NCBI GenBank assembly: GCA_963845755.1
Contig: CAWJTV010000022.1
Coordinates: 96,001-160,000 of the forward strand
Reading direction: 5' to 3'
DNA from: an uncultured Planctomycetota bacterium
GTDB taxonomy: Bacteria; Planctomycetota; Planctomycetia; Isosphaerales; Isosphaeraceae
Length of the DNA: 64,000 nucleotides
Position numbers and translations under genes: made by a program
Notes under the pieces: model-generated
The model's database searches: none
What the model was told of the DNA's origin: nothing
What the model saw: the letters and a program-made list of their open reading frames with translations, nothing else
Shown here: piece by piece, positions 1 through 64,000 of the stretch
Position numbering within the stretch: the first letter of the stretch is position 1
Layout: the number at the start of each line of letters is the position of its first letter

Positions 1-594
1 CGAAGGACACCTGTTGTCGGAGATCTTCAAACTTGTTGTTGAGTTCCGTGACCTTCTTCTCGTATTGCACGAGTTGTTCGTGCAATGGGTTGACTTGCTT
101 CCCGATCGCCTCGACCTGCTGCGAGAGCTGGCCGACCTGGGCAATCTTCTCCTGAATCGGCCCCAGATCGGGAACGGCCGCCGATTTTGGCAATGCATCC
201 AACCGCTCTTGAAGTTGCTTGTAATGATCGGAGAGGCTCTTGCATTCCTCGGATAGTTTTTTCGCGATCATCCAGACGAGCAACGTCCTTCGGAATCTCC
301 GAATCCCGGCCCGTCGGACTCACCGAGGAGTTCCCGCCCCTCGACGTCGCCAGGTAGCGGTCGTATGCCCAGGCGCCGGCACCGCCGCAAACCAACGCAA
401 CCACGGCGGAAATCAGGAGCATGCCCGCGCCAGTGCTCCCACTGCGCCGGCGGTCTCCTTATGGACGATTCCTGTCCCATATTCACATTGAGCCTCCCTG
501 TATCGCCCATTCCGGGGGCATTCCGACTGCGATCCCCAGGGATCGGATCGATGGGAACTCGCCCAGTCACGTCTTGTTCCGTGGCTTCGGCCAT
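1..594 (-). CDS. Membrane-anchored coiled-coil hypothetical protein (frameshifted; runs off the window edge)
   Basis: ATG at 594 with upstream GGAGG. Fragments give a TM segment (LLISAVVALVCGGAGAWAY) and then a heptad-rich segment (YKQLQERLDAL...LHEQLVQYEKKVTELNNKFEDL) in different frames. Confidence 0.55.
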
Positions 595-1008
595 GGAAAT
601 GCCTCCTGTCGTGCAGGGAATCCCATGTGGAAGTGCGGATGTCCCTATGAGATGGCGCGGACGGTCGAGAGAATCTCCAGGTCGGACTTGCCTGCGAATC
701 CGATGCCGTTTTCACACTGGACGAGCCGAAGCGATCCCCCACGCTTGGGTGTCACCTCGCGACCTGTGCGGGGGACCCAGGGTCAAACATTGTTGGCTCA
801 TGTGGGGAGTTCCGAGGGAAAACAAGGATGGCCGGGGCCGTGCCATCGGCTCTGGTCGCCGAACCCTGGTCTCTCACTCTCAGGGCCTTCAGGCGTGCCC
901 TCCGTCTGACGCCGGCCGAGTGCCCATTGATTCTCTTCGCTGACCGCGTCGTAGAAACCCGCGCGTCGATGACTTGTCACGTTGGTAGCAAATTGCTACC
1001 ATTGAGGT

Positions 1009-1383
1009 ATGAGTCAACCGGTCAAGATATCTGATGAACTCATCCTCGATGCCCGACTGACGGCGGAGATCGCGGAGCGCTCAATCGCCGGTCAGATCGA
1101 GTTCTGGGCCCAACTCGGCCGAGCGATCGAACCCTTGCTCGAGGGCTCCCGAGCACTCGCCCTCCGGCGGGCCGGCGCAGCCGTGCCGCTTTCCGAGTGC
1201 CTGGCCTCGGTGGATTCGGCTACGGGCCGCCGGCGTGTGGTGGAATACCTCGACTTGAGGCCGTTTCCCCACTATCAGCCGGTTCCAGGCTCGCCGGGCG
1301 TGGTGGTCCGCGTCGCTGCCGATGGCACGCGAACCGTGGGGCGATTCGTGGGTCGGGAATTCCAGGCGGTCGCATGCCCCTGA
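1009..1383 (+). CDS. ParD-like antitoxin family protein
   Basis: N-terminus MSQPVKISDELILDARLTAEIAERSIAGQIEFWAQLGRAIE is typical of the ParD-like family. It overlaps the downstream ATPase. Confidence 0.8.
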   Translation: MSQPVKISDELILDARLTAEIAERSIAGQIEFWAQLGRAIEPLLEGSRALALRRAGAAVPLSECLASVDSATGRRRVVEYLDLRPFPHYQPVPGSPGVVVRVAADGTRTVGRFVGREFQAVACP

Positions 1384-1964
1384 CGGAGTTCGCCGAGTTT
1401 GATCGGCGGCCGATCCTGGTGGCGATTGCCGGCCCGAATGGAGCCGGGAAGACCACCTTCTTCCACGCCCATTTGGCCTGGGCGGGGCTGCGATTCGTGA
1501 ACGCGGATGTGCTTGCCGCCGAACTTGCCGTCGAACCATACGACGCGGCTCGTCTGGGCGATGCCTTGAGACAGGCTCTGGTCGGGCGCCGGGAGAGTTT
1601 CGTCTTTGAGACGGTTTTCTCCGATCCGGTGGGCGCCAAGGTCGCGTTCCTGACAGAGGCGGCTCGCTGCGGCTATGTCGTCGTGTTGTGTTACATCGGC
1701 CTCTCCGGCCCCGATCAGTCGCTCGAGCGCGTGGCGATGCGCGTTTCGCAGGGCGGTCACGATGTTCCCGACGACAAGCTCCGGTCAAGGTTTTCTCGAA
1801 CGCTCGTCAATCTCCAGGCCGCCATCGCGCAATTACCTCATGTCTTGATTCACGATAACAGCGACTTGAATGTCCCATATCGCCAGGTGGCCGTTTTCGA
1901 TCACGGGCAACTGCGCCATCTTCAGGAACCGGTTCCCCAGTGGCTTCGACCCATCTTCCCCTGA
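1374..1964 (+). CDS. Zeta-toxin-like / AAA_33 P-loop kinase
   Basis: Walker A IAGPNGAGKTT, FVNAD, ESFVFETVFS and RVAMRVSQGGHDVP motifs. ATG at 1374 overlaps the antitoxin stop. Confidence 0.85.
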   Translation: MPLTEFAEFDRRPILVAIAGPNGAGKTTFFHAHLAWAGLRFVNADVLAAELAVEPYDAARLGDALRQALVGRRESFVFETVFSDPVGAKVAFLTEAARCGYVVVLCYIGLSGPDQSLERVAMRVSQGGHDVPDDKLRSRFSRTLVNLQAAIAQLPHVLIHDNSDLNVPYRQVAVFDHGQLRHLQEPVPQWLRPIFP

Positions 1965-2106
1965 GAGGTCAACCCAGGGGGACCAGCGATAGGGACAGAT
2001 GCCAAGTCAGGGAGATATCCCTCGATCGTTTCGGCAAGACCCGAGATCTGGATCAAACCCTCTTGGCTGGCTTGCCTGAATTGCCAAGTGATTGAGGAAT
2101 GTCCCG

Positions 2107-5100
2107 TTACTTTCCCGCAAGGATCAGGTTGCAGCCGACGCCGACGATGGTCCGGCTCGCGGATCGCTCAGGGCTGGCGCAGTGCGGCCCTCGGCGGCCG
2201 CTCTCGGCGTTTTCGGTGGGGTGCTTGAGGTGCTCGGTCATCGGCTCAGCTGATCCGGTTCTTCCGCCAGCGCAGGCCTCCAGGTCGGCGATTGCCGGCT
2301 CGAATTGGTTTGAGACCTGTCCGATCGCCGCCCGGACGACCCGGAGGTGCATGTCGCCAGGCCGCTGCCGGATCGCTCGGTTGAAGTCGTCGAGGCGCCT
2401 CGGGGAAGCGTTGCAGTTGAAACAACGCATGGCCGCGCTGATGATAAGACTCGGCGTCTTCGGGGTCCTTGCCGATGCGTTGGGTGTGGAGGGCGACCAG
2501 TTCCTCGGGCGACAGGCCGTTCGGCTCGATGTGACCGTCCAGCGGGTCGAGCTCGACCTGGATCCGCGGCAGTGGGGGTGCCGATGGTTCGGCCGGGTCG
2601 TCCCTGGGCAAGGCAGGGGCGTCCCAGTCGAGGCACCGCGATCGAAGATGTCGGCGGATCGCCCGCAGGTCCCAGACATGCACAGCCGGCCCGTCATGGG
2701 TGACTACCACCAGCCGCGAGCCATCGGGGCTGAAGGTGGCTCCTCCTTCCACCAGTGCACACGAGTCTGGGGTCTCGAGCCGAGCGACCGTGCGGCCCGT
2801 CTCGGTCTCGACGAGGCGAAGGACCTTGTTCGCCTCTTGAACCAGCAGATGGCGGCCGTCGGGGGAGAAGGTGAGCCCGTCGCCCCCCACCGCAGCGCCT
2901 CGTTCCAGGTGCCGGCAGCCCAGAGCCGGCACGGGGACGGACTCGTCATCAACCATTTCCCATCGGGGCTGAAGGCGACACTGACGAGCCCCTCGACCTT
3001 CAGATCGGCGACCCGCCGGCCATCGGCGATCCGCCAGACCTGGGCGCCGTTCTTGCCGTGGCTGCCGGTCGCCAGCCATTGACCGTCCGCGCTGACCGCG
3101 ACATAGCGGCAGTCATCCAGCGGGCCCACGCGGGAACGTTCGACCCGGAGTCGAGGACATGCGGTGACGTCGAGAATCCGCTGCGGCCACGATTCGACCT
3201 GACCGGTCCGCGGCTAATCGCCCAAGACCGGCTACTGGCAACGGGAGGCGGCGCGGCGGGCCGACGCGGAATTCCCCCTCCTTGGGATCGAGCTGAACCG
3301 GCCACCGCTGAACGCCGAGGTCGACCGCTGGTGACCGTGAGCAGGTCGCCCGAGGCCTCGAACAGCGGGTACCGGGGAATCCGATCGGCAGGAATGCGAG
3401 TTCCGCGCCACGGGCCAGATCCCAGAGCACCACGCCCCGGTCCGTCGCCAGATGCGAGCACCCGGCCGTCGGGGCGGATCGAAGCATCTCCAATAACGAA
3501 CCGGCTGGCCGAACGCATGGGCCAAGGTTTGGTATTCGAGGGCCGGCTCGACCACATACGTCGTCAATCGGCTCCTCGACCGAAACGACGATGCGTCCGT
3601 CCTGGCTGAATCCCGCATGAAAATAGTAGTGATCGCCGGTCAAGCTCAGCACGGGCCGGCCCAGGGCCGCGTCCCAGAGCCGAAGACGCCTTCCCATCCG
3701 TTGCTGGCCAGCAACGCGCCGGTGGGGTGGAAGGCGACGGACAGACCGGCATTGGTATGTCCTTCGAGGGTCGGCCTTGCGGATGCCGGTGGCAGCGTCC
3801 CAGAGGTAGATTTTCTGATCTCACTCGGTGTTGCCAGCGTGGTGCCGTCAGGACTCCAAACGACCCTAGACGCAGGTTGCGGCAGCAGGATCGACCAGGA
3901 GGCGGCCGGCCGCGACTCCACGATCCGGCAGGTGAAGCTGGCCCGCTCATTATGGATCGTGGCGATCCGGCCCCGTCCGTGCAAGGCCAGGTCCTTTGCC
4001 GACCCCGGGCCGGCCCAGGACCTTTCTGTTGCACGATCCGGCACGTCGAGTTTCGCGGGTCCTTTTGCAGGATCGCCATCTGGGCCCCGTCGGCGCGGAA
4101 GGCGATGTGCCCCGGAGTCGGCATCCGCCAGCGTCGCATCGGTCAACCGGTCGCCAGGTCGTAGACGAGGAGCTGTCCATCCGCGTGGCATAGGGCGACC
4201 CGCCGGCTGTCCGGGCTGAACTGTGCCGTGCCCCCCGCGACAGGGCCGGGATCGCTGACGGCGACCGTACGCTTTTCGATGTCCCAGACCGTCAGGGCAA
4301 ATCCGGGAAAATGGGTGGTCGCCAGGTAGCGGCCATCTGGACTGAAGCCGAAGACGAAGATTTCGCGATCGCCCCGGGCCGGAAAGCGGGCAATCTCTGC
4401 GTCATCGGCGAGGCGGCGGACCTGGATCGTCCCATCCTTGAACCGCAGCGCATAGCGGGTCATGGCCGTGTCGAACGCGGCCAGGAACGACTTCGGGTGG
4501 TCGATGGATGACCTGGCCGGTCTCCTTCAGGTCAGGGAGGGCCAGGCAGGCGATCGCCTCATCGCGGAGACGGTCGAATTGGTCGGGTGGCAGCTTCAAG
4601 TCCCGCGCGATCGACGACCGCTTGTTCCAGGGCGTGCAGGCTCTCGAAGCGCTGCCCGACCCGGCGGCCGAACCGCCGGGCTTGCGCCTGGGCGACCAGC
4701 GAGTCGTACAGGTTCTTGCGCGAGTCGAGCAGGTTGCTCGCATCGCGCTCCGCATTCTGGATTCGCAGGCCATCCTGATGGAATCTCCAGGCCGACATGA
4801 TGGAGCCCGACCGTCACGAACACCAGTAGGCCCACTGTGGCGATGCTGGCCGCCGCCAGCCCCGGGCTGCGCTTGCACCACCGCCAGAGCCGCTCCGGAG
4901 GCCCGGACCGGCCGCGAGCGGATCGGCCGGCTCTCGAGGTATCGACGCAGCTCGTCGCCCAGCTCCCCCGCCGTTGCGAACCGATCCTTGGGGTCCTTGG
5001 CCAGCGCCTTGAGCACCAGCGTCTCCAGGTCCCGAGGGATGCGGCGATCGTGCTGCCGCAACGCGCTCGGCGGTTCGTGCGTGATCCGGTCCATCAGCCG

Positions 5101-6218
5101 GGCCTGGTCCCGCTCATCGAAGGCCGGCTTCAGGGTCAGAAGCTCGTAGAGCGTCGCGCCGAGCGAGTAGACGTCACCCCGCGCGTCGGTGACGCCCCGG
5201 AACCGCTCGGGAGCCATGAAGCGGAGGGTCCCGACCAGGTCATGCGAGTGCGAGAGGTCGTCCCCCTCGACCAGCTTCGCCAGGCCGAAGTCGGTGACCC
5301 AGACGTTGCCCTGGGCGTCGAGCAGGAGGTTGGAGGGCTTGATGTCGCGGTGGATCACCCGCTGTTTGTGGGCGTAGTCCAGCGCGTCGGCGACCTGGGC
5401 GCCGAGGCGCGCGACCTCGCGGAAATAGACCGACTCGGACTGACCGAGAATCGAGCTGCTGGCCAGAACAACGCCTTCGGTGGCGGTCGTGTCGCCGGTC
5501 GTCACGATCGCCGTCGAGCTCGACTCGGCGGCAAGGGGAGCCATCGGTGCCTCGGCGAACCGGCCGGTCAGCAGGCCGCGGGAGATCGCCGTGAGCGGGT
5601 CCGCATCCTGCGACGGTCGCCGTCTCCTGCCCCGCACCGATCGCTCTCGGCCCCGGCGTCGCGCTCGGCCGCAGGGCGGAGGCGGCGGACGTCGTCCAGC
5701 ACCCGCTCCAGCCCGACACCGGCGATGTATTGCATCGCGTAATAGAAGACGCCGTCCTGCTGGCCATAGTCGAAGACCGGCACGATGTTGGTGTGGTGCA
5801 GCTTCGCCGCCGACCGCGCCTCGGTCTGGAAGCGCCGCACGTAGTCCCGATCGGCGCGGAACCGTGCGTGCATGACCTTGAGCGCCATGCGGCTCTTGAG
5901 CGATTCGTGCTCGGCCTCGTACACGATCCCCATACCACCGGCGCCGATGCGGCGAAGCAGGACGAACTCACCCAGACGCTGCGGCTCCGGTCCGCCCGAG
6001 CCGAACGGCCCCACATCGAGGCCGGCCCCCTGGCTCTTCTCAGGGCCGACCTCCTCCAGGGCAACCAGTGTGGGAAAGACGGCGCGAATCCGTTCGGCGA
6101 GCTCGGGATGCCTGGCGGTGTATTCGCTGAGCGAGGGCCGCTCGCCCCGGCGGTATCGCACGAGGAAGGCGTCGGCCAGATCGTCGATCGGGTCGAATTC
6201 ACAGGAAGGCTCGCTCAT
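2107..6218 (-). CDS. Ser/Thr protein kinase with WD40 repeats and C-terminal TPR (multiple frameshifts)
   Basis: IGAGGMGIVY, ALK, IHRDIKPSN, DFGLAK and GTLRFMAPE motifs. Many FSPDG WD40 blades and a TPR (ESYHQRGHALFQLQRFPEA) are spread over ORF fragments. Confidence 0.85.
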
Positions 6219-6859
6219 GACCTCATTCCTCCCAGGCCACCCGGCGAGTGCCCCAGGATCCGTTTCAGCCGTTCCAGGGCCCGGATGTACCGCTTGCCGG
6301 CGGCGCCCTCCGAAAGTCCCAACAACTGGGCAATCTCGGCGCGGCTCAATTGCTCGAAGTGGCGCAAGGCCAGCACCTCGCGGTCGAGTGGGTCCATGGT
6401 GTTGAGTCCGTCCTGCACGCGAATCCTGAGCTCGGCACGGACCGCCGCCTCGCTCGGCCGCGTGTCATGCCCCAGGAGCTGGGCGGCCAGCGCGGCCGAG
6501 GACGCTTCTGGCACCGGTCCCCGGCACAACGCCACCTCCTGGTCGGCGGCGCGCATCTGCGCTCCCAGATGATGCCGATGCAACGTCACCAGCTTCTGGC
6601 CGGTGAGGAACCGGAGCCACAAAAAGAACGGCATCGACGGATCGCCGAGGTACTCGGTCAATCGAACGGATGCCTCCAGATACGCTTCCTGGATGACGTC
6701 CGACGCGTCGATCCGCCCCTGCAACCGCCGATCCATCCTCAGCGCAACCATGCGCCGGAGCCGATCGCCGTGCCGTGTCAGCAGGGCCCCCAGAGCCCGC
6801 GGATCACCGCGGGCCGCCTGCTCGAGCAAGTGGTTGGTCACATCCGAGTTGCTGGTCAT
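6215..6859 (-). CDS. ECF sigma-70 factor, planctomycete kinase-associated type
   Basis: RLRRMVALRMDRRLQGRIDASDVIQEAY (region 2) and DREVLALRHFEQLSRAEIAQLLG (region 4). ATGA overlap with the kinase. Confidence 0.92.
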   Translation of the reverse strand: MTSNSDVTNHLLEQAARGDPRALGALLTRHGDRLRRMVALRMDRRLQGRIDASDVIQEAYLEASVRLTEYLGDPSMPFFLWLRFLTGQKLVTLHRHHLGAQMRAADQEVALCRGPVPEASSAALAAQLLGHDTRPSEAAVRAELRIRVQDGLNTMDPLDREVLALRHFEQLSRAEIAQLLGLSEGAAGKRYIRALERLKRILGHSPGGLGGMRS

Positions 6860-7386
6860 CGAAATCACCGTGCCGAGAGTGGTTCACGCCGCAACCAGGG
6901 GCCCGCGCATCCGAGGCCGACGGCAAGATCGCGCACGAACCCCATACAAAGAGTAAACCGCGCAAGCGGACCAAAAGGGGACAGGAAAATGGACCTTTTT
7001 TATGCCTCCCTCACGCATCATATCGAGGAGATCCGCAAGTTTTCAAAGATTCGTGACTTTTTATCGTACCGTTGGGGGCAAGTCGCGCGGTTAAGGGTGT
7101 AGCGACGCCCAGCAGAAGTCTCACAAGGCGGGCGTGCCCGGCGAGAGGTGCGCGGCCGGGACAGCGGCTCCGTCGTGGTATCGCGGACCGTATTCCGACA
7201 GCCCAGAGGCTGATCATGTCCCGTTCATCGTGGCGTTCCTGGCGCGTTTCGATCAGCCAGGCCCGGCGCGGCCCGCGTCGCAACTCGGCGTAGCGGCCGA
7301 AAACGGCCCGCCTTGTCCTGGAGTCGCTCGAAGGTCGGGCACTGCTGACGACCTACGACGCGAGCAGGGTCTCGGCCCTGATCGCC
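6653..7386. repeat. Direct repeat copy 1 (~730 bp): sigma 5' end, divergent intergenic region and dead LExR-xLL N-terminus
   Basis: Near-identical by eye to 14678-15407. Confidence 0.95.
7216..7386 (+). pseudogene. 5' remnant of a planctomycete extracellular (LExR-xLL motif) protein gene
   Basis: Reads MSRSSWRSWRVSISQARRGPRRNSA*RPKTARLVLESLEGRALLTTYDASRVSALIA, with an in-frame TAG at 7291. Confidence 0.7.
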
Positions 7387-7440
7387 AGATTCCCGATGAA
7401 GGCCTCATGTCGAACACATCTTCTTGAGAGGACGCTTCCA

Positions 7441-7998
7441 ATGTTGCGCAGATACATGACAACCCTCGCCCTGGCCGTGCTCTCGATGTCGTTCTTCGCC
7501 ATCGCGTCCGGCTCGCAGCAGGCCCAGGTGCCGCAAACCGGCACTCAGAAGGCCCACACTCAGAAGGCCCACACTCAGAAGGCCCAGCGCATCTTCGAGA
7601 TGTGGATGTACGTCTCGGACCACACCAAGCACGACCAGGTCGATCAGCACTTCCGCAATCATGCGGTCCCGCTCTACCAGAAGCACGGGATCGAGCTGAT
7701 TGGCTCCTGGACCATCCACGTCGAGCCGCCTCACGTGGCTCAAGACCAGAAGCACGCCGCGACTCCGGTCCAGAATCCCCCGGGCAATGCGATCCACAAA
7801 GACCAGAAGCACGCCACGAACGATACCGTGGTCGCGCTCCTCGCCTTCCCCAGCCATGAGGCCGCCGCCGCGTCCTGGAAGGCGATGGCGACCGATCCCG
7901 AATGGACGAAAGAAGTCCAGGCCACCAACCGGGGGCATTACTTCATCAAGTCGGAGAAACTCGGCCTCCAGCCGACGGATTACAGCCCGATGCGGTGA
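7441..7998 (+). CDS. Secreted NIPSNAP-family protein
   Basis: Signal peptide, then IFEMWMY...HFRNHAVPLYQKHGIELIGSW...LLAFPSHEAAAASWKAMATDPEW...LQPTDYSP. A 15-bp tandem repeat (TQKAH x3) lies at ~7542-7586. Confidence 0.8.
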   Translation: MLRRYMTTLALAVLSMSFFAIASGSQQAQVPQTGTQKAHTQKAHTQKAQRIFEMWMYVSDHTKHDQVDQHFRNHAVPLYQKHGIELIGSWTIHVEPPHVAQDQKHAATPVQNPPGNAIHKDQKHATNDTVVALLAFPSHEAAAASWKAMATDPEWTKEVQATNRGHYFIKSEKLGLQPTDYSPMR

Positions 7999-8122
7999 TC
8001 GGATCGACGATCGGGATTTCCCGTCGAGAAGGCCGCGCGATCCACACGTCCCGGTCGCGGGGCGATCGTTCTCACGACGCCCGCGACCGGCCACACTTTG
8101 CCACATTTCCGAGGAGACTACC

Positions 8123-10696
8123 ATGAGACCATCGAGCATTCCGAATCGCCCTGCGTTCGCCCGTCATCCCGGGAGATTGCGGGCCCTGAACCTCACCATC
8201 ATGACGTGTCTCGCCACGGTCATGCCGGGAGGTTCGCTACGAGCACAGGTCGCGAAATTCAACCAGATCGACATCACGATCCAGACCGGCGGCGACGACC
8301 TGCGCAAGAGCAGCTCGGCGACCGCGACACTGGAGTCGCCGAAGGGAGCCCAGCTTCAGGTCATCACCTTGAAGGGGCATAACCAGGGGAGTTTCGACAA
8401 CAACTCGATGCACAAGATCCACGCGGACTTGAAGCATCCGATGACGAGGGCGGAGATCGGGCATATCGTCATCGCGCTCCAGGAGCACAAGGGGATGTTC
8501 CAGGGTGACGATAACTGGAACGTCCAGAGTGTATCGGTCGCGCTGTCGAACAAGGGCGCCGACGAGACCCCGATCATGTCCTTCTCGGGCGACCCGCTCG
8601 CGAGGCTCACGGGCAGCGTCCACAGCTTCTCGCTCCCGGAGGAGGCGCGAGGGCCCGCGGGCACGTTCAATTCGATCCAGTTCTTCATCCTGACCGGCGG
8701 CGACGACCTCCGGGGAGACAGCTCGGCGACCGCGACCCTGCTCTCGGCGAACGGAGTCAAGCTCCAGGTCCTCACGCTGAAGAACCAGAATCAACCGGGC
8801 TGGGGGAACAACTCGAGGAACTTGATCTCGCTCGAACTGAAGCCGCCCAGGCCCCTCTTCGCCATCCAGCACATCCAGATCGACCTCCAGTCGCACGACA
8901 AGTTCGGCGAGACTGCCGACAACTGGAATGTGCAGGACGTGAATGTGATGCTGGGCAACGACGGCGTCGGCAATCGCGAATTGATGGGAGCCGTCGGCGA
9001 ACCGTTGCAAAGACTCACCCACAGCCTGCCCAGCCTGGTGATCGACAATCCGCACTTCCACAGGAATGTCCTGGGTCCGCAGAAGGCTCCCGCCGATTGA
9101 GGGGCTTCGTCGATCTCCACACCCATCCGCTCTCGAACCTCGCCTTCGGGGGAAAGTTCATCTATGGAGGCGTGGATGTCGGCTCGCTCCTCCCGGCCGA
9201 TCCTGACTGCCACCACAATGTCCGCGCGAAGTGCATGCAGCAAGCCCTGGGTCACGACGGTTCGACACATGGACCGCCTATCAAGAGTCTCAATCCCATC
9301 GGGGGGGCCTCGGACTTCAACTCGTGCGGTGACCTCATCCGCTGGCAGGTTATTCACAATGCCCAACAAAAGAGTATCCCTCCCGCCGCAGACGAGAGCG
9401 ACGACGGCACAGCGCGCCGGACTTCAACGAATGGCCGGTATGGAATGATGTCACGCACCAGAAAATGTGGGTCGAATGGATTCGGCGCTCTACGAGGGCG
9501 GATTGCGGGTCATGGTCGCACTCGCCGTGAACAACAAGACGATGGCAGACATGACGTCGGGGCCGGGAGACGGACCGACCGACGACCGCGCGTCAGCCGA
9601 CCTTCAGATCAAGGAGATCAAGGCGTTCGTGGGACGGCATGCCGACTTCATGGGGATCGCTTCCACTCCAGAGGAACTGGAACAGCTCGTCCGGGCGAAC
9701 AAACTCGCCGTCGTCCTGGGCGTGGAGATCGACAATATTGGAAACTTCAATCATGTGTCGCCTCTGACTGAGAAAGCGATCAGTGCAGAGATCAATCGTC
9801 TGTACCAGGAAGGTGTGCGTTATATCTTTCCCGTCCACCTCCTGGATAATGCCTTCGGAGGAACGGCCGCCTACCAGGACCTCATGAATTACTCGAACCG
9901 TCGTGAAGCTGGGCACTGGTGGGACCTCCGGCGCACGCCGCACTATAGCTATCACTTCGGGCAGGATGGTGTCGGAGGCTTCTGGTTCACCTCCGGCGTG
10001 CTCGCCAAGCTGGCGATCGTATTCGATCCGCCCAACTATCCCGCACCTAAAGACGGGAAGGGCCAGGCGAATAAACGCGGTCTGACGCTGCACGGCGAAT
10101 TCGCGATCAGGGAGATGATGCGGCACGGCATGCTGATCGACATTGATCACATGTCAGAGTTATCTCAGGCCCGGACGATTGAGATTGCCCAAAAGGCCGG
10201 TTATCCCCTCAATAGCGGCCACAATGTCCCGCTCTCCTCCCCGGGAGGCTCCGAGCGGAACATGACCAGCGCAAATTACGCGGCCATCGGCAAGCTGCAC
10301 GGAATGGCCGGGATCGGCATCTCGAGCCTGGATGCCCAGCAGTTCGTGACGAAATACCAGGCCGTCACCACGGACATGGGGCCTGGGGCCGTGGCCGGCT
10401 TTGGCACGGACACGAACGGCCTCGCGGTCGGGATGCCGCCCCGGACGGGCTCGGCGGTCCACTACAGCGACGCGTTCCCGAGGAGCCGGCTCGGTACCAG
10501 GACGTGGGACTACAACCACCAGGACGGCCACGGCGGCGTCGCGCACTATGGGATGTTGCCGGATTACCTGGAGGACGTCGGGTCCCTCCGGCAGCAGGGG
10601 GGGAAACATGTGGTTGACGAGATGATGTTTGGCGCCGACTATTTCCTCCATACCTGGAAGAAGTGCGAGGCGGAAAAGGCGAGCGTGAAGCCGTGA
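8123..10696 (+). CDS. Secreted membrane-dipeptidase (M19)-like amidohydrolase with two tandem N-terminal beta domains (frameshifted)
   Basis: RBS GAGGAG and a signal peptide. Two TGGDDLR...DNWNV repeats are followed by GFVDLHTHP, LGVEID, IDIDHMS, SGH, GFGTDTNG and GVAHYGMLPD. Single-base fixes near 9096, ~9410 and ~9485 join three ORFs. Confidence 0.75.
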
Positions 10697-11124
10697 GAGA
10701 CCGTCCCGCGCGGCGACCCTTGGACCGAGAGGGACCTGTTTCCCGACCCGACCGCGGGCCTGAGCCCGCGATCCGGAAGGGGGGCGCAGCCCACTCGTTT
10801 CGCACGTCGGCGCCCCGAGTCGTCGCGAGTGGCGAGTCTCGGGAGCGTCGAGCCGGGCCGGATCGGTATCCGCTTTCCTCGCCCCTCGCGACGATCCCGG
10901 GTCCCGTCCGGACCGCTCGCTCACGTGGCCGGTCACAACGGATCCGATGACCCGTCAAATATTGAAAAGTAAAAAAACTTTTACGACACATCTGTCACGT
11001 CCCCGCCGGCGGGCGTCGTCGGGATGATTCGCACGAAATGCCTGCATCGTGGCCATCGAGCCAATGTCATTCAACTCGGGGAGTCGCCCGGGGCGCTCCC
11101 CTCCCTTACTCCCTGGAGGTCACC

Positions 11125-13125
11125 GTGCCAATCCGCGTCATCTGCCCGTCCTGCGGCCGAACGAGTCGCCGACCGGACCGAGCCATCGGGCGGACCATCA
11201 CATGCCAGGCTTGTAGTTACAGCCATATTCTAACAGAAGACATGACGGAGCCCGAGGACGAACCACGCCCGAAGGCAGCCCAGTCATCCCGAGTGCAGCC
11301 TCGGACGCAACCGGCCGTGCCGGCGCAACGGCCGACCAGGACCACGCCCGTTGACCCTTCGCATGACGGTCACGACGTTCCGGCCGGGCTACGCCTGTCG
11401 GGACGGGCCCTGGTGAGCGGGGCGATTGGCGCGGCCCTGCTGTTGATCGTGTCGGCCTGCCTGGCCGTCACCATGTTGCTCGGTTCTGCCAAGGTGAGCG
11501 AGGTTGAGGTGGCGTCCGTCGCAGACCCGAAGGCGCCCCAGACCCCGGCCGCCGCAGCCCCCAAACCGGCCGCCGTCAACTCCAGTGGCGCGGCGGCCCA
11601 GCCCGATCCCGCCGGCACGAACCCGCCGGCGACCGCCGCCGACAAGACCGGCGCCTTGACTCAGCAATCCGCCTCCAACGGCGAGAAGTCGCCCGCCGCG
11701 GATACCACCGCCGCGAACCCGACCCCAGACACGCCCGCAACGGATACCACCGCCGCGAGCCCGACCCCAGACACGCCCGCAACGGACACCACCGCCTCGA
11801 ACCCGACCGCGGACACGCCCGCAGCGGACACCACTGCCGCGAACCCGGCCGCCCCCCCCGCGGCGAACCCGCCCGCGACCGTCGCCGATGCCAACGCCGC
11901 GAACCCACCGACGACGCCCACCGACGCCAACGCCGCCGGTGCGAGCCCGACCGCGGCCACGGCCGCCGCCGACTCCAGTGGCACGGCCGCCCAGCCGGAC
12001 CCCGCCGGCGCGAACCCGCCGGCTACCGCGCCCGCCACGGACGCCAACGGTACGAACCCGGCCGCCAACGCCGCCGGCGCGAGCCCGACCGCGGCCACGG
12101 CCGCCGCCGACTCCAATGGCACGGCCGCCCAGCCGGACCCCGCCGGCGCGAACCCGCCGGCTACCGCGCCCGCCACGGACGCCAACGGTGCGAACCCGAC
12201 CGCACCCCCCACCGCGAGCCCACCGGCGACCACCGCCGATGCCAACGCCGCGAACCCATCGGCGACGCCCACCGACGCCAGCGCCGCCGGCGCGAGCCCG
12301 ACCGCGGCCACGGCCGCCGCCGACTCCAGTGGCACGGCCGCCCAGCCGGACCCCGCCGGCGCGAACCCGCCGGCTACCGCGCCCGCCACGGACGCCAACG
12401 GTGCGAACCCGGCCGCCAACGCCAACGCCGCGGGCACCGGCGCCGCGAACCCTGCCGCCCCCCCCGCCGCGAACCCACCCGCGACCGCCGCTGATTCCAA
12501 CGCCGCGAACCCGACCACCGACACCGGCGGCGCGAACCCGACCGCAGCCAACACCGACGGCTCGGCCGCCCAGCCCGATCCCAACGCCGCGAACCCGACC
12601 GCACCCCCCGCAGCCAACACCAGCGGCACGGACCCGCAGTCCGACCCCGCCGGGACGAGCGGCGCTGGTACGACCGGGACCGGCACCTCGGGTACCGGCA
12701 CGACAGCCACCGGCACAACCGGCACCGGTTCGTCGGGCATCGGCGTGCCGGCGCCGGGCCCGACCGTAGTCGGCTCGCCAGGGACTGGTCCGACGGTAGT
12801 CGGCTCGCCAGGGACTGGTCCGACGGTAGTCGGCATGTCCGGCCAGGGCAAGGGTCCCCGTCCGACCGGGACCGGTGCGCCGGCCAACGGCAAGGGCTCC
12901 CGTCCGACCGGGACCGGTGCGCCGGCCAACGGCAAGGGCCACCGTCCGACCGGGACCGGTGCGCCGGCCAACGGCACGAAAGGCACCGGCGCGTCGAGCC
13001 ACAAGCCTCCCTCGCAGGCGCGACCCCGGCCGGGACCGCACCCGACGCCGCACACACTTCCGGCGAGGCAGAAGAGCCCGCACCCGTCGCAACCAACTCC
13101 AAAGCACCGCGCGCACACGAGATGA
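11125..13125 (+). CDS. Zinc-ribbon, single TM helix and long low-complexity Ala/Pro/Thr/Asn repeat protein
   Basis: GTG start after GGAGG. CPSC...CQAC zinc ribbon, TM ALVSGAIGAALLLIVSACLAVTMLLG, then nested repeats. Confidence 0.8.
   Translation: MPIRVICPSCGRTSRRPDRAIGRTITCQACSYSHILTEDMTEPEDEPRPKAAQSSRVQPRTQPAVPAQRPTRTTPVDPSHDGHDVPAGLRLSGRALVSGAIGAALLLIVSACLAVTMLLGSAKVSEVEVASVADPKAPQTPAAAAPKPAAVNSSGAAAQPDPAGTNPPATAADKTGALTQQSASNGEKSPAADTTAANPTPDTPATDTTAASPTPDTPATDTTASNPTADTPAADTTAANPAAPPAANPPATVADANAANPPTTPTDANAAGASPTAATAAADSSGTAAQPDPAGANPPATAPATDANGTNPAANAAGASPTAATAAADSNGTAAQPDPAGANPPATAPATDANGANPTAPPTASPPATTADANAANPSATPTDASAAGASPTAATAAADSSGTAAQPDPAGANPPATAPATDANGANPAANANAAGTGAANPAAPPAANPPATAADSNAANPTTDTGGANPTAANTDGSAAQPDPNAANPTAPPAANTSGTDPQSDPAGTSGAGTTGTGTSGTGTTATGTTGTGSSGIGVPAPGPTVVGSPGTGPTVVGSPGTGPTVVGMSGQGKGPRPTGTGAPANGKGSRPTGTGAPANGKGHRPTGTGAPANGTKGTGASSHKPPSQARPRPGPHPTPHTLPARQKSPHPSQPTPKHRAHTR
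11575..12975 (+). repeat. Nested intragenic tandem repeats
   Basis: 39-bp DTTAxxPTxDTPA units, three ~120-bp AAGASPTAATAAADS...DANG blocks, 30-bp GPTVVGSPGT x3 and 42-bp GKGxRPTGTGAPAN x3. Confidence 0.9.
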
Positions 13126-13204
13126 GATCGCGATCAACGGACGATGCCCCGCAAGTAGCATCGAGTCGCGCCAACGAAGAACCATCCCTTTCGGAGAACG
13201 GACG

Positions 13205-14554
13205 ATGATCTTCCTTCGACGATGCCTGGCCGGCCTACTCCTGCTCCCCGGTCTCTGGCCCGCCGCGTCGGTCCGCGCCGACGAGGCGGAGGACGAGGTG
13301 ATCGCCGCGCTCAAGAAGCTCGATGGCAGGCTCATCCAGGACCCGAAGATGGCGGGCAATCCAGTCGTTCAGGCATACCTCCGGGGCGTCAAAGTCACCG
13401 ATGAGGCGCTCCCGGAGCTGTCGAAACTCAAGCAGCTCCGCATCTTGTTCCTCGACCGAAGCCATGTATCGGACGCAGGGTTGAAGGTCCTTCGTGCCTG
13501 CGAGAACTTGCACGCCCTGGGCCTCCAAAGCACCGCGGTGACGGACGCGGGGTTGAAGGAACTCCGAGGACTCGGGAACCTTCGCGCACTGCACCTCACT
13601 AACACGAGGGTGACCGACGCCGGGCTCGAGGAACTCCGCGGACTCGAGAACCTACGGACGCTCGACCTGGGCGGGACCCGTACGACGGATCGAGGGAGGA
13701 AAGAGCTGCTCGCGGCCTTGCCGAAGCTCAGGATCATCGACTCGACTCGCCGGCAAAGACTCGCGCATGCGAAGGCAAGCCCATCGGCGTCGGTCCGACT
13801 GCCCAAGGACACGAAACCCGACGTGCGGTTCGTCTTCGAGTTCGACAAGCTGGACTTCCACTCGGGCGATGCCCAGAAGGACGCCGACCTGAAGGCGGAC
13901 TGCGATTCCTTCGCCGAGACGATGCGCAGCCGGGTCTATCCCATCCTCAGGGAGATCACCGGCGTCCATGTAGGGCAATACCAAAAGGAAATCCGATACA
14001 CGATCCATCCGGCCGGGACCATGGGCGGGAGGACCGTCGGCAATCACGTCGACCTGGACCAGCGCTATAGCGTCAGTTGGGAGGATGATCGTCTCCCTCA
14101 CGAAATACATGAATTGATTCATGTTATCAATGGTTATTCCCATGTGCTACGAGGAGGCGGCGACCACATCTGGCACGAGGCGCTCATCGCCGCCGTCGAA
14201 GTGCGCCTGGGTTGGCAACCCTCGATGACTCGGGCTCGCATGATGGCCGAAGCCGGGAGACTCCTCGAGAGGATCGAGGCGTCGCATGACATACCGAATT
14301 CCTACTCATCCCGCTGCGGGCTCCTCTCGGACCGACTTGGGGTCCTGTATTTCGATCTCGGGGAGGAGGCCATCGGGCGGCTCTACGGGAGCACGATCAA
14401 GCCTCTCCCCACTCGCAAGCCGAGCAAGGAGATGATTGACGCCTGGCGCACGGAGGCGGAGGCCAGGAAAGTTCAGGCCCTCCTGGAGATGCTGAAGCAC
14501 GATTACAAGTTTACATTCGACCAGAGGACGCGCTTGGCGCTCGGCTGCCCATAG
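13205..14554 (+). CDS. Secreted leucine-rich-repeat protein with C-terminal HExxH domain
   Basis: Signal peptide, 24-aa LRRs (VTDAGLKELRGLGNLRALHL), then HELIH followed by WHEAL. Confidence 0.8.
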   Translation: MIFLRRCLAGLLLLPGLWPAASVRADEAEDEVIAALKKLDGRLIQDPKMAGNPVVQAYLRGVKVTDEALPELSKLKQLRILFLDRSHVSDAGLKVLRACENLHALGLQSTAVTDAGLKELRGLGNLRALHLTNTRVTDAGLEELRGLENLRTLDLGGTRTTDRGRKELLAALPKLRIIDSTRRQRLAHAKASPSASVRLPKDTKPDVRFVFEFDKLDFHSGDAQKDADLKADCDSFAETMRSRVYPILREITGVHVGQYQKEIRYTIHPAGTMGGRTVGNHVDLDQRYSVSWEDDRLPHEIHELIHVINGYSHVLRGGGDHIWHEALIAAVEVRLGWQPSMTRARMMAEAGRLLERIEASHDIPNSYSSRCGLLSDRLGVLYFDLGEEAIGRLYGSTIKPLPTRKPSKEMIDAWRTEAEARKVQALLEMLKHDYKFTFDQRTRLALGCP

Positions 14555-14677
14555 GGGGCCCTTTCACAAAGGCCGGGTTCGCGACGCACGACGCGATCGC
14601 GATCGCGATCATCGACAACGGTGGCTGGCCTGTAGACATCGTCCACGGTCCTCACTCCCATGAATTGAAGTCCGCTC

Positions 14678-14894
14678 CTCGGTCGATCGAACGGATGCTT
14701 CCAGATTACGCTTCCTGGATGACGTCCGACGCGTCGATCCGCCCCTGCAACCGCCGATCCATCCTCAGCGCAACCATGCGCCGGAGCCGATCGCCGTGCC
14801 GTGTCAGCAGGGTGCCCAGGGCCCGCGGATCACCGCGGGCCGCCTGCTCGAGCAAGTGGTTGGTCACATCCGAGTTGCTGGTCATCGAAGACAC
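14678..14894 (-). pseudogene. Truncated 5' copy of the ECF sigma gene
   Basis: MTSNSDVTNHLLEQAARGD...DASDVIQEA, then a stop caused by an extra base. Homology ends near 14678. Confidence 0.85.
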
Positions 14895-15236
14895 CGTGCC
14901 GAGAGTGGTTCACACCGCAACCCAGGGCCCGCGCATCCGAGGCCGACGGCAAGATCGCGCGAACCCCTCAAAGAGTAAACCGCGCAGGCGGACCAAAAGG
15001 GGACAGGAAAATGGGAATTTTTTGACTCCCTCACGCATCATATCGAGGAGATTCGCAAATTTTCAAAGATTCGTGACGTTTTCTTGTACCGTTGGGGGCA
15101 AGTCGCGCGGTTAAGGGTGTAGCGACGCCCAGCAGAAGTCTCACAAGGCGGGCGTGCCCGGCGCGAGGTGCGCGGCCGGGGACAGCGGCTCCGTCGTGGT
15201 ATCGCGGACCGTATTCCGACAGCCCAGAGGCTGATC

Positions 15237-15407
15237 ATGTCCCGTTCATCGTGGCGTTCCTGCGCCGTTTCGATCAGCCAAGCCCGGCGCGGCCCGCGTC
15301 GCAAGCCGGCGTAGCGGCCGAAAACGGCCCGCCTTGTCCTGGAGTCGCTCGAAGGTCGGGCGCTGCTGACGACCTATGACGCGAGCAGGGTCTCGGCCCT
15401 GATCGCC
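15237..15407 (+). pseudogene. Second 5' remnant of the LExR-xLL gene
   Basis: MSRSSWRSCAVSISQARRGPRRKPA*RPKTARLVLESLEGRALLTTYDASRVSALIA, with TAG at 15312. Confidence 0.7.
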
Positions 15408-15559
15408 GACTCGCCCATTGTTCGGGCGAGTCAGGGGAACTAAACGGTCTGGCGGTCGGGTCGGCTCTCATCAGGGAATCCACAGAGTGATCATTCCTGA
15501 GTGAGGTTGCCGCCTGCGCCGTCGGGAAGGTCAACTCAATAACAACGAGGAGGTGATCG

Positions 15560-16450
15560 ATGACAAGCCTGGCGAAGAGACGGTGGTTTCACGGGATGGT
15601 GGCGACCCTGCTCCTCACGCTTGGCGCGGCAGCGGAGACGAGGGCGGACACCGTGGTGTACGCCACCGCCGACAACGGCACAACGAACCTGTTCGGCACG
15701 ATGGACCTGACGACAGGTCAGTTCACCCAGATTGCGACGACGACCCCACTGTTCGGATCCATCACTGCCGGGGCTGGTGGAACCCTCTACGGCGGGGAGG
15801 GCAACCTCAACTACAACCTCGCCACGATCAGTCCCTCGGGCGTGCCGTCCCAGTTCGGCACGGTCACCGCGCCCAGCAATTCCTATGGCTTCACCGGGCT
15901 CGCCTCGGCGGGAGCGGCGGGTTTTTACGCCATTTACCAGATCGGTTCGTTACCCGGGCCATTCTCGGCAACCTTCGAGCACATTTCCGCCGACGGCAAT
16001 AGCTCGAGCGTCGTGGGGACTCTGAGTACATCGTTTTGGAGCTTCAACAGCGGCAACCTCGCTTTCGGACCGGATGGGAAGCTCTACTTCGACGTCTGGC
16101 CCACGTCGAGCAAAGTCGCCACTCTCTACCAGGTGAATACCACGACTGGGGCCGCGACCGCGGTGGGCTCTGGCCTGGGCACGACCGACCCCCTGGCGCT
16201 GGTCTCCGCCGGATCAACGCTCTATGGAATCGACACCTTCATCCCCTCCGCTCCGTCGATCTTTACGATCAACACCACTACAGGCGTGGCGACCGAGATC
16301 GGCACGGTCTCTGGCCTGCCGACGGGATACACGATCGACACGATGGGTGGCAGCGTACCGGAGCCTGGCACGATCACGCTTCTTTGCACTGGCACACTTG
16401 TCCTCCTGGTTTTCTCTCGGCACGTCCGTAGGACCTCATGCAGGGGGTAA
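15560..16450 (+). CDS. PEP-CTERM sorting domain protein
   Basis: RBS GAGGAGG, signal peptide, C-terminal VPEPGTITLLCTGTLVLLVFSRHVRR. Confidence 0.9.
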   Translation: MTSLAKRRWFHGMVATLLLTLGAAAETRADTVVYATADNGTTNLFGTMDLTTGQFTQIATTTPLFGSITAGAGGTLYGGEGNLNYNLATISPSGVPSQFGTVTAPSNSYGFTGLASAGAAGFYAIYQIGSLPGPFSATFEHISADGNSSSVVGTLSTSFWSFNSGNLAFGPDGKLYFDVWPTSSKVATLYQVNTTTGAATAVGSGLGTTDPLALVSAGSTLYGIDTFIPSAPSIFTINTTTGVATEIGTVSGLPTGYTIDTMGGSVPEPGTITLLCTGTLVLLVFSRHVRRTSCRG

Positions 16451-16482
16451 GATCCGTGCAGGGGGTGCCGGGCCCAGTTTGA

Positions 16483-16617
16483 GAACCAGGTGAACAGGAA
16501 AAGAAAGGCGGCGGGTGAGGCCCTCGCCGCCAAGAAAGTCTCTGGGGCCCGGCGAGTCCCGGCGCTGGTACCTGCGCCAGGGTCCACTTGCTCATTCATT
16601 TCATTGCGGACCGCATC
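16483..16617 (+). promoter_or_regulatory. Conserved 5' leader (candidate cis-regulatory element)
   Basis: Aligns by eye with 19374-19502. Contains a GGCGGCG...CGCCGCC hairpin and the ATTGCGGACCGCAT motif. Confidence 0.55.
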
Positions 16618-16635
16618 GAAACAAGGAGCTTCACC

Positions 16636-19269
16636 ATGTCTCTTTCCACCTGGCTTTCGGGGAGTTTTTCGCACAGCCTGGCCCGGCGCGCGCAGCGCCC
16701 TGGCCCGGCGACAGCGTCGTCCCACCGCCGGCACACCTTCCGGCCCAGTCTGGAAGGACTCGAGATCCGGCTCACATTGAGCCTGACCACGCTGGCTACG
16801 TTCGTCGGCAACGGCGGTGAAAGCCCGATCGGCGGCGTGATCATGGACAGCAGCGGCAATCTCTATGGCACGACCGAGTATGGAGGCGCTGACAGCCAAG
16901 GCACCGTTTTCGAGCTCGCCCAGGGCGGCAGCACCATCACCCCCCTGGCGTCGTTCAACGGCACCAACGGAGCCAATCCACAGGCCAGCCTGATCATCGA
17001 CAGCAGCGGCAATCTGTACGGCACCACGTTCTATGGAGGCACCTCGTGGAACGGAACGACCAATGACGGTTATGGCACGGTTTTCGAGGTGGCGAAGGGG
17101 AGCGGCACGATCACCACGCTGGTCTCGTTCACCGGCGCCAATGGCAACGGTGCGTACCCGCGTGGCGGCGTGATCATGGACAGCGGCGGTAATCTGTACG
17201 GCACAACGGAGGAAAGCCGCGGAGGCTACGGCGAGGTTTTCGAGTTGGCCCACGGCAGCGGCACGATCACCTCGGTCAACCTCACCGTTGGCGAAGACCC
17301 GCAGGGCGGCGTGGTCATGGACAGCAGCGGTAATCTGTACGGCACAGGGACCGGAGGAATCGACGACATCGTTTTCGAGCTGGCCCACGGCAGCCGCGAG
17401 ACCACCGAGCTGGCTGAGCTCAACAAACCCATCGGCGCAGACCCGTATGACAGCCTGATCATGGACAGCAGCGGCAATCTGTACGGCACAGCGGCGGAAG
17501 GAGGCGCCTACCAAGACGGCACGGTTTTCGAGTTGGCCCACGGCAGCCACAAGCCCACTGCCCTGGCTTCGTTCAACGGCACCGACGGCAGAGAACCGTA
17601 TGCCAGCCTGATCATGGACAGCAGCGGCGATCTGTTCGGCACAACGTGGGAGGGAGGCGCCTCCAGCGACGGCACCGTCTTCGAGCTGGCCCAGGGCAGC
17701 GGCACCATCACCACCCTGGTCTCGTTCAACGGCACCAATGGCGCAGGCCCGAAAGACGCTCTGATCATGGACAGCAGCGGCAATCTGTACGGCACAACCG
17801 CTGGTGGAGGCGCCTCGGGCGAGGGCACGGTTTTCGAGCTCGCCAAGGTCGGCAGCGGGTACAGCAGCACGATCACCACGTTGGCTTCGTTCACCGGCGC
17901 CAATGGCATCGGTGCACACCCGGCAGACACCTTGATCATGGATAACAGCGGCAATCTGTACGGCACAACGCGTAATGGAGGCGTCTTCGGAGCCGGCTCT
18001 GGTGGTTATGGCACGGTTTTCGAGATGGCCCAGGGCAGCGGCACGATCACCACCCTGGCTTCGTTCAACGGCTCCGACGGCGCAGATCCGGAGGCCGGCC
18101 TGATCATGGACAGCAGCGGCAACCTGTACGGCACAACGTGTGGAGGAGCCTTCAACGGCGGCACGGTTTTCGAGTTGGCCCACGGGAGCGGCACGATCAC
18201 CACGCTGGCTACGTTCAACGGCACCAACGGTATGACCCCGTCTGCCAGCCTGATCATGGACAGCAAAGGCAACCTGTACGGCACAACATCTCAAGGAGGC
18301 GCCACTTTCGGCGTCTCGGATTTCGGAGACGGAACCGTGTTCGAATTGGCCCAGGGGAGCGGCACGATCACCACTCTGGCTTCGTTCAACGGCACCGACG
18401 GCGAAGCCCCCGATGGGGCCCTGATCATGGACAGCAGCGGCAATCTGTACAGCACAACATCTGAAGGAGGCACCTCCAACGACGGCACGGTTTTCGAGCT
18501 GGCCCATGGCAGCGGCACGATCACGACGCTGGCTTCGTTCAACGGCACCAACGGGTCAACACCGCTTGCCGGGCTGATAAGGGACAGCGGCGGCAACCTG
18601 TACGGCACGGCGTATGGTGGAGGTGCCACCGGCGACGGGACCGTTTTCGAGCTGGCCCATGGCAGCGGCACGATCACGACGCTGGCTTCGTTCAACAGCG
18701 CCGACGGTCTAGGTCCGTATGCCAGTCTGATCATGGACAGCAGTGGCAATCTGTACGGCACAACGTCTGGGGGAGGCCTCTCCTGGGGCACGGTTTTCAA
18801 GCTGGCCCACAACAGCGGCACGATCACCGCCCTGGCTTTGTTCAACGACAGCAACGGTGACGGTGAAAACCCGCTTGGCGGCCTGATCATGGACAGCAGC
18901 GGCAATCTCTACGGCACGACTCTTTTTGGAGCAGGCACCGCCGCCTCGGGAACGGTTTTTGAGCTGTCAGGGGCCGATGCCCTGCCGGCTGTGCGAATCG
19001 GCGGTTTGCGTTCCTCCACTGGCGCCGGCGCATCTCGAACACTCACCGCCAACGTTCCGGATGCCGTCGGCACCACCGACACCGGCGATGCCGGCACAGT
19101 CGACCTCACGAGCAACGACAGCACGGCCGGCCTGGCCGCGAATGACACGGCCGCGGAGATTGGAACGGATCCCTTCGGCGGGCTAGTTCCGCAAGAGAAA
19201 GGTAAGCCATCGATCACGGGCACGCTCTTCAGCTCGACCACGGGCAGCCTGAGCGCGGATGGTTCTTGA
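16636..19269 (+). CDS. Extracellular Gloeo/Verruco (GloVer) tandem-repeat protein with LExR-xLL N-terminus
   Basis: RPSLEGLEIRLTLS, then many ~48-aa repeats LIMDSSGNLYGTT..GG....GTVFELAxGSGTITTLASFNG. Confidence 0.9.
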   Translation: MSLSTWLSGSFSHSLARRAQRPGPATASSHRRHTFRPSLEGLEIRLTLSLTTLATFVGNGGESPIGGVIMDSSGNLYGTTEYGGADSQGTVFELAQGGSTITPLASFNGTNGANPQASLIIDSSGNLYGTTFYGGTSWNGTTNDGYGTVFEVAKGSGTITTLVSFTGANGNGAYPRGGVIMDSGGNLYGTTEESRGGYGEVFELAHGSGTITSVNLTVGEDPQGGVVMDSSGNLYGTGTGGIDDIVFELAHGSRETTELAELNKPIGADPYDSLIMDSSGNLYGTAAEGGAYQDGTVFELAHGSHKPTALASFNGTDGREPYASLIMDSSGDLFGTTWEGGASSDGTVFELAQGSGTITTLVSFNGTNGAGPKDALIMDSSGNLYGTTAGGGASGEGTVFELAKVGSGYSSTITTLASFTGANGIGAHPADTLIMDNSGNLYGTTRNGGVFGAGSGGYGTVFEMAQGSGTITTLASFNGSDGADPEAGLIMDSSGNLYGTTCGGAFNGGTVFELAHGSGTITTLATFNGTNGMTPSASLIMDSKGNLYGTTSQGGATFGVSDFGDGTVFELAQGSGTITTLASFNGTDGEAPDGALIMDSSGNLYSTTSEGGTSNDGTVFELAHGSGTITTLASFNGTNGSTPLAGLIRDSGGNLYGTAYGGGATGDGTVFELAHGSGTITTLASFNSADGLGPYASLIMDSSGNLYGTTSGGGLSWGTVFKLAHNSGTITALALFNDSNGDGENPLGGLIMDSSGNLYGTTLFGAGTAASGTVFELSGADALPAVRIGGLRSSTGAGASRTLTANVPDAVGTTDTGDAGTVDLTSNDSTAGLAANDTAAEIGTDPFGGLVPQEKGKPSITGTLFSSTTGSLSADGS

Positions 19270-19373
19270 CATCCAGCGCTCAGTCAATCGATCGCGGACC
19301 GCACCGCAAAAAAGACGGCGGACTTGCTGAAAAAGGCCGGCAACGCCAAGGCATAGCGTTCCGACGACGACCG

Positions 19374-19502
19374 GAACAAGTCAACAGAAAAAGCGGCAGG
19401 TGAGCCTCACCGCCGCCCAGGGGCTTGACCGGATCGGCAAAGCCCTGGCGCTCGGTCTGCGCGCGGGGGTGCTTGCTCAATCAGTGTATCGCGGACTGCA
19501 TC
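19374..19502 (+). promoter_or_regulatory. Conserved 5' leader (candidate cis-regulatory element)
   Basis: Homologous to 16483-16617. Contains hairpins GCGGC..GGTGA/TCACC..GCCGC and CCAGGG...CCCTGG and the ATCGCGGACTGCAT motif. Confidence 0.55.
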
Positions 19503-19573
19503 AGCGTTCGTGAGGGTGTCAGAGAGGCTGTTCATCGATCGAGATTGTTTAACATCAAGGGAGCAACAGAACC

Positions 19574-21988
19574 ATGTTTTCCAGCAGGCGGAACGATCGG
19601 CGGAGGAGCGGGCTGGCAACGATCGAGGCACGGAAACGGCGGCGGATACAGCCGACGTTGCTGGCGCTGGAGGACAGGCGGCTGCTGTCCAACATCGTCG
19701 TGACCAACACCGCCAGCAGCGGCACCGGCTCGTTGGCCTGGGCGGTCGGCCAGGCGAATTTGAACGGGGGCGCCGAGACGATCACTTTTGACAAAACGGT
19801 GTTCAAGACGGCACAGACCATCGACCTGAACGGCAGCCGGCTCGAGCTGAGCGACACGACCGGGACGGAGACGATCACGGGTCCCAAAGCGGGCGTTACC
19901 GTCAACGGCGGTGGCCTGAGCGGGGTGTTCGCGATCGACCCGGGTGTCAAGGCGTCGATCTCGGGACTGACGATCACCGGCGGCAGCACCGGGGGCTGCG
20001 GCGGCGGGGTGGATAACTCCCTTGGCACGGTCGCGTTGACCAACTGCACCGTCAGCGGCAACTCCTCAGTCGGTAACGGCGGCGGGGTGTATAACCTCTC
20101 TGGCACGGTCGCGTTGACCAACTGCACGATCAGCGGCAACTCGTGCGCCAACGGTAACGGCGGCGGTCTCAACAACTACACGGGCATTGCCAAGCTGACC
20201 AACTGCACGATCAGCGGCAACTCCGCCAACAGCGAAGGCGGCGGTCTGATAAACTCCGGCACGGCCACGCTGACCAATTGCAGCGTCAACGGCAACTTCG
20301 TCAATGGGGAAGGGGGCGGCATGGACAACTTCAGCATTGCCACGCTGACCAATTGCACCATCAGCGGCAACTCGGTCGGCTTTTTCGGCGGTGGTGGCCT
20401 GTACATCCACGGCGTTGGCACAACCAAGCTTCGCAATTGCACCGTCAGCGGCAACTCCGCCCCATACGGCGGTGGCCTGTATGTCAATGGCGAAAGCACG
20501 GCCACGCTGACCATTTGCACCGTCAGCGGCAACTCTGCCAAAGTCGGGGGTGGCATCCATGACAATGGCACGGCCACGCTGACCAATTGCACCGTCAGCG
20601 GCAACCAGGCCAACGCGGGGGGCGGCATCCTGATGGAGGGCGGCGGTGCCGTCAGCATCAGCAATTGCAAGTTGACCGGCAACGAGGCCCTCGGCACTCC
20701 AGCCGGCGGTGGGTACGGCGGCGCCATCGAGGACATGTCATCCTCGTCCGGCACGCTGACCGTCACCAATAGCACCTTCGACGCCAACGAGGCCATCGCC
20801 GTCGGTCCCAACGATCCCATCGTCAGTCCCTCCTACATCTTCGCAGCGGGCGGCGCGATCGACCTGAATCTGGCCAGTACCGGCTCGGCCACGATCAGCA
20901 ACAGCACGTTCACCGGCAACGAGGCGCTCGGCGGCAGCCCCGGCGCCAGTGCGGGCGGAGGGGCGCTCAGCAATTCCAGCAACGTGGGTGCGACCCTGAC
21001 CGTCACGGACTGCACGCTCAAGGACAACGAAGCCCTCGGTGCGGCCGACGGTGACGGTGTAACCAACTTCGGCTCCGGCCAGGGCGGCGGCATCAACAGT
21101 ATCGGCACCTTGACCGTTAGCGATTCGACCCTGACCGACAACCTGGCCCAGGGCGCGCCTCTGGCAGCGGACGTCGTCCCCTCGCAGGCAGTCTTGAGCA
21201 ACAGTGCGACCGCCGGCGGCGGCATCTTCTGCCTCGACCTCGCCGGCGGCCCCGTGCTGATTGCCGACAGCACGCTCACCGGCAATCAGGCGGTCGGCGG
21301 CTCCGGGCCGGCGCCGGCCCTCGCCGAAGGAGGCGGCATCTCCCTGGTCCTCGTTCCTTCCGGCCTCGTGGCCGACTGTACGGTCAACAACAACGTGGCT
21401 CAGGGCGGGGCCGGCGGCGCGGGCACGGCCGGCGCCGACGGCGTGAGCGGTGGCATCGACCTGTCGGGTGGCTCGGTCGTGACCGTCACCAACACCACCG
21501 TCAATCAAAACCAGGCCATCGGCGGCGCCGGCGGCGCCGGTGCCAATGGCGGCTCCGGCGTGGGCGGCGGCATCAACGTCGGCACCGGCTTCATCCTTTT
21601 CGGTGCCCCCGACAACTCCTCGCTGACGCTCATCGACTGCACACTTAACAAGAATGAGGCCATCGGCGGCGCCGGCGGTTCGGGCGCCAGCGGCGGCGAC
21701 GCCTGGGGCGGCGGACTGTCGGTCCTGACCGGTTCCGCCGCCCTTACCAACTGCACGGTCCACGCCAACCAGGCCAACGGCGCGAATGCCTACGGCGGCG
21801 GGATTTATGCCCTCGACAGCACCGTGGACGTGGAGAATTCCACCGTCAACGGCAACCAGGCCAACGGCTCGGTGGACGGCGAAGGTGGAGGGATTTATGC
21901 CTATGACACCACCTTGACTCTCGTGAACACGACCGTGAAAGGCAACAAGGCCACGACCGCCTACAGCAATATCTTCGACGGCCCGTGA
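19574..21988 (+). CDS. Extracellular right-handed beta-helix (Pmp-like, Gly-rich) protein with LExR-xLL N-terminus
   Basis: LLALEDRRLLS, then repeated LTNCTxSGNSA..GGG and GGAI motifs. Confidence 0.88.
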   Translation: MFSSRRNDRRRSGLATIEARKRRRIQPTLLALEDRRLLSNIVVTNTASSGTGSLAWAVGQANLNGGAETITFDKTVFKTAQTIDLNGSRLELSDTTGTETITGPKAGVTVNGGGLSGVFAIDPGVKASISGLTITGGSTGGCGGGVDNSLGTVALTNCTVSGNSSVGNGGGVYNLSGTVALTNCTISGNSCANGNGGGLNNYTGIAKLTNCTISGNSANSEGGGLINSGTATLTNCSVNGNFVNGEGGGMDNFSIATLTNCTISGNSVGFFGGGGLYIHGVGTTKLRNCTVSGNSAPYGGGLYVNGESTATLTICTVSGNSAKVGGGIHDNGTATLTNCTVSGNQANAGGGILMEGGGAVSISNCKLTGNEALGTPAGGGYGGAIEDMSSSSGTLTVTNSTFDANEAIAVGPNDPIVSPSYIFAAGGAIDLNLASTGSATISNSTFTGNEALGGSPGASAGGGALSNSSNVGATLTVTDCTLKDNEALGAADGDGVTNFGSGQGGGINSIGTLTVSDSTLTDNLAQGAPLAADVVPSQAVLSNSATAGGGIFCLDLAGGPVLIADSTLTGNQAVGGSGPAPALAEGGGISLVLVPSGLVADCTVNNNVAQGGAGGAGTAGADGVSGGIDLSGGSVVTVTNTTVNQNQAIGGAGGAGANGGSGVGGGINVGTGFILFGAPDNSSLTLIDCTLNKNEAIGGAGGSGASGGDAWGGGLSVLTGSAALTNCTVHANQANGANAYGGGIYALDSTVDVENSTVNGNQANGSVDGEGGGIYAYDTTLTLVNTTVKGNKATTAYSNIFDGP

Positions 21989-22054
21989 GATCTCCCCGAC
22001 CCGACTGAGCGCCGGGCCCTCCCGGTCGCGAGCTGCGTGATTGCCCGTCCATGA

Positions 22055-22100
22055 AAGGTGTCCGGAACCGCCGTGATCGCGTTCCGGACACCTTCTTTTC
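22055..22100 (+). terminator. Probable intrinsic terminator
   Basis: 14-bp stem AAGGTGTCCGGAAC/GTTCCGGACACCTT followed by CTTTTC, downstream of the beta-helix gene. Confidence 0.65.
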
Positions 22101-22383
22101 GGGCTCGCGAACCGGGGCAAAGAAGAGGGTGGCCAACGCCAGGAGGAGCGAAACTCAAGGGTACGGGACTCATTGTTCCCGGAATGAAAGCGACTCCCGC
22201 CTCCTTATCTGTCCGCGAGGGCCATGAGTGCGGAGGGCGTGTGGTCGATCCGATTTCCCCTGGCCGGCAATGAGCCGCACCGACGGGTTTGGCGCCTCGC
22301 GTACGCGCCGAACCATCCCGCCCAGGATGTTCGAGTTCCTGGTCGTGCGACCGAGCCGGTCCTTTGCGATGAGGAGGGAAGTC

Positions 22384-23046
22384 ATGAATGGAAATCCGCG
22401 CGTCAACCTGTGTTCGTGGGAAGAGCGACTGCTCGGCCACCCAGGGACGTTGAGAAGGACACTCACCATCCCGGTTCTGATCATGCTCGGAGCGGGGGTG
22501 GCCTACGTGAAGATTGACCACGCCACCCAGCCCCGTAAGGAACAGGCCGGGCACCTGGGCGCGGTCCTGTCGGACATGGCGGTTCCCGAGCCGCTCTTGC
22601 TCGAAGCGCAAAGAAGAGGGGAGAGGCCGGTTTTCACCGACTTCGGCGCCTACGAGGAGTTCCTCCTGAAACATGGACTCGCGGAGGGCGTCCTCATCAT
22701 CAGGGTCCGCTCCAGGGAAAGCAACTTCCTCTACGACGCGTTCCCGCCCTTGCGTGATCGCAACACGTTCTCCACCCTCACGGCCACCCTGCCGGATCTG
22801 GTTTCGGATCGGGGGGAGGAGTGCGAGCTTCGCCACCGCGTCCGCGTCTATCCCCTGCCTGTCATGCGGCTGTCAAGTCGGTCGGCCGCGGAGGGCGCCC
22901 TCGATGCGGGAGTTTTCCCCTCGCTGCGAAGGGAATGCCGTGATTCCGAAGACTCCCGAGCGGTCGAGGAACGCACGTTTCCACGGCCTTCGAATGGCGA
23001 GAGGCAGGTAGCGGGCAGCTCCGGCGCACGAGCGAAGTGGCGATGA
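22384..23046 (+). CDS. Hypothetical protein with one TM helix
   Basis: GAGGAGG upstream and hydrophobic TLTIPVLIMLGAGVAYV. No recognised domain. Confidence 0.4.
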   Translation: MNGNPRVNLCSWEERLLGHPGTLRRTLTIPVLIMLGAGVAYVKIDHATQPRKEQAGHLGAVLSDMAVPEPLLLEAQRRGERPVFTDFGAYEEFLLKHGLAEGVLIIRVRSRESNFLYDAFPPLRDRNTFSTLTATLPDLVSDRGEECELRHRVRVYPLPVMRLSSRSAAEGALDAGVFPSLRRECRDSEDSRAVEERTFPRPSNGERQVAGSSGARAKWR

Positions 23047-24316
23047 AGCCGAGGGAACGTCATACCGATCAATCCCAGGAAGAGCTGCTGCACCGAGCCG
23101 GGCGTGGTGTCGCGGTCCTGGATCTTTGAGGCCAGCCAACGCAAGCAATTCAGGCAAGCTCCCCGCCAGGCGCCACTTCTCCTCGAGCCAACGATCCAAC
23201 GAACGCGCCCACACGCTGGCGACTGGCTCTCGCCCAACAGGGCCCTCCGCAGGCGATCGAAACTGGCTCTGAATTCCGGTAGTCCCGCACTCGTGATAAA
23301 GCCAGCCCTTCTCCGGCCCAGAATGCCCGAGAATCGCCAGGGGAGCGAGGGGCGTCGCACGAACTGGTGGCGCCGGATCACCGGGAGTGGGGGAGAACCC
23401 GTTCGAAATCTCTCGCACTCCTGATGACGATGGTACCACTCAGGCCCTGAACGACCGAGAATCCCGTTAAGATGGGGACTCCTGTGCGAGTTGGCGGCCA
23501 TGGATCATCGAAAGTGGACGAGAGCCCGGATTCTCCGATCGGCCCCAAGAATCCTCAAACTCGACCGATTGTCGGGCGTCTCAAGGTGTTTCCACACTCA
23601 TTCAGAAAGTTCCGACCCATCCTCCTCGAGTCCACGGTCAAAAAATTAAGTTGAAAAATTTTAAAAGCCCATCCAATAACAACTTAGGGATCGAAAAAGT
23701 CGATTTCGAGGCATAGGTGCATTAATGAAATTTCAGAATTGCGGCATACTAAGATAGAGAAAGCGCAAATTGAGTCGGAATCACGGGCTTTGCCCCGCAT
23801 CAACAACGAGTTGCGGTCCTCATGGTCGGTTTTCACGCGTGATCGCCCACCGGGCAGACGGCCAACAAAGTAGAGCAGTGGCTGCCGTCGCCGAGGAGCC
23901 ATCGATCTCGAGCCAATCATCTCCAGACTGCGTGCATGTCCTTGTTTACTACGCGGTCACCCCAGGCGTGAAGTGCTCGAAATCGTGAGAGGAGCGGGTT
24001 GCACCGGTGCGGCTCAAGCATGGTACCAACGGCGAAGGCGCCGGTCCGGCGTGCTTTGAAATCGTGCAGAACGAACCGAACGCTGGAGTCGAGCGAGAGT
24101 TTTGCAAGAACTCGCGAAACGAGCCTCATGACGCCATGCGACACCCACACCGATGAAAATGGCGTCGAGCGGATTTCGGGCCCTGTGAATGGTCTCGGAC
24201 GTTTCTCTCTGGTGCCTTTGTATTTCGGCGGGGCTGGAGCCCCCCCGAAGCCCCAACTTTCAGAGCAACCCAAACTCAAGGGTGAGAAGCCGACGAGGGC
24301 CGGTCAAACACCTGTA

Positions 24317-24402
24317 AAACGAAGCCATCTGCCATATCGACAGCTTTTGTAACGCTCCAACGAACTTGCGAAACGAAGCCACCTGCCATATCGGCAGTTT
24401 TG
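24317..24402. repeat. Pair of ~32-bp imperfect direct repeats
   Basis: AAACGAAGCCA(T/C)CTGCCATATCG(A/G)CAG at 24317 and 24371. Confidence 0.7.
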
Positions 24403-24644
24403 CCGCGAGTTCGTTGGCATAGGGGGTAGAACGATCAGTGATCACCTGTCAATTTCCGAACCCAGGCGAGCACCTGCGGCGCCCTGGCCTGGATTGCCAT
24501 GAGGGCGTAGGTCCATCCCCAGAACAGCACCCATGCCAGCGCGATCCAGCCGCGCCAGTCCACGCGGTCTCGAGCCAGATTGGGTCTTGTATGTCTCTGT
24601 GCCATTCAACATCCCCTCGAATTGAGGGCCGAGACGGAGAGCCG

Positions 24645-26003
24645 TCAGAGGGGTGCGTGGGGCGACTCCGCGCGGTGAGTTCGGGACCACCAACGCATGG
24701 CGCTGCGGTAGACCCGGTCAGGATCCAGTCCGGACATGCAGGGGTGGTCGGCGAGCGGACAGACCTTCTGGTGGCACGGCTGGCAGGGGACGCGGCGGCG
24801 GATGGTGAGGGAATGTCGCGACCAGGGCCGCCACTGACGGGGTTGGTTGGTCCCGCTGAACAGGATGACCGAGAGCGTGCCGGCGGACGCCGCCAGGTGA
24901 GCCGGTCCGGAGTCCGCCCCGATAAACATGTCGGCACGCTCCAGGAGGGCGGTGGTCTGGGTGACGGTCAGGGTCCCGGTCCAGTCTCGGAGGCGGTCGT
25001 TCGGGGTCAAGCCTTCCGAGAGCGGGAGGTCATCGATCCCCCCAACGACGATCACCCGCCATCCGTCGGCGAGGAAGCGCGCGATCAGGGCGTTCCAGGA
25101 CTGGCGCGGCCAACGCTTGGCCGCATTGCCGGCCCCGAGATGGACGGCCACAAGGGGGGGCCGTGGCGAGAAGCGGCCGGCGTGCAGCCAGTCGGGCTCG
25201 TCGGGAACAGCACCCGGCACGGAGGTGGCGGGACGGGATTGTCGGTCGTCCGCGTGACGCCCGCGACGGGTCCGGGCATGGACCTCCAGCCGGCGCGAGC
25301 CGACGCTTCGCCGGGGCCAGGCTTCCACCAGCCGTCGGGCGACGATGACCCGGTCGTCGTCGGTCACGTGGACATCGACCCGCGCCGATTCGTCCGGAGC
25401 GATGCCCAACTGGGTCAGCAGGGCCAGCCGGGAGCGAACCTCATGGCGGCCGGGAATCCAGCCGGCGACGTCGGTCAGCAAGAAGGCCCCGCCGCCCATC
25501 GACCAGCCCACGCGGCGGCGGACTCCCGCCAGCGTCAGCACCATCACGCTGAGGACATCGCCACGCACGTCGATGCCGAGGTCGTAACCCATGCTCCGAA
25601 GCGAGCGACCGAGGCTCCAGACCGCGGTGGCCAGCGCCCAGCGGTCGGGCCGGCGCTCGAACCATGTCCGCTCGGCGACCCAGACCCGGTCGACCTGGGG
25701 ATCGGCCTCGAAGACCTCGTGATTGCTCGGAGAAGCCAGCACGTCGATCGCCGCCGCGGGATAGGCGGCCCTCAGCTCCGCGATCAGGGGCGTGCTGAGT
25801 ACCGCATCGCCGAGGTGGTCCAGTTGCACGACCAGGATCCGCCGCGGCGCGGTCACCGGCTGGGCCGGCCGGAATCGCCGCAGGATGGACACGGCGATCG
25901 TCCCCAGCAGGTCGAGCGCGCGGACCAGCAGCCGCCAGCGGAGCTTGCTGTAGCGGTACTTCCCGACCTGAACGGGCCTGGGCTTCACGCGCGACTGGGT
26001 CAT
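24645..26003 (-). CDS. Glycosyltransferase family 9 (heptosyltransferase-like)
   Basis: ILVVQLDHLGDAVL, AKRWP, FIGADSGPAHLAA and CQPC...C motifs. Confidence 0.9.
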   Translation of the reverse strand: MTQSRVKPRPVQVGKYRYSKLRWRLLVRALDLLGTIAVSILRRFRPAQPVTAPRRILVVQLDHLGDAVLSTPLIAELRAAYPAAAIDVLASPSNHEVFEADPQVDRVWVAERTWFERRPDRWALATAVWSLGRSLRSMGYDLGIDVRGDVLSVMVLTLAGVRRRVGWSMGGGAFLLTDVAGWIPGRHEVRSRLALLTQLGIAPDESARVDVHVTDDDRVIVARRLVEAWPRRSVGSRRLEVHARTRRGRHADDRQSRPATSVPGAVPDEPDWLHAGRFSPRPPLVAVHLGAGNAAKRWPRQSWNALIARFLADGWRVIVVGGIDDLPLSEGLTPNDRLRDWTGTLTVTQTTALLERADMFIGADSGPAHLAASAGTLSVILFSGTNQPRQWRPWSRHSLTIRRRVPCQPCHQKVCPLADHPCMSGLDPDRVYRSAMRWWSRTHRAESPHAPL

Positions 26004-26023
26004 ACACCATCCGGTCTGTGTGA

Positions 26024-26078
26024 GGTGGGTGAAAACCCACCGGTATCGGGCCATTTCCCTGGTGGGTTTCACCCACCC
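26024..26078. repeat. REP-like palindromic element
   Basis: GGTGGGTGAAAACCCACC...GGTGGGTTTCACCCACC. A near-identical copy lies at 57857-57917. Confidence 0.8.
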
Positions 26079-26081
26079 TTC

Positions 26082-27206
26082 TTAGCGACCAATCTGGTCA
26101 TAGACCTCCGCCGTGACCTGGGCCACATGAGGCCAGAGATAGTGGGTCGCGACCCAGGGCGCCAGCCGAGGGTCGGGGCCATCCTCCCAGCATGCCTTGA
26201 GGCTGCGTCGAATCTCCTCGGGGCGGTCGGGACGAGCGTACGCGACCAGGCCGCCGAAGTAATCCCGGGTCGATCCGAATGGCGTGATCATCACGGAGCA
26301 ACCCGCCAGCGCGGCCTCCAGGGCGGCCAGGCCGGGCGTCTCGAACCAGCTCGGCAAGGCGAAGACGCGCGCCGCGGAGTAGGCCGAGGCCAGGACGGCG
26401 TCGTGGTGGTCCAGCCGTCCCAGCCAGGTCACCAAGCCCTCGCCGGCCTGCCGGCACTTCTGGGCATACCCCCGGTACCCAGGCGCCGCCTCGCCGATGA
26501 CGACCAGCGGCAGCCCCAGCCGTCGGATCGCCTGGACCAGGCCCAGCGTGTTCTTCCGCGGCTCGATCCGCCCGACCGAGAGGACGAAGGGATCCGGCCC
26601 CCATCGCTCGCGGAACGGTTCCGGAGTGGCCGTGCCGAACGCCGGGAGCACGCCGTTGGGTACGATGTGGAAGCGCTCCCGCGCGACGCCGAAGAGCCTC
26701 GCCAACTGGTCGGCCTCGGCCCGCGAGTTCGGCAAGACTGCATCGGCCAGGTGCAGCAACTCGCGACGCCAGGAGGGGACGCGGTGGGTGAGGCGTCGCA
26801 AGCACCAGGCCGCCAGCCCCACGGCCTTCCGCGCGGGATGCGTCTCGAGCGCGGCCAACGCGCGGGGTTCGTACCAGCAGATCGGCGAGAGGACGACCGG
26901 GACGCGGCGGGTCCGGGCCAGGCGGGCCAGCTCGAGCCCCTCGCGCGACATCCCGAAGAGGTGGAGCAACCGGGCCGACTCGAGGCGATCGATCCACGGC
27001 GAGAACAGACGGACCGGGACGTCCAGCGACTCGAGGTGCCGCGCAGTCTGCACCAGTTGATTCTCGCCGCCGCCGGGCGCCTGGAACGCGACGGCCGGCG
27101 CGTGCAGAAAGACTGCTCCCGCCGGGCACTCGCGCCGGTTCCGGGATGCCAGCCACGACTCCGTCGTCGCCGGGGCCGTCCGGGTGATCGGATGGTTTCG
27201 CCTCAT
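26082..27206 (-). CDS. Glycosyltransferase family 4
   Basis: GGGENQ, VPNGV, VGRIEPRKN and ETPGLAALEAALAG motifs. Confidence 0.9.
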   Translation of the reverse strand: MRRNHPITRTAPATTESWLASRNRRECPAGAVFLHAPAVAFQAPGGGENQLVQTARHLESLDVPVRLFSPWIDRLESARLLHLFGMSREGLELARLARTRRVPVVLSPICWYEPRALAALETHPARKAVGLAAWCLRRLTHRVPSWRRELLHLADAVLPNSRAEADQLARLFGVARERFHIVPNGVLPAFGTATPEPFRERWGPDPFVLSVGRIEPRKNTLGLVQAIRRLGLPLVVIGEAAPGYRGYAQKCRQAGEGLVTWLGRLDHHDAVLASAYSAARVFALPSWFETPGLAALEAALAGCSVMITPFGSTRDYFGGLVAYARPDRPEEIRRSLKACWEDGPDPRLAPWVATHYLWPHVAQVTAEVYDQIGR

Positions 27207-28703
27207 ACGCCGATCCTCGCTCGCTTGAGCTTCCACCATCTCAGCCCGCGCTTGACCCGGTTTGGCAGCGACGAGCGAGGGATTTCCGCGAGGGGCGTCA
27301 CCGTCTCCCAGTCGATCGCGGTCTGCACAGCGCCCTTGAAGCTCAACGGCCTGCGGTCGATCTGGGGCGGGTCGGGGATCGGTCGCCGTGCCGCCGCTCC
27401 GCTCGTAGACCAGCCCGGTGAGACTCAGCGACATCCGCGGTCCCGTCACCGGCAGGGCGCAATGGAAGTCCCCGCGATGGATCTCCAGGGCAAACGGGTA
27501 TTCACCGTCCCACTCGTCGAACTGGATATCCAACCGCTGTCCCTCCCGGGGAATGACCAGCCACTTCCGCTCGGCACGCCAGCGCCACCAGCGCGCCAGG
27601 TCCGTGAAGGTCGCCCGCCAGACCAGGGGCCGGCTGGTCACCACCTGCGTGAGAATTCGCAAGATCTCGGGCATCCGGCCGAGCCGGCGCTCGGGATGTC
27701 CGTAGGCGATGGCGAGCTCTCCGGCATCCAGCCGCGCGGCGACGACCTGGCCGAGGGCCTCGCCGATGACGCGGGGGTCGGCGATGCCGGCCTCGAGGAA
27801 CAGCCCCTCGCAGACCGGATGCACGGGGATCTGGAGGATTCGCGAGAACCGGTCGCCCTTCCAGGGGTAGAACGGGAGGTCGTCGTAGCCGACCTGGAAG
27901 TCCGAGGAGTAGAGGTAGCCGAAGTCCTCGAGGGCGTCGTCAAGGCCGGGACTCCATCGGCCGTGCGGTCCGGCGAAGCCGCACGGCTCGACGCCGAAAG
28001 TCCGGAGGATCCGATGGGCACGCTCCAGATTGATCCGGTTGGCCTCCGGCTCGCGATAGACGTGATGAAAGTGTCCGTGCGATTGCGTGTCGCAATCCCG
28101 CAAGTCGCGGAGGACCGTCGGATGATGGGCGTAAGCCTGTGTGCTGACGAAATGGGTGCAGCAGTCGGCCAGCGGTTTCCTGGCAGCGGCGAAGCGGTGG
28201 TAGTCCTCGGGCAGGGTCTCGTCGAGGTCGGCCCGAAAACTGAAGGCCGAGCGATAGGGATAGGGAAAAGGAGCCAGCCGGATCCACACACCACCCGCCC
28301 GGGTCACGGCCTCGCGCGAGCCGGGCGACCAGGCGACGGCGGATCCACGCCTTGGGATCTCGCGAGACCCGTTCGTGGATCCGATGCTCGCCCACGGCCC
28401 AGGAGGCGCGTGCGCCGACCGATGGCCGGCCAGGGCGACGAACGGGTCGCAGGGCTCGCCTTCTCGCAGGTTATCGACATCGATCAAGACGTGTTCCGAG
28501 GTCAAGAGGCCGACGAGCGATCCTCGGGGCGTAGTGTGGCCGTCGAACAGGACGAACCGACCGCTGCGGAACGAGAGGGGGTGGGCATCCTTGACTGTCT
28601 CGAACGGCACGCCTTCCTGGGCGAGCATCAGCTCCAGGCCGGGCGGCGTGCGCCAGAGCAACAGCGGCAGTGATGCGGGAATCGATGAGTAGCGTGGTTT
28701 CAT
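27203..28703 (-). CDS. Polysaccharide deacetylase (NodB-like) domain protein (frameshifted)
   Basis: FRADLDE, QSHGHFH, GFAGPHG, YSSD and YGHPE motifs. Overlaps both neighbours by ATGA. Confidence 0.7.
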
Positions 28704-29403
28704 GCGAGTCCTCCGGGCGTCCGCGCCGTCCATGCCGCGAAGAGTCGCGCGGCCGGCACCTGTTGGAACGGGAACCGGCCCGCCTCGACTCTCGAGAGCA
28801 GGTGGACGACCCGGACCTCGGCGAACCGGCGCTCCAGCCGCCGGCGCAGGCCGCCCGGCCGGAACCAACGCTCCCGCACCATCCCGCGATGGGGGTACAT
28901 CCACCGGCCGCGCCGTTCGTCGATCCACTTCACCGCCACACTGGGCAGCCAGCGGCGCCGCGCGTTCAAGGAATACACGTTCTTGTTGACCACGACGAAC
29001 GTCCCGCCCGGCCGGAGCACGCGACGCACCTCGGCACAGGCCGCGTCGACCGCGCCGGGGGCGAGGTGTTCGAACACCTCCACGGCGATGGCGGCATCGA
29101 AGGTTGACGGCCCGAAGGGGAGCCGGCGCGCGACGCTCGCACGCGATCCCATCCCGCCCCGTCGGTCCCGGCGAGCATCGCCGGGGACACGTCGAGCCCG
29201 ACCACGCTCGCCCCGCGATCTCCCAGCGCCCGGGCGAACCGCCCTTTACCGCAGCCCAGGTCGAGGACCCGACGGCCGGCCAGCGGACGCAGACATCCGA
29301 GAATACTGAGGAGGCGCGGGTCGTCCACGGCAACCTCGTCCTTGAACCGCGCGTGCAGGGCGTCGAACCGCGCGGCGACGGCCGCTTCGTAATCCGCGAT
29401 CAT
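28700..29403 (-). CDS. Class I SAM-dependent methyltransferase (frameshifted)
   Basis: VLDLGCGKGRF, GLDVS, LPF...FDAAIAVEVFEHL and RVLRPGG motifs. Confidence 0.85.
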
Positions 29404-30167
29404 GGGGTCCTCCCCGCCAGGGTCAGCTCGCGGTGCTTCCAGGCCCGCACCGCCGCCGACACGCCCGAGAACAGGCAGAACATGAACCCCTCGACGCCGT
29501 CGCGGAACCCCTGCTTGAGCACATAAAGCTTAAAGAAGGTCCAGAATGGATGAATCGCCAGGTCGGTCGTCCGATAGGCCCGCCGAGCGGCGGCCAACCC
29601 CGCGGCCTCCAGCGTCGTGTAATTATTGATCTTCTCCAGGAAGATCCGCATGGTGGGGATTGTCCGGTGTCGCAGGTCATTGTGGACAGCGCCAGCGACT
29701 CCGCGGAGCTCGACGATCTCATGGACCAGGCCGACCCATCGTCCGGAATCGCGCCGGAAGAGGCGCAACGGCAGGTCGTGCTGGGTCCCGGAGAAGCCGA
29801 AGCGGCGGCCGAGGATCTCGCTGCGAATCGGCACGCGGTATCCCTGGTATGGGGCATCGGGATCCGCGATGACCCGCCGGATCTCGGCGGCCAGCGCGGG
29901 AGTGATGCGCTCGTCGGCATCCAAGGACAACACCCAGTCGCCCGACGCCAGGGCCAGCGCGGCGTTTCGCTGGCCGGCGAAGTCGTCAAAGGCCCGGACC
30001 GATACCACGTCCGCGACGCGCCGGGCGATCTCCGCGGTGGCGTCGCGACTGGTCGCGTTGACCACGACGACGCGCTCGTCGGCCCACGCTGCCGCCGCGA
30101 GGCAATCGGCGAGGTTGTGCGCCTCATCCTTGGCCACCACCAGCACCGAGATCCGGGGCTCAGGCAT
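29400..30167 (-). CDS. Glycosyltransferase family 2 (WaaE/KdtX-like)
   Basis: ISVLVVAKDE, FAGQRN, WVLSLDADE, VHE and GFRDGVEG motifs. Confidence 0.9.
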   Translation of the reverse strand: MPEPRISVLVVAKDEAHNLADCLAAAAWADERVVVVNATSRDATAEIARRVADVVSVRAFDDFAGQRNAALALASGDWVLSLDADERITPALAAEIRRVIADPDAPYQGYRVPIRSEILGRRFGFSGTQHDLPLRLFRRDSGRWVGLVHEIVELRGVAGAVHNDLRHRTIPTMRIFLEKINNYTTLEAAGLAAARRAYRTTDLAIHPFWTFFKLYVLKQGFRDGVEGFMFCLFSGVSAAVRAWKHRELTLAGRTP

Positions 30168-31221
30168 AGCGAGCCCCCTTCCGGATCGCACCGGCCAGGG
30201 CCCGTAGCGGGAAATACACCGCATATGCCGCCAGCGCAACGTCCAGCCGGCCGGTGGCCGCCAGAATGATCCAGAGATGCCAGCGAACGTCGGCGTGGCC
30301 GACCATGTGCACGACGCCGGCGAGGCCGCGCGGACGAGGGATCATGCCGGCCGATCGGGAGTTCGGTCCGCTGAGGCTCGATCGCCGCTCGAGCTCATCG
30401 CCCAGCGTCGACTGGACAAGGAAGAGGTATTTCCCCGAGGCGTAGAGGATCCCCACGACGAGCCAGAGCGGCAGTCCGTCCCGACTGTAGGCCCACCAGG
30501 CGATCGCGGCGTGCAGGGCCACGTCGGTCAGCTCATCGAGGAACTGATCGAGCCATCGGCCGAACGCGGAGCTGGTGCCCTGCAATCGGGCGAGGCGTCC
30601 GTCGGCGGTGTCGAGGACCAGGGCCAGGGCCATCGCGGTCGCCACAGCCGCGCGTCCAGTCCAGCCAGTCGCGCCCGCGCCCGCGGCGACGAGGCCGGCC
30701 GCCGCGAGCATCAAGACCGCTGCCGCCAGGGTCACGAGGTTGGGCCGGACCGGGGTCGGGCGGAGCCCTTCGGCCAATCGCCGGGCCAGCGGAAACGCCC
30801 AGTACTTGCCGATCGGCTGATAGGTCAGCCGATGCGTCAATTCCTCGTCGGCCGAGAAGATCGCTTCGGGGCGGTCGAGCCGCCAGAGCACGGCCGATTC
30901 TGGCGATTGGCCACGTCGCAGCCGGCGACGCAGCCGGCCCGTGTCGTAGAAACGATCCGTCCGCAGGACCGGCACACCCTCCCGCGGTGCGCCACTCACG
31001 AAGGAGACCGCACTGGACCGATCGCCGACCAGTTCGCGGAGCTCGCGGTGCTCCTCAGGCCGGGCGTGCACCAGCACGGGCTCGCCCGCGGGCGCCAGCT
31101 CCTCGGCCAGATCCAGCACGTGGCCGAACATGCTCCGTCCGAGCACGACCTCGGCGGCCATCAGGCCACGAGGCCCGCGCGGGCGGGCGTCAATCGCCAG
31201 GTGGAGCGGCCGAGAAGACAT
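30160..31221 (-). CDS. CDP-alcohol phosphatidyltransferase family protein
   Basis: PNLVT and the signature DTADGRLARLQGTSSAFGRWLDQFLD. Confidence 0.9.
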   Translation of the reverse strand: MSSRPLHLAIDARPRGPRGLMAAEVVLGRSMFGHVLDLAEELAPAGEPVLVHARPEEHRELRELVGDRSSAVSFVSGAPREGVPVLRTDRFYDTGRLRRRLRRGQSPESAVLWRLDRPEAIFSADEELTHRLTYQPIGKYWAFPLARRLAEGLRPTPVRPNLVTLAAAVLMLAAAGLVAAGAGATGWTGRAAVATAMALALVLDTADGRLARLQGTSSAFGRWLDQFLDELTDVALHAAIAWWAYSRDGLPLWLVVGILYASGKYLFLVQSTLGDELERRSSLSGPNSRSAGMIPRPRGLAGVVHMVGHADVRWHLWIILAATGRLDVALAAYAVYFPLRALAGAIRKGARYA

Positions 31222-31293
31222 CCATGCCTCCCTGCTCTTCTATGGTTGCTATTTAAACGACTTCTCAACAGAACCGCGAAAACGGCACACAGC

Positions 31294-32250
31294 TTACCAG
31301 GAAAACCGTCGATAGAATGCCTCTTGCCTCTCGATCCAGGTGCTGCCGCCCACATCTCGCTCGCGACGCGACGACAGGATCGCGCGGACGCGGCGGAGGG
31401 CGGAGAACACGGCCAGGGCGAAACCCGGACGTCCCCGCACCAGTGAGGCCAGCAGGCGAATCGGCAGCCAGAGCCAGTGAGCCAGCAACCGGACTCCCGC
31501 CGTGTTCTGCCACATGAAGATCACGGTGTTCCGGCTCGCCAGCCATTGGGAGCGCGTCAGGCCCAGTTCGGACCCGAACGTGGCGAATCCCCAGTGATAG
31601 GCGACCGACTCGGGGACGTAATAGCCCCGATACCCGGCCATCCAGCCCCGGAATCCCAGGTCGAGGTCCTCGATCCGGCCGGGGAAGTAGATCGGGTCGT
31701 ATCCGCCGAGGCCCAGGAACTTCAGGCGGTCGACTGCCAGCACCGGACCGGCCGCGGCTGTCTGGTCGGATGTCCCGACGGCCTCCTCGAAGCCGGGCAC
31801 GCGGCACATCCCCTGAACCAGGCCATATCGCATGCGGACCCGCGTCCTCATCCCCTCGTAGGTCCGACCGTCGAACGTCCAGCACATCGGGGCGGAGAAA
31901 AGGGCATCGTCGTGGCGCTCAAAGACCTGGAGCAGAGGACCGACCGAATCCGGGTCGAGCTTGATATCGTTGTTCAACAGCAGGACGACCGGCTCGTCCA
32001 GTCGCTCCAGCACGCGGTTGAACGAGGCCAGGCCCAGGTTCGGCTCGCGGACCAATCCCACATCCGGCCATCGCCGGGCGAGCCACTCGCACGAGTCGTC
32101 GGTCGAGCTGTTGTCCACGACGGTCACGGGGCATGGGACCTGCGCCCGCACGGCCGCCGCCAGGATGGTCGGCAGGCACTCCTCGAGCCAACCTCGGCCG
32201 TTGAAATTAAGGACGAGAATGTGAGTCCGATCGATCGTCAAGGGCTCCAT
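31294..32250 (-). CDS. Glycosyltransferase family 2
   Basis: ILVLNFNG, VVDNSSTDDS, LLLNND and EDLDLGFR motifs. Confidence 0.9.
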   Translation of the reverse strand: MEPLTIDRTHILVLNFNGRGWLEECLPTILAAAVRAQVPCPVTVVDNSSTDDSCEWLARRWPDVGLVREPNLGLASFNRVLERLDEPVVLLLNNDIKLDPDSVGPLLQVFERHDDALFSAPMCWTFDGRTYEGMRTRVRMRYGLVQGMCRVPGFEEAVGTSDQTAAAGPVLAVDRLKFLGLGGYDPIYFPGRIEDLDLGFRGWMAGYRGYYVPESVAYHWGFATFGSELGLTRSQWLASRNTVIFMWQNTAGVRLLAHWLWLPIRLLASLVRGRPGFALAVFSALRRVRAILSSRRERDVGGSTWIERQEAFYRRFSW

Positions 32251-32458
32251 CCCTCGCGCCTGAGTGGAACATCCTGTTCGGGCTGGACTTGCGGAAGACA
32301 AGACACCATCGACCCATCGAGGCGCAAGGATCGGCCTCGATTCGGTGCATACCATACGGTGCAACCCGTTTGCGGTCAACCCCGGCGTCGATCGATGAAG
32401 GGGACGACGCCGATTCTACCGGTGCGCGCACTCCGTCCCCGGCGAGTCTCGAGATAAC

Positions 32459-34129
32459 CTACCGCTCCTCGTTTCCCGGTTTTTCAAGAAGGAAGAATCG
32501 CCATTCACCAGGGACCAGCCACAGGCGATACGTCCGATCATCGAGCACGGCCGTGCCTGGCAGATGCGAGAAGGCCAAGGCGTATCGCCCGGTGATGTGC
32601 GGATGCCGGAAATGGTCGAACGGTAGCGTGAGGCCCCGGGGCGGGCCAATCGGCCCGTCGGAGGCGTCGGCGACGGGCCCCGGTGCGTACCAGCCGTCCC
32701 ACTCGTATCCGCCTTCGATGTCTTCAGCCGATATCCCCCGCGCAAGCGCGCGTCGCCCTAATCCCCAGCGGGCCGAGTTCCACGCGAGCCAATCGTGCAT
32801 CAAGCCGACCGAGCAGACCGCGAAGAGTGCGAGCGCGCCCAGGCCGGTCCGCCATCGAAGACGGAGCGGACCACCCGCGGCCAAGACCAGGGTTCCGGGC
32901 ATCAGGACGATGAGGTAGCGGTCGAACAAGTACGGCGAGACGAGCAGGATCGGGACGTGCAACGCCGTGTACAGGAAAAAGGGGTGAGCGAGCGCCCCTT
33001 TGCCGATCCGATCGATCGCGCGGACCGCGAGCGCCGCCACGCCGATGCAACCCGCCACGGTGAGGAATCCCTGCGCGAAGGTCCCCATCATCAAGGGCCG
33101 CTCGCCGACCAGGTAAATGCCGTTGTCGAGCGTCCCCCAGCATGTCACGGTATTGGGAAGATACGGGAAAAGCCCGCCGCGGTAGGCGTGCGGCGGTGCC
33201 AAGTCTCCCGCACCCACCCAGAGGATCGCCACAAGATCCAGCACCACGACGAAGGCCGCGAGAAACCGCTTCTCCAACACAATCCCCGGGCGTAGTGCCA
33301 GCACGGGCAGTGCCGACAATCCCAGGTAAACGCTACCTCGGAGGCATCGCACGAAAATGCGCATCCCGGATGGAACCACGGGGGCCAGTGGCACGGAGTC
33401 CGGCCGCGCCGTAAACCACGAATGGACGACGACCCCGGCAATCAGCGGCAGCCCGACGCCGACGAGCCAGGCCGGGCGCCACCGCAGCGTCCGCTCCCGC
33501 GCCAGGAGGATGCCGGCCACGACCGGGATGACGACCGCATTCTGGCGCGTGGTGGTCGCCAGAGTGGCGAAGAACGCTCCTGCCAAGAGAACGCGAAGCC
33601 GCCCGCCTCTGAGCGCGCGCGTGTAGAAGGCCAGCGCGATCAGCGAAAGGGAGAGCGCCGGCACGTCTGACATGAAGGTGCCGGACATTACGAAGACGAT
33701 TGGGTTCAACGCGATGGCCGCCGCCGTAAAGCTGGCCTCGGGAGGGCAAAGCCCCACCTCTCGCCGCAGGAGATCGTAGAACGCGAGAACACCGAGCAGG
33801 GACAGACCGACCGTCAACAGGCGGAGGGCCGTGTTGGATTCACCCACGATCCGGACGATAGGATAGGCCAGGAGCCACTGGCCGAGCAGCGGCATCGAAG
33901 GCTGCCGGTAGTAGTGAATGCCCTCGCCCCGCGCCAGGGCGAAGATGCCTTTGCTATATGCCCAGTCGTCGTTCAGGGGGAAATCCTGCCGATCGGCGGG
34001 GATCGCGGTCAGGATGAGGCCCCAAAGCATGACGATGGACCCGATCGGCAGCAGGGCGAAAACCCATTCTCCGCGTAATCGAGAGAGTCGTCCATCGGAG
34101 GCTCGAGTCGCGGTGGTCGTGAGCGTCAT
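32459..34129 (-). CDS. GT-C (ArnT/PMT-like) multi-pass glycosyltransferase
   Basis: FPLNDDWAY, TFMSDVP, RQ and FDRYL motifs, with many TM helices. Confidence 0.8.
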   Translation of the reverse strand: MTLTTTATRASDGRLSRLRGEWVFALLPIGSIVMLWGLILTAIPADRQDFPLNDDWAYSKGIFALARGEGIHYYRQPSMPLLGQWLLAYPIVRIVGESNTALRLLTVGLSLLGVLAFYDLLRREVGLCPPEASFTAAAIALNPIVFVMSGTFMSDVPALSLSLIALAFYTRALRGGRLRVLLAGAFFATLATTTRQNAVVIPVVAGILLARERTLRWRPAWLVGVGLPLIAGVVVHSWFTARPDSVPLAPVVPSGMRIFVRCLRGSVYLGLSALPVLALRPGIVLEKRFLAAFVVVLDLVAILWVGAGDLAPPHAYRGGLFPYLPNTVTCWGTLDNGIYLVGERPLMMGTFAQGFLTVAGCIGVAALAVRAIDRIGKGALAHPFFLYTALHVPILLVSPYLFDRYLIVLMPGTLVLAAGGPLRLRWRTGLGALALFAVCSVGLMHDWLAWNSARWGLGRRALARGISAEDIEGGYEWDGWYAPGPVADASDGPIGPPRGLTLPFDHFRHPHITGRYALAFSHLPGTAVLDDRTYRLWLVPGEWRFFLLEKPGNEER

Positions 34130-34319
34130 GTGTGTCGGGTCATTGAGTAGGGTTGACCAGGAATCGATCGCCACGGCAAGTCACTCGCGGCCGGATCGCC
34201 TTGCGAGATTTCGGGTGGGCGAGGCTCCGTCCGAGCTGGACCGGAATAGGGCTCGCCAGGACGTTCGACCTCCCGGAATCGTGCGAAGGCATGGATTATC
34301 CCGGCAAGGGATACTCACA

Positions 34320-34442
34320 TACCAGCTCGAAGTGCCAGCGAGTGGGTGGAGGTTTCCCGCGGCAACCACTCGCTGGCGCTTCGACCTTGTAACGAGTGGA
34401 GGCTTCTTGCGGGAACCCACTCGCTGGCGCTTCGAGCTGGTA
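34320..34442. repeat. REP-like palindromic cluster
   Basis: 28-nt outer inverted repeat (TACCAGCTCGAAGxGCCAGCGAGTGGGT, 1 mismatch) plus an internal extra arm. Confidence 0.85.
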
Positions 34443-34529
34443 ATTGACCTTCTTTCCTATCAGGGTGATAGAATAGGATGAACGCGCGCAGCGACGACAG
34501 TGCTGGATCATTGGGCCCGGGAGGCAGGC

Positions 34530-35366
34530 ATGAGCGCACTCCGCGAACCATTTCCCGTGGGCCAGATCCTTCGTCCAAGTGCCGATTCCGGCCGCGAGGT
34601 CAGAAACAAAGTCATCGCGGTTCTTCCGGCCTACAATGCCGAGAAGACACTGGCCGCGACGCTGGCTGAGGTCCCCGCTGGTTCGGTCGATGAGATCATG
34701 CTTGTCGATGATTGCAGCACCGACCGCACCGTGGAGTTGGCCCGCGCGATGGGGTTGACGGTGGTCGTTCACCCGGAGAATCGCGGCTACGGCGGCAATC
34801 AGAAGACCTGTTATGGACTGGCCCTGAGTCATGGGGCCGACATCATCGTCATGATTCACCCGGACTACCAGTACGACAGCCGGGTCGTTCCCCACGCCGT
34901 GGGCCTGGTTGAGCTCGACATCTGTGATGTCGTGCTCGGCAGCCGGATTCGTTCGCGCCGGGAGGCCATGGCCGGAGGGATGCCTCTGTACAAGTATGTC
35001 GGCAACCGCGTCTTGACGGTCGTCGAGAACATCGCGCTGGGGCAGAATCTCGGTGACTTCCATAGCGGTTTCCGGGTTTATCGCCGCGCGGTGCTGGAAC
35101 GGATTCCCTTCGAGCGCAACTCCGACGATTTCGTCTTCGACACACAACTCCTGGTCCAGGCCGTGCGCTTTGGTTTCCGGCTGGGCGATCTCCCGGTGCC
35201 GGTGCGGTACTTTACCGAGGCAAGCAGCATCAATTTCCAGAGGAGCGTGAGATACGGCTTCGGCACGCTCGGCACCGTGGCGGCTTACTGGATGGACCGC
35301 CTGTCGATTCGGCGCTCACCTCTCTTTTCCGAGAAACATGGAGGCGATTCAGCCCAATGCCCCTGA
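34530..35366 (+). CDS. GT2 polyprenol-phosphate glycosyltransferase (DPM1/ArnC-like)
   Basis: [35 protein letters not shown] and HSGFRVY motifs. Confidence 0.9.
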
Positions 35367-35407
35367 ATGAGCCGTAAGCCATGCCGAGGAGACGACTTCG
35401 AATCGTT

Positions 35408-35436
35408 CCCCCCTTACGAAGGGGGACACAGGGGGG
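35408..35436. repeat. Short REP-like hairpin between convergent genes
   Basis: CCCCCCTTACGAAGGGGG followed by ACACAGGGGGG. Confidence 0.5.
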
Positions 35437-35545
35437 TTGTGTTAAGCGACAGGAGAGCCCGACCTCAATGCGGATCCCTCTTGCCGGGGTCATATCAAGC
35501 CTGTCGCAAGCCGATCGCCTGGTTTCATTCGCCTCTGCCGAGCAC

Positions 35546-36630
35546 CTAATACGCATCGCTGCCGACGACCTCGCCGCCGTTGCGGGTTGACAGCGCCTGC
35601 CAGACGCCCGACGGCGGCAGGTTCACCCAGGCCCCCTGACCGTTCTGTGAAGCCCCGGCCGGGTTGCCCGAGATCGTGTTGAATGGCCAGGTCTGAATCG
35701 AGTCCTTGATGAACCGCACCGAGCCGTCGCCCATCAGCACGTTGAGCCCACCTGGATGCATGCTGGAGGCCGAATTCGTCCAGGCCATCATCGAGGCGCC
35801 GGCGACCTTGTCGCAGGCATTGGGCGGGTAAAGCGTCGTGATCAGCGTGTCGCCCCAGTTGCCGGTGATGTACCAGCCGTGCTGGGCCGCATATCGCGGG
35901 TTGAGCGCATTCAATTCCTGGAGGATCGTCGTCGCCTTCTCGGCCATGAAGATCGTGTTGCTCAGCCCGTCGGTCACCGAAGCCAGGCGGATAGGCGACA
36001 CGTCGTTGAAGACCCCATTGCACTGCGCAATCAACGGACCCGGCACGACGCAATTATTGCTCGGCAGGGGCTGAGCCAGCACCGGCAGCGAGCCGATCAT
36101 GCCGGCATAGCTCGTGAAGACCATGAACGCCGCGTCGGGCACGCCGTACCTGGTCAGGGCGCCGGGATTGAGGCTCGCGGCGAGCCCGCCGTAGGGTCGC
36201 TGGGACAGGCGAAGGCCGCGATGGCGATCGCGTGGATCGTGCTGTTCTCACCGCCGATGATCGCCAGATCCTGGTTGATCGCGTTGTAGAGCGTCGCCTG
36301 CTCCATGAATCCCAGCGCGAAAACCTCCAGGCTCTTGTCGACTATCGTTGACGTGCAGGGCGGCCTCGCGCCGGCATAGCGAGGATCGTATGACTTCATC
36401 CGGCCCGGCGGTAGCGAGCCGAAGGCGTCGTGGTAATTCTGCAGGGCCAGTCCGAACTGCTTGAGGTTGTTCGAGCACTGCGCGCGGCGGGCCGATTCCC
36501 GGGCGGACTGGACGGCGGGAAGGAAGAGTGCGATCAGAAGCGAGATGATCGAGATTGAGACGAGGAGCTCGATGAGGGTGAAACCAACGGCTAAGTCTCC
36601 CAAGCGATAGTGTCGCATCTGCCACCCCAT
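35546..36630 (-). CDS. DUF1559 prepilin-type protein with H-X9-DG C-terminal motif (frameshift ~36170)
   Basis: [44 protein letters not shown] and [16 protein letters not shown] motifs. Confidence 0.92.
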
Positions 36631-36898
36631 GAGGGCAAGACGGGAGCCGAGCGAAAAAATCGGCCCGAGTGACGTCACCGAACGACCGGCGTAGGCGCAC
36701 AGCAAGTCGGCATCGGAGCACTACTGTCCCGTCCGCTCCCGCTATTGGCTGAAAGCCTCAGCTCGGTTCTTGATGCCGACTGAATTGCCCTGACTCGCCT
36801 TACAAGCAGCGAGATCGGCTCCGATGATGCATGCGAGACGCCGGAGGTGCCGAATCGAGCCTTCAGGCACTCCATTGGTCGCTGTGCGTTATCCCGGG

Positions 36899-37984
36899 CT
36901 AATTCTCTCGAGTCCCTTCAGGGCGGCGTTCTGCCGCACCCGGGACCGATTCGGGTGGCCTCCGGCGAAGGGTCCCGGCATAATACTTGAGAACAATCGC
37001 GACGAGCAGCGACGCGACGGCCGCCCCGAGCAACAAGACAACGGTACGGTTCGCGAACCGAGACCGGGACGGCCCCGGCTGTCCCAGCTCTGGTAGTCCG
37101 AAAGCCGCCAACGTGAACTCGCGATCCGGCGGGTCCACGAGTCGCAGATCCTCGAAAGTAAAATCATGTACATATACCGGTGCCCTTGAACGCCGATCCA
37201 TCAACTCGACGACGACACGTTTGGGTACTGGAAAGCCATCCTGAATATCCCCGTACTCCACCTGCCCTCGTATGGCCGCCTTGCTGTAGCCAAGTTCGTA
37301 TTCCCGGAGAACCCACTTCTTTTCAGGCGCGACCAAGATCCAGCCATCATACTCCGGGCTCGGTCTCCCCTTCGCGATCTTCCAGATCCCCTCCTTGAGG
37401 CGGACCTCCAATTTCAAGCAATTCTCGCCGTCCTGGCGGACTTCGGAAATGCGCTGAATGGAGAAGCGGTCGCTGGAAATGATGCGGCTCAATGGCTGAT
37501 AGAACGCGGAGAGCGAGAATGGCGCATCGAGATACTCGTAAAGCCAACCATCAACTTGAACCGTCGATTGCTGTGGAGGTTCTCCGTTTACATTCTTATC
37601 GAACGACCTAATGACATATTGTGCATCACCATCCTTCTTTACCAGAGCAAAGGAATAATCCTTGTTAAAACAGTATACCATGTCCTGGCCTGCCGGTCTC
37701 GTTCGGCTCGACGTTACCCTCGCCCAATAAGGTCTCCTTGTCGCAAATGTGAACTTACCCACCATCTCCTGTTGACGCGGTTTTCCGATTTGGTGTTTAA
37801 GAGAGTAGTTGACGGACCCTACGGCCCTGGAGAAATGTTCCTCGAGAGCCTTGAGGGCATCGGGAAACTCTTTCAGGATCCTCGACCTGAGAACGGCTTC
37901 GTCGTCTCGCGCACATGCCAGGGTTGACCAAAGGAAAAGAAAGCCGGAAATCGAGGCGCCGATCATCGCACGTCGGACTCTCAT
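36899..37984 (-). CDS. Exported hypothetical protein with C-terminal membrane anchor
   Basis: Signal peptide, beta-rich body, EFTLAAFGLPE then TM helix and basic tail. Visibly lower GC than the flanks. Confidence 0.8.
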   Translation of the reverse strand: MRVRRAMIGASISGFLFLWSTLACARDDEAVLRSRILKEFPDALKALEEHFSRAVGSVNYSLKHQIGKPRQQEMVGKFTFATRRPYWARVTSSRTRPAGQDMVYCFNKDYSFALVKKDGDAQYVIRSFDKNVNGEPPQQSTVQVDGWLYEYLDAPFSLSAFYQPLSRIISSDRFSIQRISEVRQDGENCLKLEVRLKEGIWKIAKGRPSPEYDGWILVAPEKKWVLREYELGYSKAAIRGQVEYGDIQDGFPVPKRVVVELMDRRSRAPVYVHDFTFEDLRLVDPPDREFTLAAFGLPELGQPGPSRSRFANRTVVLLLGAAVASLLVAIVLKYYAGTLRRRPPESVPGAAERRPEGTREN

Positions 37985-38248
37985 AGTTCCCCCTTAGCGC
38001 CTGAATTGCTATCGGCCGATAGGGTAGGGCGCTGGCGTAGGCCACCGTGACAGGAAACAAACCCAAAGACCGAAGAAAGACATCCAATCAAGGCGCGCCG
38101 AGCGATACACTGTCTACTGCCGGGAACGGGGACAGGTTTGGCGGCCGCTCGCTTCCCATCCGGATACGGGCCCTAACCCAATTGACCGAAGGGTGGTGAC
38201 CCGGGATTATTGAGTGGCTGGCACAGGCTCCAAGCATGCAGGGACAGA

Positions 38249-39104
38249 GAACGTGCTGAGAAAGTTATGATTTCTTCACCAGACGGCGGGCCATCAGATG
38301 GATCATCGCCAGCTTGACCCACGCCTCGCCGCTGTCGGTCGTAGCCTCGTAGTCCTTGCTCAGTCGGCGACACCGACCGAGCCAAGCGATCGTCCGCTCC
38401 ACCACCCAGCGCCGCTTGATGACCTTGAACCCCGGCTGCGTCCGCTTGACGACCTCCAGCAGGATCGGCCGAGCCGGCCGAAAGCGGACCACCCAGTCAG
38501 CCATCCGCCGGTACATACCATCGGCCCGCACTAGCCTCAGCCGACTTAAACGCCCCCCGGATCGCCTCGAAGACCAGCTTCAGCCGGTGATAGTCCTGGA
38601 TGTCGGCCGCAATGCACGACCACCACGAGGATCAGCCCGAGCGTATCGACGAGCAGGTGCCGCTTGCGGCCCGTGACCCCCTTACCGCTGTCGTAGCCCC
38701 TCGGCCCCTCTTTTCGGTCGTCTCGACCGACTGGCTGTCGATGATCGCCGCCGACGGTTGCCGGGGGCGGCCCTAGGCCTGCCGCAGGTCGCCCCGCAGT
38801 TCGTCGTGCAGCCGGTCGAGTGTGCTGTCCTCCTTCCAGGTGCGGAAGTACCAGCACACGCTGTCCCAGGGCGGGAAGTCGTGCGGCAAGGCGCGCCACT
38901 GGCAGCCCGTGCGGTTGATGTACAGCAAGGCGTTGACGATCTCACGCCGCTGGTACCTGGCGAGGCGGCTGCCCGGTCTGGGGGCCGGGATGAATCGCTC
39001 AACCTGGGCCCAGTGCTCGTCGGTCAGGTCGCTGTGATTAGGGTTGTCGTGTGTCCATGCCCGGTCATCACCGCAAGTACCGGGCCGGCTTTCTCAACAG
39101 GCTC
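38249..39104 (-). mobile_element. IS5-family (IS1031-like) insertion sequence, degenerate
   Basis: Imperfect 16-bp TIRs at 38249-38264 and 39089-39104. Transposase motifs TGCQWRALPHDFPPW, IIDSQSV, GRKRHLLVDTLG and RWVVERTIAW. Confidence 0.9.
38265..39058 (-). pseudogene. IS5-family transposase pseudogene
   Basis: In-frame TAG (~38773) plus frameshifts. Confidence 0.85.
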
Positions 39105-39109
39105 TGAGA

Positions 39110-39317
39110 CGAATGGCACTCGGATTTTTGCAAAGCATTACAGAGTAACGGCTTTCGCCGATTGTCACCGCTTTTGCTCGGAGTCGCCCTCGGGACCGGT
39201 CCCCACAAATCCCGAGGATTCACAGCATGGTCCAACGCGAGGACCATGAATGAAAACGGCTATCGACGACATAACCGATTTGTGTACAATGGGTTATAGA
39301 AATCCGAGTGCCATTCG
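39110..39317. mobile_element. 208-bp MITE with 18-bp perfect TIRs and 9-bp target duplication
   Basis: CGAATGGCACTCGGATTT / AAATCCGAGTGCCATTCG, flanked on both sides by GCTCTGAGA. Confidence 0.9.
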
Positions 39318-39382
39318 GCTCTGAGACGAATTTCCGCCTCCGTTCGAGAATCTCGGTCCGCCGTCAGCGCCCTGGGCGCGGT

Positions 39383-39658
39383 TCAGTCACAGTCCTCTTC
39401 ACAAACATAACCAGTATAACCCGTATCGTGACACAAACAACTGGCATCACAGTTACAGCAGCACACGTCGTTGCAGTTACACCACCCACAGGGCTCCCCT
39501 TCACAATCTTCACAGTACTCCGTGGTACCGCAATAATTTGCGGTAAGAGGTTCGTCGGCCAAGGCAGCCGTGCTGCCCCAGGAGAGCAGGCCCAAGAGCA
39601 TCAAGACGATGAAGGACGCTGCGAAGAAGCTCGAGGCGATGGAAAGCACGCGAGACAT
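39383..39658 (-). CDS. Small secreted cysteine-rich acidic peptide (91 aa)
   Basis: RBS AGGAGG, a 34-aa signal ending ALA, and a 57-aa mature part with 14 Cys. Confidence 0.8.
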   Translation of the reverse strand: MSRVLSIASSFFAASFIVLMLLGLLSWGSTAALADEPLTANYCGTTEYCEDCEGEPCGWCNCNDVCCCNCDASCLCHDTGYTGYVCEEDCD

Positions 39659-39838
39659 GTTCAGTACCTCCTGCGAAGTTCGAGTACAACCGCCAAAGAT
39701 ACGCCTCGCCCGAAGCCGCACGCACGACGATCGGGACGAAAACCTAACCACCACTGAGACGGTTCCGGGCTCCAAAGATCGCACTAAGGCCGGCCTCCTT
39801 CCGGGATGGGCGAGTAGGAGGGGGCCCACTCGCCATGG

Positions 39839-40294
39839 TCAATGCTGCCCCCTGCCTTCAAAGACGCGGCCTTGGATTCGTACCGACACCGTTGGTTCGC
39901 CGGGACAATCCAAGTACAAGTTGAGAACGGTACTGAACTCATGATCACCGGCCCGGGCCGCCTTCAGCATAAGCTGAACCTCACGACTCGAGTGGGGTGG
40001 AACGGTGACTGGAAGGCCCGCGGGCCGGATGCAGCCCCATTTCGTACAAAACCGCTCGGCCCCCAGAACGCGGATGGGGCGGGACGACCTGTTCGATAAG
40101 TTGTACGAGACTGGGGTGACCGAGTCGGCCTTAATATCACCCAGCGATCTCTGCGGGGGGTCGATCTGCAGCAAGTCCCCCAGGGTCGTGGACGTACGAC
40201 GCTCTCCCCCGCTCCACGCCAAGCAAGCAAGGGCAAAGAGGGCGACTGAAATCACCCAGGAGCAGACTATTCCGAAGCGCACGAGTCGTACCAT
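39839..40294 (-). CDS. DUF1573-like Ig-fold protein
   Basis: N-terminal TM, then SLGD..YNLSNRSSRPIRVLG..CTKWGC..VPP and C-terminal VRIQGRV. Confidence 0.7.
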   Translation of the reverse strand: MVRLVRFGIVCSWVISVALFALACLAWSGGERRTSTTLGDLLQIDPPQRSLGDIKADSVTPVSYNLSNRSSRPIRVLGAERFCTKWGCIRPAGLPVTVPPHSSREVQLMLKAARAGDHEFSTVLNLYLDCPGEPTVSVRIQGRVFEGRGQH

Positions 40295-40302
40295 AGTCTA
40301 CC

Positions 40303-40806
40303 CTACTCCGGAACCGCTGGCTTGGCTGTTGAAGGCCCAGTGCGCTCGACTACGCGTCCGCTGATCTTGAGGTCCAACCGTTGTTGGCCTTCTCGATCGG
40401 TAATCAGGCTAACGCGCTCGGCAATCTGGCCCGGCCGAGGCTTCGGGCGGAGGCCTATTCGAAGCCGGAAGACCCCACGGGGGGGAAGGACTACGGGGAG
40501 CTGGTCCAACACGAGGCACGTGCAGGATGACTTCGCACCGACGATCTCAACTGCTTGATTTGACATATTGGTAAGCTTGAAGAAGACCGCATGCTGATCG
40601 CCCACACTTACGACGCCGACCGACCGGGTATAAGCGTCCGCGATGAGTCGATCCCCACCGAGATAAGCCACGGCGGATCCAAAGGACCCGAAAAAGTACA
40701 AGGCGATGGCCGCGATGGCAAGGAGGCCGATATTGGTGATGATCACGGTCAGAGCCATCCACGACAGGGGCCTTTTCCTGGTCGCGGTCGATTCTGTAGC
40801 GATCAC
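40303..40806 (-). CDS. DUF1573 Ig-fold protein
   Basis: TM, then FKLTNMSNQAVEIVGAKSSCTC...LPP...ITD...LKISGRV. Confidence 0.8.
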   Translation of the reverse strand: MIATESTATRKRPLSWMALTVIITNIGLLAIAAIALYFFGSFGSAVAYLGGDRLIADAYTRSVGVVSVGDQHAVFFKLTNMSNQAVEIVGAKSSCTCLVLDQLPVVLPPRGVFRLRIGLRPKPRPGQIAERVSLITDREGQQRLDLKISGRVVERTGPSTAKPAVPE

Positions 40807-41355
40807 GGTGCACCTCGCTCTAGATCGGGGACAGGGTCAGCGGGTAATCTATCGGCAGGCTCCCCGGGTTGGACTCGCACCTCTATCTGGGGCGCGTCCG
40901 AAAAACGATTCCTCCGGGTGGGTCGCGACCAATCACGTCGATTGACAGGCCACCTCGGAAATCGGGATCGTCCGTGGGGTCGAATTTCACGGTCAGATCG
41001 GCGGCCTGTCCCGGTCCGATGTTAGTTGACTGCTCCGCCACACTTAGGCAGGGACAACTCGTCTCGACCCTCGCCACCATCACGGGATGCGAGCCTGAGT
41101 TCCGCAGGGTGAGTTTCGCAATCGCAGACCGACCCGGGTCCAAGGTCCCGAGCGAGATCGGATCAGGGCTGATCTCGAGCGGAAAATGCTGACCCGTCGT
41201 GCTTGCTAACTTCGAATGGGGGGGGGGGGGGTATGCTTCGCTCTTGGTGAGCCGAGGAGCGAGAGGGCCGACACGGTGAGCATGAGGGCTGGCGGGAATG
41301 TGGCCCAGACGAGCACGCGATTAGAGAAAGACCTTTCGCTTGATGCACTCATCAT
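40803..41355 (-). CDS. DUF1573 Ig-fold protein (frameshifts at the C14 tract and ~40890)
   Basis: TM, then ISLGTL..LTLRNSGSHPVMVARVETSCPCL..IGPGQ. The reconstructed end overlaps the next start (GTGA). Confidence 0.7.
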
Positions 41356-41447
41356 GGGAACCCTCGTTGGGGGCGGAGGGAACCTGAATGACCCTGGATC
41401 GTATAGGCGTCGGGGCGGGCTGTCAAGGCCCTTCTTTCCAAAAAACT

Positions 41448-41573
41448 AGGGTGGCAAAAGTTGCTGGAGCTGCCCACCGGACCCCGATTCCCCGTAGGTC
41501 TGGGCAATATGGGAAACTGGGGCAGGCCCAAATGAGCTCGTTCGGGGCCGCTTCCAGTAACTTTTGCCACCCT
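41448..41573. mobile_element. Candidate 126-bp MITE / inverted-repeat element
   Basis: 21-bp inverted repeat AGGGTGGCAAAAGTTGCTGGA / TCCAGTAACTTTTGCCACCCT (1 mismatch). Confidence 0.6.
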
Positions 41574-41621
41574 GGAAAAAAATGGGCCGGCGGACGAATT
41601 CCAAGAAACGGAGGACGAACC

Positions 41622-43047
41622 ATGCCCTGGGATCCGTTCGGCGCATGGCCCAACGAACGTCGATGGATCTGGCTAACCATCGCCGGCTGGGTTCTTCTGT
41701 TGCGCGGGCCGGCGTTCGTCGAGAACCTCGAGGCGAAATCGCCGCAAGAGCTACTCCCGGACTTCTTTCAGGAATACGCCTCGGCTCGCAATGCGCTCGA
41801 AGGATTGCCGATCTATGGCGATCATCACGAGAGCGTGCGGCGCGTATCTCGGCGACCAGCTCAACGATCGACGATCGCATGTCGTCGTCAACGCCCACCC
41901 ACCGACCTCGATCCTGCTCGCCCTCCCTCTGGCCAGGCTCGACTTCGGCCATGCCTTCCTGACTTGGAACCTTGTTTCCCTCGCAGCCCTTGCGGCCAGC
42001 CTCTGGATCGTACAACGACAGCTCAAGATTCCCTTTTCGGCCTGGTCGTTTGCCCCTCTCCTGGCCCTCCTCCTTCTCTGCTTTCCCCCGTGGGAGCAAT
42101 GCCGGCTGGGGCAGCTCACCCTCATTCTCCTGCTGCTGATCACCGGCGCGTGGGCGGCGGAAAGGTCGGGGTGGCCGCGGCTGGCTGGAATGCTTCTCGG
42201 CGCAGCGACCTGCATCAAGCTGTTCGCGGGCTTCCTCTTCATCTATTACGCGCTGCCGGGTCGCTGGAAGGTCGTTGTTTCGGGCCTGCTGACCATCGCG
42301 GGCCTGACGGCGCTGACGGCCGCGATCCTCGGAGTCGAGGCATATCGGAGCTACTTCCTCACCGTCCTGCCTGAGATCCAGTGGTTCCGGGTCGGCTGGA
42401 ACAACAACTCGCTCTGGGGGTTCTGGAGTCGGTTGTTCGATCCCGCGCCCGAGCACGGTCGGGACCGGTCGCTCTCCGAGCCGCTGATTTACAGCCCGAT
42501 CTTGGCCAGGGTCCTGTCGCTGGTCTCTTCGGCCGTGATTGTCGGCATTCTGGCCTGGGCGGTGCGCCGCGACGAGAAGAGGCTCTCGGCGCGTGAATCC
42601 AGAGTACCCCCTCACCCGGCCTTCGGCCGACCTCTCCCCGAGGGGCGAGGTGAAGATCTCAGAGCCTCCCATGGTCTGCAAAAAGATCTCACGTTCGCCT
42701 TGGCGGTCACGGCGATGCTGTTGGTCTCGCCGATCTGCTGGGAGCATTACCTGCTGCTCATGCTCGCTCCGCTGGCGATTATCTGGGTGAATCTGCCCGC
42801 CTCACGGTTCGCGCGAACGCTGTTCTTGACGATCGTGGCCGCGTTCTGGCTGGGGTATCCCGTGACCTGGACGGCCTTCGGCCTCAACGGGCGAATGGCC
42901 ACGCCGGTCGACTCTCTGGGAATCCTCTCGTACCAATTCTATGCCCTGCTGACGTTCTTTGCCCTCACGCTGATGATCTCGCGGCGTGGAAACGATCCGG
43001 GGCCCTCGCCTTCAGCAACGACCCGAGTCCACTCCACTGCGCCTTGA
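41622..43047 (+). CDS. Glycosyltransferase family 87 (DUF2029) membrane protein (frameshift ~41840)
   Basis: DFFQEYASAR, NAHPP, GQ, IKLF, NNSLWG and SPICWEHY motifs. Confidence 0.85.
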
Positions 43048-43269
43048 TTTCTTGTAACGGTTCAGTCCCCACCTTGTCCCAGTCAGTGCGGAGCCGGCAG
43101 GCCGGACCGATGAGCGGCGATCGCGTCAACCAGGTAATATTCCTGCGCTTCCCTGGTGAATCTGTTCGATCATTCTCCCGGCCACTTTGCGATCTCTGTG
43201 GTGAGGAATGGCGGTTAACCCTCGTCAAGTGACCGCCGGGCCGGCACCGCGGAATCGATCGAGGCTCCA

Positions 43270-44223
43270 TCACGCAATCGGCTGATACGTGCTGCCCCGC
43301 AGCGAGTCCAGCAGCTTCTTGGTGGCACGGATCCCGTCGGGCTCGCTGAGCCGGCCGCCTTCGTACTCGATCCCCACGAAGCCGTGATAGCCGGCATCGG
43401 TGACGATCTTCATGATCCGGGCGAAGTCGAGCTTGGTCTCTTTCCCGGAATCGTCGAAGTCGTAGCTTTTGGCCGAGACGCCCTTGGCAGAGGGCATCAT
43501 CCGGGCGATGGCGTCGTAGATATCGATCGAGTACTTGCCCCCGGACTGCGGGAAGTTGCCGAAGTCGGGCAACGTGCCGAAAGTCGGCTTGTTCACGGCC
43601 TTGATGAGGGCCAGCAAGGCGTCCGGGTTGCTCGACGGACCGCCGTGGTTCTCGCAGATGATCTCGATGCGGTGCTGCTCGCCGTACTCCGTCAGCTTGC
43701 CGCAGGCCTCGGCCACGCCGCCGACATCAGTCGGGCTGTAGTGATTGCCCGTGTTGACCCGGATCGCGTGGCAGCCAAGAGCCGCAGCCGCGTCGACCCA
43801 CTTCTTGTGGTTATCCACGGCTTGATCTCGCTTCGCCTGATCGGTCGCACTCAGGTCCCCCTCGCCATCGATCATGATCAGGACGCACGTGACGCCGACA
43901 TCATTGGCCCGCTTCTTCAGGTCCTTGAGGTATTCCGAGTCATGGGCCTTGTCCTTGAAGAACTGGTTGACGAATTCAACCCCCTCGATGCCGTATTCCT
44001 CGCGGGCGATCTTGGGAAAGTCGAGGTTGTTCAGCTTGTGGGCGAACAGGGCCTTGTGGAGCGACCATTCGGCCAGCGAGATCTTGAAGTCGCCGATCTT
44101 CCCGGCCTCGGGCTTGCCGGTCTGCTCGGCGGACAGGACGCTACGAGTGCCGAGGCTCAAGAGGGCCCCACCGGCGATCGCTCCCTCCAGGAACATCCGA
44201 CGATTCAATTGCGCGTCGTTCAT
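43270..44223 (-). CDS. Tat-exported sugar phosphate isomerase/epimerase (xylose isomerase-like TIM barrel)
   Basis: Tat signal LNRRMFL. ISLAEWSLH, ENHGG, LPDFGNF and GIEYEG motifs. Confidence 0.9.
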   Translation of the reverse strand: MNDAQLNRRMFLEGAIAGGALLSLGTRSVLSAEQTGKPEAGKIGDFKISLAEWSLHKALFAHKLNNLDFPKIAREEYGIEGVEFVNQFFKDKAHDSEYLKDLKKRANDVGVTCVLIMIDGEGDLSATDQAKRDQAVDNHKKWVDAAAALGCHAIRVNTGNHYSPTDVGGVAEACGKLTEYGEQHRIEIICENHGGPSSNPDALLALIKAVNKPTFGTLPDFGNFPQSGGKYSIDIYDAIARMMPSAKGVSAKSYDFDDSGKETKLDFARIMKIVTDAGYHGFVGIEYEGGRLSEPDGIRATKKLLDSLRGSTYQPIA

Positions 44224-44261
44224 CGAAGTCATCTCCCAGGAATGTGGACAGGATGCGAAGC

Positions 44262-45085
44262 TCACTCGTAGGCAATCTTCCGCTCATCAAGGAGTCCCTT
44301 GAGGGCGGCCACGGCGTCGGCGAAGCGTTCGGGGCCGGTGAAGCCGTGCGACAGCTCGGCGATGACGAGGTGCGGCTCGAGGACGCAGAACCCCTCGTAA
44401 CCGCGGTTCACGGCGTCCTGGAGCAGGCGAGGGATCTGGCCGTCGCCGGCCCCGGCGGGCACGTTGCGTTCCCGCTTCGGGTCGTAGTCCTTGACGTGGA
44501 AGTGTTTGACGAAGGATCGCAGCCGGTCCCAAGCCTCCTCCACCGGCTGGCCAACCTCCACGTAATTCGCCGGGTCGAACGCATGCTGGAGCGCCGGAGA
44601 GTTCACGGTCTCGAGGACGTCGGCGACGCGGTCCGCCGTGTCGCCGTAGATCCCCTTTTCGTTCTCGAGGAACAGGGTGATGCCGCGGCCGGCCGCGCGC
44701 GAGGACAGCTCGGTCATCCGGCCGACGACGGCCTCGCGATGCGCGGCCGGATCGTCTCCGGGGGGGATGTAGAAGCTGAAGACGCGAATCCGGGCGCCTG
44801 GTAGAGCTCCGCCAGTTCCATCGCCCGCTCGAAGCGCTGGAGGTGCTCGTCGAAGGGCTCGGTGATCCGGATCTTGCCGATCGGCGAGCCGATCGCGCTG
44901 AGACCGAACCCGCGCGCGAAGAGCAACTCGCGAAATGCGGCATGCTGGGAATCGGAGAGGTCCAGGACGTTGGTGCCATGGATGGCGCGGAACTCGATGA
45001 ACTGGATCCCCTGTCGGGCCAGGACATCGAGCTGCTCGTGAGGATCCTGTGAGATCTCGTCGGCGAAGGCACTGATGCGGATCAT
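44262..45085 (-). CDS. Sugar phosphate isomerase/epimerase (frameshifted)
   Basis: ISAFADEIS, IGSPIGK, ENEKGIYG, FDPANY, HVKD and LEPHL motifs. Confidence 0.85.
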
Positions 45086-45268
45086 CGATCGCTTCCCGGA
45101 AGCTGGATCGCGAGGCAGGCAGGGCTCAAGTTGGGACATCATAACAGATCGCGGGAAAACCGCCAGGCGCTGGTGGCCGCGTGGGCTCGCGTCGGGTAGG
45201 ATACCGAATAGAGCCGTTGGGGATCTCCCGCTTCGAGTCCGTATCGTCTTGTTCCTGGTTGCTCGGCG

Positions 45269-45763
45269 ATGTCGACACTGATCTGGCCGCTCCTGATTTA
45301 CTGGCTCGTCCTGTTCGTCGTCTGCTTCATCGTGGTCGAGGTCGGCCACGATCAGCTTTACGACGAGGTCACGCGGCATGCCGGCCTGAAGGTGACCGGC
45401 GGCTCGTTGCTGATCGCCATCCTTCTGACCTGGCTGCGTTGGATGGGCACCCCGGCCTCGTACGATTCGATGTTCACCGCGAATATCGGGTGGACCGTCC
45501 TCCAGGGACTGGTGTGGTTCGGCGTGTTCACGCTGATCTTCCAGTTCCATCCCTGGCATGCCTTGGGAGTGGGGATCGCCACAATGCTCCTGGTCACGGG
45601 GCTTGCGACGATGGGCGTGGACAGCGTGTTGACCAAGACCGTGGCCTCGCCGAAAGCGCAGCGGGCCACGGTTTCCGGCCAGCCGGTCCGGCAATCGGTC
45701 ACGCCGGCCGGAGGTGGCGGAGCCGGTACGTCCCCCGAGGCGGCCAAACCCAAGGCGCCTTGA
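45269..45763 (+). CDS. Hypothetical membrane protein (about 4 TM)
   Basis: Hydrophobic segments and a coherent ORF. Confidence 0.7.
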   Translation: MSTLIWPLLIYWLVLFVVCFIVVEVGHDQLYDEVTRHAGLKVTGGSLLIAILLTWLRWMGTPASYDSMFTANIGWTVLQGLVWFGVFTLIFQFHPWHALGVGIATMLLVTGLATMGVDSVLTKTVASPKAQRATVSGQPVRQSVTPAGGGGAGTSPEAAKPKAP

Positions 45764-45889
45764 TCAGGAGGACGCGCGAGGCGATTGCGACGGATCAACT
45801 TCCGCGCTTCCACGCGCCCGAGCCGGGCTCTTATCTCCGCCACATTCGGCGCGGGTGGTCCCGCACGATGATTCAATACGAAAGGGAAA

Positions 45890-46267
45890 TTGGCCGTGCG
45901 TTACATCACTCATGAGTTTGCCCATCCCGAAACGCTCGATCGCGCACATCGCTGGCTGATTCAAGCGGGGTTCGATGAGGGCCGGATCGAGGTGCACCAC
46001 CAGGGCACTCCTCGGATCGCGGTGGCCGTGGAAGCGGGAGAGGCGGCCGTCGTGGAGATGGTGATCAACGCCGCGGAGTCGGGCGATCCGGACGGTCCGC
46101 CCAGCCTCTGGGACGTCGTCCGCCAGCACCATATCCATCCCCAGGGGGACAAGCCGGCCGAATCCGGTGCGCCGGAATCACACACGACCTCCTTCGTGGT
46201 GAGCTGGCACCCGGTCGACACCGAGCGCGACGTAACCCAGGCGTCCACCGACGTTCCGGCGGAATAA
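45890..46267 (+). CDS. Hypothetical protein
   Basis: TTG start after GAAAGGG, protein-like composition. Confidence 0.55.
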   Translation: MAVRYITHEFAHPETLDRAHRWLIQAGFDEGRIEVHHQGTPRIAVAVEAGEAAVVEMVINAAESGDPDGPPSLWDVVRQHHIHPQGDKPAESGAPESHTTSFVVSWHPVDTERDVTQASTDVPAE

Positions 46268-46333
46268 TCGTTACCGGGGCGCCGGGATCGACAGCCGCTT
46301 CCCCAGGGGCTGAAGGCCCCGAGCCGGGGTCCT

Positions 46334-47126
46334 TCAGCGGGGAAGTTCCTCGAGGCATCGCATGACGAGCTTGGCCAGCCGGTCGGCGGCCTCGAGCGCC
46401 CGCTCGTGGAGCGTCCAGAAGTCCTTGAGGCTGGAGGGGCGATTCCAGATGGCTCGGATCGCCGCGCCAACGCGGTAGGTCCCCGATCGGGTCAAGAGCG
46501 CGGCGACCTCGCGCGGTAAGTCGCTCCGGGCGTCGTCGCTGATCGCGCGCACCGAGAGGAAGCGGACGTTTCTTTCGACACAGACGCCGGCAACGGCCGA
46601 GGATTCCATGTCGACCAGGTCGGCCTGGAAGGAGTCGTGGAGTTGCCGCTTCTCGGCCGCATCGAGGATGATCCGGTCGACGGTCAGCAACCGCCCTTGA
46701 TGGTGAGGAAACCCGTCGGCGAGCGACGCCGGCCCGGCAATGGCGAATCGCCGGCCTTCCGGGTCGATCACTTCAACGGGTAGGACCAGATCATTGCGGG
46801 CCAGCGTGGGATTCAGCGCCGGCGAAACCCGCAGAGATGATCCAGGAGGGTCGGTGGCCGTCGACGAGCAGCTCGGTCGCCCGCCGGGCCGCGAGACGCC
46901 CCGCGCCACCGATCGCGACCGCAACGATCTTCCCTTGATGTTCCCCCTCGACCACCGACAACGACGCGGCCTGGTACTTCCGGACGCGCCGGAGATTGTC
47001 GATCACGTCGCCGACTTCCAGGGGCAAGGCCGCGACGATCCCGACATCGGCCGCGACCGGCGCCGGCGCCACGATCCGCGCGCCCCGCTTCTCCGAATGG
47101 ACTCCGTCGGTCGAGCCTGGGCTCAT
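46334..47126 (-). CDS. hpnG: Nucleoside phosphorylase family protein, hopanoid-associated (HpnG-like; frameshift ~46815)
   Basis: GIVAALPLE, ISAGFAG, VDMESSAVA and VRAISDD motifs. Directly downstream of hpnH. Confidence 0.75.
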
Positions 47127-47127
47127 G

Positions 47128-48129
47128 TTATCCCAGTTGCCACTGGATCATCTTCAATGTGTCGCCCAGGCGGCGGTTGACGCCCACGGCGGCCCCCGTC
47201 TCGTAGCCGACGTGCACCATGCAGTTCTCACACCTGGGGTCCTTCCCGTAACCATAATCCTCCCAGGCGGTCTTGTTCAAGAGGTCCGAGAAGCTCTCGT
47301 GGTGCGTGTCCGTGATCAGGTAGCAGGGGCCCTTCCAGCCCTTGATGTTCCGGGTCGGGCTGGCCCAGGCTGTGCACTGCATCTCGCGCTTCCCCTGGAG
47401 GAACTCCTGGTACATCGGCGAGGAGTGGAAGCGGTACTTGCGGAACATGGCCTCGGCGGCGCGGAATTTGGCCCGGATGTCCTCGCGGGTCATGAAGATC
47501 TCTTTCGAATTGACTGCCGCGTAGCTGTAGGCGGGCGAGATGATGAAGCCGTCGACCCCGAGCGTCGTCAGGAAGGCGAAGAGCGAGTCGATCTCCGCCA
47601 TGTCGGTCTCCTTGTACACCGTGGTGTTGGTGCAGACGAGGAAACCCCCTTCCTTGGCCGCCTTGATGCCGTCGATGGCGGCGTCGAAGACGCCTTCCCG
47701 CTCGACCGCCAGGTCGTGGTTCTGCTTCATCCCGTCCAGGTGAACGTTGAAGAAGAAGGTGCGGCTCGGCCGGAATTGCTCGAGCTTCTTGCGGAGGAAC
47801 ATCCCGTGGGTGCACAGGATGACGACCTTCTTTCGCTCCTGGATCCTCGCGACCAGCTCGCCGATACCCGGATAGATCGTCGGCTCGCCCCCGCAGATCG
47901 AGACGACCGGTGCGCCGCATTCGTCCACCGAAGCGAGGCATTCATCAATGGTGAGCTTCTGTTTGATCGTCGATTCATATTCCCGGATCCGGCCGCAGCC
48001 GGTACACGTCAAGTTGCAGGCGTGCAGCGGCTCCAGCATCAGGACCATCGGGAACTTCTCGGCGCGAGCCAGCCGCTTGCGGGCGACGTAGCCGGCGATC
48101 CGAGTCGTCATCGGCAGCGGGAAAAGCAT
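47128..48129 (-). CDS. hpnH: Adenosyl-hopene transferase, radical SAM
   Basis: LMLEPLHACNLTCTGCGRI, GGEP, GPCYLI and DPRCENCMVH motifs. Adjacent to shc. Confidence 0.92.
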   Translation of the reverse strand: MLFPLPMTTRIAGYVARKRLARAEKFPMVLMLEPLHACNLTCTGCGRIREYESTIKQKLTIDECLASVDECGAPVVSICGGEPTIYPGIGELVARIQERKKVVILCTHGMFLRKKLEQFRPSRTFFFNVHLDGMKQNHDLAVEREGVFDAAIDGIKAAKEGGFLVCTNTTVYKETDMAEIDSLFAFLTTLGVDGFIISPAYSYAAVNSKEIFMTREDIRAKFRAAEAMFRKYRFHSSPMYQEFLQGKREMQCTAWASPTRNIKGWKGPCYLITDTHHESFSDLLNKTAWEDYGYGKDPRCENCMVHVGYETGAAVGVNRRLGDTLKMIQWQLG

Positions 48130-48227
48130 GAAGCTCGACCTCCTTGCTGGCCGGTCTCGCAGGGTGCTCGGTGAGCACCGGATTCGGCAACACAGGCTTC
48201 CGTCAGGATCGGTGCTCACAGAGCACC

Positions 48228-50257
48228 CTACAGATACGATAAAGGTTGGGCCGGGATTCGGGTCGCCAGCGCCGGCGAGGTTTGGGACCGTTCGCGCTCG
48301 ATGGCCGCCTGGTATCGCGCGAGCGCCATGAGGGGGAAATACACGCGATAGTAATGGTAGCGGAGATAGAACACCCGAGGGAATCCGGTGCCGGTGAACG
48401 GGGCTTCGTCCCAGGAACCGTCGGGCTGCTGGACCTCCAGGAGGTAATCGATCCCGCGGCGTACGGCCGCACTTCGGGCGCGGCCTGCGGCGACGAGCCC
48501 GAGCGTCGCCCAGGCGGTCTGCGACGGTGTGGGCTCGCCCGTCCCTTTCAGTGCGGGGTCGTCGTAGCTCTGGCAGGTCTCTCCCCACGCGCCCGAGGGC
48601 TGCTGGGTCGACTCGAGCCAGGCCACGGCCCCGAGGATCCTCGGATGGTCCATGGGGAACTCCATGGCGGCCAGCCCCTGCAACACCTGCCAGGTGCCGT
48701 AGATGTAATTGACCCCCCAGCGGCCATACCAGCAGCCTTCCGGCTCCTGAGTGCTCCAAAGGTAGTCCAGGGCTCGGCGAATGGCCGGATGGTCGTCGCG
48801 ATAGCCCATGGTGCCCAGCAACTCCAGCACGCGGGCGGTGATATCGGCGCAGCTCGGGTCGAGCATCGCGTTGTGGTCGGCGAAGGGGAGCTTCGTGAGG
48901 ACCTGATTGTCGATATCGACGTCGTACGCGGCCCAGCCCCCGTCGCGATTCTGCATCGAGAGCAGCCAATCGACGCCGCGACGGGCCGCCGCAAGGGCGG
49001 CCGGGTCATCGGCCATCGGCGATCGCCTCAGCGCGAGGACCACCATCGCGCTGTCGTCGAGGTCGGGGTAGAACTTGTTGCGAAACTGGAAGTGCCAGCC
49101 GGTCGGCTCGACGCGCGGGCCGCGGATCGCCCAGTCGCCCGGACCACGGATTTCCTTCTCGAGCAGCCAGTTCACGGCGCGCCCCCACGCCGGATGCCCG
49201 GCAGGGAGTCCCGCGTCGGCCAGCGCGATCGTGGCGATCGCCGTGTCCCAGACCGGCGAGAGGCACGGCTGGACCCGGACCCGATCGTCCTCGGCGATCT
49301 GAAGATCCTCGAGCTGCCGCATGGCCCACGTCACCGTCGGCGAATCCAGGTCGTATCCCAGGCTTCGCAGCGCGATGATCGAATACACCATCGGCGGGAA
49401 GATCGCGCCCAGGCCGTCGGTCTCGTCGCAATGCTCCATCATCCAGCGGTGGGCCGCGTCGATCGCCGGCCGCCGCCACGACGCGGGCACGCGCCGGTCG
49501 AGCCATTTCAGGGCCCGGTCGAGCCCCAGGAAGAAGTTCGTCCAGGTAAACAACCGGGGCGTTCGGCGCGGAGGGCGGCGTCCGTCCTCGTGGAACAACT
49601 CCGCGATCCCACGATCCGGGCCCAGCGATCGGACCGGCTTGAAATACGACATGATCGACAGCGGCACGACGATCGTCCGCGTCCAGGCGGACATGGCGCT
49701 CGAGGCTGAAGCGCCACCGCGCCGGGATCCGGACCAGCTCCGGCGGGACGCACGGGCATTCCTCGTAGTCGATCTGTCCGAGCAGCGCCAGGTAGAACCG
49801 CGTGAAGCTGTTGCACTCCTGGGCCCCGCCGGCCTCCAGGATCGCCCGCCGTGCCCGCACCATGGCCGGCTCGTCCGGCGAATGACCCGTCAGCTTCAGC
49901 GCGAAATAGGCCTTCACCGACGCGCTCACGTCGGTCGGACCGCCCGGATAGATCGCCCATCCCCCGTCCGGGAGCTGATGGTCCCGGATGTATCGCGCAC
50001 ACCGAATACAGACATCATCCGATTCTCGTTCCAGAAACGTCATCAGCAAGATATATTCGGACTCGAGGATGGTATCTCCCTTCGAGCTCCGCGACCCAGT
50101 AGCCCTCCGGGTCCTGCCGCGCGAGCAGCCAGTCCCGGGTCCGCTCCAGGGCGGATTGCAGGACGTCGGGGGAAGCGATCCTCCGGCGCGACGGCCGGCG
50201 CGCGGCCGTCCGCTTCCAGGACTCCGCAGAGATGCCTCCGTCCGTGTTGGCGATCAT
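48228..50257 (-). CDS. shc: Squalene-hopene cyclase (frameshifted)
   Basis: QW repeats, SPVWDT, YPDLDDSA (DxDD), MQNRDGGW, GRWGVNYIYGTW and FTGTGFP motifs. Confidence 0.95.
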
Positions 50258-50590
50258 CGGTTCCCGGCCCTCTCCCTAGATTCGGGACTTGCTGATCCGT
50301 CCCCGCGACGACGAGAAACGGGGAATGGCACGTCGAAAAAACACGCCGCAAGACTGCGAGCGGTGCACATCCTACGTGCGTCATGCGGATTCGATCAAGA
50401 TCAAACTTCCCCAGGAATTAGGGGCAATTTCGAAGGTTGGCATCCGCAGTTGCCGTCAAAATTTGCCTATTTTGCGGGCAGCCATCGAAAGTGCGCCGAT
50501 CGTTGGGAGCTTCATAGACATGACGTCATGACGTCAGGTGAGGAAGGTTCCGGCACTTCGGAAGACAGCGGGCCGAACGACTCGAGGCGA

Positions 50591-52262
50591 TCAGTCGGTC
50601 GAGAGCGTCGGCTCGAGGCGGAATCCGTGCAGCACCGGTATGGAGCGGAGGATGGCGAGGACCCGGTCGCGGTCGGCGGCATCGAGGAGAGACCCGCGGA
50701 TCTCGAGGTGGTCGCCCTGAGCCTTCACGATGTCGATGTGGGCGAGATCGCCGATGTGGCGGGCCATCTGCGCGGTCAGGTAGGGCTCGATGTCCTCGGG
50801 GCGTCCCTTCTGGATCAAGGGGTTCGGATGGTTTTCATCCGGGACCAGAAACTCGAGGCGATCGACGACGTCGCGAACCCCGGGCGTCTGCTGGGCCGCT
50901 CGATAGGCGATCATGTCCTCGTAGGCCGAGGGGATCTGGCCGGTGAGCATCACGGTGTCGCCCGTGGAGCGGACCTTGATGGGCTGGCCAGCCAGGGCGG
51001 GGCGCTTCCGCAAGGAGTCCACCACCCGGCGCGACAGGCGTTGGTTATCCAGGGCAGTCACGCTGATCGCCGGGGGCTCGGCAGCCGGGACGTCGGCGGG
51101 GGGATTCGCGGGCGCGTTGGCGGCTGGTACCTCGGCGGGAGGGGGTGGAGGGACCGCGCCGGGTGCGACCTCCTCGACCCGTCGCGGCTTGACCTGGAGC
51201 GGTTCGGCGGCCGGTGCCACGACCGGCTGGGGCAAGGGGGGAGGCTCGTCTTGCCCGGCTACGGCGACGCGTTGCGGCTTGACCTGAAACTGGGTCACGA
51301 CCCGGGTGACTCCCGGGACGCTCCAGGCCGTCTGCTCGATCTCGCGAGCGGCTTCCTCGCTGCCGACCACGCCCCTGAGGAAGACCTGACCGGACATGTT
51401 AACGGTGATCTCCACGTCGCCCTTGGCGGGCGGCGGTTGGAACGGATTCCCTGCGCCGTCCTGGGCGACAGGAGGGTACCCGGCGCCGGCCGGGGCGGCC
51501 GACGGCCGCGGGGGCACCGGATAGGGGCATGGTACCCGCATTCGGGAGCCGCCTGTACCGCCACCATCGGGAAACGCCATGGGGTACGAGGCGGATGGCC
51601 CGGGACCGTTCGGAGCGGGGGATCGGTTCGCGGCCGGCGGGCCGGCGCCGTTGGGACCGGCCATCGGGAGCGGCAACCGATTACGCGACCAGGGAGCGAA
51701 ATTGACCAGCGGGGGCTCCATACCGAAGAAAGGATCATCCAACCGCCCGAACAGAGGCTGGGGGTAGACGTAATACGATGCCGACAGGTTCGGAGCCAGG
51801 GCCCCGTAGCCGGTCATCGAGGGCGTCGAGCTCATCGCCACCCGGAAAGTCTCGGCCGTGTCGATGACCAGATCGTCGCGGAACGGGTAGCCGCAGGCAA
51901 TCGCCAGTTGGACCGCCATATCGTGGACCTGCTTGGTCCCCACCCGTCCCAACAGGACGACGACGCCATCGCGCCAGACCGCCGCGATCGGATAGGGCGC
52001 CGTCAAGGGATTGGCCCGCAGCGCATTCTGGACGATCCACTCGGGCCGCCCCGGAGCACCCGCGCGGGCGTCCCGCGGCCTGCTCGCGCCGTTCGCATGC
52101 GGTCCGTACGCTATGGGCGTGCCCGGAGGCTGGACGCTCCCGGCCGGCCGCGGCGTGGCCGATGTCCCCGGGGCATACTGGCCCCACGCGAAGGAAACTC
52201 GCGGCGGCCAGGATCGCCAGCGCGCCGATAGACGACCGCACCACCCCTCGCCGCCGGCTCAT
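50591..52262 (-). CDS. Exported multi-BON-domain protein (frameshifted 5' part)
   Basis: Signal peptide, several BON motifs (VFLRGVV...VPGVTRV, VMLTGQI...TPGVRDVVDRL) and Pro-rich linkers. Confidence 0.8.
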
Positions 52263-52438
52263 CGTGGGCCCCTCCTGGTTGTCGAGGGGCCAGGCGTGAA
52301 ATGCTGGCAACGCCCCTCCTATTTCGCAGTCTACGGAGGGTGCCATCGAACCGACAAGGGTGCTCCGCGCTCCTCTGGACGAATTTCTTCAGAGAAACGT
52401 CAGACGTTGATCCCTGCACGAATCCCGGCGAGACGTTC

Positions 52439-53978
52439 TCAACGCAACTCGATCGGCTCGATGCTCAGCTTGCCCATCACGCGGACCAGGGGCAGGAACG
52501 CCTCGAAGGGCGCGACGCCGTCGAGGCTGGTGTCCGAGAGCTTGATGTGGACTGCGTCGACATCCGACTGGTCCCACGTCGCGTCCAGGGCAACCCATCG
52601 ATGGTTGACGAAAACTTCATGCCACATGTGATAACCGAAGCCCTCGAGCTTGTCAACGTAGATCAGCCCGACCACGACGCGAGCGGGGATTCCCGCGGCG
52701 CGGCACATGGCCGCGGCTAGCAGCGAGTGTTCGGTGCAGTCGCCGGATAGATTCCGGGCGACTTCGGCGGCGGCGGCGAAGGCGACCTTGAAGTTCTTGT
52801 TCTTGACGTTCTGGAAGACCCATTGGTTGATCCGTGTGGCCTTCTCCCAGGGGTCGACTACGCCGCGCGTCACCTGCTGGGCCAGTCGCTGGACCCGGGC
52901 GTCATCGCTGGTCACGAGGTTGTTGGACCGGATGATATTCCGGGCCGGGCTCGTCCGCGGCGGGGACCCCTTCCAGCAGGCCCGCGCTCTTGACCTCGAG
53001 GATGGCCGATGACCGAGGCGCCCTTGATCGCCGCGGTGATCCGTCCCTTTCCCCGCATCCGGCTTGATGGTCTGGCGTGCATCGTTGGGGATGGCCGAGG
53101 CCGGCTTGGAATCCTTCAGCGTAATTCGATACGTGACGTGCCGGGTATTGTCCGCATCCGGGATCTTGTGGGCGGTCTTGATAACGCTATTCAGGATCAG
53201 GTCGAACTGGCCGGCACCGCCGGGCTCCTTCGCGGCCTCCTCGGTCGTCCGATACGCCACGATGCCGCCCAGGACATCTTGCTCCGATTTCAGGATCTGG
53301 CCATCGGTGTCGACGTAGATCCGGGCGTCATATTCGGATGCCGGCTTGCCGTTGACGCTGGTGGACTGGTCGATGCGAAGCAACGGGCGCTGGTTCCCGT
53401 CTCCCAGGATGACCGGCTCGATGCCCCGCGCGCGAAGCGTGATGTCGCAGACCTTGTTCAGCTCCGGCATGAAAATCTTCAGGGTACGCTCTTCATTCTC
53501 CTTCAGGGGCTTGTGGGCCATGCTCTGCTCGGGACCGTAAGGCCCGCGGACCTCGGGCCCCCAGGGGATCACCCGGCTCTGAGGGTCGCCGGCCCCCTCG
53601 ATGATCAGCTTCATCCTGCCACCGATCACATCACCATGAACGCGCAGGTCCAGGCCTTGGCCGGCCCTGGTGCCGCGTATCGAGCCTCAGGACCTGACCC
53701 TCGGGCGTCTCGATCGTGCCATACATCAACTTGATCACGACCGTATCCCGATCCCGCTTCAAGCGTTGCTCGATGTCGATCCGGACCCGATTGTAGGTGC
53801 GTCCGCGATCCTTGACCGGCTCGACTGACGTGTGGATATAGCCGATCTTGGCACCGCCGAGATAGACCGCATCCCACGCCGACTGCTGGGCCTGGGCGCC
53901 AGCACATCCCAGAAATGTGATGAACGCCAGAGAGAGAATCCTCGTCGCACGATTGGACCGGGAATGTCTCCGAGTCAT
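52439..53978 (-). CDS. Exported transglutaminase-like domain protein (frameshifted)
   Basis: GDCTEH, RAAGIPARVVVG, YHMWHEV and WVALDAT provide a Cys-His-Asp triad. Signal peptide present. Confidence 0.85.
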
Positions 53979-54288
53979 GGGGAAGCCCTTTCCAGACCGG
54001 TGGTTTCCAGGTAACGAGGCCGCAGTCCGCCCAGTCCGGCTGCCCCAAGGGGCGGCGACCGGTTCCTCAGAACGTCGAGATGAAAGCCGTCGGGTGCTCA
54101 TCCACACTATGAACGAAAATCGCCGGGCTCTCAAGTTCAACTGGGGATAGGAGCCCCATGGCGAAGGCGAGGCCTTGCCGGCCGACACCACCCGACGGGC
54201 CGGGATCGGCCTGGGAGACAGGCCGGAGAATGACACGTGCCGTGCCGGCGCCGACCCGGGAGAGGAGAGAGAGTTGGTCCCGGACCGA

Positions 54289-54516
54289 TCAGCCGATGGT
54301 AATGTTTTCCGCGAATCGGTCGGCCGGCAGCATTTCCAGCGCCCCGTGGAGGGCGAGCTGTTTCGCGTGCCTCGAGGTCGCCTGCCCGCTGACGACAACC
54401 TGTCCTTGAATCTCTCGAACCACCAGATTGCGAATCCGTCCGTGGGTGAGCTGGCGAACCTTCGATTCGATCCGTTCCGCCAGGCTTGGCCCGGCGTCAG
54501 GAACATCTAAAGCCAT
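54289..54516 (-). CDS. Small BON-like protein
   Basis: GRIRNLVV...VVVSGQATSRHAKQLA pattern. Confidence 0.7.
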   Translation of the reverse strand: MALDVPDAGPSLAERIESKVRQLTHGRIRNLVVREIQGQVVVSGQATSRHAKQLALHGALEMLPADRFAENITIG

Positions 54517-54756
54517 GGTAACACTCAGGAAAGGTGTGTAATTAAGCTTATTACGACGCTCGATAATCCAGGGAATCCCGTAGAATTCGCTGTTTATGCT
54601 ATCTCGTCCCCCATAAAATGCAAGCGAGTGGGCAGGCCATTCGGTAAAAAAATGCGTGAGGCATCCGCCTGGCACCCTGCTCAACCCGGCCAAGGATTCT
54701 CTGACCAGCATAGAACGGATCGAAAGCGTTGAGACCATCGAGCATTTTTGGTGCCA

Positions 54757-55773
54757 TCAATCAATTCGCGGTCGCGACAGCCGGGCCAGGAGGAGTTCCA
54801 GGACGACTCGGGGCTCCAGGAGCGTGCCGCCCTTGATGTCGAGGTCGGCTTTCAGGAGGGTTTCGGGTAGCTGATCGACCCGCCGAGGACCCAGATGCGC
54901 ATGCTGCTTCCCGGTTTTCTCGATCGCGAACGGAGGAATGCCCGCGATCCGGCACGCCTCGTCCAGGGTCAATCGCGTCGTACGAAGCCGCCCAGCATGA
55001 TAGACCTTGATCAATGAGGCACTCATGGCTGCGAGCAATGGCACCGGAAACTCGCCGGCCGCCAGCAGGTTATCGATCAGTTCCAACGTCGCACTGCCTT
55101 GCCCCGTGGTCGCCGCGTCGAGTGCCTTCCAGATGGTCTCAACCCGACCGGCTCCCACCATCCGGGCAACGTCTCCGCGCTCGATCTTCTTCGAGGAGCC
55201 GGCGTAGACGGCCAGCTTTTCCACTTCGGACACGAGGATTCCCACTTCCAGACCCGCGAGCTCGACCAGCAGGTTCGCTGCCCCTTTATCGAGATGAGCG
55301 TTGCAATGAGTCTGGGAGTACTCGATCAGCCACGCGACGAGCTTCGTGGTGTCCTTGTCGCGCACGGCCGAACATTCGATGGCCTGTCCCAGTTTCTCCG
55401 CGAGTTTGGCCAGGTTCGTGGTCGAGGTCCATTGCTTCACCTGGAGGAGCAGGATTCCCGACGCACTGGGTTTCTGGACGTAGGATTCCAGGTCTTTTCG
55501 ATGCTTGGTGACGAACGTGTCGGCGTCCTCGACGATGACCAGTCGCTTCTTGCTGAAGAACGGGAGCGTGAAGAGTTCATCCAGCACGTCCGACAGCTCG
55601 GTCTGAGGCCCCGGGAATCGGCTGATCGCCGCATCGTCGTCCGCCGCGGGAAAGACCGTCCGCACGACGCCGTTGATCGATTCGCGGATCAAATACGCGT
55701 CCGTCCCGTAGACGGCGTAAACTGGCCGGCTCGTTGGCTGACTCGGCTCGCGGAGCCAGTCTAATGCGTGCAT
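54757..55773 (-). CDS. holA: DNA polymerase III delta subunit
   Basis: YAVYGTDAYL, TLPFFSKKRLVIV, EVEKLAVY and ADLDIKGG motifs. Confidence 0.9.
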   Translation of the reverse strand: MHALDWLREPSQPTSRPVYAVYGTDAYLIRESINGVVRTVFPAADDDAAISRFPGPQTELSDVLDELFTLPFFSKKRLVIVEDADTFVTKHRKDLESYVQKPSASGILLLQVKQWTSTTNLAKLAEKLGQAIECSAVRDKDTTKLVAWLIEYSQTHCNAHLDKGAANLLVELAGLEVGILVSEVEKLAVYAGSSKKIERGDVARMVGAGRVETIWKALDAATTGQGSATLELIDNLLAAGEFPVPLLAAMSASLIKVYHAGRLRTTRLTLDEACRIAGIPPFAIEKTGKQHAHLGPRRVDQLPETLLKADLDIKGGTLLEPRVVLELLLARLSRPRID

Positions 55774-55880
55774 GAAGTACCCTCCGGAGCGATCCGCCTC
55801 CACCTTCACCGACGATTATCGCCTCCCACGAGATTCCTCTAAAGCCCACTTGACCGACGGCCGAGAATGAATACAGTTGA

Positions 55881-55910
55881 TTGAAACATCCGTTTGAAAC
55901 AGGTGTTTGG
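55881..55910. promoter_or_regulatory. Candidate TetR operator (tandem AAAC-N4-GTTT palindromes)
   Basis: AAACATCCGTTT and AAACAGGTGTTT lie just upstream of the TetR start. Confidence 0.6.
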
Positions 55911-55924
55911 AACAGTTAGAGGCG

Positions 55925-56590
55925 ATGGAAACCCAAGATACGACGAAAGACCGGTTGATCGAGGCGGCGGGTGAGGAGTTTGCCGAGAAGGGATTCGAGG
56001 TGGCCCGGGTGCGCACGATCTGCGAGCGTGCCGGGGCGAATGTCGCGGCGGTGAACTATCACTTCGGCGACAAGGAACAGCTCTACGTGCAGGTGGTGCT
56101 GGAAGCACACCGTTGCGGCATCGATGCGGACGATGAAGGTCTGAACGCGGGAGGGAGTCCGCCGGAGCAACTTCGGGAGTTCATCTATCATTTCCTCTCC
56201 CGGGTGCTGGCCATCAGTCATCCGGACAACTGGCGGCATCGGGTCTTGTTGCGGGAGTTGCTGCATCCGACCTCGGCGTCGGATGTCTTGATCCGCGAGG
56301 CGATCCGGCCCAAGTTCGAGCGTTTGTCGCAGATCATCCGGAGGTTCTGTCCGGTCGCGGACGACCGGAAGGTTCATGCGCTGTCCCTGAGTGTGATCGG
56401 GCAGTGCCTGCACTACAAGATGGCTCGGGCATGTACCGAGCGGCTGATCGGGCCCGAGGCGCTCCGGGAACTGGACCTGGATTACCTGACCGACCATATC
56501 ACATCGTTCTGCCTGGCGGCGCTGGGTTGTGTGCCTCCGCTGAACGCGGAGGGCGAAACGGTCTGGACGGGCGCGGAGTCTGCGCGCTGA
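55925..56590 (+). CDS. TetR-family regulator (CecR/YbiH-like, DUF1956 C-terminus)
   Basis: RLIEAAGEEFAEKGF..VRTICERAGANVAAVNYHFGDKEQLY and SVIGQCLHY motifs. Confidence 0.92.
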   Translation: METQDTTKDRLIEAAGEEFAEKGFEVARVRTICERAGANVAAVNYHFGDKEQLYVQVVLEAHRCGIDADDEGLNAGGSPPEQLREFIYHFLSRVLAISHPDNWRHRVLLRELLHPTSASDVLIREAIRPKFERLSQIIRRFCPVADDRKVHALSLSVIGQCLHYKMARACTERLIGPEALRELDLDYLTDHITSFCLAALGCVPPLNAEGETVWTGAESAR

Positions 56591-56609
56591 TCGGGCGAGG
56601 GGGCCGGCG

Positions 56610-57809
56610 ATGGGGTGGATTGCGCTGAAGATGCTGGTTGGCGACAAGGCCAAGTTCCTCGGCATCGTGCTGGGGCTGACGTTCTCCGCACTCTTGATCA
56701 CGCAGCAAGGGTCCATCTTCTGCGGCCTGATGCTCCGGACTTGTGGACAGGTCACGGACATCACCGGCGCCGACCTGTGGGTGATGGACCCGAGCGTGCG
56801 GTACATCGACGACGTCAAGCCGATGCTCGAAAACAGCCTGTACCGGGTCCGCGGCGTCGAGGGGATCCGCTGGGCCGTTCCCCTCTACAAGGGTCAGGCG
56901 CGGGTCAAGGTCACCCCGCGGACCTCCCGGGGCAACCAGGCGACGGTGATCGAGCAGGTCATCCTGCTGGGTCTCGATGACGCGACGTTGGTAGGGGCTC
57001 CTCCCGTTTCCAAGATCCTCGCCGGCAGCCTCCGCGACCTCCGCATCCCCGACGCGATCCTCGTCAACAGCGACCGCCTGCCGAAGCTCTACCCCGAGGA
57101 AAACTGGGGCGACCTCAAGCGGGTAGGAAAGGATTTCTACCGGAGGTTCCTCCGTCGTCAGTTGGAGATGAACGATCACCGCGCGATCATCGTCGGCGTC
57201 TGCGAGGCCACCCGGACCTTCCAGACCAATCCGGTGGTATACACGACCTATACGCGGGCCAAGAACTTCGCTCCCCAGGAGCGAAAGATCCTCTCGTACA
57301 TCCTGGCGAAGACCGAGCCCGGACTCACCTCCGACGTGGTTGCCAGCCGGATCACATCGACCACCGGCCTCGGCGCCAAGACCAGCCACCAGTTCGCCTG
57401 GATGACGATCAATTACTACCTCATGTACACAGGTATCCCGTTCAACTTCGGGATCACCGCGCTGCTGGGCTTCCTGGTCGGCACGGCGATCGCGGGGCAA
57501 ACCTTCTATAACTTCACGATCGAGAACATCAAGCAATTCGGCGCGTTGAAGGCCATGGGGATGACGAACATCCGGATCGTCGCCATGATCCTGCTCCAGG
57601 CCCTGGTCGTCGGCCTGCTGGGCTACGGGATCGGAGTCGGCCTGGCGGCCCTCTTCGGCTGGTCCATCCGGGGGAGCGAGCTGGCCTTCTTCACACCCTG
57701 GCAACTCTTGCCGATCACGGCAGGCGCAATCATCTTGATCTGCGTCCTGTCCAGCCTGCTCAGCGTGCAGCGCGTGATCCGTCTGGAGCCTGCGATCGTC
57801 TTTCGTTGA
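56610..57809 (+). CDS. ABC exporter permease (FtsX/MacB/DevC-like)
   Basis: IALKMLVGDKAKF, QFGALKAMG and LEPAIVFR motifs. Confidence 0.92.
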   Translation: MGWIALKMLVGDKAKFLGIVLGLTFSALLITQQGSIFCGLMLRTCGQVTDITGADLWVMDPSVRYIDDVKPMLENSLYRVRGVEGIRWAVPLYKGQARVKVTPRTSRGNQATVIEQVILLGLDDATLVGAPPVSKILAGSLRDLRIPDAILVNSDRLPKLYPEENWGDLKRVGKDFYRRFLRRQLEMNDHRAIIVGVCEATRTFQTNPVVYTTYTRAKNFAPQERKILSYILAKTEPGLTSDVVASRITSTTGLGAKTSHQFAWMTINYYLMYTGIPFNFGITALLGFLVGTAIAGQTFYNFTIENIKQFGALKAMGMTNIRIVAMILLQALVVGLLGYGIGVGLAALFGWSIRGSELAFFTPWQLLPITAGAIILICVLSSLLSVQRVIRLEPAIVFR

Positions 57810-57856
57810 TTCCATTCCGCAGTCCTCGGTGAATACTTGAGGCTTGTCTGGTTCCT

Positions 57857-57917
57857 GTAGAGTGGGTGAAACCCACCGGTATCGGGCCGTTTCTCCGGTG
57901 GGTTTCACCCACTCTGC
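57857..57917. repeat. REP-like palindromic element
   Basis: GTAGAGTGGGTGAAACCCACC...GGTGGGTTTCACCCACTCTGC, same family as 26024-26078. Confidence 0.8.
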
Positions 57918-57942
57918 ATGTAATCGTTCCAGGAGTGTTCTG

Positions 57943-58709
57943 ATGAAGGCCGCGCCTCCGGTGGCGACAGTCGATGACGTGATGCAAAGCAGAGACTCGG
58001 TTTCGTCCCCGACGGTCGCGGTACGGGTTTGCGGGCTCGCCAAGCATTTCGGCAGTGGCGAACAGCGGGTCCATGCGCTGAGAGGCCTGGATTGGGACGT
58101 GCACACCGGTCAGATGACGCTGATCGTCGGCCCCTCGGGCTGCGGCAAGACGACGCTCCTGTCGGTCATCGCCGGGATCCTCGACGGCGACGCGGGCGAT
58201 GTCGAGGTCTTCGGCCAATCGCTCACGGCGATGAGCGACCGGGTGAGGACTCGATTCCGAGCCCGGAATATCGGGTTTGTGTTCCAGCAATACAACCTGC
58301 TGCCGGCCTTGACCGCCGCCGAGAACGCAGCGATCCCGCTGGTGATCGCCGGCTGGTCGCGGGACCGGGCCGTCCGCCGCGCCGGCGAGGTCCTGGATTC
58401 CCTGGGCATGGGGAAGAAACTCGGCAGTCTCCCGGGCCAGCTCTCGGGCGGCCAGATGCAGCGGGTGGCCATCGCGCGGGCCCTGGTGCACGAGCCGCGA
58501 CTCCTGGTCTGCGACGAGCCGACGGCCGCTCTCGACCACGAGACGGGCCTCACGGTGATGCAGCTACTCTGCCGGGCGGCCGTCCGGCCCGACCGGGCCG
58601 TCGTCGTGGTGACGCACGACAACCGGGTTTTCCAGTTCGGCGATCGGATCGCCGGATGGACGACGGCCGGATCGTCGCCGTCGAGGAACAAGCCATCGCG
58701 GCGGCATAG
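57943..58709 (+). CDS. ABC exporter ATP-binding subunit (frameshift ~58653)
   Basis: GPSGCGKTT, LSGGQMQRVAIARAL, CDEPT and VTHD motifs. Confidence 0.92.
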
Positions 58710-58772
58710 CCGGCCGGCCCCGGCCCCGATTTCCAGGTCCACTCACACTCTCCGTTCGGAGATCGATCCGTC

Positions 58773-59936
58773 ATGGTCACGAAGTACGTCTTGCCGGTCC
58801 TGGCCGTGGCCGGGGTGGTCTTCTCGGTCTACACGGTCATCCAGGCTCAGCAGGTGCCACCGCCGGCCCGGCCGATCGTCGAGCCACCGACCCGGCCCGA
58901 CCGCACGAGGATGATCGCCGGCTCCGGTCTGGTTGAGGCACGTCGGGAGAACATCCCGATCGGCGTGAACGTTCCGGGTGTGGTCACCGAGGTCTTCGTC
59001 AAGAAGGGGGAGAAGGTCAAATCCGGCGCTCCCCTCTTCCGGACCGACGACCGCGACTTCAAGGCCCAACTGGAAGTGCGGATGGCGGAGCTGGTCTCCG
59101 CTCGGGCGCAGCTTCACAAGCTGGCCTCCGCGCCCCGCCCCGAGGATATCCCGCCGGCCCGCGCGTCGGCCGAGGAGGCGGAAGCCCGGATGAATGATGC
59201 CGAGGCCGCCATGGCCCGCACCGAGCGGCTCTTCAAGAGGGATGCGATCCCCGCCAGCGATTTCGACAAGGATCGCTATGCGTTTCTCGCCGCCAAGGCG
59301 AGCTATGCCAGGGCCAAGGCCGAGCTGGAACGCGTCCTGGCCGGCACCTGGAAGGAGGATATCGAGGTGTCCAGGGCCGCCGTCCGGCTCGCCCAGAGCC
59401 AGGTTGACTCCATCAAGATCAGCCTCGAGCGGCTGATCGTCCGCGCCCCGATGGATGGGGAGATCCTCCAGCTCAACATCCGGCTCGGTCAATATGCGGC
59501 CTTCGCCTGGAAGGAACCGATGATCGTGCTGGGCGATATCCACCGGCTCCACGCCCGGGTCGACATCGATGAGAACGACCTCCCGTATTTCTCGCGGGGA
59601 GCCGAAGCAATTGCGACGCTCAAGGGACGTCCTCAGGTCCGCTTCCCGCTCAAATTCGTCTACGTGGAACCCTACGTGATCCCCAAGCAGAGCCTGACCG
59701 GTTATAACTCGGAACGGGTTGACACGCGCGTCCTCCAGGTCATCTACGAGCTCCCTGAGGACCGTTCCGTGGACGTCTACGTCGGCCAGCAGATGGATGT
59801 CTATCTCAAGGCCGCCTCGGTTGATCACGCCGGCCACCTCGAACTCGGTGGGTCGGAGAGCCCACTTCCTTTCGAGGAAGCCGAGCGGCGGGAGGTCGTC
59901 CGGGGAGGGCGGGCGGAAAACGAGCCGCTACGCTGA
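58773..59936 (+). CDS. HlyD/MFP periplasmic adaptor subunit
   Basis: TM, biotinyl-lipoyl halves, coiled hairpin, VRAPMDG and ERVDTRVLQVIY motifs. Confidence 0.92.
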   Translation: MVTKYVLPVLAVAGVVFSVYTVIQAQQVPPPARPIVEPPTRPDRTRMIAGSGLVEARRENIPIGVNVPGVVTEVFVKKGEKVKSGAPLFRTDDRDFKAQLEVRMAELVSARAQLHKLASAPRPEDIPPARASAEEAEARMNDAEAAMARTERLFKRDAIPASDFDKDRYAFLAAKASYARAKAELERVLAGTWKEDIEVSRAAVRLAQSQVDSIKISLERLIVRAPMDGEILQLNIRLGQYAAFAWKEPMIVLGDIHRLHARVDIDENDLPYFSRGAEAIATLKGRPQVRFPLKFVYVEPYVIPKQSLTGYNSERVDTRVLQVIYELPEDRSVDVYVGQQMDVYLKAASVDHAGHLELGGSESPLPFEEAERREVVRGGRAENEPLR

Positions 59937-60143
59937 ATCTCGTCGGAGGCTGGAACCGTTTTGTCGAGCATCTGTGCCCTCGTAGAGAGGATCGAACCCC
60001 GCGACGCGGCGTGAGGCCCACTGTGTCCCCCGGCGAATCCGGTGGACCTCGCCGCGAGGAATCGCGGCTCGACCCACCTTACGACCAGACCACGCCCTTC
60101 TCGGACACCTGTTGAGGTATTCGACGCAGAAAGGACCCAAACC

Positions 60144-61865
60144 ATGGCCAGGAATCACGTTCGGGCGAGGTCTTTGATCGGGACCCTTGCCACATACGGG
60201 CTCCTCGGCATCGCGGTGGTTGGCTGGCTCGCGATGTCGGCGTTTGCGGAGGATCCTCCGCGGTTCGTCAACCTCTCGCTGCTCGTGTCGGCCGAGTACC
60301 CGTGCACCTGGCCGACGTTTCCGCGGTTCCAGCTCAATGCCGAGGAGCGCATCGGCTCGCTCAGCCCGTATCACAGCGACATCGTGATCATCGACGGGAA
60401 CACGGGCACGCAGCTCGACGTGCCGCCGCACTCGGTCACGCCGCCCGATTCGGGACTTGCCAACGCCGGCTCGTTCGGCCGGTCCTACACGGACGTCGTC
60501 CCCGCCTGGCAGTTCGGCGGCGAGGCGTGCGTCATCGACTGCCGCGAAGTGGTCGAGTCGGCGGCGCCGGGCCATAGCCCTTTGATCGGCAAGGAGCGCG
60601 TCATCGCCTGGGAGAAAGCGAATCGGCCGCTTGGGCCGGGCGATGTGGTCCTGTTCGCCAGCGGCTACAGCGACCGGTTCTATCGACCGATGCCGGAGGG
60701 TCGCCGCTACGGCGCCGACCCGCTCGAAGGCAAGACCCCGGCCTGGCCGGGACCCGATCCGGAGTGCATGGAATACCTCGCCAGCCGCAAGCTCATGACT
60801 CTGGGCATCGACAGCACCAGCATGGGGCCGATCCCTGACCTCGCCGAGCCGACCCATTTCGCCGGTCTCAAGCACGGCATGATCTGGGCCGAGAGTACCA
60901 CCGGACTCGGCCAGCTCCCGACCACAGGCGCGTTCTATTGCATGCTCGGCCCGAAGTACGCGGGTGGGATTTACAGCGAGCTGCGCGCGTTCGCGGTCGT
61001 CGGCGACCCGCTCGCCCGCCGGTTGATCGACTCGGCCCGCAAACGGTACGTCGTCGATCTCTCGGTCGTGCTGGCCGAGGAATTACCTGTCTCCTGGCCC
61101 GGCCGCGGCGTAGGCTACCATCGCCAGCTTTTCACCACGATCCGATGGGGGATGAACCCGAACACGCGATCGCCCTTCGAGATGCACATGCTCGATGGCC
61201 AGGCCGGCACGCATCTGGTCCCGCCCGCCTATAGTCTGCCCTCCGCGGGCTTTGATAACGCATCCTACGCCCCCGACGTGAAGCGATGGCTGGCCGAGTA
61301 CGAGGCGAGATACGGCCCGCGCGGGATCAGCGACATGACGACCGACAAGGTCCCGATTGCGCAGACCTGCGGCCCGGCGCGGGTGATCGACGTCGCTCCG
61401 CTGCTCGGCACGACCGACAAAGCCACATGGCCGGCCTCGCCGGAGATCACCCTCGACTTGATCCGTCGCGACGAGGTCCAGTACGGCGAGCTGCACGCGG
61501 GCGAGATCGTCATCTTCCGGAGCGGTTGGAGCGATCGCACCTTCAAGCCGCTCCCCGCCGGCAGGGCCTGCGTGGACGACCCGATCAACGGTCGCAGTGA
61601 AGGCTGGCCGGCGCCGGGTCCCGAGGCGATCGTCTATATGGCGAAGAAAGGGATCCGTTGCGTCGCCACCGACGCACCGACCCTCGGCGGCGTCGAGCCC
61701 CGGCGCGCACTCATGACCTACTGGGTACTCGGCAGCCGCGGAATGGTGGGCGTCGAATACTTGACCAACGTCGCCCGAATGCCGCAAGGCGCGTACTTCC
61801 TCTTCGCGGCGGTGAAGCTCCACGGCGGTCACGGCGGCCATGGCCGAGCCATCGCGCTATTCTGA
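60144..61865 (+). CDS. Exported tandem cyclase (kynurenine formamidase-like) family protein
   Basis: Two domains each with (V)DLS, GTxL, GxAxVID and G(D/E)xVxFxSG motifs. Signal peptide present. Confidence 0.8.
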   Translation: MARNHVRARSLIGTLATYGLLGIAVVGWLAMSAFAEDPPRFVNLSLLVSAEYPCTWPTFPRFQLNAEERIGSLSPYHSDIVIIDGNTGTQLDVPPHSVTPPDSGLANAGSFGRSYTDVVPAWQFGGEACVIDCREVVESAAPGHSPLIGKERVIAWEKANRPLGPGDVVLFASGYSDRFYRPMPEGRRYGADPLEGKTPAWPGPDPECMEYLASRKLMTLGIDSTSMGPIPDLAEPTHFAGLKHGMIWAESTTGLGQLPTTGAFYCMLGPKYAGGIYSELRAFAVVGDPLARRLIDSARKRYVVDLSVVLAEELPVSWPGRGVGYHRQLFTTIRWGMNPNTRSPFEMHMLDGQAGTHLVPPAYSLPSAGFDNASYAPDVKRWLAEYEARYGPRGISDMTTDKVPIAQTCGPARVIDVAPLLGTTDKATWPASPEITLDLIRRDEVQYGELHAGEIVIFRSGWSDRTFKPLPAGRACVDDPINGRSEGWPAPGPEAIVYMAKKGIRCVATDAPTLGGVEPRRALMTYWVLGSRGMVGVEYLTNVARMPQGAYFLFAAVKLHGGHGGHGRAIALF

Positions 61866-61888
61866 AAGGGGTCCAGGTCTGCCGCGTC

Positions 61889-62368
61889 TCACCATCCTCG
61901 GAAAGCAGGCGGGCGGTTGTACGCCGAGCTATAGTAGCGGTTCGAGACTCGGGGGACCCGGCCGAGGAGCCTCGTCTCCATCATGTAGCTCTGGGCTCCC
62001 AGGGGGGTCATGCCGACTCCAAAGAGCGGGTTCCCGTAACCCGTCCCATAGAAACCAGCGTATCCCGGCGCAAATCCTATCCCAGGATAGGGATACCCGT
62101 AGCCGTAGCCGTAGCCGTAGCCCATCCCCGGATAGCCATAGCCCATCCCCGGATAGCCATACCCGTAGCCGTAACCGCCAAAACCATAGGGCGCGTAGCC
62201 GTAGCCCATGAAACCAGGATAACCATAGCCATAGCCCCCCCAGCCTGCGGCCGGGTAGCCCATGCCGAATCCCATCATCTGGGCGTCGGCCCTCCCCGAA
62301 GACATCAGCCCGATCACCAGCGCCAGGGACCACCACAGACGCTGGTGACGCTTCCACAGACGTGCCAT
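61889..62368 (-). CDS. Secreted Gly/Tyr-rich low-complexity protein
   Basis: RBS GGAGG, signal ending ADA, GYGYGYPG repeats. Confidence 0.75.
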   Translation of the reverse strand: MARLWKRHQRLWWSLALVIGLMSSGRADAQMMGFGMGYPAAGWGGYGYGYPGFMGYGYAPYGFGGYGYGYGYPGMGYGYPGMGYGYGYGYGYPYPGIGFAPGYAGFYGTGYGNPLFGVGMTPLGAQSYMMETRLLGRVPRVSNRYYSSAYNRPPAFRGW

Positions 62369-62643
62369 CGCAATCCTCCTTCGGGTTGGGACGGCCGGTG
62401 TCTCATTCACCCGAGAGTTCGACCGGTCCGCCTATTCTCATCATAGGGGTTGAACAGGCTTTCCCCAAAGAGCCACGCCGGTGGAGACGTTGACATTCCG
62501 CCGACATGACGGATGATTCGTCCGGGCAGGATTCGCGCGGAATATGCACTTCCCAGTACGAAAGGCTGCGACTGCGCCGCGCAGAAACGATCGCGGCTCG
62601 TGTCGCGGACAATGTCTCATGGCCAAGCCATTCGAGGAATCAC

Positions 62644-62973
62644 ATGACCACCAGAACTCTGATGAAGAATGCCGCCGCCCTGGCCTTCCTGACCCTTGCC
62701 GCAGGAGTCGCCGGTTGCAACGGGGACAACGAGAATCAGCAGTCAGCCTCCCAGGTCGCGAAGAACGCCCTCAATATCAAAGGATCAAGTAGCTCTGAGC
62801 GGACCGTGGAGACCCAGAGCGATGTCGATGTGGTCCGGCAGACAACCGTCGTCGACCGGAAGACTGGAGAGGTGATCTCGACCGAGAAAGAGGTCACACC
62901 GGTCACGGTCAAGAAGACCAAGGAGGTCAAGACGGACGTCCAGACGGGGAAGACGACCAAGGCGAATCCGTGA
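62644..62973 (+). CDS. Small lipoprotein
   Basis: Lipobox VAGC after a hydrophobic stretch. Confidence 0.75.
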   Translation: MTTRTLMKNAAALAFLTLAAGVAGCNGDNENQQSASQVAKNALNIKGSSSSERTVETQSDVDVVRQTTVVDRKTGEVISTEKEVTPVTVKKTKEVKTDVQTGKTTKANP

Positions 62974-63154
62974 TTGGCTGCGGACGGACTTGTACCCGAG
63001 AGACGTTAGTTATTGCTGGCTCGGCTCGACCCCGTAATCGGCCAAGAAGCAGGATTGCGGTGAACACTCTCAAGCAGATACGGTATAATCTATGAGAAGT
63101 AGAGGGCTTCCCTAAGTTCGTCATGCAGGTGGTGAGTGCAAGCAGGGCTCGATT

Positions 63155-63439
63155 ATGACCGCACTGGACTCGAAGGGCATACTCCGATCGGCGGATGGAA
63201 TCACGTCACCGGTGAGTATCTCGCGCGGTGAGAATCATCTGTTTCTCTCCCTGAGCATGTCTCCGACTGCTTATGTCAAACTACAAGAACTTGCTCTTGC
63301 TTCGGGAGTATCCTTGGACGAGGTTATCAGCAAGGCTTTTGTCCTCTACATCGAAGCGGCCGAGGCTAGCCGAACTGGAAAGGCGGTTGGCATCGCCTCC
63401 ACGGCCGAAGCCCTGGAAACTCAATTCGTCGGCTTTTAA
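63155..63439 (+). CDS. Ribbon-helix-helix-like DNA-binding protein
   Basis: LSLSMSPTAYVKLQELA...SLDEVISKAFVLY pattern. Confidence 0.55.
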   Translation: MTALDSKGILRSADGITSPVSISRGENHLFLSLSMSPTAYVKLQELALASGVSLDEVISKAFVLYIEAAEASRTGKAVGIASTAEALETQFVGF

Positions 63440-63453
63440 GGGTGCCCATCGCC

Positions 63454-63746
63454 ATGGCGGCACCTGCCAAGCGGGACCTCGATGAGCTGGCACATCATCC
63501 CGATTACAACGTCAAGGTCCAGATCGAGCGACGAGAAACCGAGGCGGAGGCGAATCACAGGCGTCGTAAGGACTTTGTGACATTGTGGCGGTGCTCAGCG
63601 GGCTCGGCCTCCTGATGCTTGCTGCCTTGGTCGTTCTCTTGGTTCCGGGCTCTGCGCCCGATTCAAAGAATTGGGCGATATCCGCACTCAGCGCAATCGT
63701 CGCCGGTGCCATCGGTTTCCTGGCTGGCAAGAAGCATGCTGATTGA
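63454..63746 (+). CDS. Small two-TM membrane protein (frameshift ~63583)
   Basis: MAAPAKRDLDELA... joins VAVLSGLGLLMLAALVVLLVPG...WAISALSAIVAGAIGFLAGKK. Confidence 0.55.
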
Positions 63747-63828
63747 GGTTGGCTACATCGGTGTCTCGCGAACTTCAACCTGGATGTCCGGGCCCGACTG
63801 AATCAAGACAAGTCGCTTTTGTGAGATC

Positions 63829-64000
63829 TCATAAAGCGTCAGAACTGACCGATTCGCCATTGTTCGGAGTCGCGATGGCATACCATGGCCGAAAGTTCAC
63901 CGAGTTCTTGACGAAACGGACCGAGCCGTCCATGAACAGCACGTTCACCCCGCCGGGGTGCCAGGAGCTGGCCGAAATCATGGTGATGCTGGCACGACCA
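63829..64000 (-). CDS. C-terminus of a second DUF1559 / H-X9-DG protein (partial)
   Basis: SASSWHPGGVNVLFMDGSVRFVKNSV...SDAL*. Confidence 0.85.
   Translation of the reverse strand, partial: GRASITMISASSWHPGGVNVLFMDGSVRFVKNSVNFRPWYAIATPNNGESVSSDAL

Follow-up and report, generated by a model that had tools for sequence, protein, structure and literature searches.

In planctomycetes, whose genomes are very large, ECF sigma factors and the Ser/Thr kinases paired with them number in the dozens, and exported proteins whose N-terminus is of the as yet unexplained LExR type number in the hundreds. In the 64-kb window examined here (i.e., the whole stretch of DNA that was analysed), genes with such an N-terminus are preceded by the same short motif, ATYGCGGACYGYAT, which raises the question of what this motif is part of and at which level it acts. 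All exact matches are on the + strand (7180–7193, 15201–15214, 16603–16616 and 19488–19501) and lie 22, 22, 19 and 72 nt ahead of four LExR-type starts (ATG at 7216, 15237, 16636 and 19574 by sequence reading), with a one-mismatch variant on the same strand at 19291–19304; these positions and distances had been listed in an earlier note on this DNA and proved exact upon re-reading. Since the first two copies sit within one 737-nt duplication (6653–7386 = 14678–15407, 95.1% identity), there are three independent examples of the motif, as the same note had counted. Throughout the whole 14.27-Mb genome the exact motif occurs five times, four of them inside the window, versus a chance expectation (estimated from base composition) of ~0.7 per genome and 0.003 per window. 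Allowing up to two mismatches yielded seven matches in the window versus 3.6 ± 1.9 in shuffled sequences, which is unremarkable, and the signal resides in the exact and extended matches.

The motif is the 3′ end (referred to as box B) of an element of ~110 nt. The leaders of the third and fourth genes were earlier said to be alike before unrelated protein bodies, and they indeed align along ~110–140 nt ahead of a protein with 13 GloVer repeats (g3, 16636–19269, + strand; TIGR03803) and one with a right-handed beta-helix (g4, 19574–21988, + strand; Pfam Beta_helix), both carrying an LExR signal. Of the first gene (g1) only a truncated 5′ fragment is present, carrying a TAG in frame at 7291–7293, and the second (g2) is a short ORF ending at 15443. 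The four + strand copies of the element, i.e., copy 1 (7087–7193), its duplicate copy 2 (15107–15214), copy 3 (16508–16616) and copy 4 (19393–19501), precede g1 to g4, respectively. All are matched by both a sequence-only model (R1) and a structured model (R2), next to further support from the sequence itself and, for copies 1 and 2, from the duplication. Between copies 2 and 3 lies a gene (15560–16450, + strand) whose product gave a weak, sub-threshold PEP-CTERM match in the domain search, and whose homologue on contig C27 has its own element upstream.

Searching with an nhmmer profile of just the window copies brought up more copies, on contigs C29, C19 and C27, and this genome holds 12 copies at E ≤ 0.01. 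Across the family, R1 yielded 189 matches in 41 of 121 genomes (with a maximum of 15 per genome), while R2 (at 1e-4) found the element in 37 of the 121 and raised the bit scores from ~74–81 to 106–118. R2 matches also occurred in four other families of the class, i.e., in 2/19 (f3), 4/35 (f4), 3/30 (f5) and 3/5 (f14) genomes. An exact-pattern scan of named genomes returned at least 119 loci, mostly chance matches in unrelated GC-rich taxa, and R2 confirmed 18 of 80 among the matches listed.

From 5′ to 3′, the element consists of an A-rich tract, a helix P1, a junction, a GC-rich hairpin P3 of 12–17 bp whose apical loop (UCGGUCUGC) is conserved, a linker rich in A and U (..UCAUUGUAU) and box B, followed after ~10 nt by a Shine-Dalgarno (SD) sequence and after another ~7 nt by the start codon. 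The box B consensus, (C)GCAGACC, is complementary to the P3 loop bases GGUCUGC (box A), and box B and the P3 loop are predicted to form an H-type pseudoknot, the loops of which would, by inference only, measure 2 nt (loop 1), 0 nt (loop 2) and ~13–20 nt (loop 3). The motif is the pairing partner of an upstream block, GGCGCT...TGCGC, via the loop of that block, a point absent from the earlier note. Copy 4 displays this arrangement with a local P1 hairpin (19393–19417), a P3 with its 5′ strand at 19438–19451, loop at 19452–19460 and 3′ strand at 19461–19476, and box A (GGTCTGC, 19454–19460) and box B (GCGGACT, 19491–19497), with a duplex of −20.3 kcal/mol. In copy 3, P3 spans 16558–16565 (5′ strand), 16566–16573 (loop, containing GGTACC) and 16574–16582 (3′ strand), box B is GCGGACC (16606–16612), the SD is AAGGAG, and the pseudoknot is weakened to 5 bp plus a bulge. 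In copy 1, box B is GCGGACC (7183–7189) and the box A equivalent GGTGCGC (~7147–7153).

The 5′ half is more variable, and P1 takes one of two forms: a long-range helix (CCGGUGAGG/CCUCACCGG) around a conserved ..ACCGCCAAGCA.. loop, suiting most subtypes, or a local hairpin, suiting some subtypes (g1, g3, g4 and the C27/C29 copies), neither being universal. The fold of this half differs between subtypes, g1 and g3 lacking the long-range helix, and the GCGGC...GCCGC hairpin proposed earlier is just one of its two pairing modes. The local hairpin was rejected as a universal 5′ helix (just 63% and 50% paired at two positions), as was a pairing of the 5′ GCGG with the P1 loop CCGC (no covariation on inspection of divergent sequences). 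A conserved peptide (..IADRI..) spanning box B was also discarded, because its frame varies relative to the downstream gene, marking the stretch as non-coding. In some copies the linker is interrupted by an additional, perfect hairpin, and box B is absent from the copies at C19 389243–389346, L026 1780–1852 and L034 1925–1999.

P1, P3 and the predicted pseudoknot are supported by covariation. Of 106 local minimum-energy folds, 91 have a hairpin whose apical loop contains GGUCU, and in 77 of these 91 the loop is closed by 12–17 pairs. In an alignment built without any structure (A5), 81.6% of the cells pair and double changes occur in 128 cells, versus 78.3 ± 0.3% and 58 cells in a shuffle control that takes no account of relatedness among the sequences; none of 500 shuffles reached either value, and slid controls pair at 27–49%. 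Likewise, in alignment A7 (111 sequences), 83.0% of the cells pair, compensatory change is seen at 25 of 30 pairs, and double changes number 161 versus 59 in shuffles (0/500 reached); for P3 alone the figures are 80.1% and 9 of 11 pairs. The 7-bp pseudoknot helix had been left out of both alignment models, was spotted by eye and was tested afterwards: 94.2% of its cells pair (slid controls, 20–49%), with compensatory change at 5/7 pairs and double changes in 24 cells versus 6.9 ± 2.1 (0/500 shuffles), this covariation resting on a minority of the sequences because boxes A and B are highly conserved. Compensated examples include GGCCUGC/GCAGGCC, GGUCCGC/GCGGACC, GAUC../..GAUU and GGUUUGC/GCAAGCC. 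Moreover, the helix holds 26 U-G and 8 G-U cells where the opposite strand would have C-A mismatches, which marks the sense strand as the pairing strand; C-A mismatches do occur at one position in eight sequences. RNAalifold predicted zero pairs in a gappy alignment of 47 sequences (A4), and on eight sequences returned only P1 and P3 fragments and not the pseudoknot.

Divergent from copy 1 is an ECF sigma factor gene (6215–6868, − strand; PF07638, TIGR02984), followed downstream by a Ser/Thr protein kinase gene (4405–6218, − strand; in two frames, 5571–6218 and 4405–5637). A PF07638 sigma gene is found 0.25–8.5 kb upstream of, or divergent from, all six element clusters of this 14.3-Mb genome, which has 83 PF07638 matches in total, and among 42 upstream ORFs in other genomes, 16 encode TPR, 2 WD40 and 1 a kinase domain. 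An ECF sigma/kinase gene pair typically precedes the element. Since the kinase stop codon lies just 18–50 nt ahead of the element in many loci, the element may be intercistronic rather than part of a primary 5′ UTR. The earlier note had made no mention of the ECF sigma/kinase link. Kinase-linked ECF groups of planctomycetes have been described (PMC7826278), and our literature search found no target or regulatory RNA described for such modules.

This linkage bears on whether the box B region could instead be a DNA site, i.e., a promoter (−10/−35) or operator for the neighboring ECF sigma factor or another regulator, with a short 5′ UTR. Such a site would suit the tight association with ECF sigma genes, and the 23–24 nt from box B to the start would likewise be compatible with a UTR of ~16 nt behind a −10 element. 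Moreover, a scan for sigma-70-type promoters (TTGACA, 16–18 nt, TATAAT) found none on the + strand before any window copy, returning only two − strand sites toward the sigma gene (7046–7017 and 15066–15037). A promoter search by eye upstream of P1 found only the A-rich tract to be general, with GAAC words at inconsistent distances. The core of the g3 motif, TGCGGACCGCA, is palindromic, but the box B consensus is not, and a palindromic operator was dismissed because the palindrome occurs in g3 alone. Half-sites bound by a protein would not be expected to change in a compensatory fashion, as the P3 loop and box B do over a distance of ~35 nt, or to show strand-specific G-U pairing, and 110 conserved nt with covarying helices exceed by far what a promoter needs, so that we deem a DNA site quite improbable. 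Group-specific ECF sigma promoter motifs are likewise conserved non-coding sequences genomically tied to ECF sigma genes, but they measure ~30 nt and stand before the sigma gene, whereas the element measures ~110 nt, has covarying helices and G-U pairs, and stands after the kinase gene.

On the downstream side, an SD and start codon follow within 110 nt in 91 of 107 copies, with the start 23–24 nt past box B in 53 of these 91 and 22–25 nt past it in 62 (g4 represents a 77-nt spacing class). It therefore seems very unlikely that the element has no relation to the next gene, as it would if it were a small RNA in its own right or a 3′ UTR belonging to the kinase gene upstream: next to this sharp spacing peak, copy 1 occupies an intergenic region between divergent genes, without a same-strand gene upstream, and tandem arrays hold one element per gene. 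A few copies lacking a nearby SD-bearing ORF (e.g., L017, L054, L076, L101 and L141–L144) and the aforementioned copies lacking box B would fit such an RNA. None of the supported helices includes the SD itself, and a simple occlusion mechanism is therefore not apparent.

The downstream genes frequently, but by no means exclusively, carry the LExR signal. A strict LExLExR pattern is present in 59 of 107 downstream genes, versus a genome background of 212 in 9,663 ORFs, and by our own reading an LExR-type signal is present in at least 79 of the 107. In other families, ordinary signal-peptide genes stand after the element as well. Most downstream genes encode LExR-signal or other exported proteins; these belong to at least six unrelated families and may be longer than 1,400–2,300 codons. 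The earlier claim that the motif precedes every LExR start held for the window (g1, g3, g4 and the short g2 being all such starts in the ORF scan) but failed genome-wide, where 5 of 212 strict LExLExR ORFs have an element nearby. Since only ~3% of the LExR genes of this genome carry the element, it is not a general companion of the signal.

The length of these genes could argue for a device at the level of transcription, in which P3 terminates or attenuates transcription between the sigma/kinase operon and its targets, or the leader serves as a loading site for processive antitermination. P3 is a strong GC-rich hairpin often placed shortly past the kinase stop codon, a CUUUUUC follows it in the 'MLFSSWLRN' subtype, and 33 of 111 copies have at least five U within 9 nt past P3. 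However, ~70% of the copies lack a U-tract, a terminator scan was silent at all four window copies, box B lies downstream of P3 and would be unable to block its formation during transcription, and the constant 23–24-nt start distance would be unnecessary, which together make a transcriptional device unlikely. Processive antitermination leader signals, such as ops/JUMPStart with RfaH, the LoaP leader hairpin, EAR and rrn boxA, are likewise found in the leaders of long operons whose products are secreted or lie at the surface. Yet ops is a short DNA element in the non-template strand without covarying RNA helices, unlike the element, and a boxA-like reading of TGCTC..TCATT was abandoned, since the best words in the organism's own 16S leader agree with the boxA consensus at 9 of 13 positions and bear no resemblance to the linker. 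Neither the ops-like antitermination signal considered earlier nor a boxA-like one gained support.

With regard to known RNAs, no Rfam 15 covariance model matched anywhere in the window at the gathering score; at E ≤ 5, positions 6800–19800 gave only two chance-level matches, elsewhere than the element, and 20 diverse element-bearing loci gave none at E ≤ 1. Our literature search likewise found no description of the element. The proposal of an undescribed, structured cis-acting element is thereby upheld by its wide occurrence, its covarying helices, the strand sense of its G-U pairs and this lack of an Rfam match. SAM-II, preQ1-II/III, fluoride and c-di-GMP-II are pseudoknotted riboswitch aptamers located in 5′ leaders. 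The element resembles them in being a ~100-nt leader RNA with an H-type pseudoknot of hairpin loop and downstream strand, highly conserved unpaired nucleotides and several copies per genome before functionally related genes, but it has no Rfam match, its SD lies outside the pseudoknot, its downstream genes for exported structural or adhesin-like proteins suggest no ligand or metabolite, and its linkage to ECF sigma/kinase genes is unusual. The leaders of T4 gene 32, E. coli rpsO and the alpha operon are protein-bound pseudoknot translational operators, similarly placed at or just before the ribosome-binding site at a constant distance to the start codon; they control the gene of their own RNA-binding protein, whereas the element precedes unrelated families. 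Finally, the Rhodopirellula-1 motif is a candidate cis-regulatory RNA from planctomycetes that has no Rfam accession in the table of the paper and whose alignment carries a header note that overlap with a 'Transposase-resistance' motif is to be expected; the sequences given there have none of the blocks of the element (Weinberg et al. 2010, PMC2864571).

Taken together, we find it rather probable that the motif is box B of an H-type-pseudoknot leader RNA that acts in cis and post-transcriptionally on the next cistron. Such an RNA would set translation initiation and/or mRNA stability of that cistron, probably upon binding of a trans-acting factor (protein or small ligand), and would provide the output-side control in clusters of genes that begin with an ECF sigma factor and a Ser/Thr kinase. 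Considerably less probable is the wider proposal of a new Planctomycetia-specific regulatory RNA (a riboswitch or a regulator's operator) that would form the post-transcriptional arm of ECF sigma/kinase modules and gate cassette-like exported surface proteins. A bolder version still would have the element act jointly with the co-inherited SSWL...LExR peptide in also marking these mRNAs, so that their translation is coupled to a dedicated route of export. For these modules, the element would be the first cis-element on the output side that is both conserved and amenable to testing, with ~190 natural variants at hand. Should it turn out to have a ligand or a protein partner, it would also contribute a new class of RNA from a phylum scarce among the RNA families found described.

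The element also illustrates the copying of a leader plus signal-peptide cassette onto new protein bodies. The 737-nt duplication spans the leader and ~55 codons, and elsewhere one and the same leader and N-terminal ~20 residues (MSLSTWLSG..) front different bodies, suggesting that the leader and the first ~20–55 codons would spread jointly by duplication and recombination. In this respect the leader-plus-signal module of the earlier note is partly upheld, although it concerns only a small share of the LExR genes. That the similarity is merely a functionless remainder of recently duplicated gene 5′ ends seems extremely unlikely: copies 1 and 2 did arise by recent duplication and the window does contain recombination relics, but the element is kept in five families of the class although the flanking and coding sequences are unrelated, and its substitutions include compensatory ones. 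By sequence comparison, the relics form an element remnant directly 3′ of the g3 stop codon (19270–19356, + strand), in which a 3′ piece of the element (the linker and the box B variant at 19291–19304) is fused to a relic of a kinase-gene 3′ end (..LLKKAGNAKA*), and the same junction is present in locus L025.

A scan of the window with the IUPAC motif that an earlier note had placed in the leaders of four genes with an LExR-type N-terminal export-signal motif yielded exact matches on the + strand at 7180, 15201, 16603 and 19488, i.e., 22, 22, 19 and 72 nt ahead of start codons assigned from the sequence (ATG at 7216, 15237, 16636 and 19574), and a variant with one mismatch at 19291, all as the note had described. 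Base composition leads to an estimate of ~0.7 exact matches per genome (14.27 Mb, 64% G+C); five were found, four of them in the window (C22:96001–160000, C22 being its contig). Copies 1 and 2 indeed belong to a duplication (737 nt, 6653–7386 = 14678–15407, 95.1% identity) that includes the first 215 nt of a sigma gene, the element and ~55 codons of an LExR gene, and what follows them (g1 and g2) is in each case a truncated 5′ gene fragment, interrupted by an in-frame TAG (at 7291–7293 and 15312–15314, respectively). Since copy 3 precedes a GloVer-repeat protein (g3; TIGR03803) and copy 4 a right-handed beta-helix protein (g4), unrelated bodies do follow the leaders. That the element is mere duplication, of the kind joining copies 1 and 2, is considered extremely improbable.

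The consensus of the element reads gcGGccgGtGaG......ccgccaagca.....ctcaccggcccggca...ccC.gGCGctcgGtctgcGCgC.gGg......gc.....catt..a.cGC.GaCc, with about 45 conserved positions, many of them unpaired. In most subtypes, helix P1 consists of CCGGUGAGG/CCUCACCGG enclosing a conserved loop, with covarying versions such as GGCGGGG/CCCCGCC and GGGGAGG/CCUCCCC, and in the subtypes of g1, g3, g4 and contigs C27/C29 it is a local hairpin instead. P3, an imperfect hairpin, is long and GC-rich, and its stem sequence varies between copies (CCGG/CCGG, CGUG/CACG, UCGG/CCGA). Local minimum-energy folding placed GGUCU in its apical loop (box A) in 91/106 sequences, with 12–17 enclosing pairs in 77 of those 91 folds. 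The loop sequence GGUCUGC is complementary to GCAGACC in box B, the core of the motif, thereby forming a pseudoknot. Four loci (L026, L060, L070 and L094) carry a ~27-nt insertion in the linker joining P3 to box B; it folds into an additional, perfect hairpin within the long loop of the pseudoknot. Partial elements with P1 and P3 and without box B were also seen (contig C19 389243–389346, L026 1780–1852 and L034 1925–1999), and lie 80–120 nt ahead of LExR genes.

Covariation was assessed in an alignment built without structure (A5) and in one of 111 sequences including four other families (A7), the pseudoknot helix being included in neither alignment model. Paired cells amounted to 81.6% in A5 (vs. 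78.3 ± 0.3 in shuffles and 27–49% in slid controls), 83.0% in A7 (vs. 77.9 and 31–46%) and 94.2% in the pseudoknot helix alone (vs. 91.3 ± 0.3 and 20–49%). Double-change cells numbered 128 vs. 58 in shuffles, 161 vs. 59, and 24 vs. 6.9 ± 2.1, respectively, and in each case 0/500 shuffles reached the observed value, in a control that ignores relatedness and with boxes A and B being highly conserved. Compensatory changes occurred in 25/30 pairs of A7 and in 5/7 pairs of the pseudoknot helix, which showed independent double changes at five positions and a C-A combination at one position in 8 sequences. Because many U-G pairs of the pseudoknot would turn into C-A combinations if the opposite strand were read, the folded strand is the sense strand. 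Of the options raised in the earlier note, a structured RNA is thus borne out by the covarying helices and pseudoknot, and an ops-like antitermination signal is not, as no likeness to boxA was found. Attenuation or antitermination by the element is deemed unlikely, given this lack of likeness and a U-tract that follows P3 in only 33/111 copies. An ECF promoter or operator at this position, which would leave the covariation unexplained, is judged quite unlikely.

A profile made from the window leaders alone picked up the element again on contigs C29, C19 and C27 of the same genome, which holds 12 copies at E ≤ 0.01, and BLAST matched the g3 leader at 77–87% identity in three related genomes. 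A sequence-only covariance model (R1) gave 189 matches in 41/121 genomes of the family, with up to 15 per genome, and a structured model (R2) matched 37/121 at 1e-4, with bit scores clearly above those of R1. When 151 genomes from across the class were sampled, R2 detected the element in four other families as well (f3, 2/19 genomes; f4, 4/35; f5, 3/30; f14, 3/5), and gave no match in the twelve remaining ones. Among the matches listed for named records (80 pattern-matched loci of at least 119), R2 confirmed 18, with a cultured strain among the carriers. Leaving aside one Alcaligenaceae-labelled contig (56.8 bits), the 15 strongest bore planctomycete labels (Gemmataceae, Pirellulaceae, Planctomycetaceae, Planctomycetia, a Planctomycetota MAG and Singulisphaera sp. 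GP187); the remaining two scored weakly. The scan against Rfam (release 15) that the note had proposed returned no match, no description was found in the literature searched, and Rhodopirellula-1, the sole planctomycete-labelled motif named in Weinberg 2010 (PMC2864571), differs in sequence. Matchless in the resources searched, the element is a well-supported candidate RNA family.

A Shine-Dalgarno sequence (SD) and start codon lay within 110 nt downstream in 91/107 copies. From the end of CGCAGAC to the start codon, 53 of these 91 measured 23–24 nt and 62 measured 22–25 nt, and a second spacing class at 77 nt includes g4. Strict LExLExR was present in 59/107 downstream proteins, and in at least 79/107 on inspection of the sequences, vs. 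a background of 212/9,663 ORFs (≥200 aa, this genome). The claim that the motif precedes every LExR gene does not hold genome-wide, as only 5 of those 212 ORFs carry the element. Genes for proteins with an ordinary signal peptide, too, have it upstream in other families. Downstream bodies vary widely and include TIGR03118, GloVer and beta-helix proteins as well as one that matches PEP-CTERM weakly. The N-terminal word S-S/T-W-L, found in this genome only among element-led LExR genes, varies at third codon positions and is therefore conserved as peptide. The leader and ~20 N-terminal residues are shared by different bodies (e.g., g3 and the gene in locus L021), as expected of the leader-plus-signal module envisaged in the note; together with the 737-nt duplication and a relic at 19270–19356, this fits a cassette-like spread. 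Pfam and NCBIfam scans of three full-length carriers (g3, g4 and the TIGR03118 gene) gave no family over the LExR region. Some 210–360 ORFs of the genome have an LExR-type N-terminus, i.e., a basic stretch followed by L-E-x-L-E-x-R-x-L-L-S.

On C27, C29 and C19, the gene order is ECF sigma factor, Ser/Thr kinase with TPR, element and gene, in some cases with another element–gene pair behind. A PF07638 sigma gene (83 matches in the 14.3 Mb genome) lay near 6/6 element clusters, either upstream in the same orientation, at 0.25–8.5 kb, or, in the window, divergently. In other genomes, a same-strand upstream ORF ended <200 nt (often 18–50 nt) before 42/46 elements, and these 42 ORFs included 16 with TPR, 2 with WD40 and 1 with a kinase domain. 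With so little space separating it from the preceding kinase gene, the element may be intercistronic; a separate sRNA or a 3′ UTR is regarded as very unlikely. Just 5′ of the g4 leader, 19305–19356 is a relic of a kinase gene 3′ end (..LLKKAGNAKA*), and since these words form the genuine C-terminus of the preceding TPR kinase in other genomes, leader cassettes seem to have been copied along with the kinase tail. No sigma-70-like promoter was found on the + strand ahead of the window copies; the – strand has one facing the sigma gene, within the 737-nt duplication (7046–7017 / 15066–15037). On C27, a canonical promoter-like TTGACT, 17-nt spacer and TAGTAT lies ~590 nt 5′ of the 16S gene, and this site in the rRNA leader suggests that the organism uses sigma-70-type promoters, which element-led genes seem to lack.

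The element is thus a conserved, pseudoknotted sense-strand RNA structure that keeps a constant spacing to the ribosome-binding site and occurs in clusters of exported-protein genes headed by sigma/kinase genes. It would act in cis and post-transcriptionally on the following cistron, presumably at translation initiation and/or stability. Because many conserved positions are unpaired and the SD lies in no supported helix, a trans-acting protein or ligand probably mediates its action.

In element-led genes, the stretch from the N-terminal SSWL word to the LExR motif is often broken by an in-frame stop or a frameshift. Besides g1 and g2, cases include the C29 copy (L001), where codon 6 is TAA, and L024, L035, L055 and L080 of other genomes. 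The window kinase gene is also split across two frames. Assembly indels or genuine paralogue decay may account for these breaks. Finally, 11038–13125 is a 695-aa ORF of mostly Ala/Pro/Thr/Asn-rich tandem repeats, which are preceded by an N-terminal stretch resembling a zinc ribbon (CxxC..CxxC) and by a membrane segment.

Follow-up and report, generated by a model that had tools for sequence, protein, structure and literature searches.

Disulfide-rich mini-proteins are a class familiar mostly from animals and plants, and conotoxin-type precursors and RiPP clusters combine a conserved leader and an unchanging Cys framework with loops that are hypervariable, their dN and dS both raised, and with optional tailoring. 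LolA/LolB-type folds transport lipids or lipoproteins. The DUF1559 proteins are among the most expanded planctomycete families and, to our knowledge, have no known role.

In the TCP of Vibrio cholerae and the CFA/III of ETEC, the minor pilins TcpB and CofB serve as adaptors for the Sec-exported proteins TcpF and CofJ, respectively (PMC10120004, PMC8179133), and the export signal of TcpF binds the minor pilin (PMC10120004). In disulfide formation, MauE is a DsbB-like oxidase that replaces DsbB via a CXC motif, and MauE and MauD mature the six-disulfide small subunit of methylamine dehydrogenase (bioRxiv 10.64898/2026.03.05.709764). Selenocysteine (UGC) members of DUF1573 have been described (PMC9312934, PMC13188914), and 41 or more DUF1559 proteins per genome have been reported for planctomycetes (PMC8567305).

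The window analysed here is a stretch of 64,000 nucleotides from an uncultured bacterium of the Isosphaeraceae, and its block 35546-41355 is one partly damaged copy of a gene cassette, a real system, that recurs among planctomycete-like bacteria (Table 1). Four protein families make up the conserved cassette: DUF1573 Ig proteins (one to four), a Cys-rich precursor that is hypervariable, a dedicated DUF1559 pilin-like protein and, anchored in the membrane, a protein of predicted LolA/LolB-like fold. The six co-oriented minus-strand genes described in an earlier note on this DNA are all present. The cassette was not found in the literature searched, most subscription journals having fallen outside that search.

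Table 1. Features in and around the cassette copy, in positions of the window.
Feature	Position	Strand	Basis
Divergent GT87 (GT-C) glycosyltransferase, frameshifted near 5' end	41622..43047	+	PF09594 96 bits
Sigma-70-like promoter candidate, upstream of gene 1	41398..41426	-	TTGACA-17-TACGAT, 10/12 consensus matches
Gene 1: SCPC-type DUF1573 Ig protein with membrane anchor, frame broken by two frameshifts	40803..41355	-	PF07610 43 bits; same-genus alignment
Gene 2: SCTC-type DUF1573 Ig protein with membrane anchor, 167 aa	40303..40806	-	PF07610 32 bits
Gene 3: DUF1573-like Ig protein with membrane anchor and C-x4-C pair (CTKWGC), 151 aa	39839..40294	-	PF07610 17 bits
Cys-rich precursor, 91 aa: signal-like leader of 33 aa, then a hypervariable acidic core with DEPL start and 14 Cys	39383..39658	-	Sequence, family comparison
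Miniature inverted-repeat element, 206 bp, 17-bp inverted ends, 11-bp direct repeat	39100..39327	.	One 78% copy on C34
IS5-family element whose transposase frame is interrupted by a stop and frameshifts	38250..39104	-	DUF4096, DDE_Tnp_1
Exported protein, 361 aa, predicted LolA/LolB-like domain (~residues 30-298), C-terminal membrane helix	36899..37984	-	Predicted model; family search
DUF1559 prepilin-type protein (GFTLIE, H-X9-DG), one frameshift near 36175	35546..36621	-	PF07963, PF07596, TIGR04294; tree
Downstream GT2 gene	34500..35366	+	GT2 in 6/63 peptide loci
Downstream PMT_2-type GT-C gene	32459..34174	-	PMT_2-type in ~5/63 peptide loci

Recurrence was assessed quantitatively in 91 related loci whose upstream sequence extends for 3 kb or more and which, being drawn from related genomes, are non-independent (three G046:C20 loci overlap). 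A Cys-rich peptide with a signal peptide stands directly before the anchored gene in 53 of the 91 by filter (background 0.004 per 3 kb) and in 60 after a hand check, the filter having missed seven true peptides, one of them frameshifted, together with the C41 copy. For comparison, the control counts were 1/91 on the opposite strand, 0/81 at 5-8 kb upstream and 2/95 at 3-7 kb downstream; the adjacency of peptide and anchored gene is far above chance. In 51/51 loci DUF1573 precedes the peptide and the peptide precedes the anchored protein, all four parts are present in 47/91 (from 25/45 genomes), and the peptide was found in 58 of the 68 loci having an upstream DUF1573. The earlier note had allowed that homologous DUF1573 arrays might lack the peptide and the anchored homologue; homologous loci in fact keep peptide, DUF1573 and DUF1559 in a fixed order. 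Among loci from other families, peptide then anchored gene recurs in 5/7. The pair is duplicated in L073, L129 and L130, and fusions join an anchored domain (L132) or MauE (L134) to DUF1573. Presence is patchy (78 of 121 family genomes); a DUF1559 gene stands without a detected peptide partner set in 13 loci, and orphan anchored copies also exist. A phylum-level search gave 10/401 positives, from which rarity outside the family cannot be claimed because only five candidates were scored per genome.

The peptide of the window has no Pfam or NCBIfam match, and its atlas comparison (best score 0.78) was uninformative. All 14 Cys lie after the site between ALA and DEPL; by our count the mature part has 58 residues, where the earlier note gave 57. 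Across loci the cores span 30-100 residues with 6-14 Cys in differing frameworks and a net charge of -14 to +3, most being acidic or near neutral. Leaders and Cys codons are kept and the loops turn over: between the window and L031, dN and dS are 0.55 and 0.73 in the core against 0.05 and 0.05 in the leader. As in conotoxin-type and RiPP precursors, a leader (here resembling a Sec signal peptide) precedes a core with a fixed Cys framework and hypervariable loops of raised dN and dS, and tailoring enzymes are optional. The cassette is, however, bacterial and shows no sequence relation to conotoxins and, unlike RiPP clusters, it is not tied to any one tailoring enzyme and lacks an obligatory ABC exporter or leader protease (any accessory in 27/63 loci). 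The core had been called disulfide-rich or metal-binding; the former is favoured, since the Cys number is even in 48 of 58 cores, His makes up less than 1% of core residues, and MauE and TlpA genes occur as neighbours.

The three Ig genes carry the Cys pairs attributed to them, and genes 2 and 3 are intact, each with an N-terminal hydrophobic helix. Gene 1, whose stop overlaps the start of gene 2, is frameshifted twice, at the 14-C run 41218-41231 and near 40890. The curated cut-off of PF07610 (26.1) is passed by the Ig part of gene 1 and by gene 2 but not by gene 3, which is termed DUF1573-like because its kinship comes from a local DUF1573 profile (E 2e-27). Gene 2 also matches the OS_HP2 selenoprotein family and PCuAC (E 0.04), both weakly. 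A Cys pair with a gap of four occurs in 21 of the 75 nearest upstream DUF1573 domains. A redox role for these pairs is plausible, although they may be plain structural disulfides, since CxC is also frequent in DUF1573 proteins outside such cassettes (e.g. C26, C36, C25). Promoter-like sites number four in the region against 1.5 expected, on consensus match alone.

The anchored protein has no match in Pfam or NCBIfam and no PDB sequence match under E 0.1; its relatives number 1083 at E<=0.001, and the family is highly variable, with a median identity of 18%. Its structure model (pLDDT 90) displays the open beta half-barrel and helical lid that are the LolA/LolB hallmark, and the top five structural matches are all of this fold (4z48, Z 13.5; 9tpm, 13.3; 3bk5, 12.8; 9tp6 and 3buu; range 12.1-13.5), so that a LolA/LolB-type carrier fold is predicted. 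Over residues 30-298 of the model the likeness to the LolA/LolB/DUF1329 superfamily extends to about 205 aligned residues at an rmsd of ~5 Å. It stops there: identity is 8-13%, no such Pfam family appears among 118 aligned members, there is a C-terminal membrane helix and no lipobox cargo, and the protein is fast-evolving and sits in a peptide cassette. The helix is kept in 54/58 peptide-linked copies as against 2/15 orphans. The nearest named atlas clusters, TP_0789/MucB (0.81-0.82), offer a lead only, and a profile comparison between this family and the protein exported from the C39 sister cassette (C44) gave a probability of 0.8% and E 0.07, which does not show homology.

In the DUF1559 gene all the features of the class are found (class III signal with G before FTLIE, SBP_bac_10 domain, H-X9-DG, and PF07596 on both pieces), bearing out its description as prepilin-type, albeit in a gene frameshifted in the assembly. 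Of the cassette-linked DUF1559 proteins, 43/45 fall in one clade (SH-aLRT 99) that holds none of the 67 other intact paralogues of this genome, which has about 123-129 DUF1559 genes. The dN/dS of DUF1559 is 0.07-0.11, and its median identity is 48% where that of the anchored protein is 18%; the anchored protein tracks DUF1559 poorly (Mantel r 0.22 over 43 loci and 0.02 over 26). As with TcpF and CofJ, a Sec-exported cargo is encoded near a large pilin-type protein and the mature cargo is most conserved in a short N-terminal stretch. Unlike those cargoes, that of the cassette is a disulfide mini-protein of 30-100 residues, and its LolA-fold and Ig partners are without counterpart there. Nor does the cassette form a pilus operon: no secretin, ATPase or platform family recurs across 103 loci, although secretin, prepilin peptidase and platform genes of a type IV filament are encoded elsewhere in the genome. 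In a Foldseek search the DUF1559 model matched solved structures at the pilin helix only, the globular domain having no match at E<=0.001, from which a new fold does not follow.

Some loci, but not all, have genes for MauE, TlpA, GT-C or sulfotransferase proteins nearby. The GT87 gene is likely a cassette accessory, to judge by its presence in 10/63 peptide loci (~0.005 expected per 15 kb) and 0/15 orphan loci and by its repetition together with the tandem cassettes of G046:C20; the downstream GT2 and PMT_2-type genes (32459..35366) are possible ones. TPR-sulfotransferases occur in 11/63 peptide and 0/15 orphan loci, TlpA-like genes in 7/63 and 1/15 (background 0.04 per 15 kb), and a vitamin K-dependent carboxylase-like gene in one locus, L066. 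With some accessory enzyme within 15 kb in 27/63 peptide loci and no single type above 11, a conserved core enzyme was rejected. MauE stands in 3/63 peptide and 0/15 orphan loci, a rarity of redox accessories that counts against the folding and export model given below, and none above cut-off is found in this genome. In the MauE/MauD system, too, a small exported protein rich in disulfides has CXC/CXXC helpers of its own, and MauE and thioredoxin-fold genes occur in some cassette loci, once fused to DUF1573; they are, however, missing from the window and from most loci, and the cassette has a hypervariable cargo and no dehydrogenase genes.

Three frameshifts fall within ~3.3 kb (two in gene 1, one in the DUF1559 gene), where the background rate is 0.2 per kb or higher, and assembly error is a plausible source. 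In an RNA library, contigs of a relative (~87-96% alike) span the anchored gene, the peptide leader and genes 1-3 and carry one additional base at 40891; a further run carries one at 36175. Such contigs show neither transcription nor the state of this strain. The best share of words among sequencing runs was 0.17 (contigs), and the one DNA run that was near-identical left the frameshift sites uncovered. In the living cell the copy of the window may be whole, or it may be in decay. Mobile elements had been said to interrupt and flank the block. The broken IS5-family element and the 206-bp element do lie between peptide and anchored gene, the former missing from the two closest same-genus copies (L031/L032 join across the site) and 39100-39318 skipped in a relative's contig. 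Flanking elements were rejected, the neighbours being the GT87 and GT2 genes. Low GC, ascribed earlier to the exported, anchored protein, is common to genes 2 and 3, peptide and anchored gene (GC3 0.62-0.70; DUF1559 0.82-0.86; genome median 0.82). It was rejected as proof of recent transfer, because low GC of peptide and anchored gene is family-wide (46/49 loci). The horizontal exchange proposed for the cassette is nonetheless suggested by its patchy presence and by gene 1, which is mosaic in alignment with same-genus copies.

Our preferred reading, to which we give somewhat less than an even chance, is that a secreted, disulfide-rich mini-protein is folded in the periplasm with the help of the cassette and then passed to a type IV filament, to be exported or displayed. 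It builds on the observed order of the genes, the contrast of a conserved leader and a variable core, the link between anchor and cassette, the dedicated DUF1559 clade and the filament genes of the genome. Against it stand, besides the scarce redox accessories, the orphans, the 13 DUF1559 loci without a detected peptide partner set, the high variability of the anchored protein and, in this copy, the frameshifts and the IS. The precursor would be exported by Sec and cleaved between AxA and D(E/Q/D)P, and its core disulfides would then pair with the aid of the Cys pairs that the Ig proteins bear at the membrane, supplied where present by MauE and TlpA-type oxidoreductases. The LolA-fold protein would capture the peptide by reading a shared scaffold or a short post-leader motif, not the variable loops; the DEP/DQP/DDP start is a weak export signal, being limited to 23/58 peptides. 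Loading on the DUF1559 tip pilin would follow, much as TcpF and CofJ are loaded on TcpB and CofB, and neighbours such as GT-C or sulfotransferase enzymes might add optional tailoring, for which the pilin is an equally possible substrate. The likely target of the payload lies outside the cell and itself diversifies, be it competitor, predator, phage or kin cell.

The earlier suggestion that the anchored protein is a receptor or immunity factor bears on two other readings. Were the peptide an antibacterial mini-protein, the anchored protein its cognate periplasmic immunity and the orphans spare immunity genes, the invariant order (51/51), the duplication as a pair, the position of the two most variable genes between conserved flanks, the low GC3 and the 15 orphan copies, 13 without anchor, would all make sense. 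The likeness to polymorphic toxin-immunity modules (PMC3482391), where a variable secreted gene also precedes a variable partner, with pair duplication and orphan partners, does not extend to a toxin domain, a trafficking N-terminus or detected pair co-variation, and the passages searched in the opening 300,000 characters of that survey mention neither LolA nor pilins. No co-variation of core and anchored protein was detected (r 0.12, p 0.08, and -0.01 without Cys, over 26 loci with sequences near saturation), the closest copies are 74-79% identical in the anchored protein where the cores are 41-46%, and most cores are acidic or near neutral; we hold antagonism to be unlikely. With no co-variation detected, the predicted LolA/LolB-type fold and an anchored protein 74-78% identical where the core is 44-46%, the receptor or immunity suggestion is weakened. 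A kin-specific signal or tag, with the anchored protein as its receptor, would fit the adjacency of a variable ligand-like peptide to a variable periplasmic membrane protein and the Ser/Thr kinases of 19 loci, but there is no conserved partner kinase, the cytoplasmic tail is of 24 residues only and co-variation is again not detected, leaving it very unlikely.

The remaining readings turn on particular parts of the cassette. Since LolA/LolB-type folds carry lipids or lipoproteins, the anchored protein might carry a lipid made or decorated by the glycosyltransferases, with the pilin as product and the peptide as structural or tip subunit; GT87 is duplicated with the cassette in G046 as well as recurring in 10/63 loci, and GT2 and PMT_2 genes flank the cassette in the window. 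Most peptide loci, however, have no glycosyltransferase within 15 kb, and the hypervariability of loops on a fixed Cys frame goes unexplained, making such an envelope modification unit quite improbable. An exported, metallothionein-like peptide that binds or detoxifies metal, with the Cys-pair Ig proteins as metallochaperones, draws on the 14 Cys, the CCC and CxC runs and many acidic residues of the window's peptide and on the weak PCuAC match of gene 2. The even-Cys bias and export, which point to disulfides, the scarcity of His, the disulfide-forming neighbours, a loop turnover too fast for a fixed ion and the lack of any metal transporter or regulator recurring in the loci leave this reading very little probability.

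The cassette occurs in complete, high-quality genomes, including G059, G098 and G014, and knock-out and peptidomics tests therefore look feasible; a cassette-specific DUF1559 clade tied to one cargo class likewise makes the adaptor-pilin idea testable. With the 60 collected precursors, nature supplies a library of such mini-proteins from bacteria, each rich in disulfides and with 6-14 Cys. A bolder form of the preferred reading, which we hold to be doubtful, is a conotoxin-like periplasmic platform of planctomycetes, in which libraries of mini-proteins, evolving by loop replacement on fixed Cys frames, would be served by a new class of membrane-tethered CxC Ig oxidoreductases or chaperones, a LolA-fold protein repurposed to carry peptides, extracytoplasmic tailoring and cassette-specific DUF1559 adaptor pilins. 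If true, it would provide the first function for DUF1573 and for part of the 100-plus DUF1559 genes per genome.

The cassette is real and conserved. A search of 50%-identity representatives yields 1083 relatives of the anchored protein (E<=0.001), and the protein's 118-sequence profile finds matches in 78 of the 121 genomes of the taxonomic family. From the matches listed, 100 loci were fetched with their flanks, strong matches on longer contigs being preferred, and nine with less than 3 kb upstream were excluded, leaving 91 in the counts; loci derived from kin are non-independent, and three from genome G046 overlap. A DUF1573 gene lies upstream of the anchored gene in 68 loci, a DUF1559 gene downstream in 55, and in 53 the 3 kb upstream encode, on the same strand, a peptide with a signal and at least six Cys. 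The same peptide filter gave one hit on the opposite strand, 0/81 at 5-8 kb upstream and 2/95 at 3-7 kb downstream, its genome-wide background being 0.004 per 3 kb. After a hand check, which added seven peptides, the adjacency from which the earlier note had proposed an undescribed system recurs in 60/91 loci. All four parts occur together in 47 loci (25 of 45 genomes), DUF1573, peptide and anchored gene follow one another in this order in 51 of 51, and at three loci peptide and anchored gene are duplicated as a pair. In other taxonomic families the peptide precedes the anchored gene in five of seven loci; DUF1573 is fused to the anchored domain in one locus and to MauE in another. No description of the cassette was found in the literature searched, including passages of PMC10434189, PMC12419801 and PMC3482391; supplementary gene tables could bear on novelty.

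Features of the window block and of further copies and variants (G000, the window's own genome; C, contig; L, locus)
Feature	Location	Strand	Description
Gene 1	41355-40803	-	DUF1573, Pfam 43 bits; two frameshifts split frame
Gene 2		-	DUF1573, Pfam 32 bits; intact
Gene 3		-	Pfam DUF1573 17 bits, below cut-off; intact
IS5-family element	between peptide and anchored gene		broken
Miniature inverted-repeat element	39100-39327		206 bp; 11-bp direct repeats; abuts IS5-element end; one 78% copy on C34
DUF1559 gene	36621-35546	-	Pfam N_methyl + DUF1559; one frameshift
L139	G000:C41:651466-656520	-	cassette copy; IS inside anchored gene; TPR-sulfotransferase after DUF1559
L140	G000:C20:518148-522197	+	further cassette copy
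L138	G000:C44:96019-100045	+	sister cassette; DUF1559, exported anchored protein, 12-Cys double-glycine peptide, C39 peptidase, DUF1573
L141	G000:C11:77579-80569	+	ECF sigma, DUF1559, 163-aa exported protein with few Cys, DUF1573
L031, L032, L081	G046:C20:230615-264599		three cassettes in tandem; own GT87 gene and distinct peptide each

All six co-oriented genes reported earlier are present in the window, including the prepilin-type DUF1559 gene; the frames of genes 2 and 3 are intact, as are those of the peptide (91 aa, 14 Cys) and the anchored protein (361 aa), the last two having no family match in Pfam or NCBIfam. The claim of three DUF1573 genes held for the first two, the third scoring below cut-off. 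Mobile elements do interrupt the block but do not, as had been supposed, flank it, the flanks being glycosyltransferase genes; both elements are missing from the two closest same-genus copies. The window copy is damaged or mis-assembled. Within about 3.3 kb it has three frame breaks, which may reflect faulty assembly or decay, and such breaks are common in this genome (14.3 Mb, 49 contigs, 88% complete), at 33 of 156 conserved genes tested and at least 0.2 per kb. Five same-genus copies have 10, 10, 11, 11 and 15 letters in a C-run near the start of gene 1 (41218-41231), a copy from another genus has 10, and only a length of 10 keeps the frame; this variation is either long-read error or a phase-variation switch.

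The anchored protein models confidently (pLDDT 90) and matches LolA/LolB/DUF1329 structures (Z 13.5, 13.3, 12.8, 12.7 and 12.1; rmsd about 5 Å over 202-212 residues). Though highly variable (median identity 18%), it keeps its C-terminal helix in 54/58 peptide-linked homologues, in 13/15 with DUF1573 or DUF1559 only, and in 2/15 orphans, which stand without cassette partners. Anchor-less stand-alone LolA-fold homologues occur at L037, L038, L043, L064, L085, L095, L103, L114 and L118, some near in sequence to the window's protein; at L118 and L132 LolA-fold homologues form tandem pairs. DUF1559 is the stable part of the cassette (median identity 48%, dN/dS 0.07-0.11). A quick tree places 43 of 45 cassette-linked sequences in one clade (SH-aLRT 99), excluding 67 other intact paralogues of the window genome. 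That genome holds 123-129 DUF1559 genes, a number that suggests a planctomycete host, and away from the cassette it encodes secretins, prepilin peptidases and PilC/GspF. Modelling of an intact relative gives a good structure (pLDDT 92), the pilin helix being the sole part matching solved structures. The DUF1573 Cys pair is kept by position, as CxC in 15/15 third-upstream and 36/44 second-upstream copies and with mixed spacings in the nearest. Published work describes an expansion of DUF1559-type genes, frequently with signal-peptide genes on their flanks (PMC8567305), and lists UGC selenoprotein members of DUF1573 (PMC9312934, PMC13188914).

The peptide precursors resemble those of conotoxins. 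Their leaders resemble Sec signals, mostly ending (A/L/S/V)xA, with DEP, DQP or DDP directly following in 23/58; cores run 31-98 aa from the first Cys, with 6-14 Cys in many spacings and a frequent CxC-x(4-15)-C ending. That the pair is a toxin with cognate immunity is unlikely: core and anchored protein show no clear co-variation (r 0.12, p 0.08, in 26 loci with sequences near saturation), and the latter is 74-79% identical between copies despite cores at 41-46%. Between the window and same-genus L031, leaders are 90% identical and cores 46% (31% minus the shared Cys), Cys codons being preserved; on counts from 45-57 codons, dN and dS are 0.55 and 0.73 for the core and 0.05 and 0.05 for the leader, with dS 0.11 for gene 3. 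Such elevated synonymous change suggests that loops are replaced or undergo local hypermutation, beyond selection alone. Cys number is even in 48/58 cores (two odd cases are mis-cut leaders) and His is below 1%; metal binding seems improbable, and a signalling role just as much so.

A lipid or pilin modification unit is a doubtful reading, slightly less probable than immunity. No universal enzyme was found across the collected loci, and 27 of 63 peptide loci carry at least one listed tailoring or redox gene: TPR-sulfotransferase 11, GT87 10, TlpA-like 7, GT2 6, PMT_2-type about 5, MauE 3 and vitamin K-dependent carboxylase-like 1. Fifteen orphan loci hold one TlpA-like gene and none of the others, and rates expected from the window genome are 0.001-0.04 per 15 kb. 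Two of that genome's six GT87 sites lie beside such cassettes and, given the GT87 enrichment at peptide loci, the window's divergent GT87 gene is likely part of the unit. In the sister cassette L138, which has a GT87 gene some 5.5 kb upstream, the C39 peptidase has a C-terminal helix; L141 is the same chassis with other cargo. Gene 1 of the tandem G046 cassettes is a mosaic relative to that of the window. One subtype (L112, L113, L120, L122, L126, L069, L139) has a shorter leader, a DQP start, a single DUF1559 subclade and a TPR-sulfotransferase immediately downstream. At L066 (G055:C285) a vitamin K-dependent gamma-carboxylase-like (HTTM/VKGC) gene sits between two same-leader peptide copies, followed by a TPR-sulfotransferase. 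An exported 10-Cys family (about 160 aa) lies between DUF1559 genes at G000:C20:302926 and C43:114705, and also at L050 +3581.

New here are the counts with controls, the link between anchor and cassette, the dedicated DUF1559 clade, the turnover of loops around fixed Cys and the evidence against strict cognate immunity. Published precedents describe MauE as a DsbB-like oxidase acting via CXC (bioRxiv 10.64898/2026.03.05.709764), binding of the minor pilin TcpB by the TcpF N-terminus (PMC10120004) and an adaptor role of modular pilins (PMC8179133). What the data show is how the genes are ordered, how they are conserved and which folds they are predicted to have. On the best, though tentative, reading, in which every interaction is inferred, Sec would export the peptide, the membrane-tethered Cys-pair Ig proteins would aid its oxidative folding, and the LolA-fold protein may act as a scaffold-level carrier that captures it for loading onto a dedicated tip pilin.
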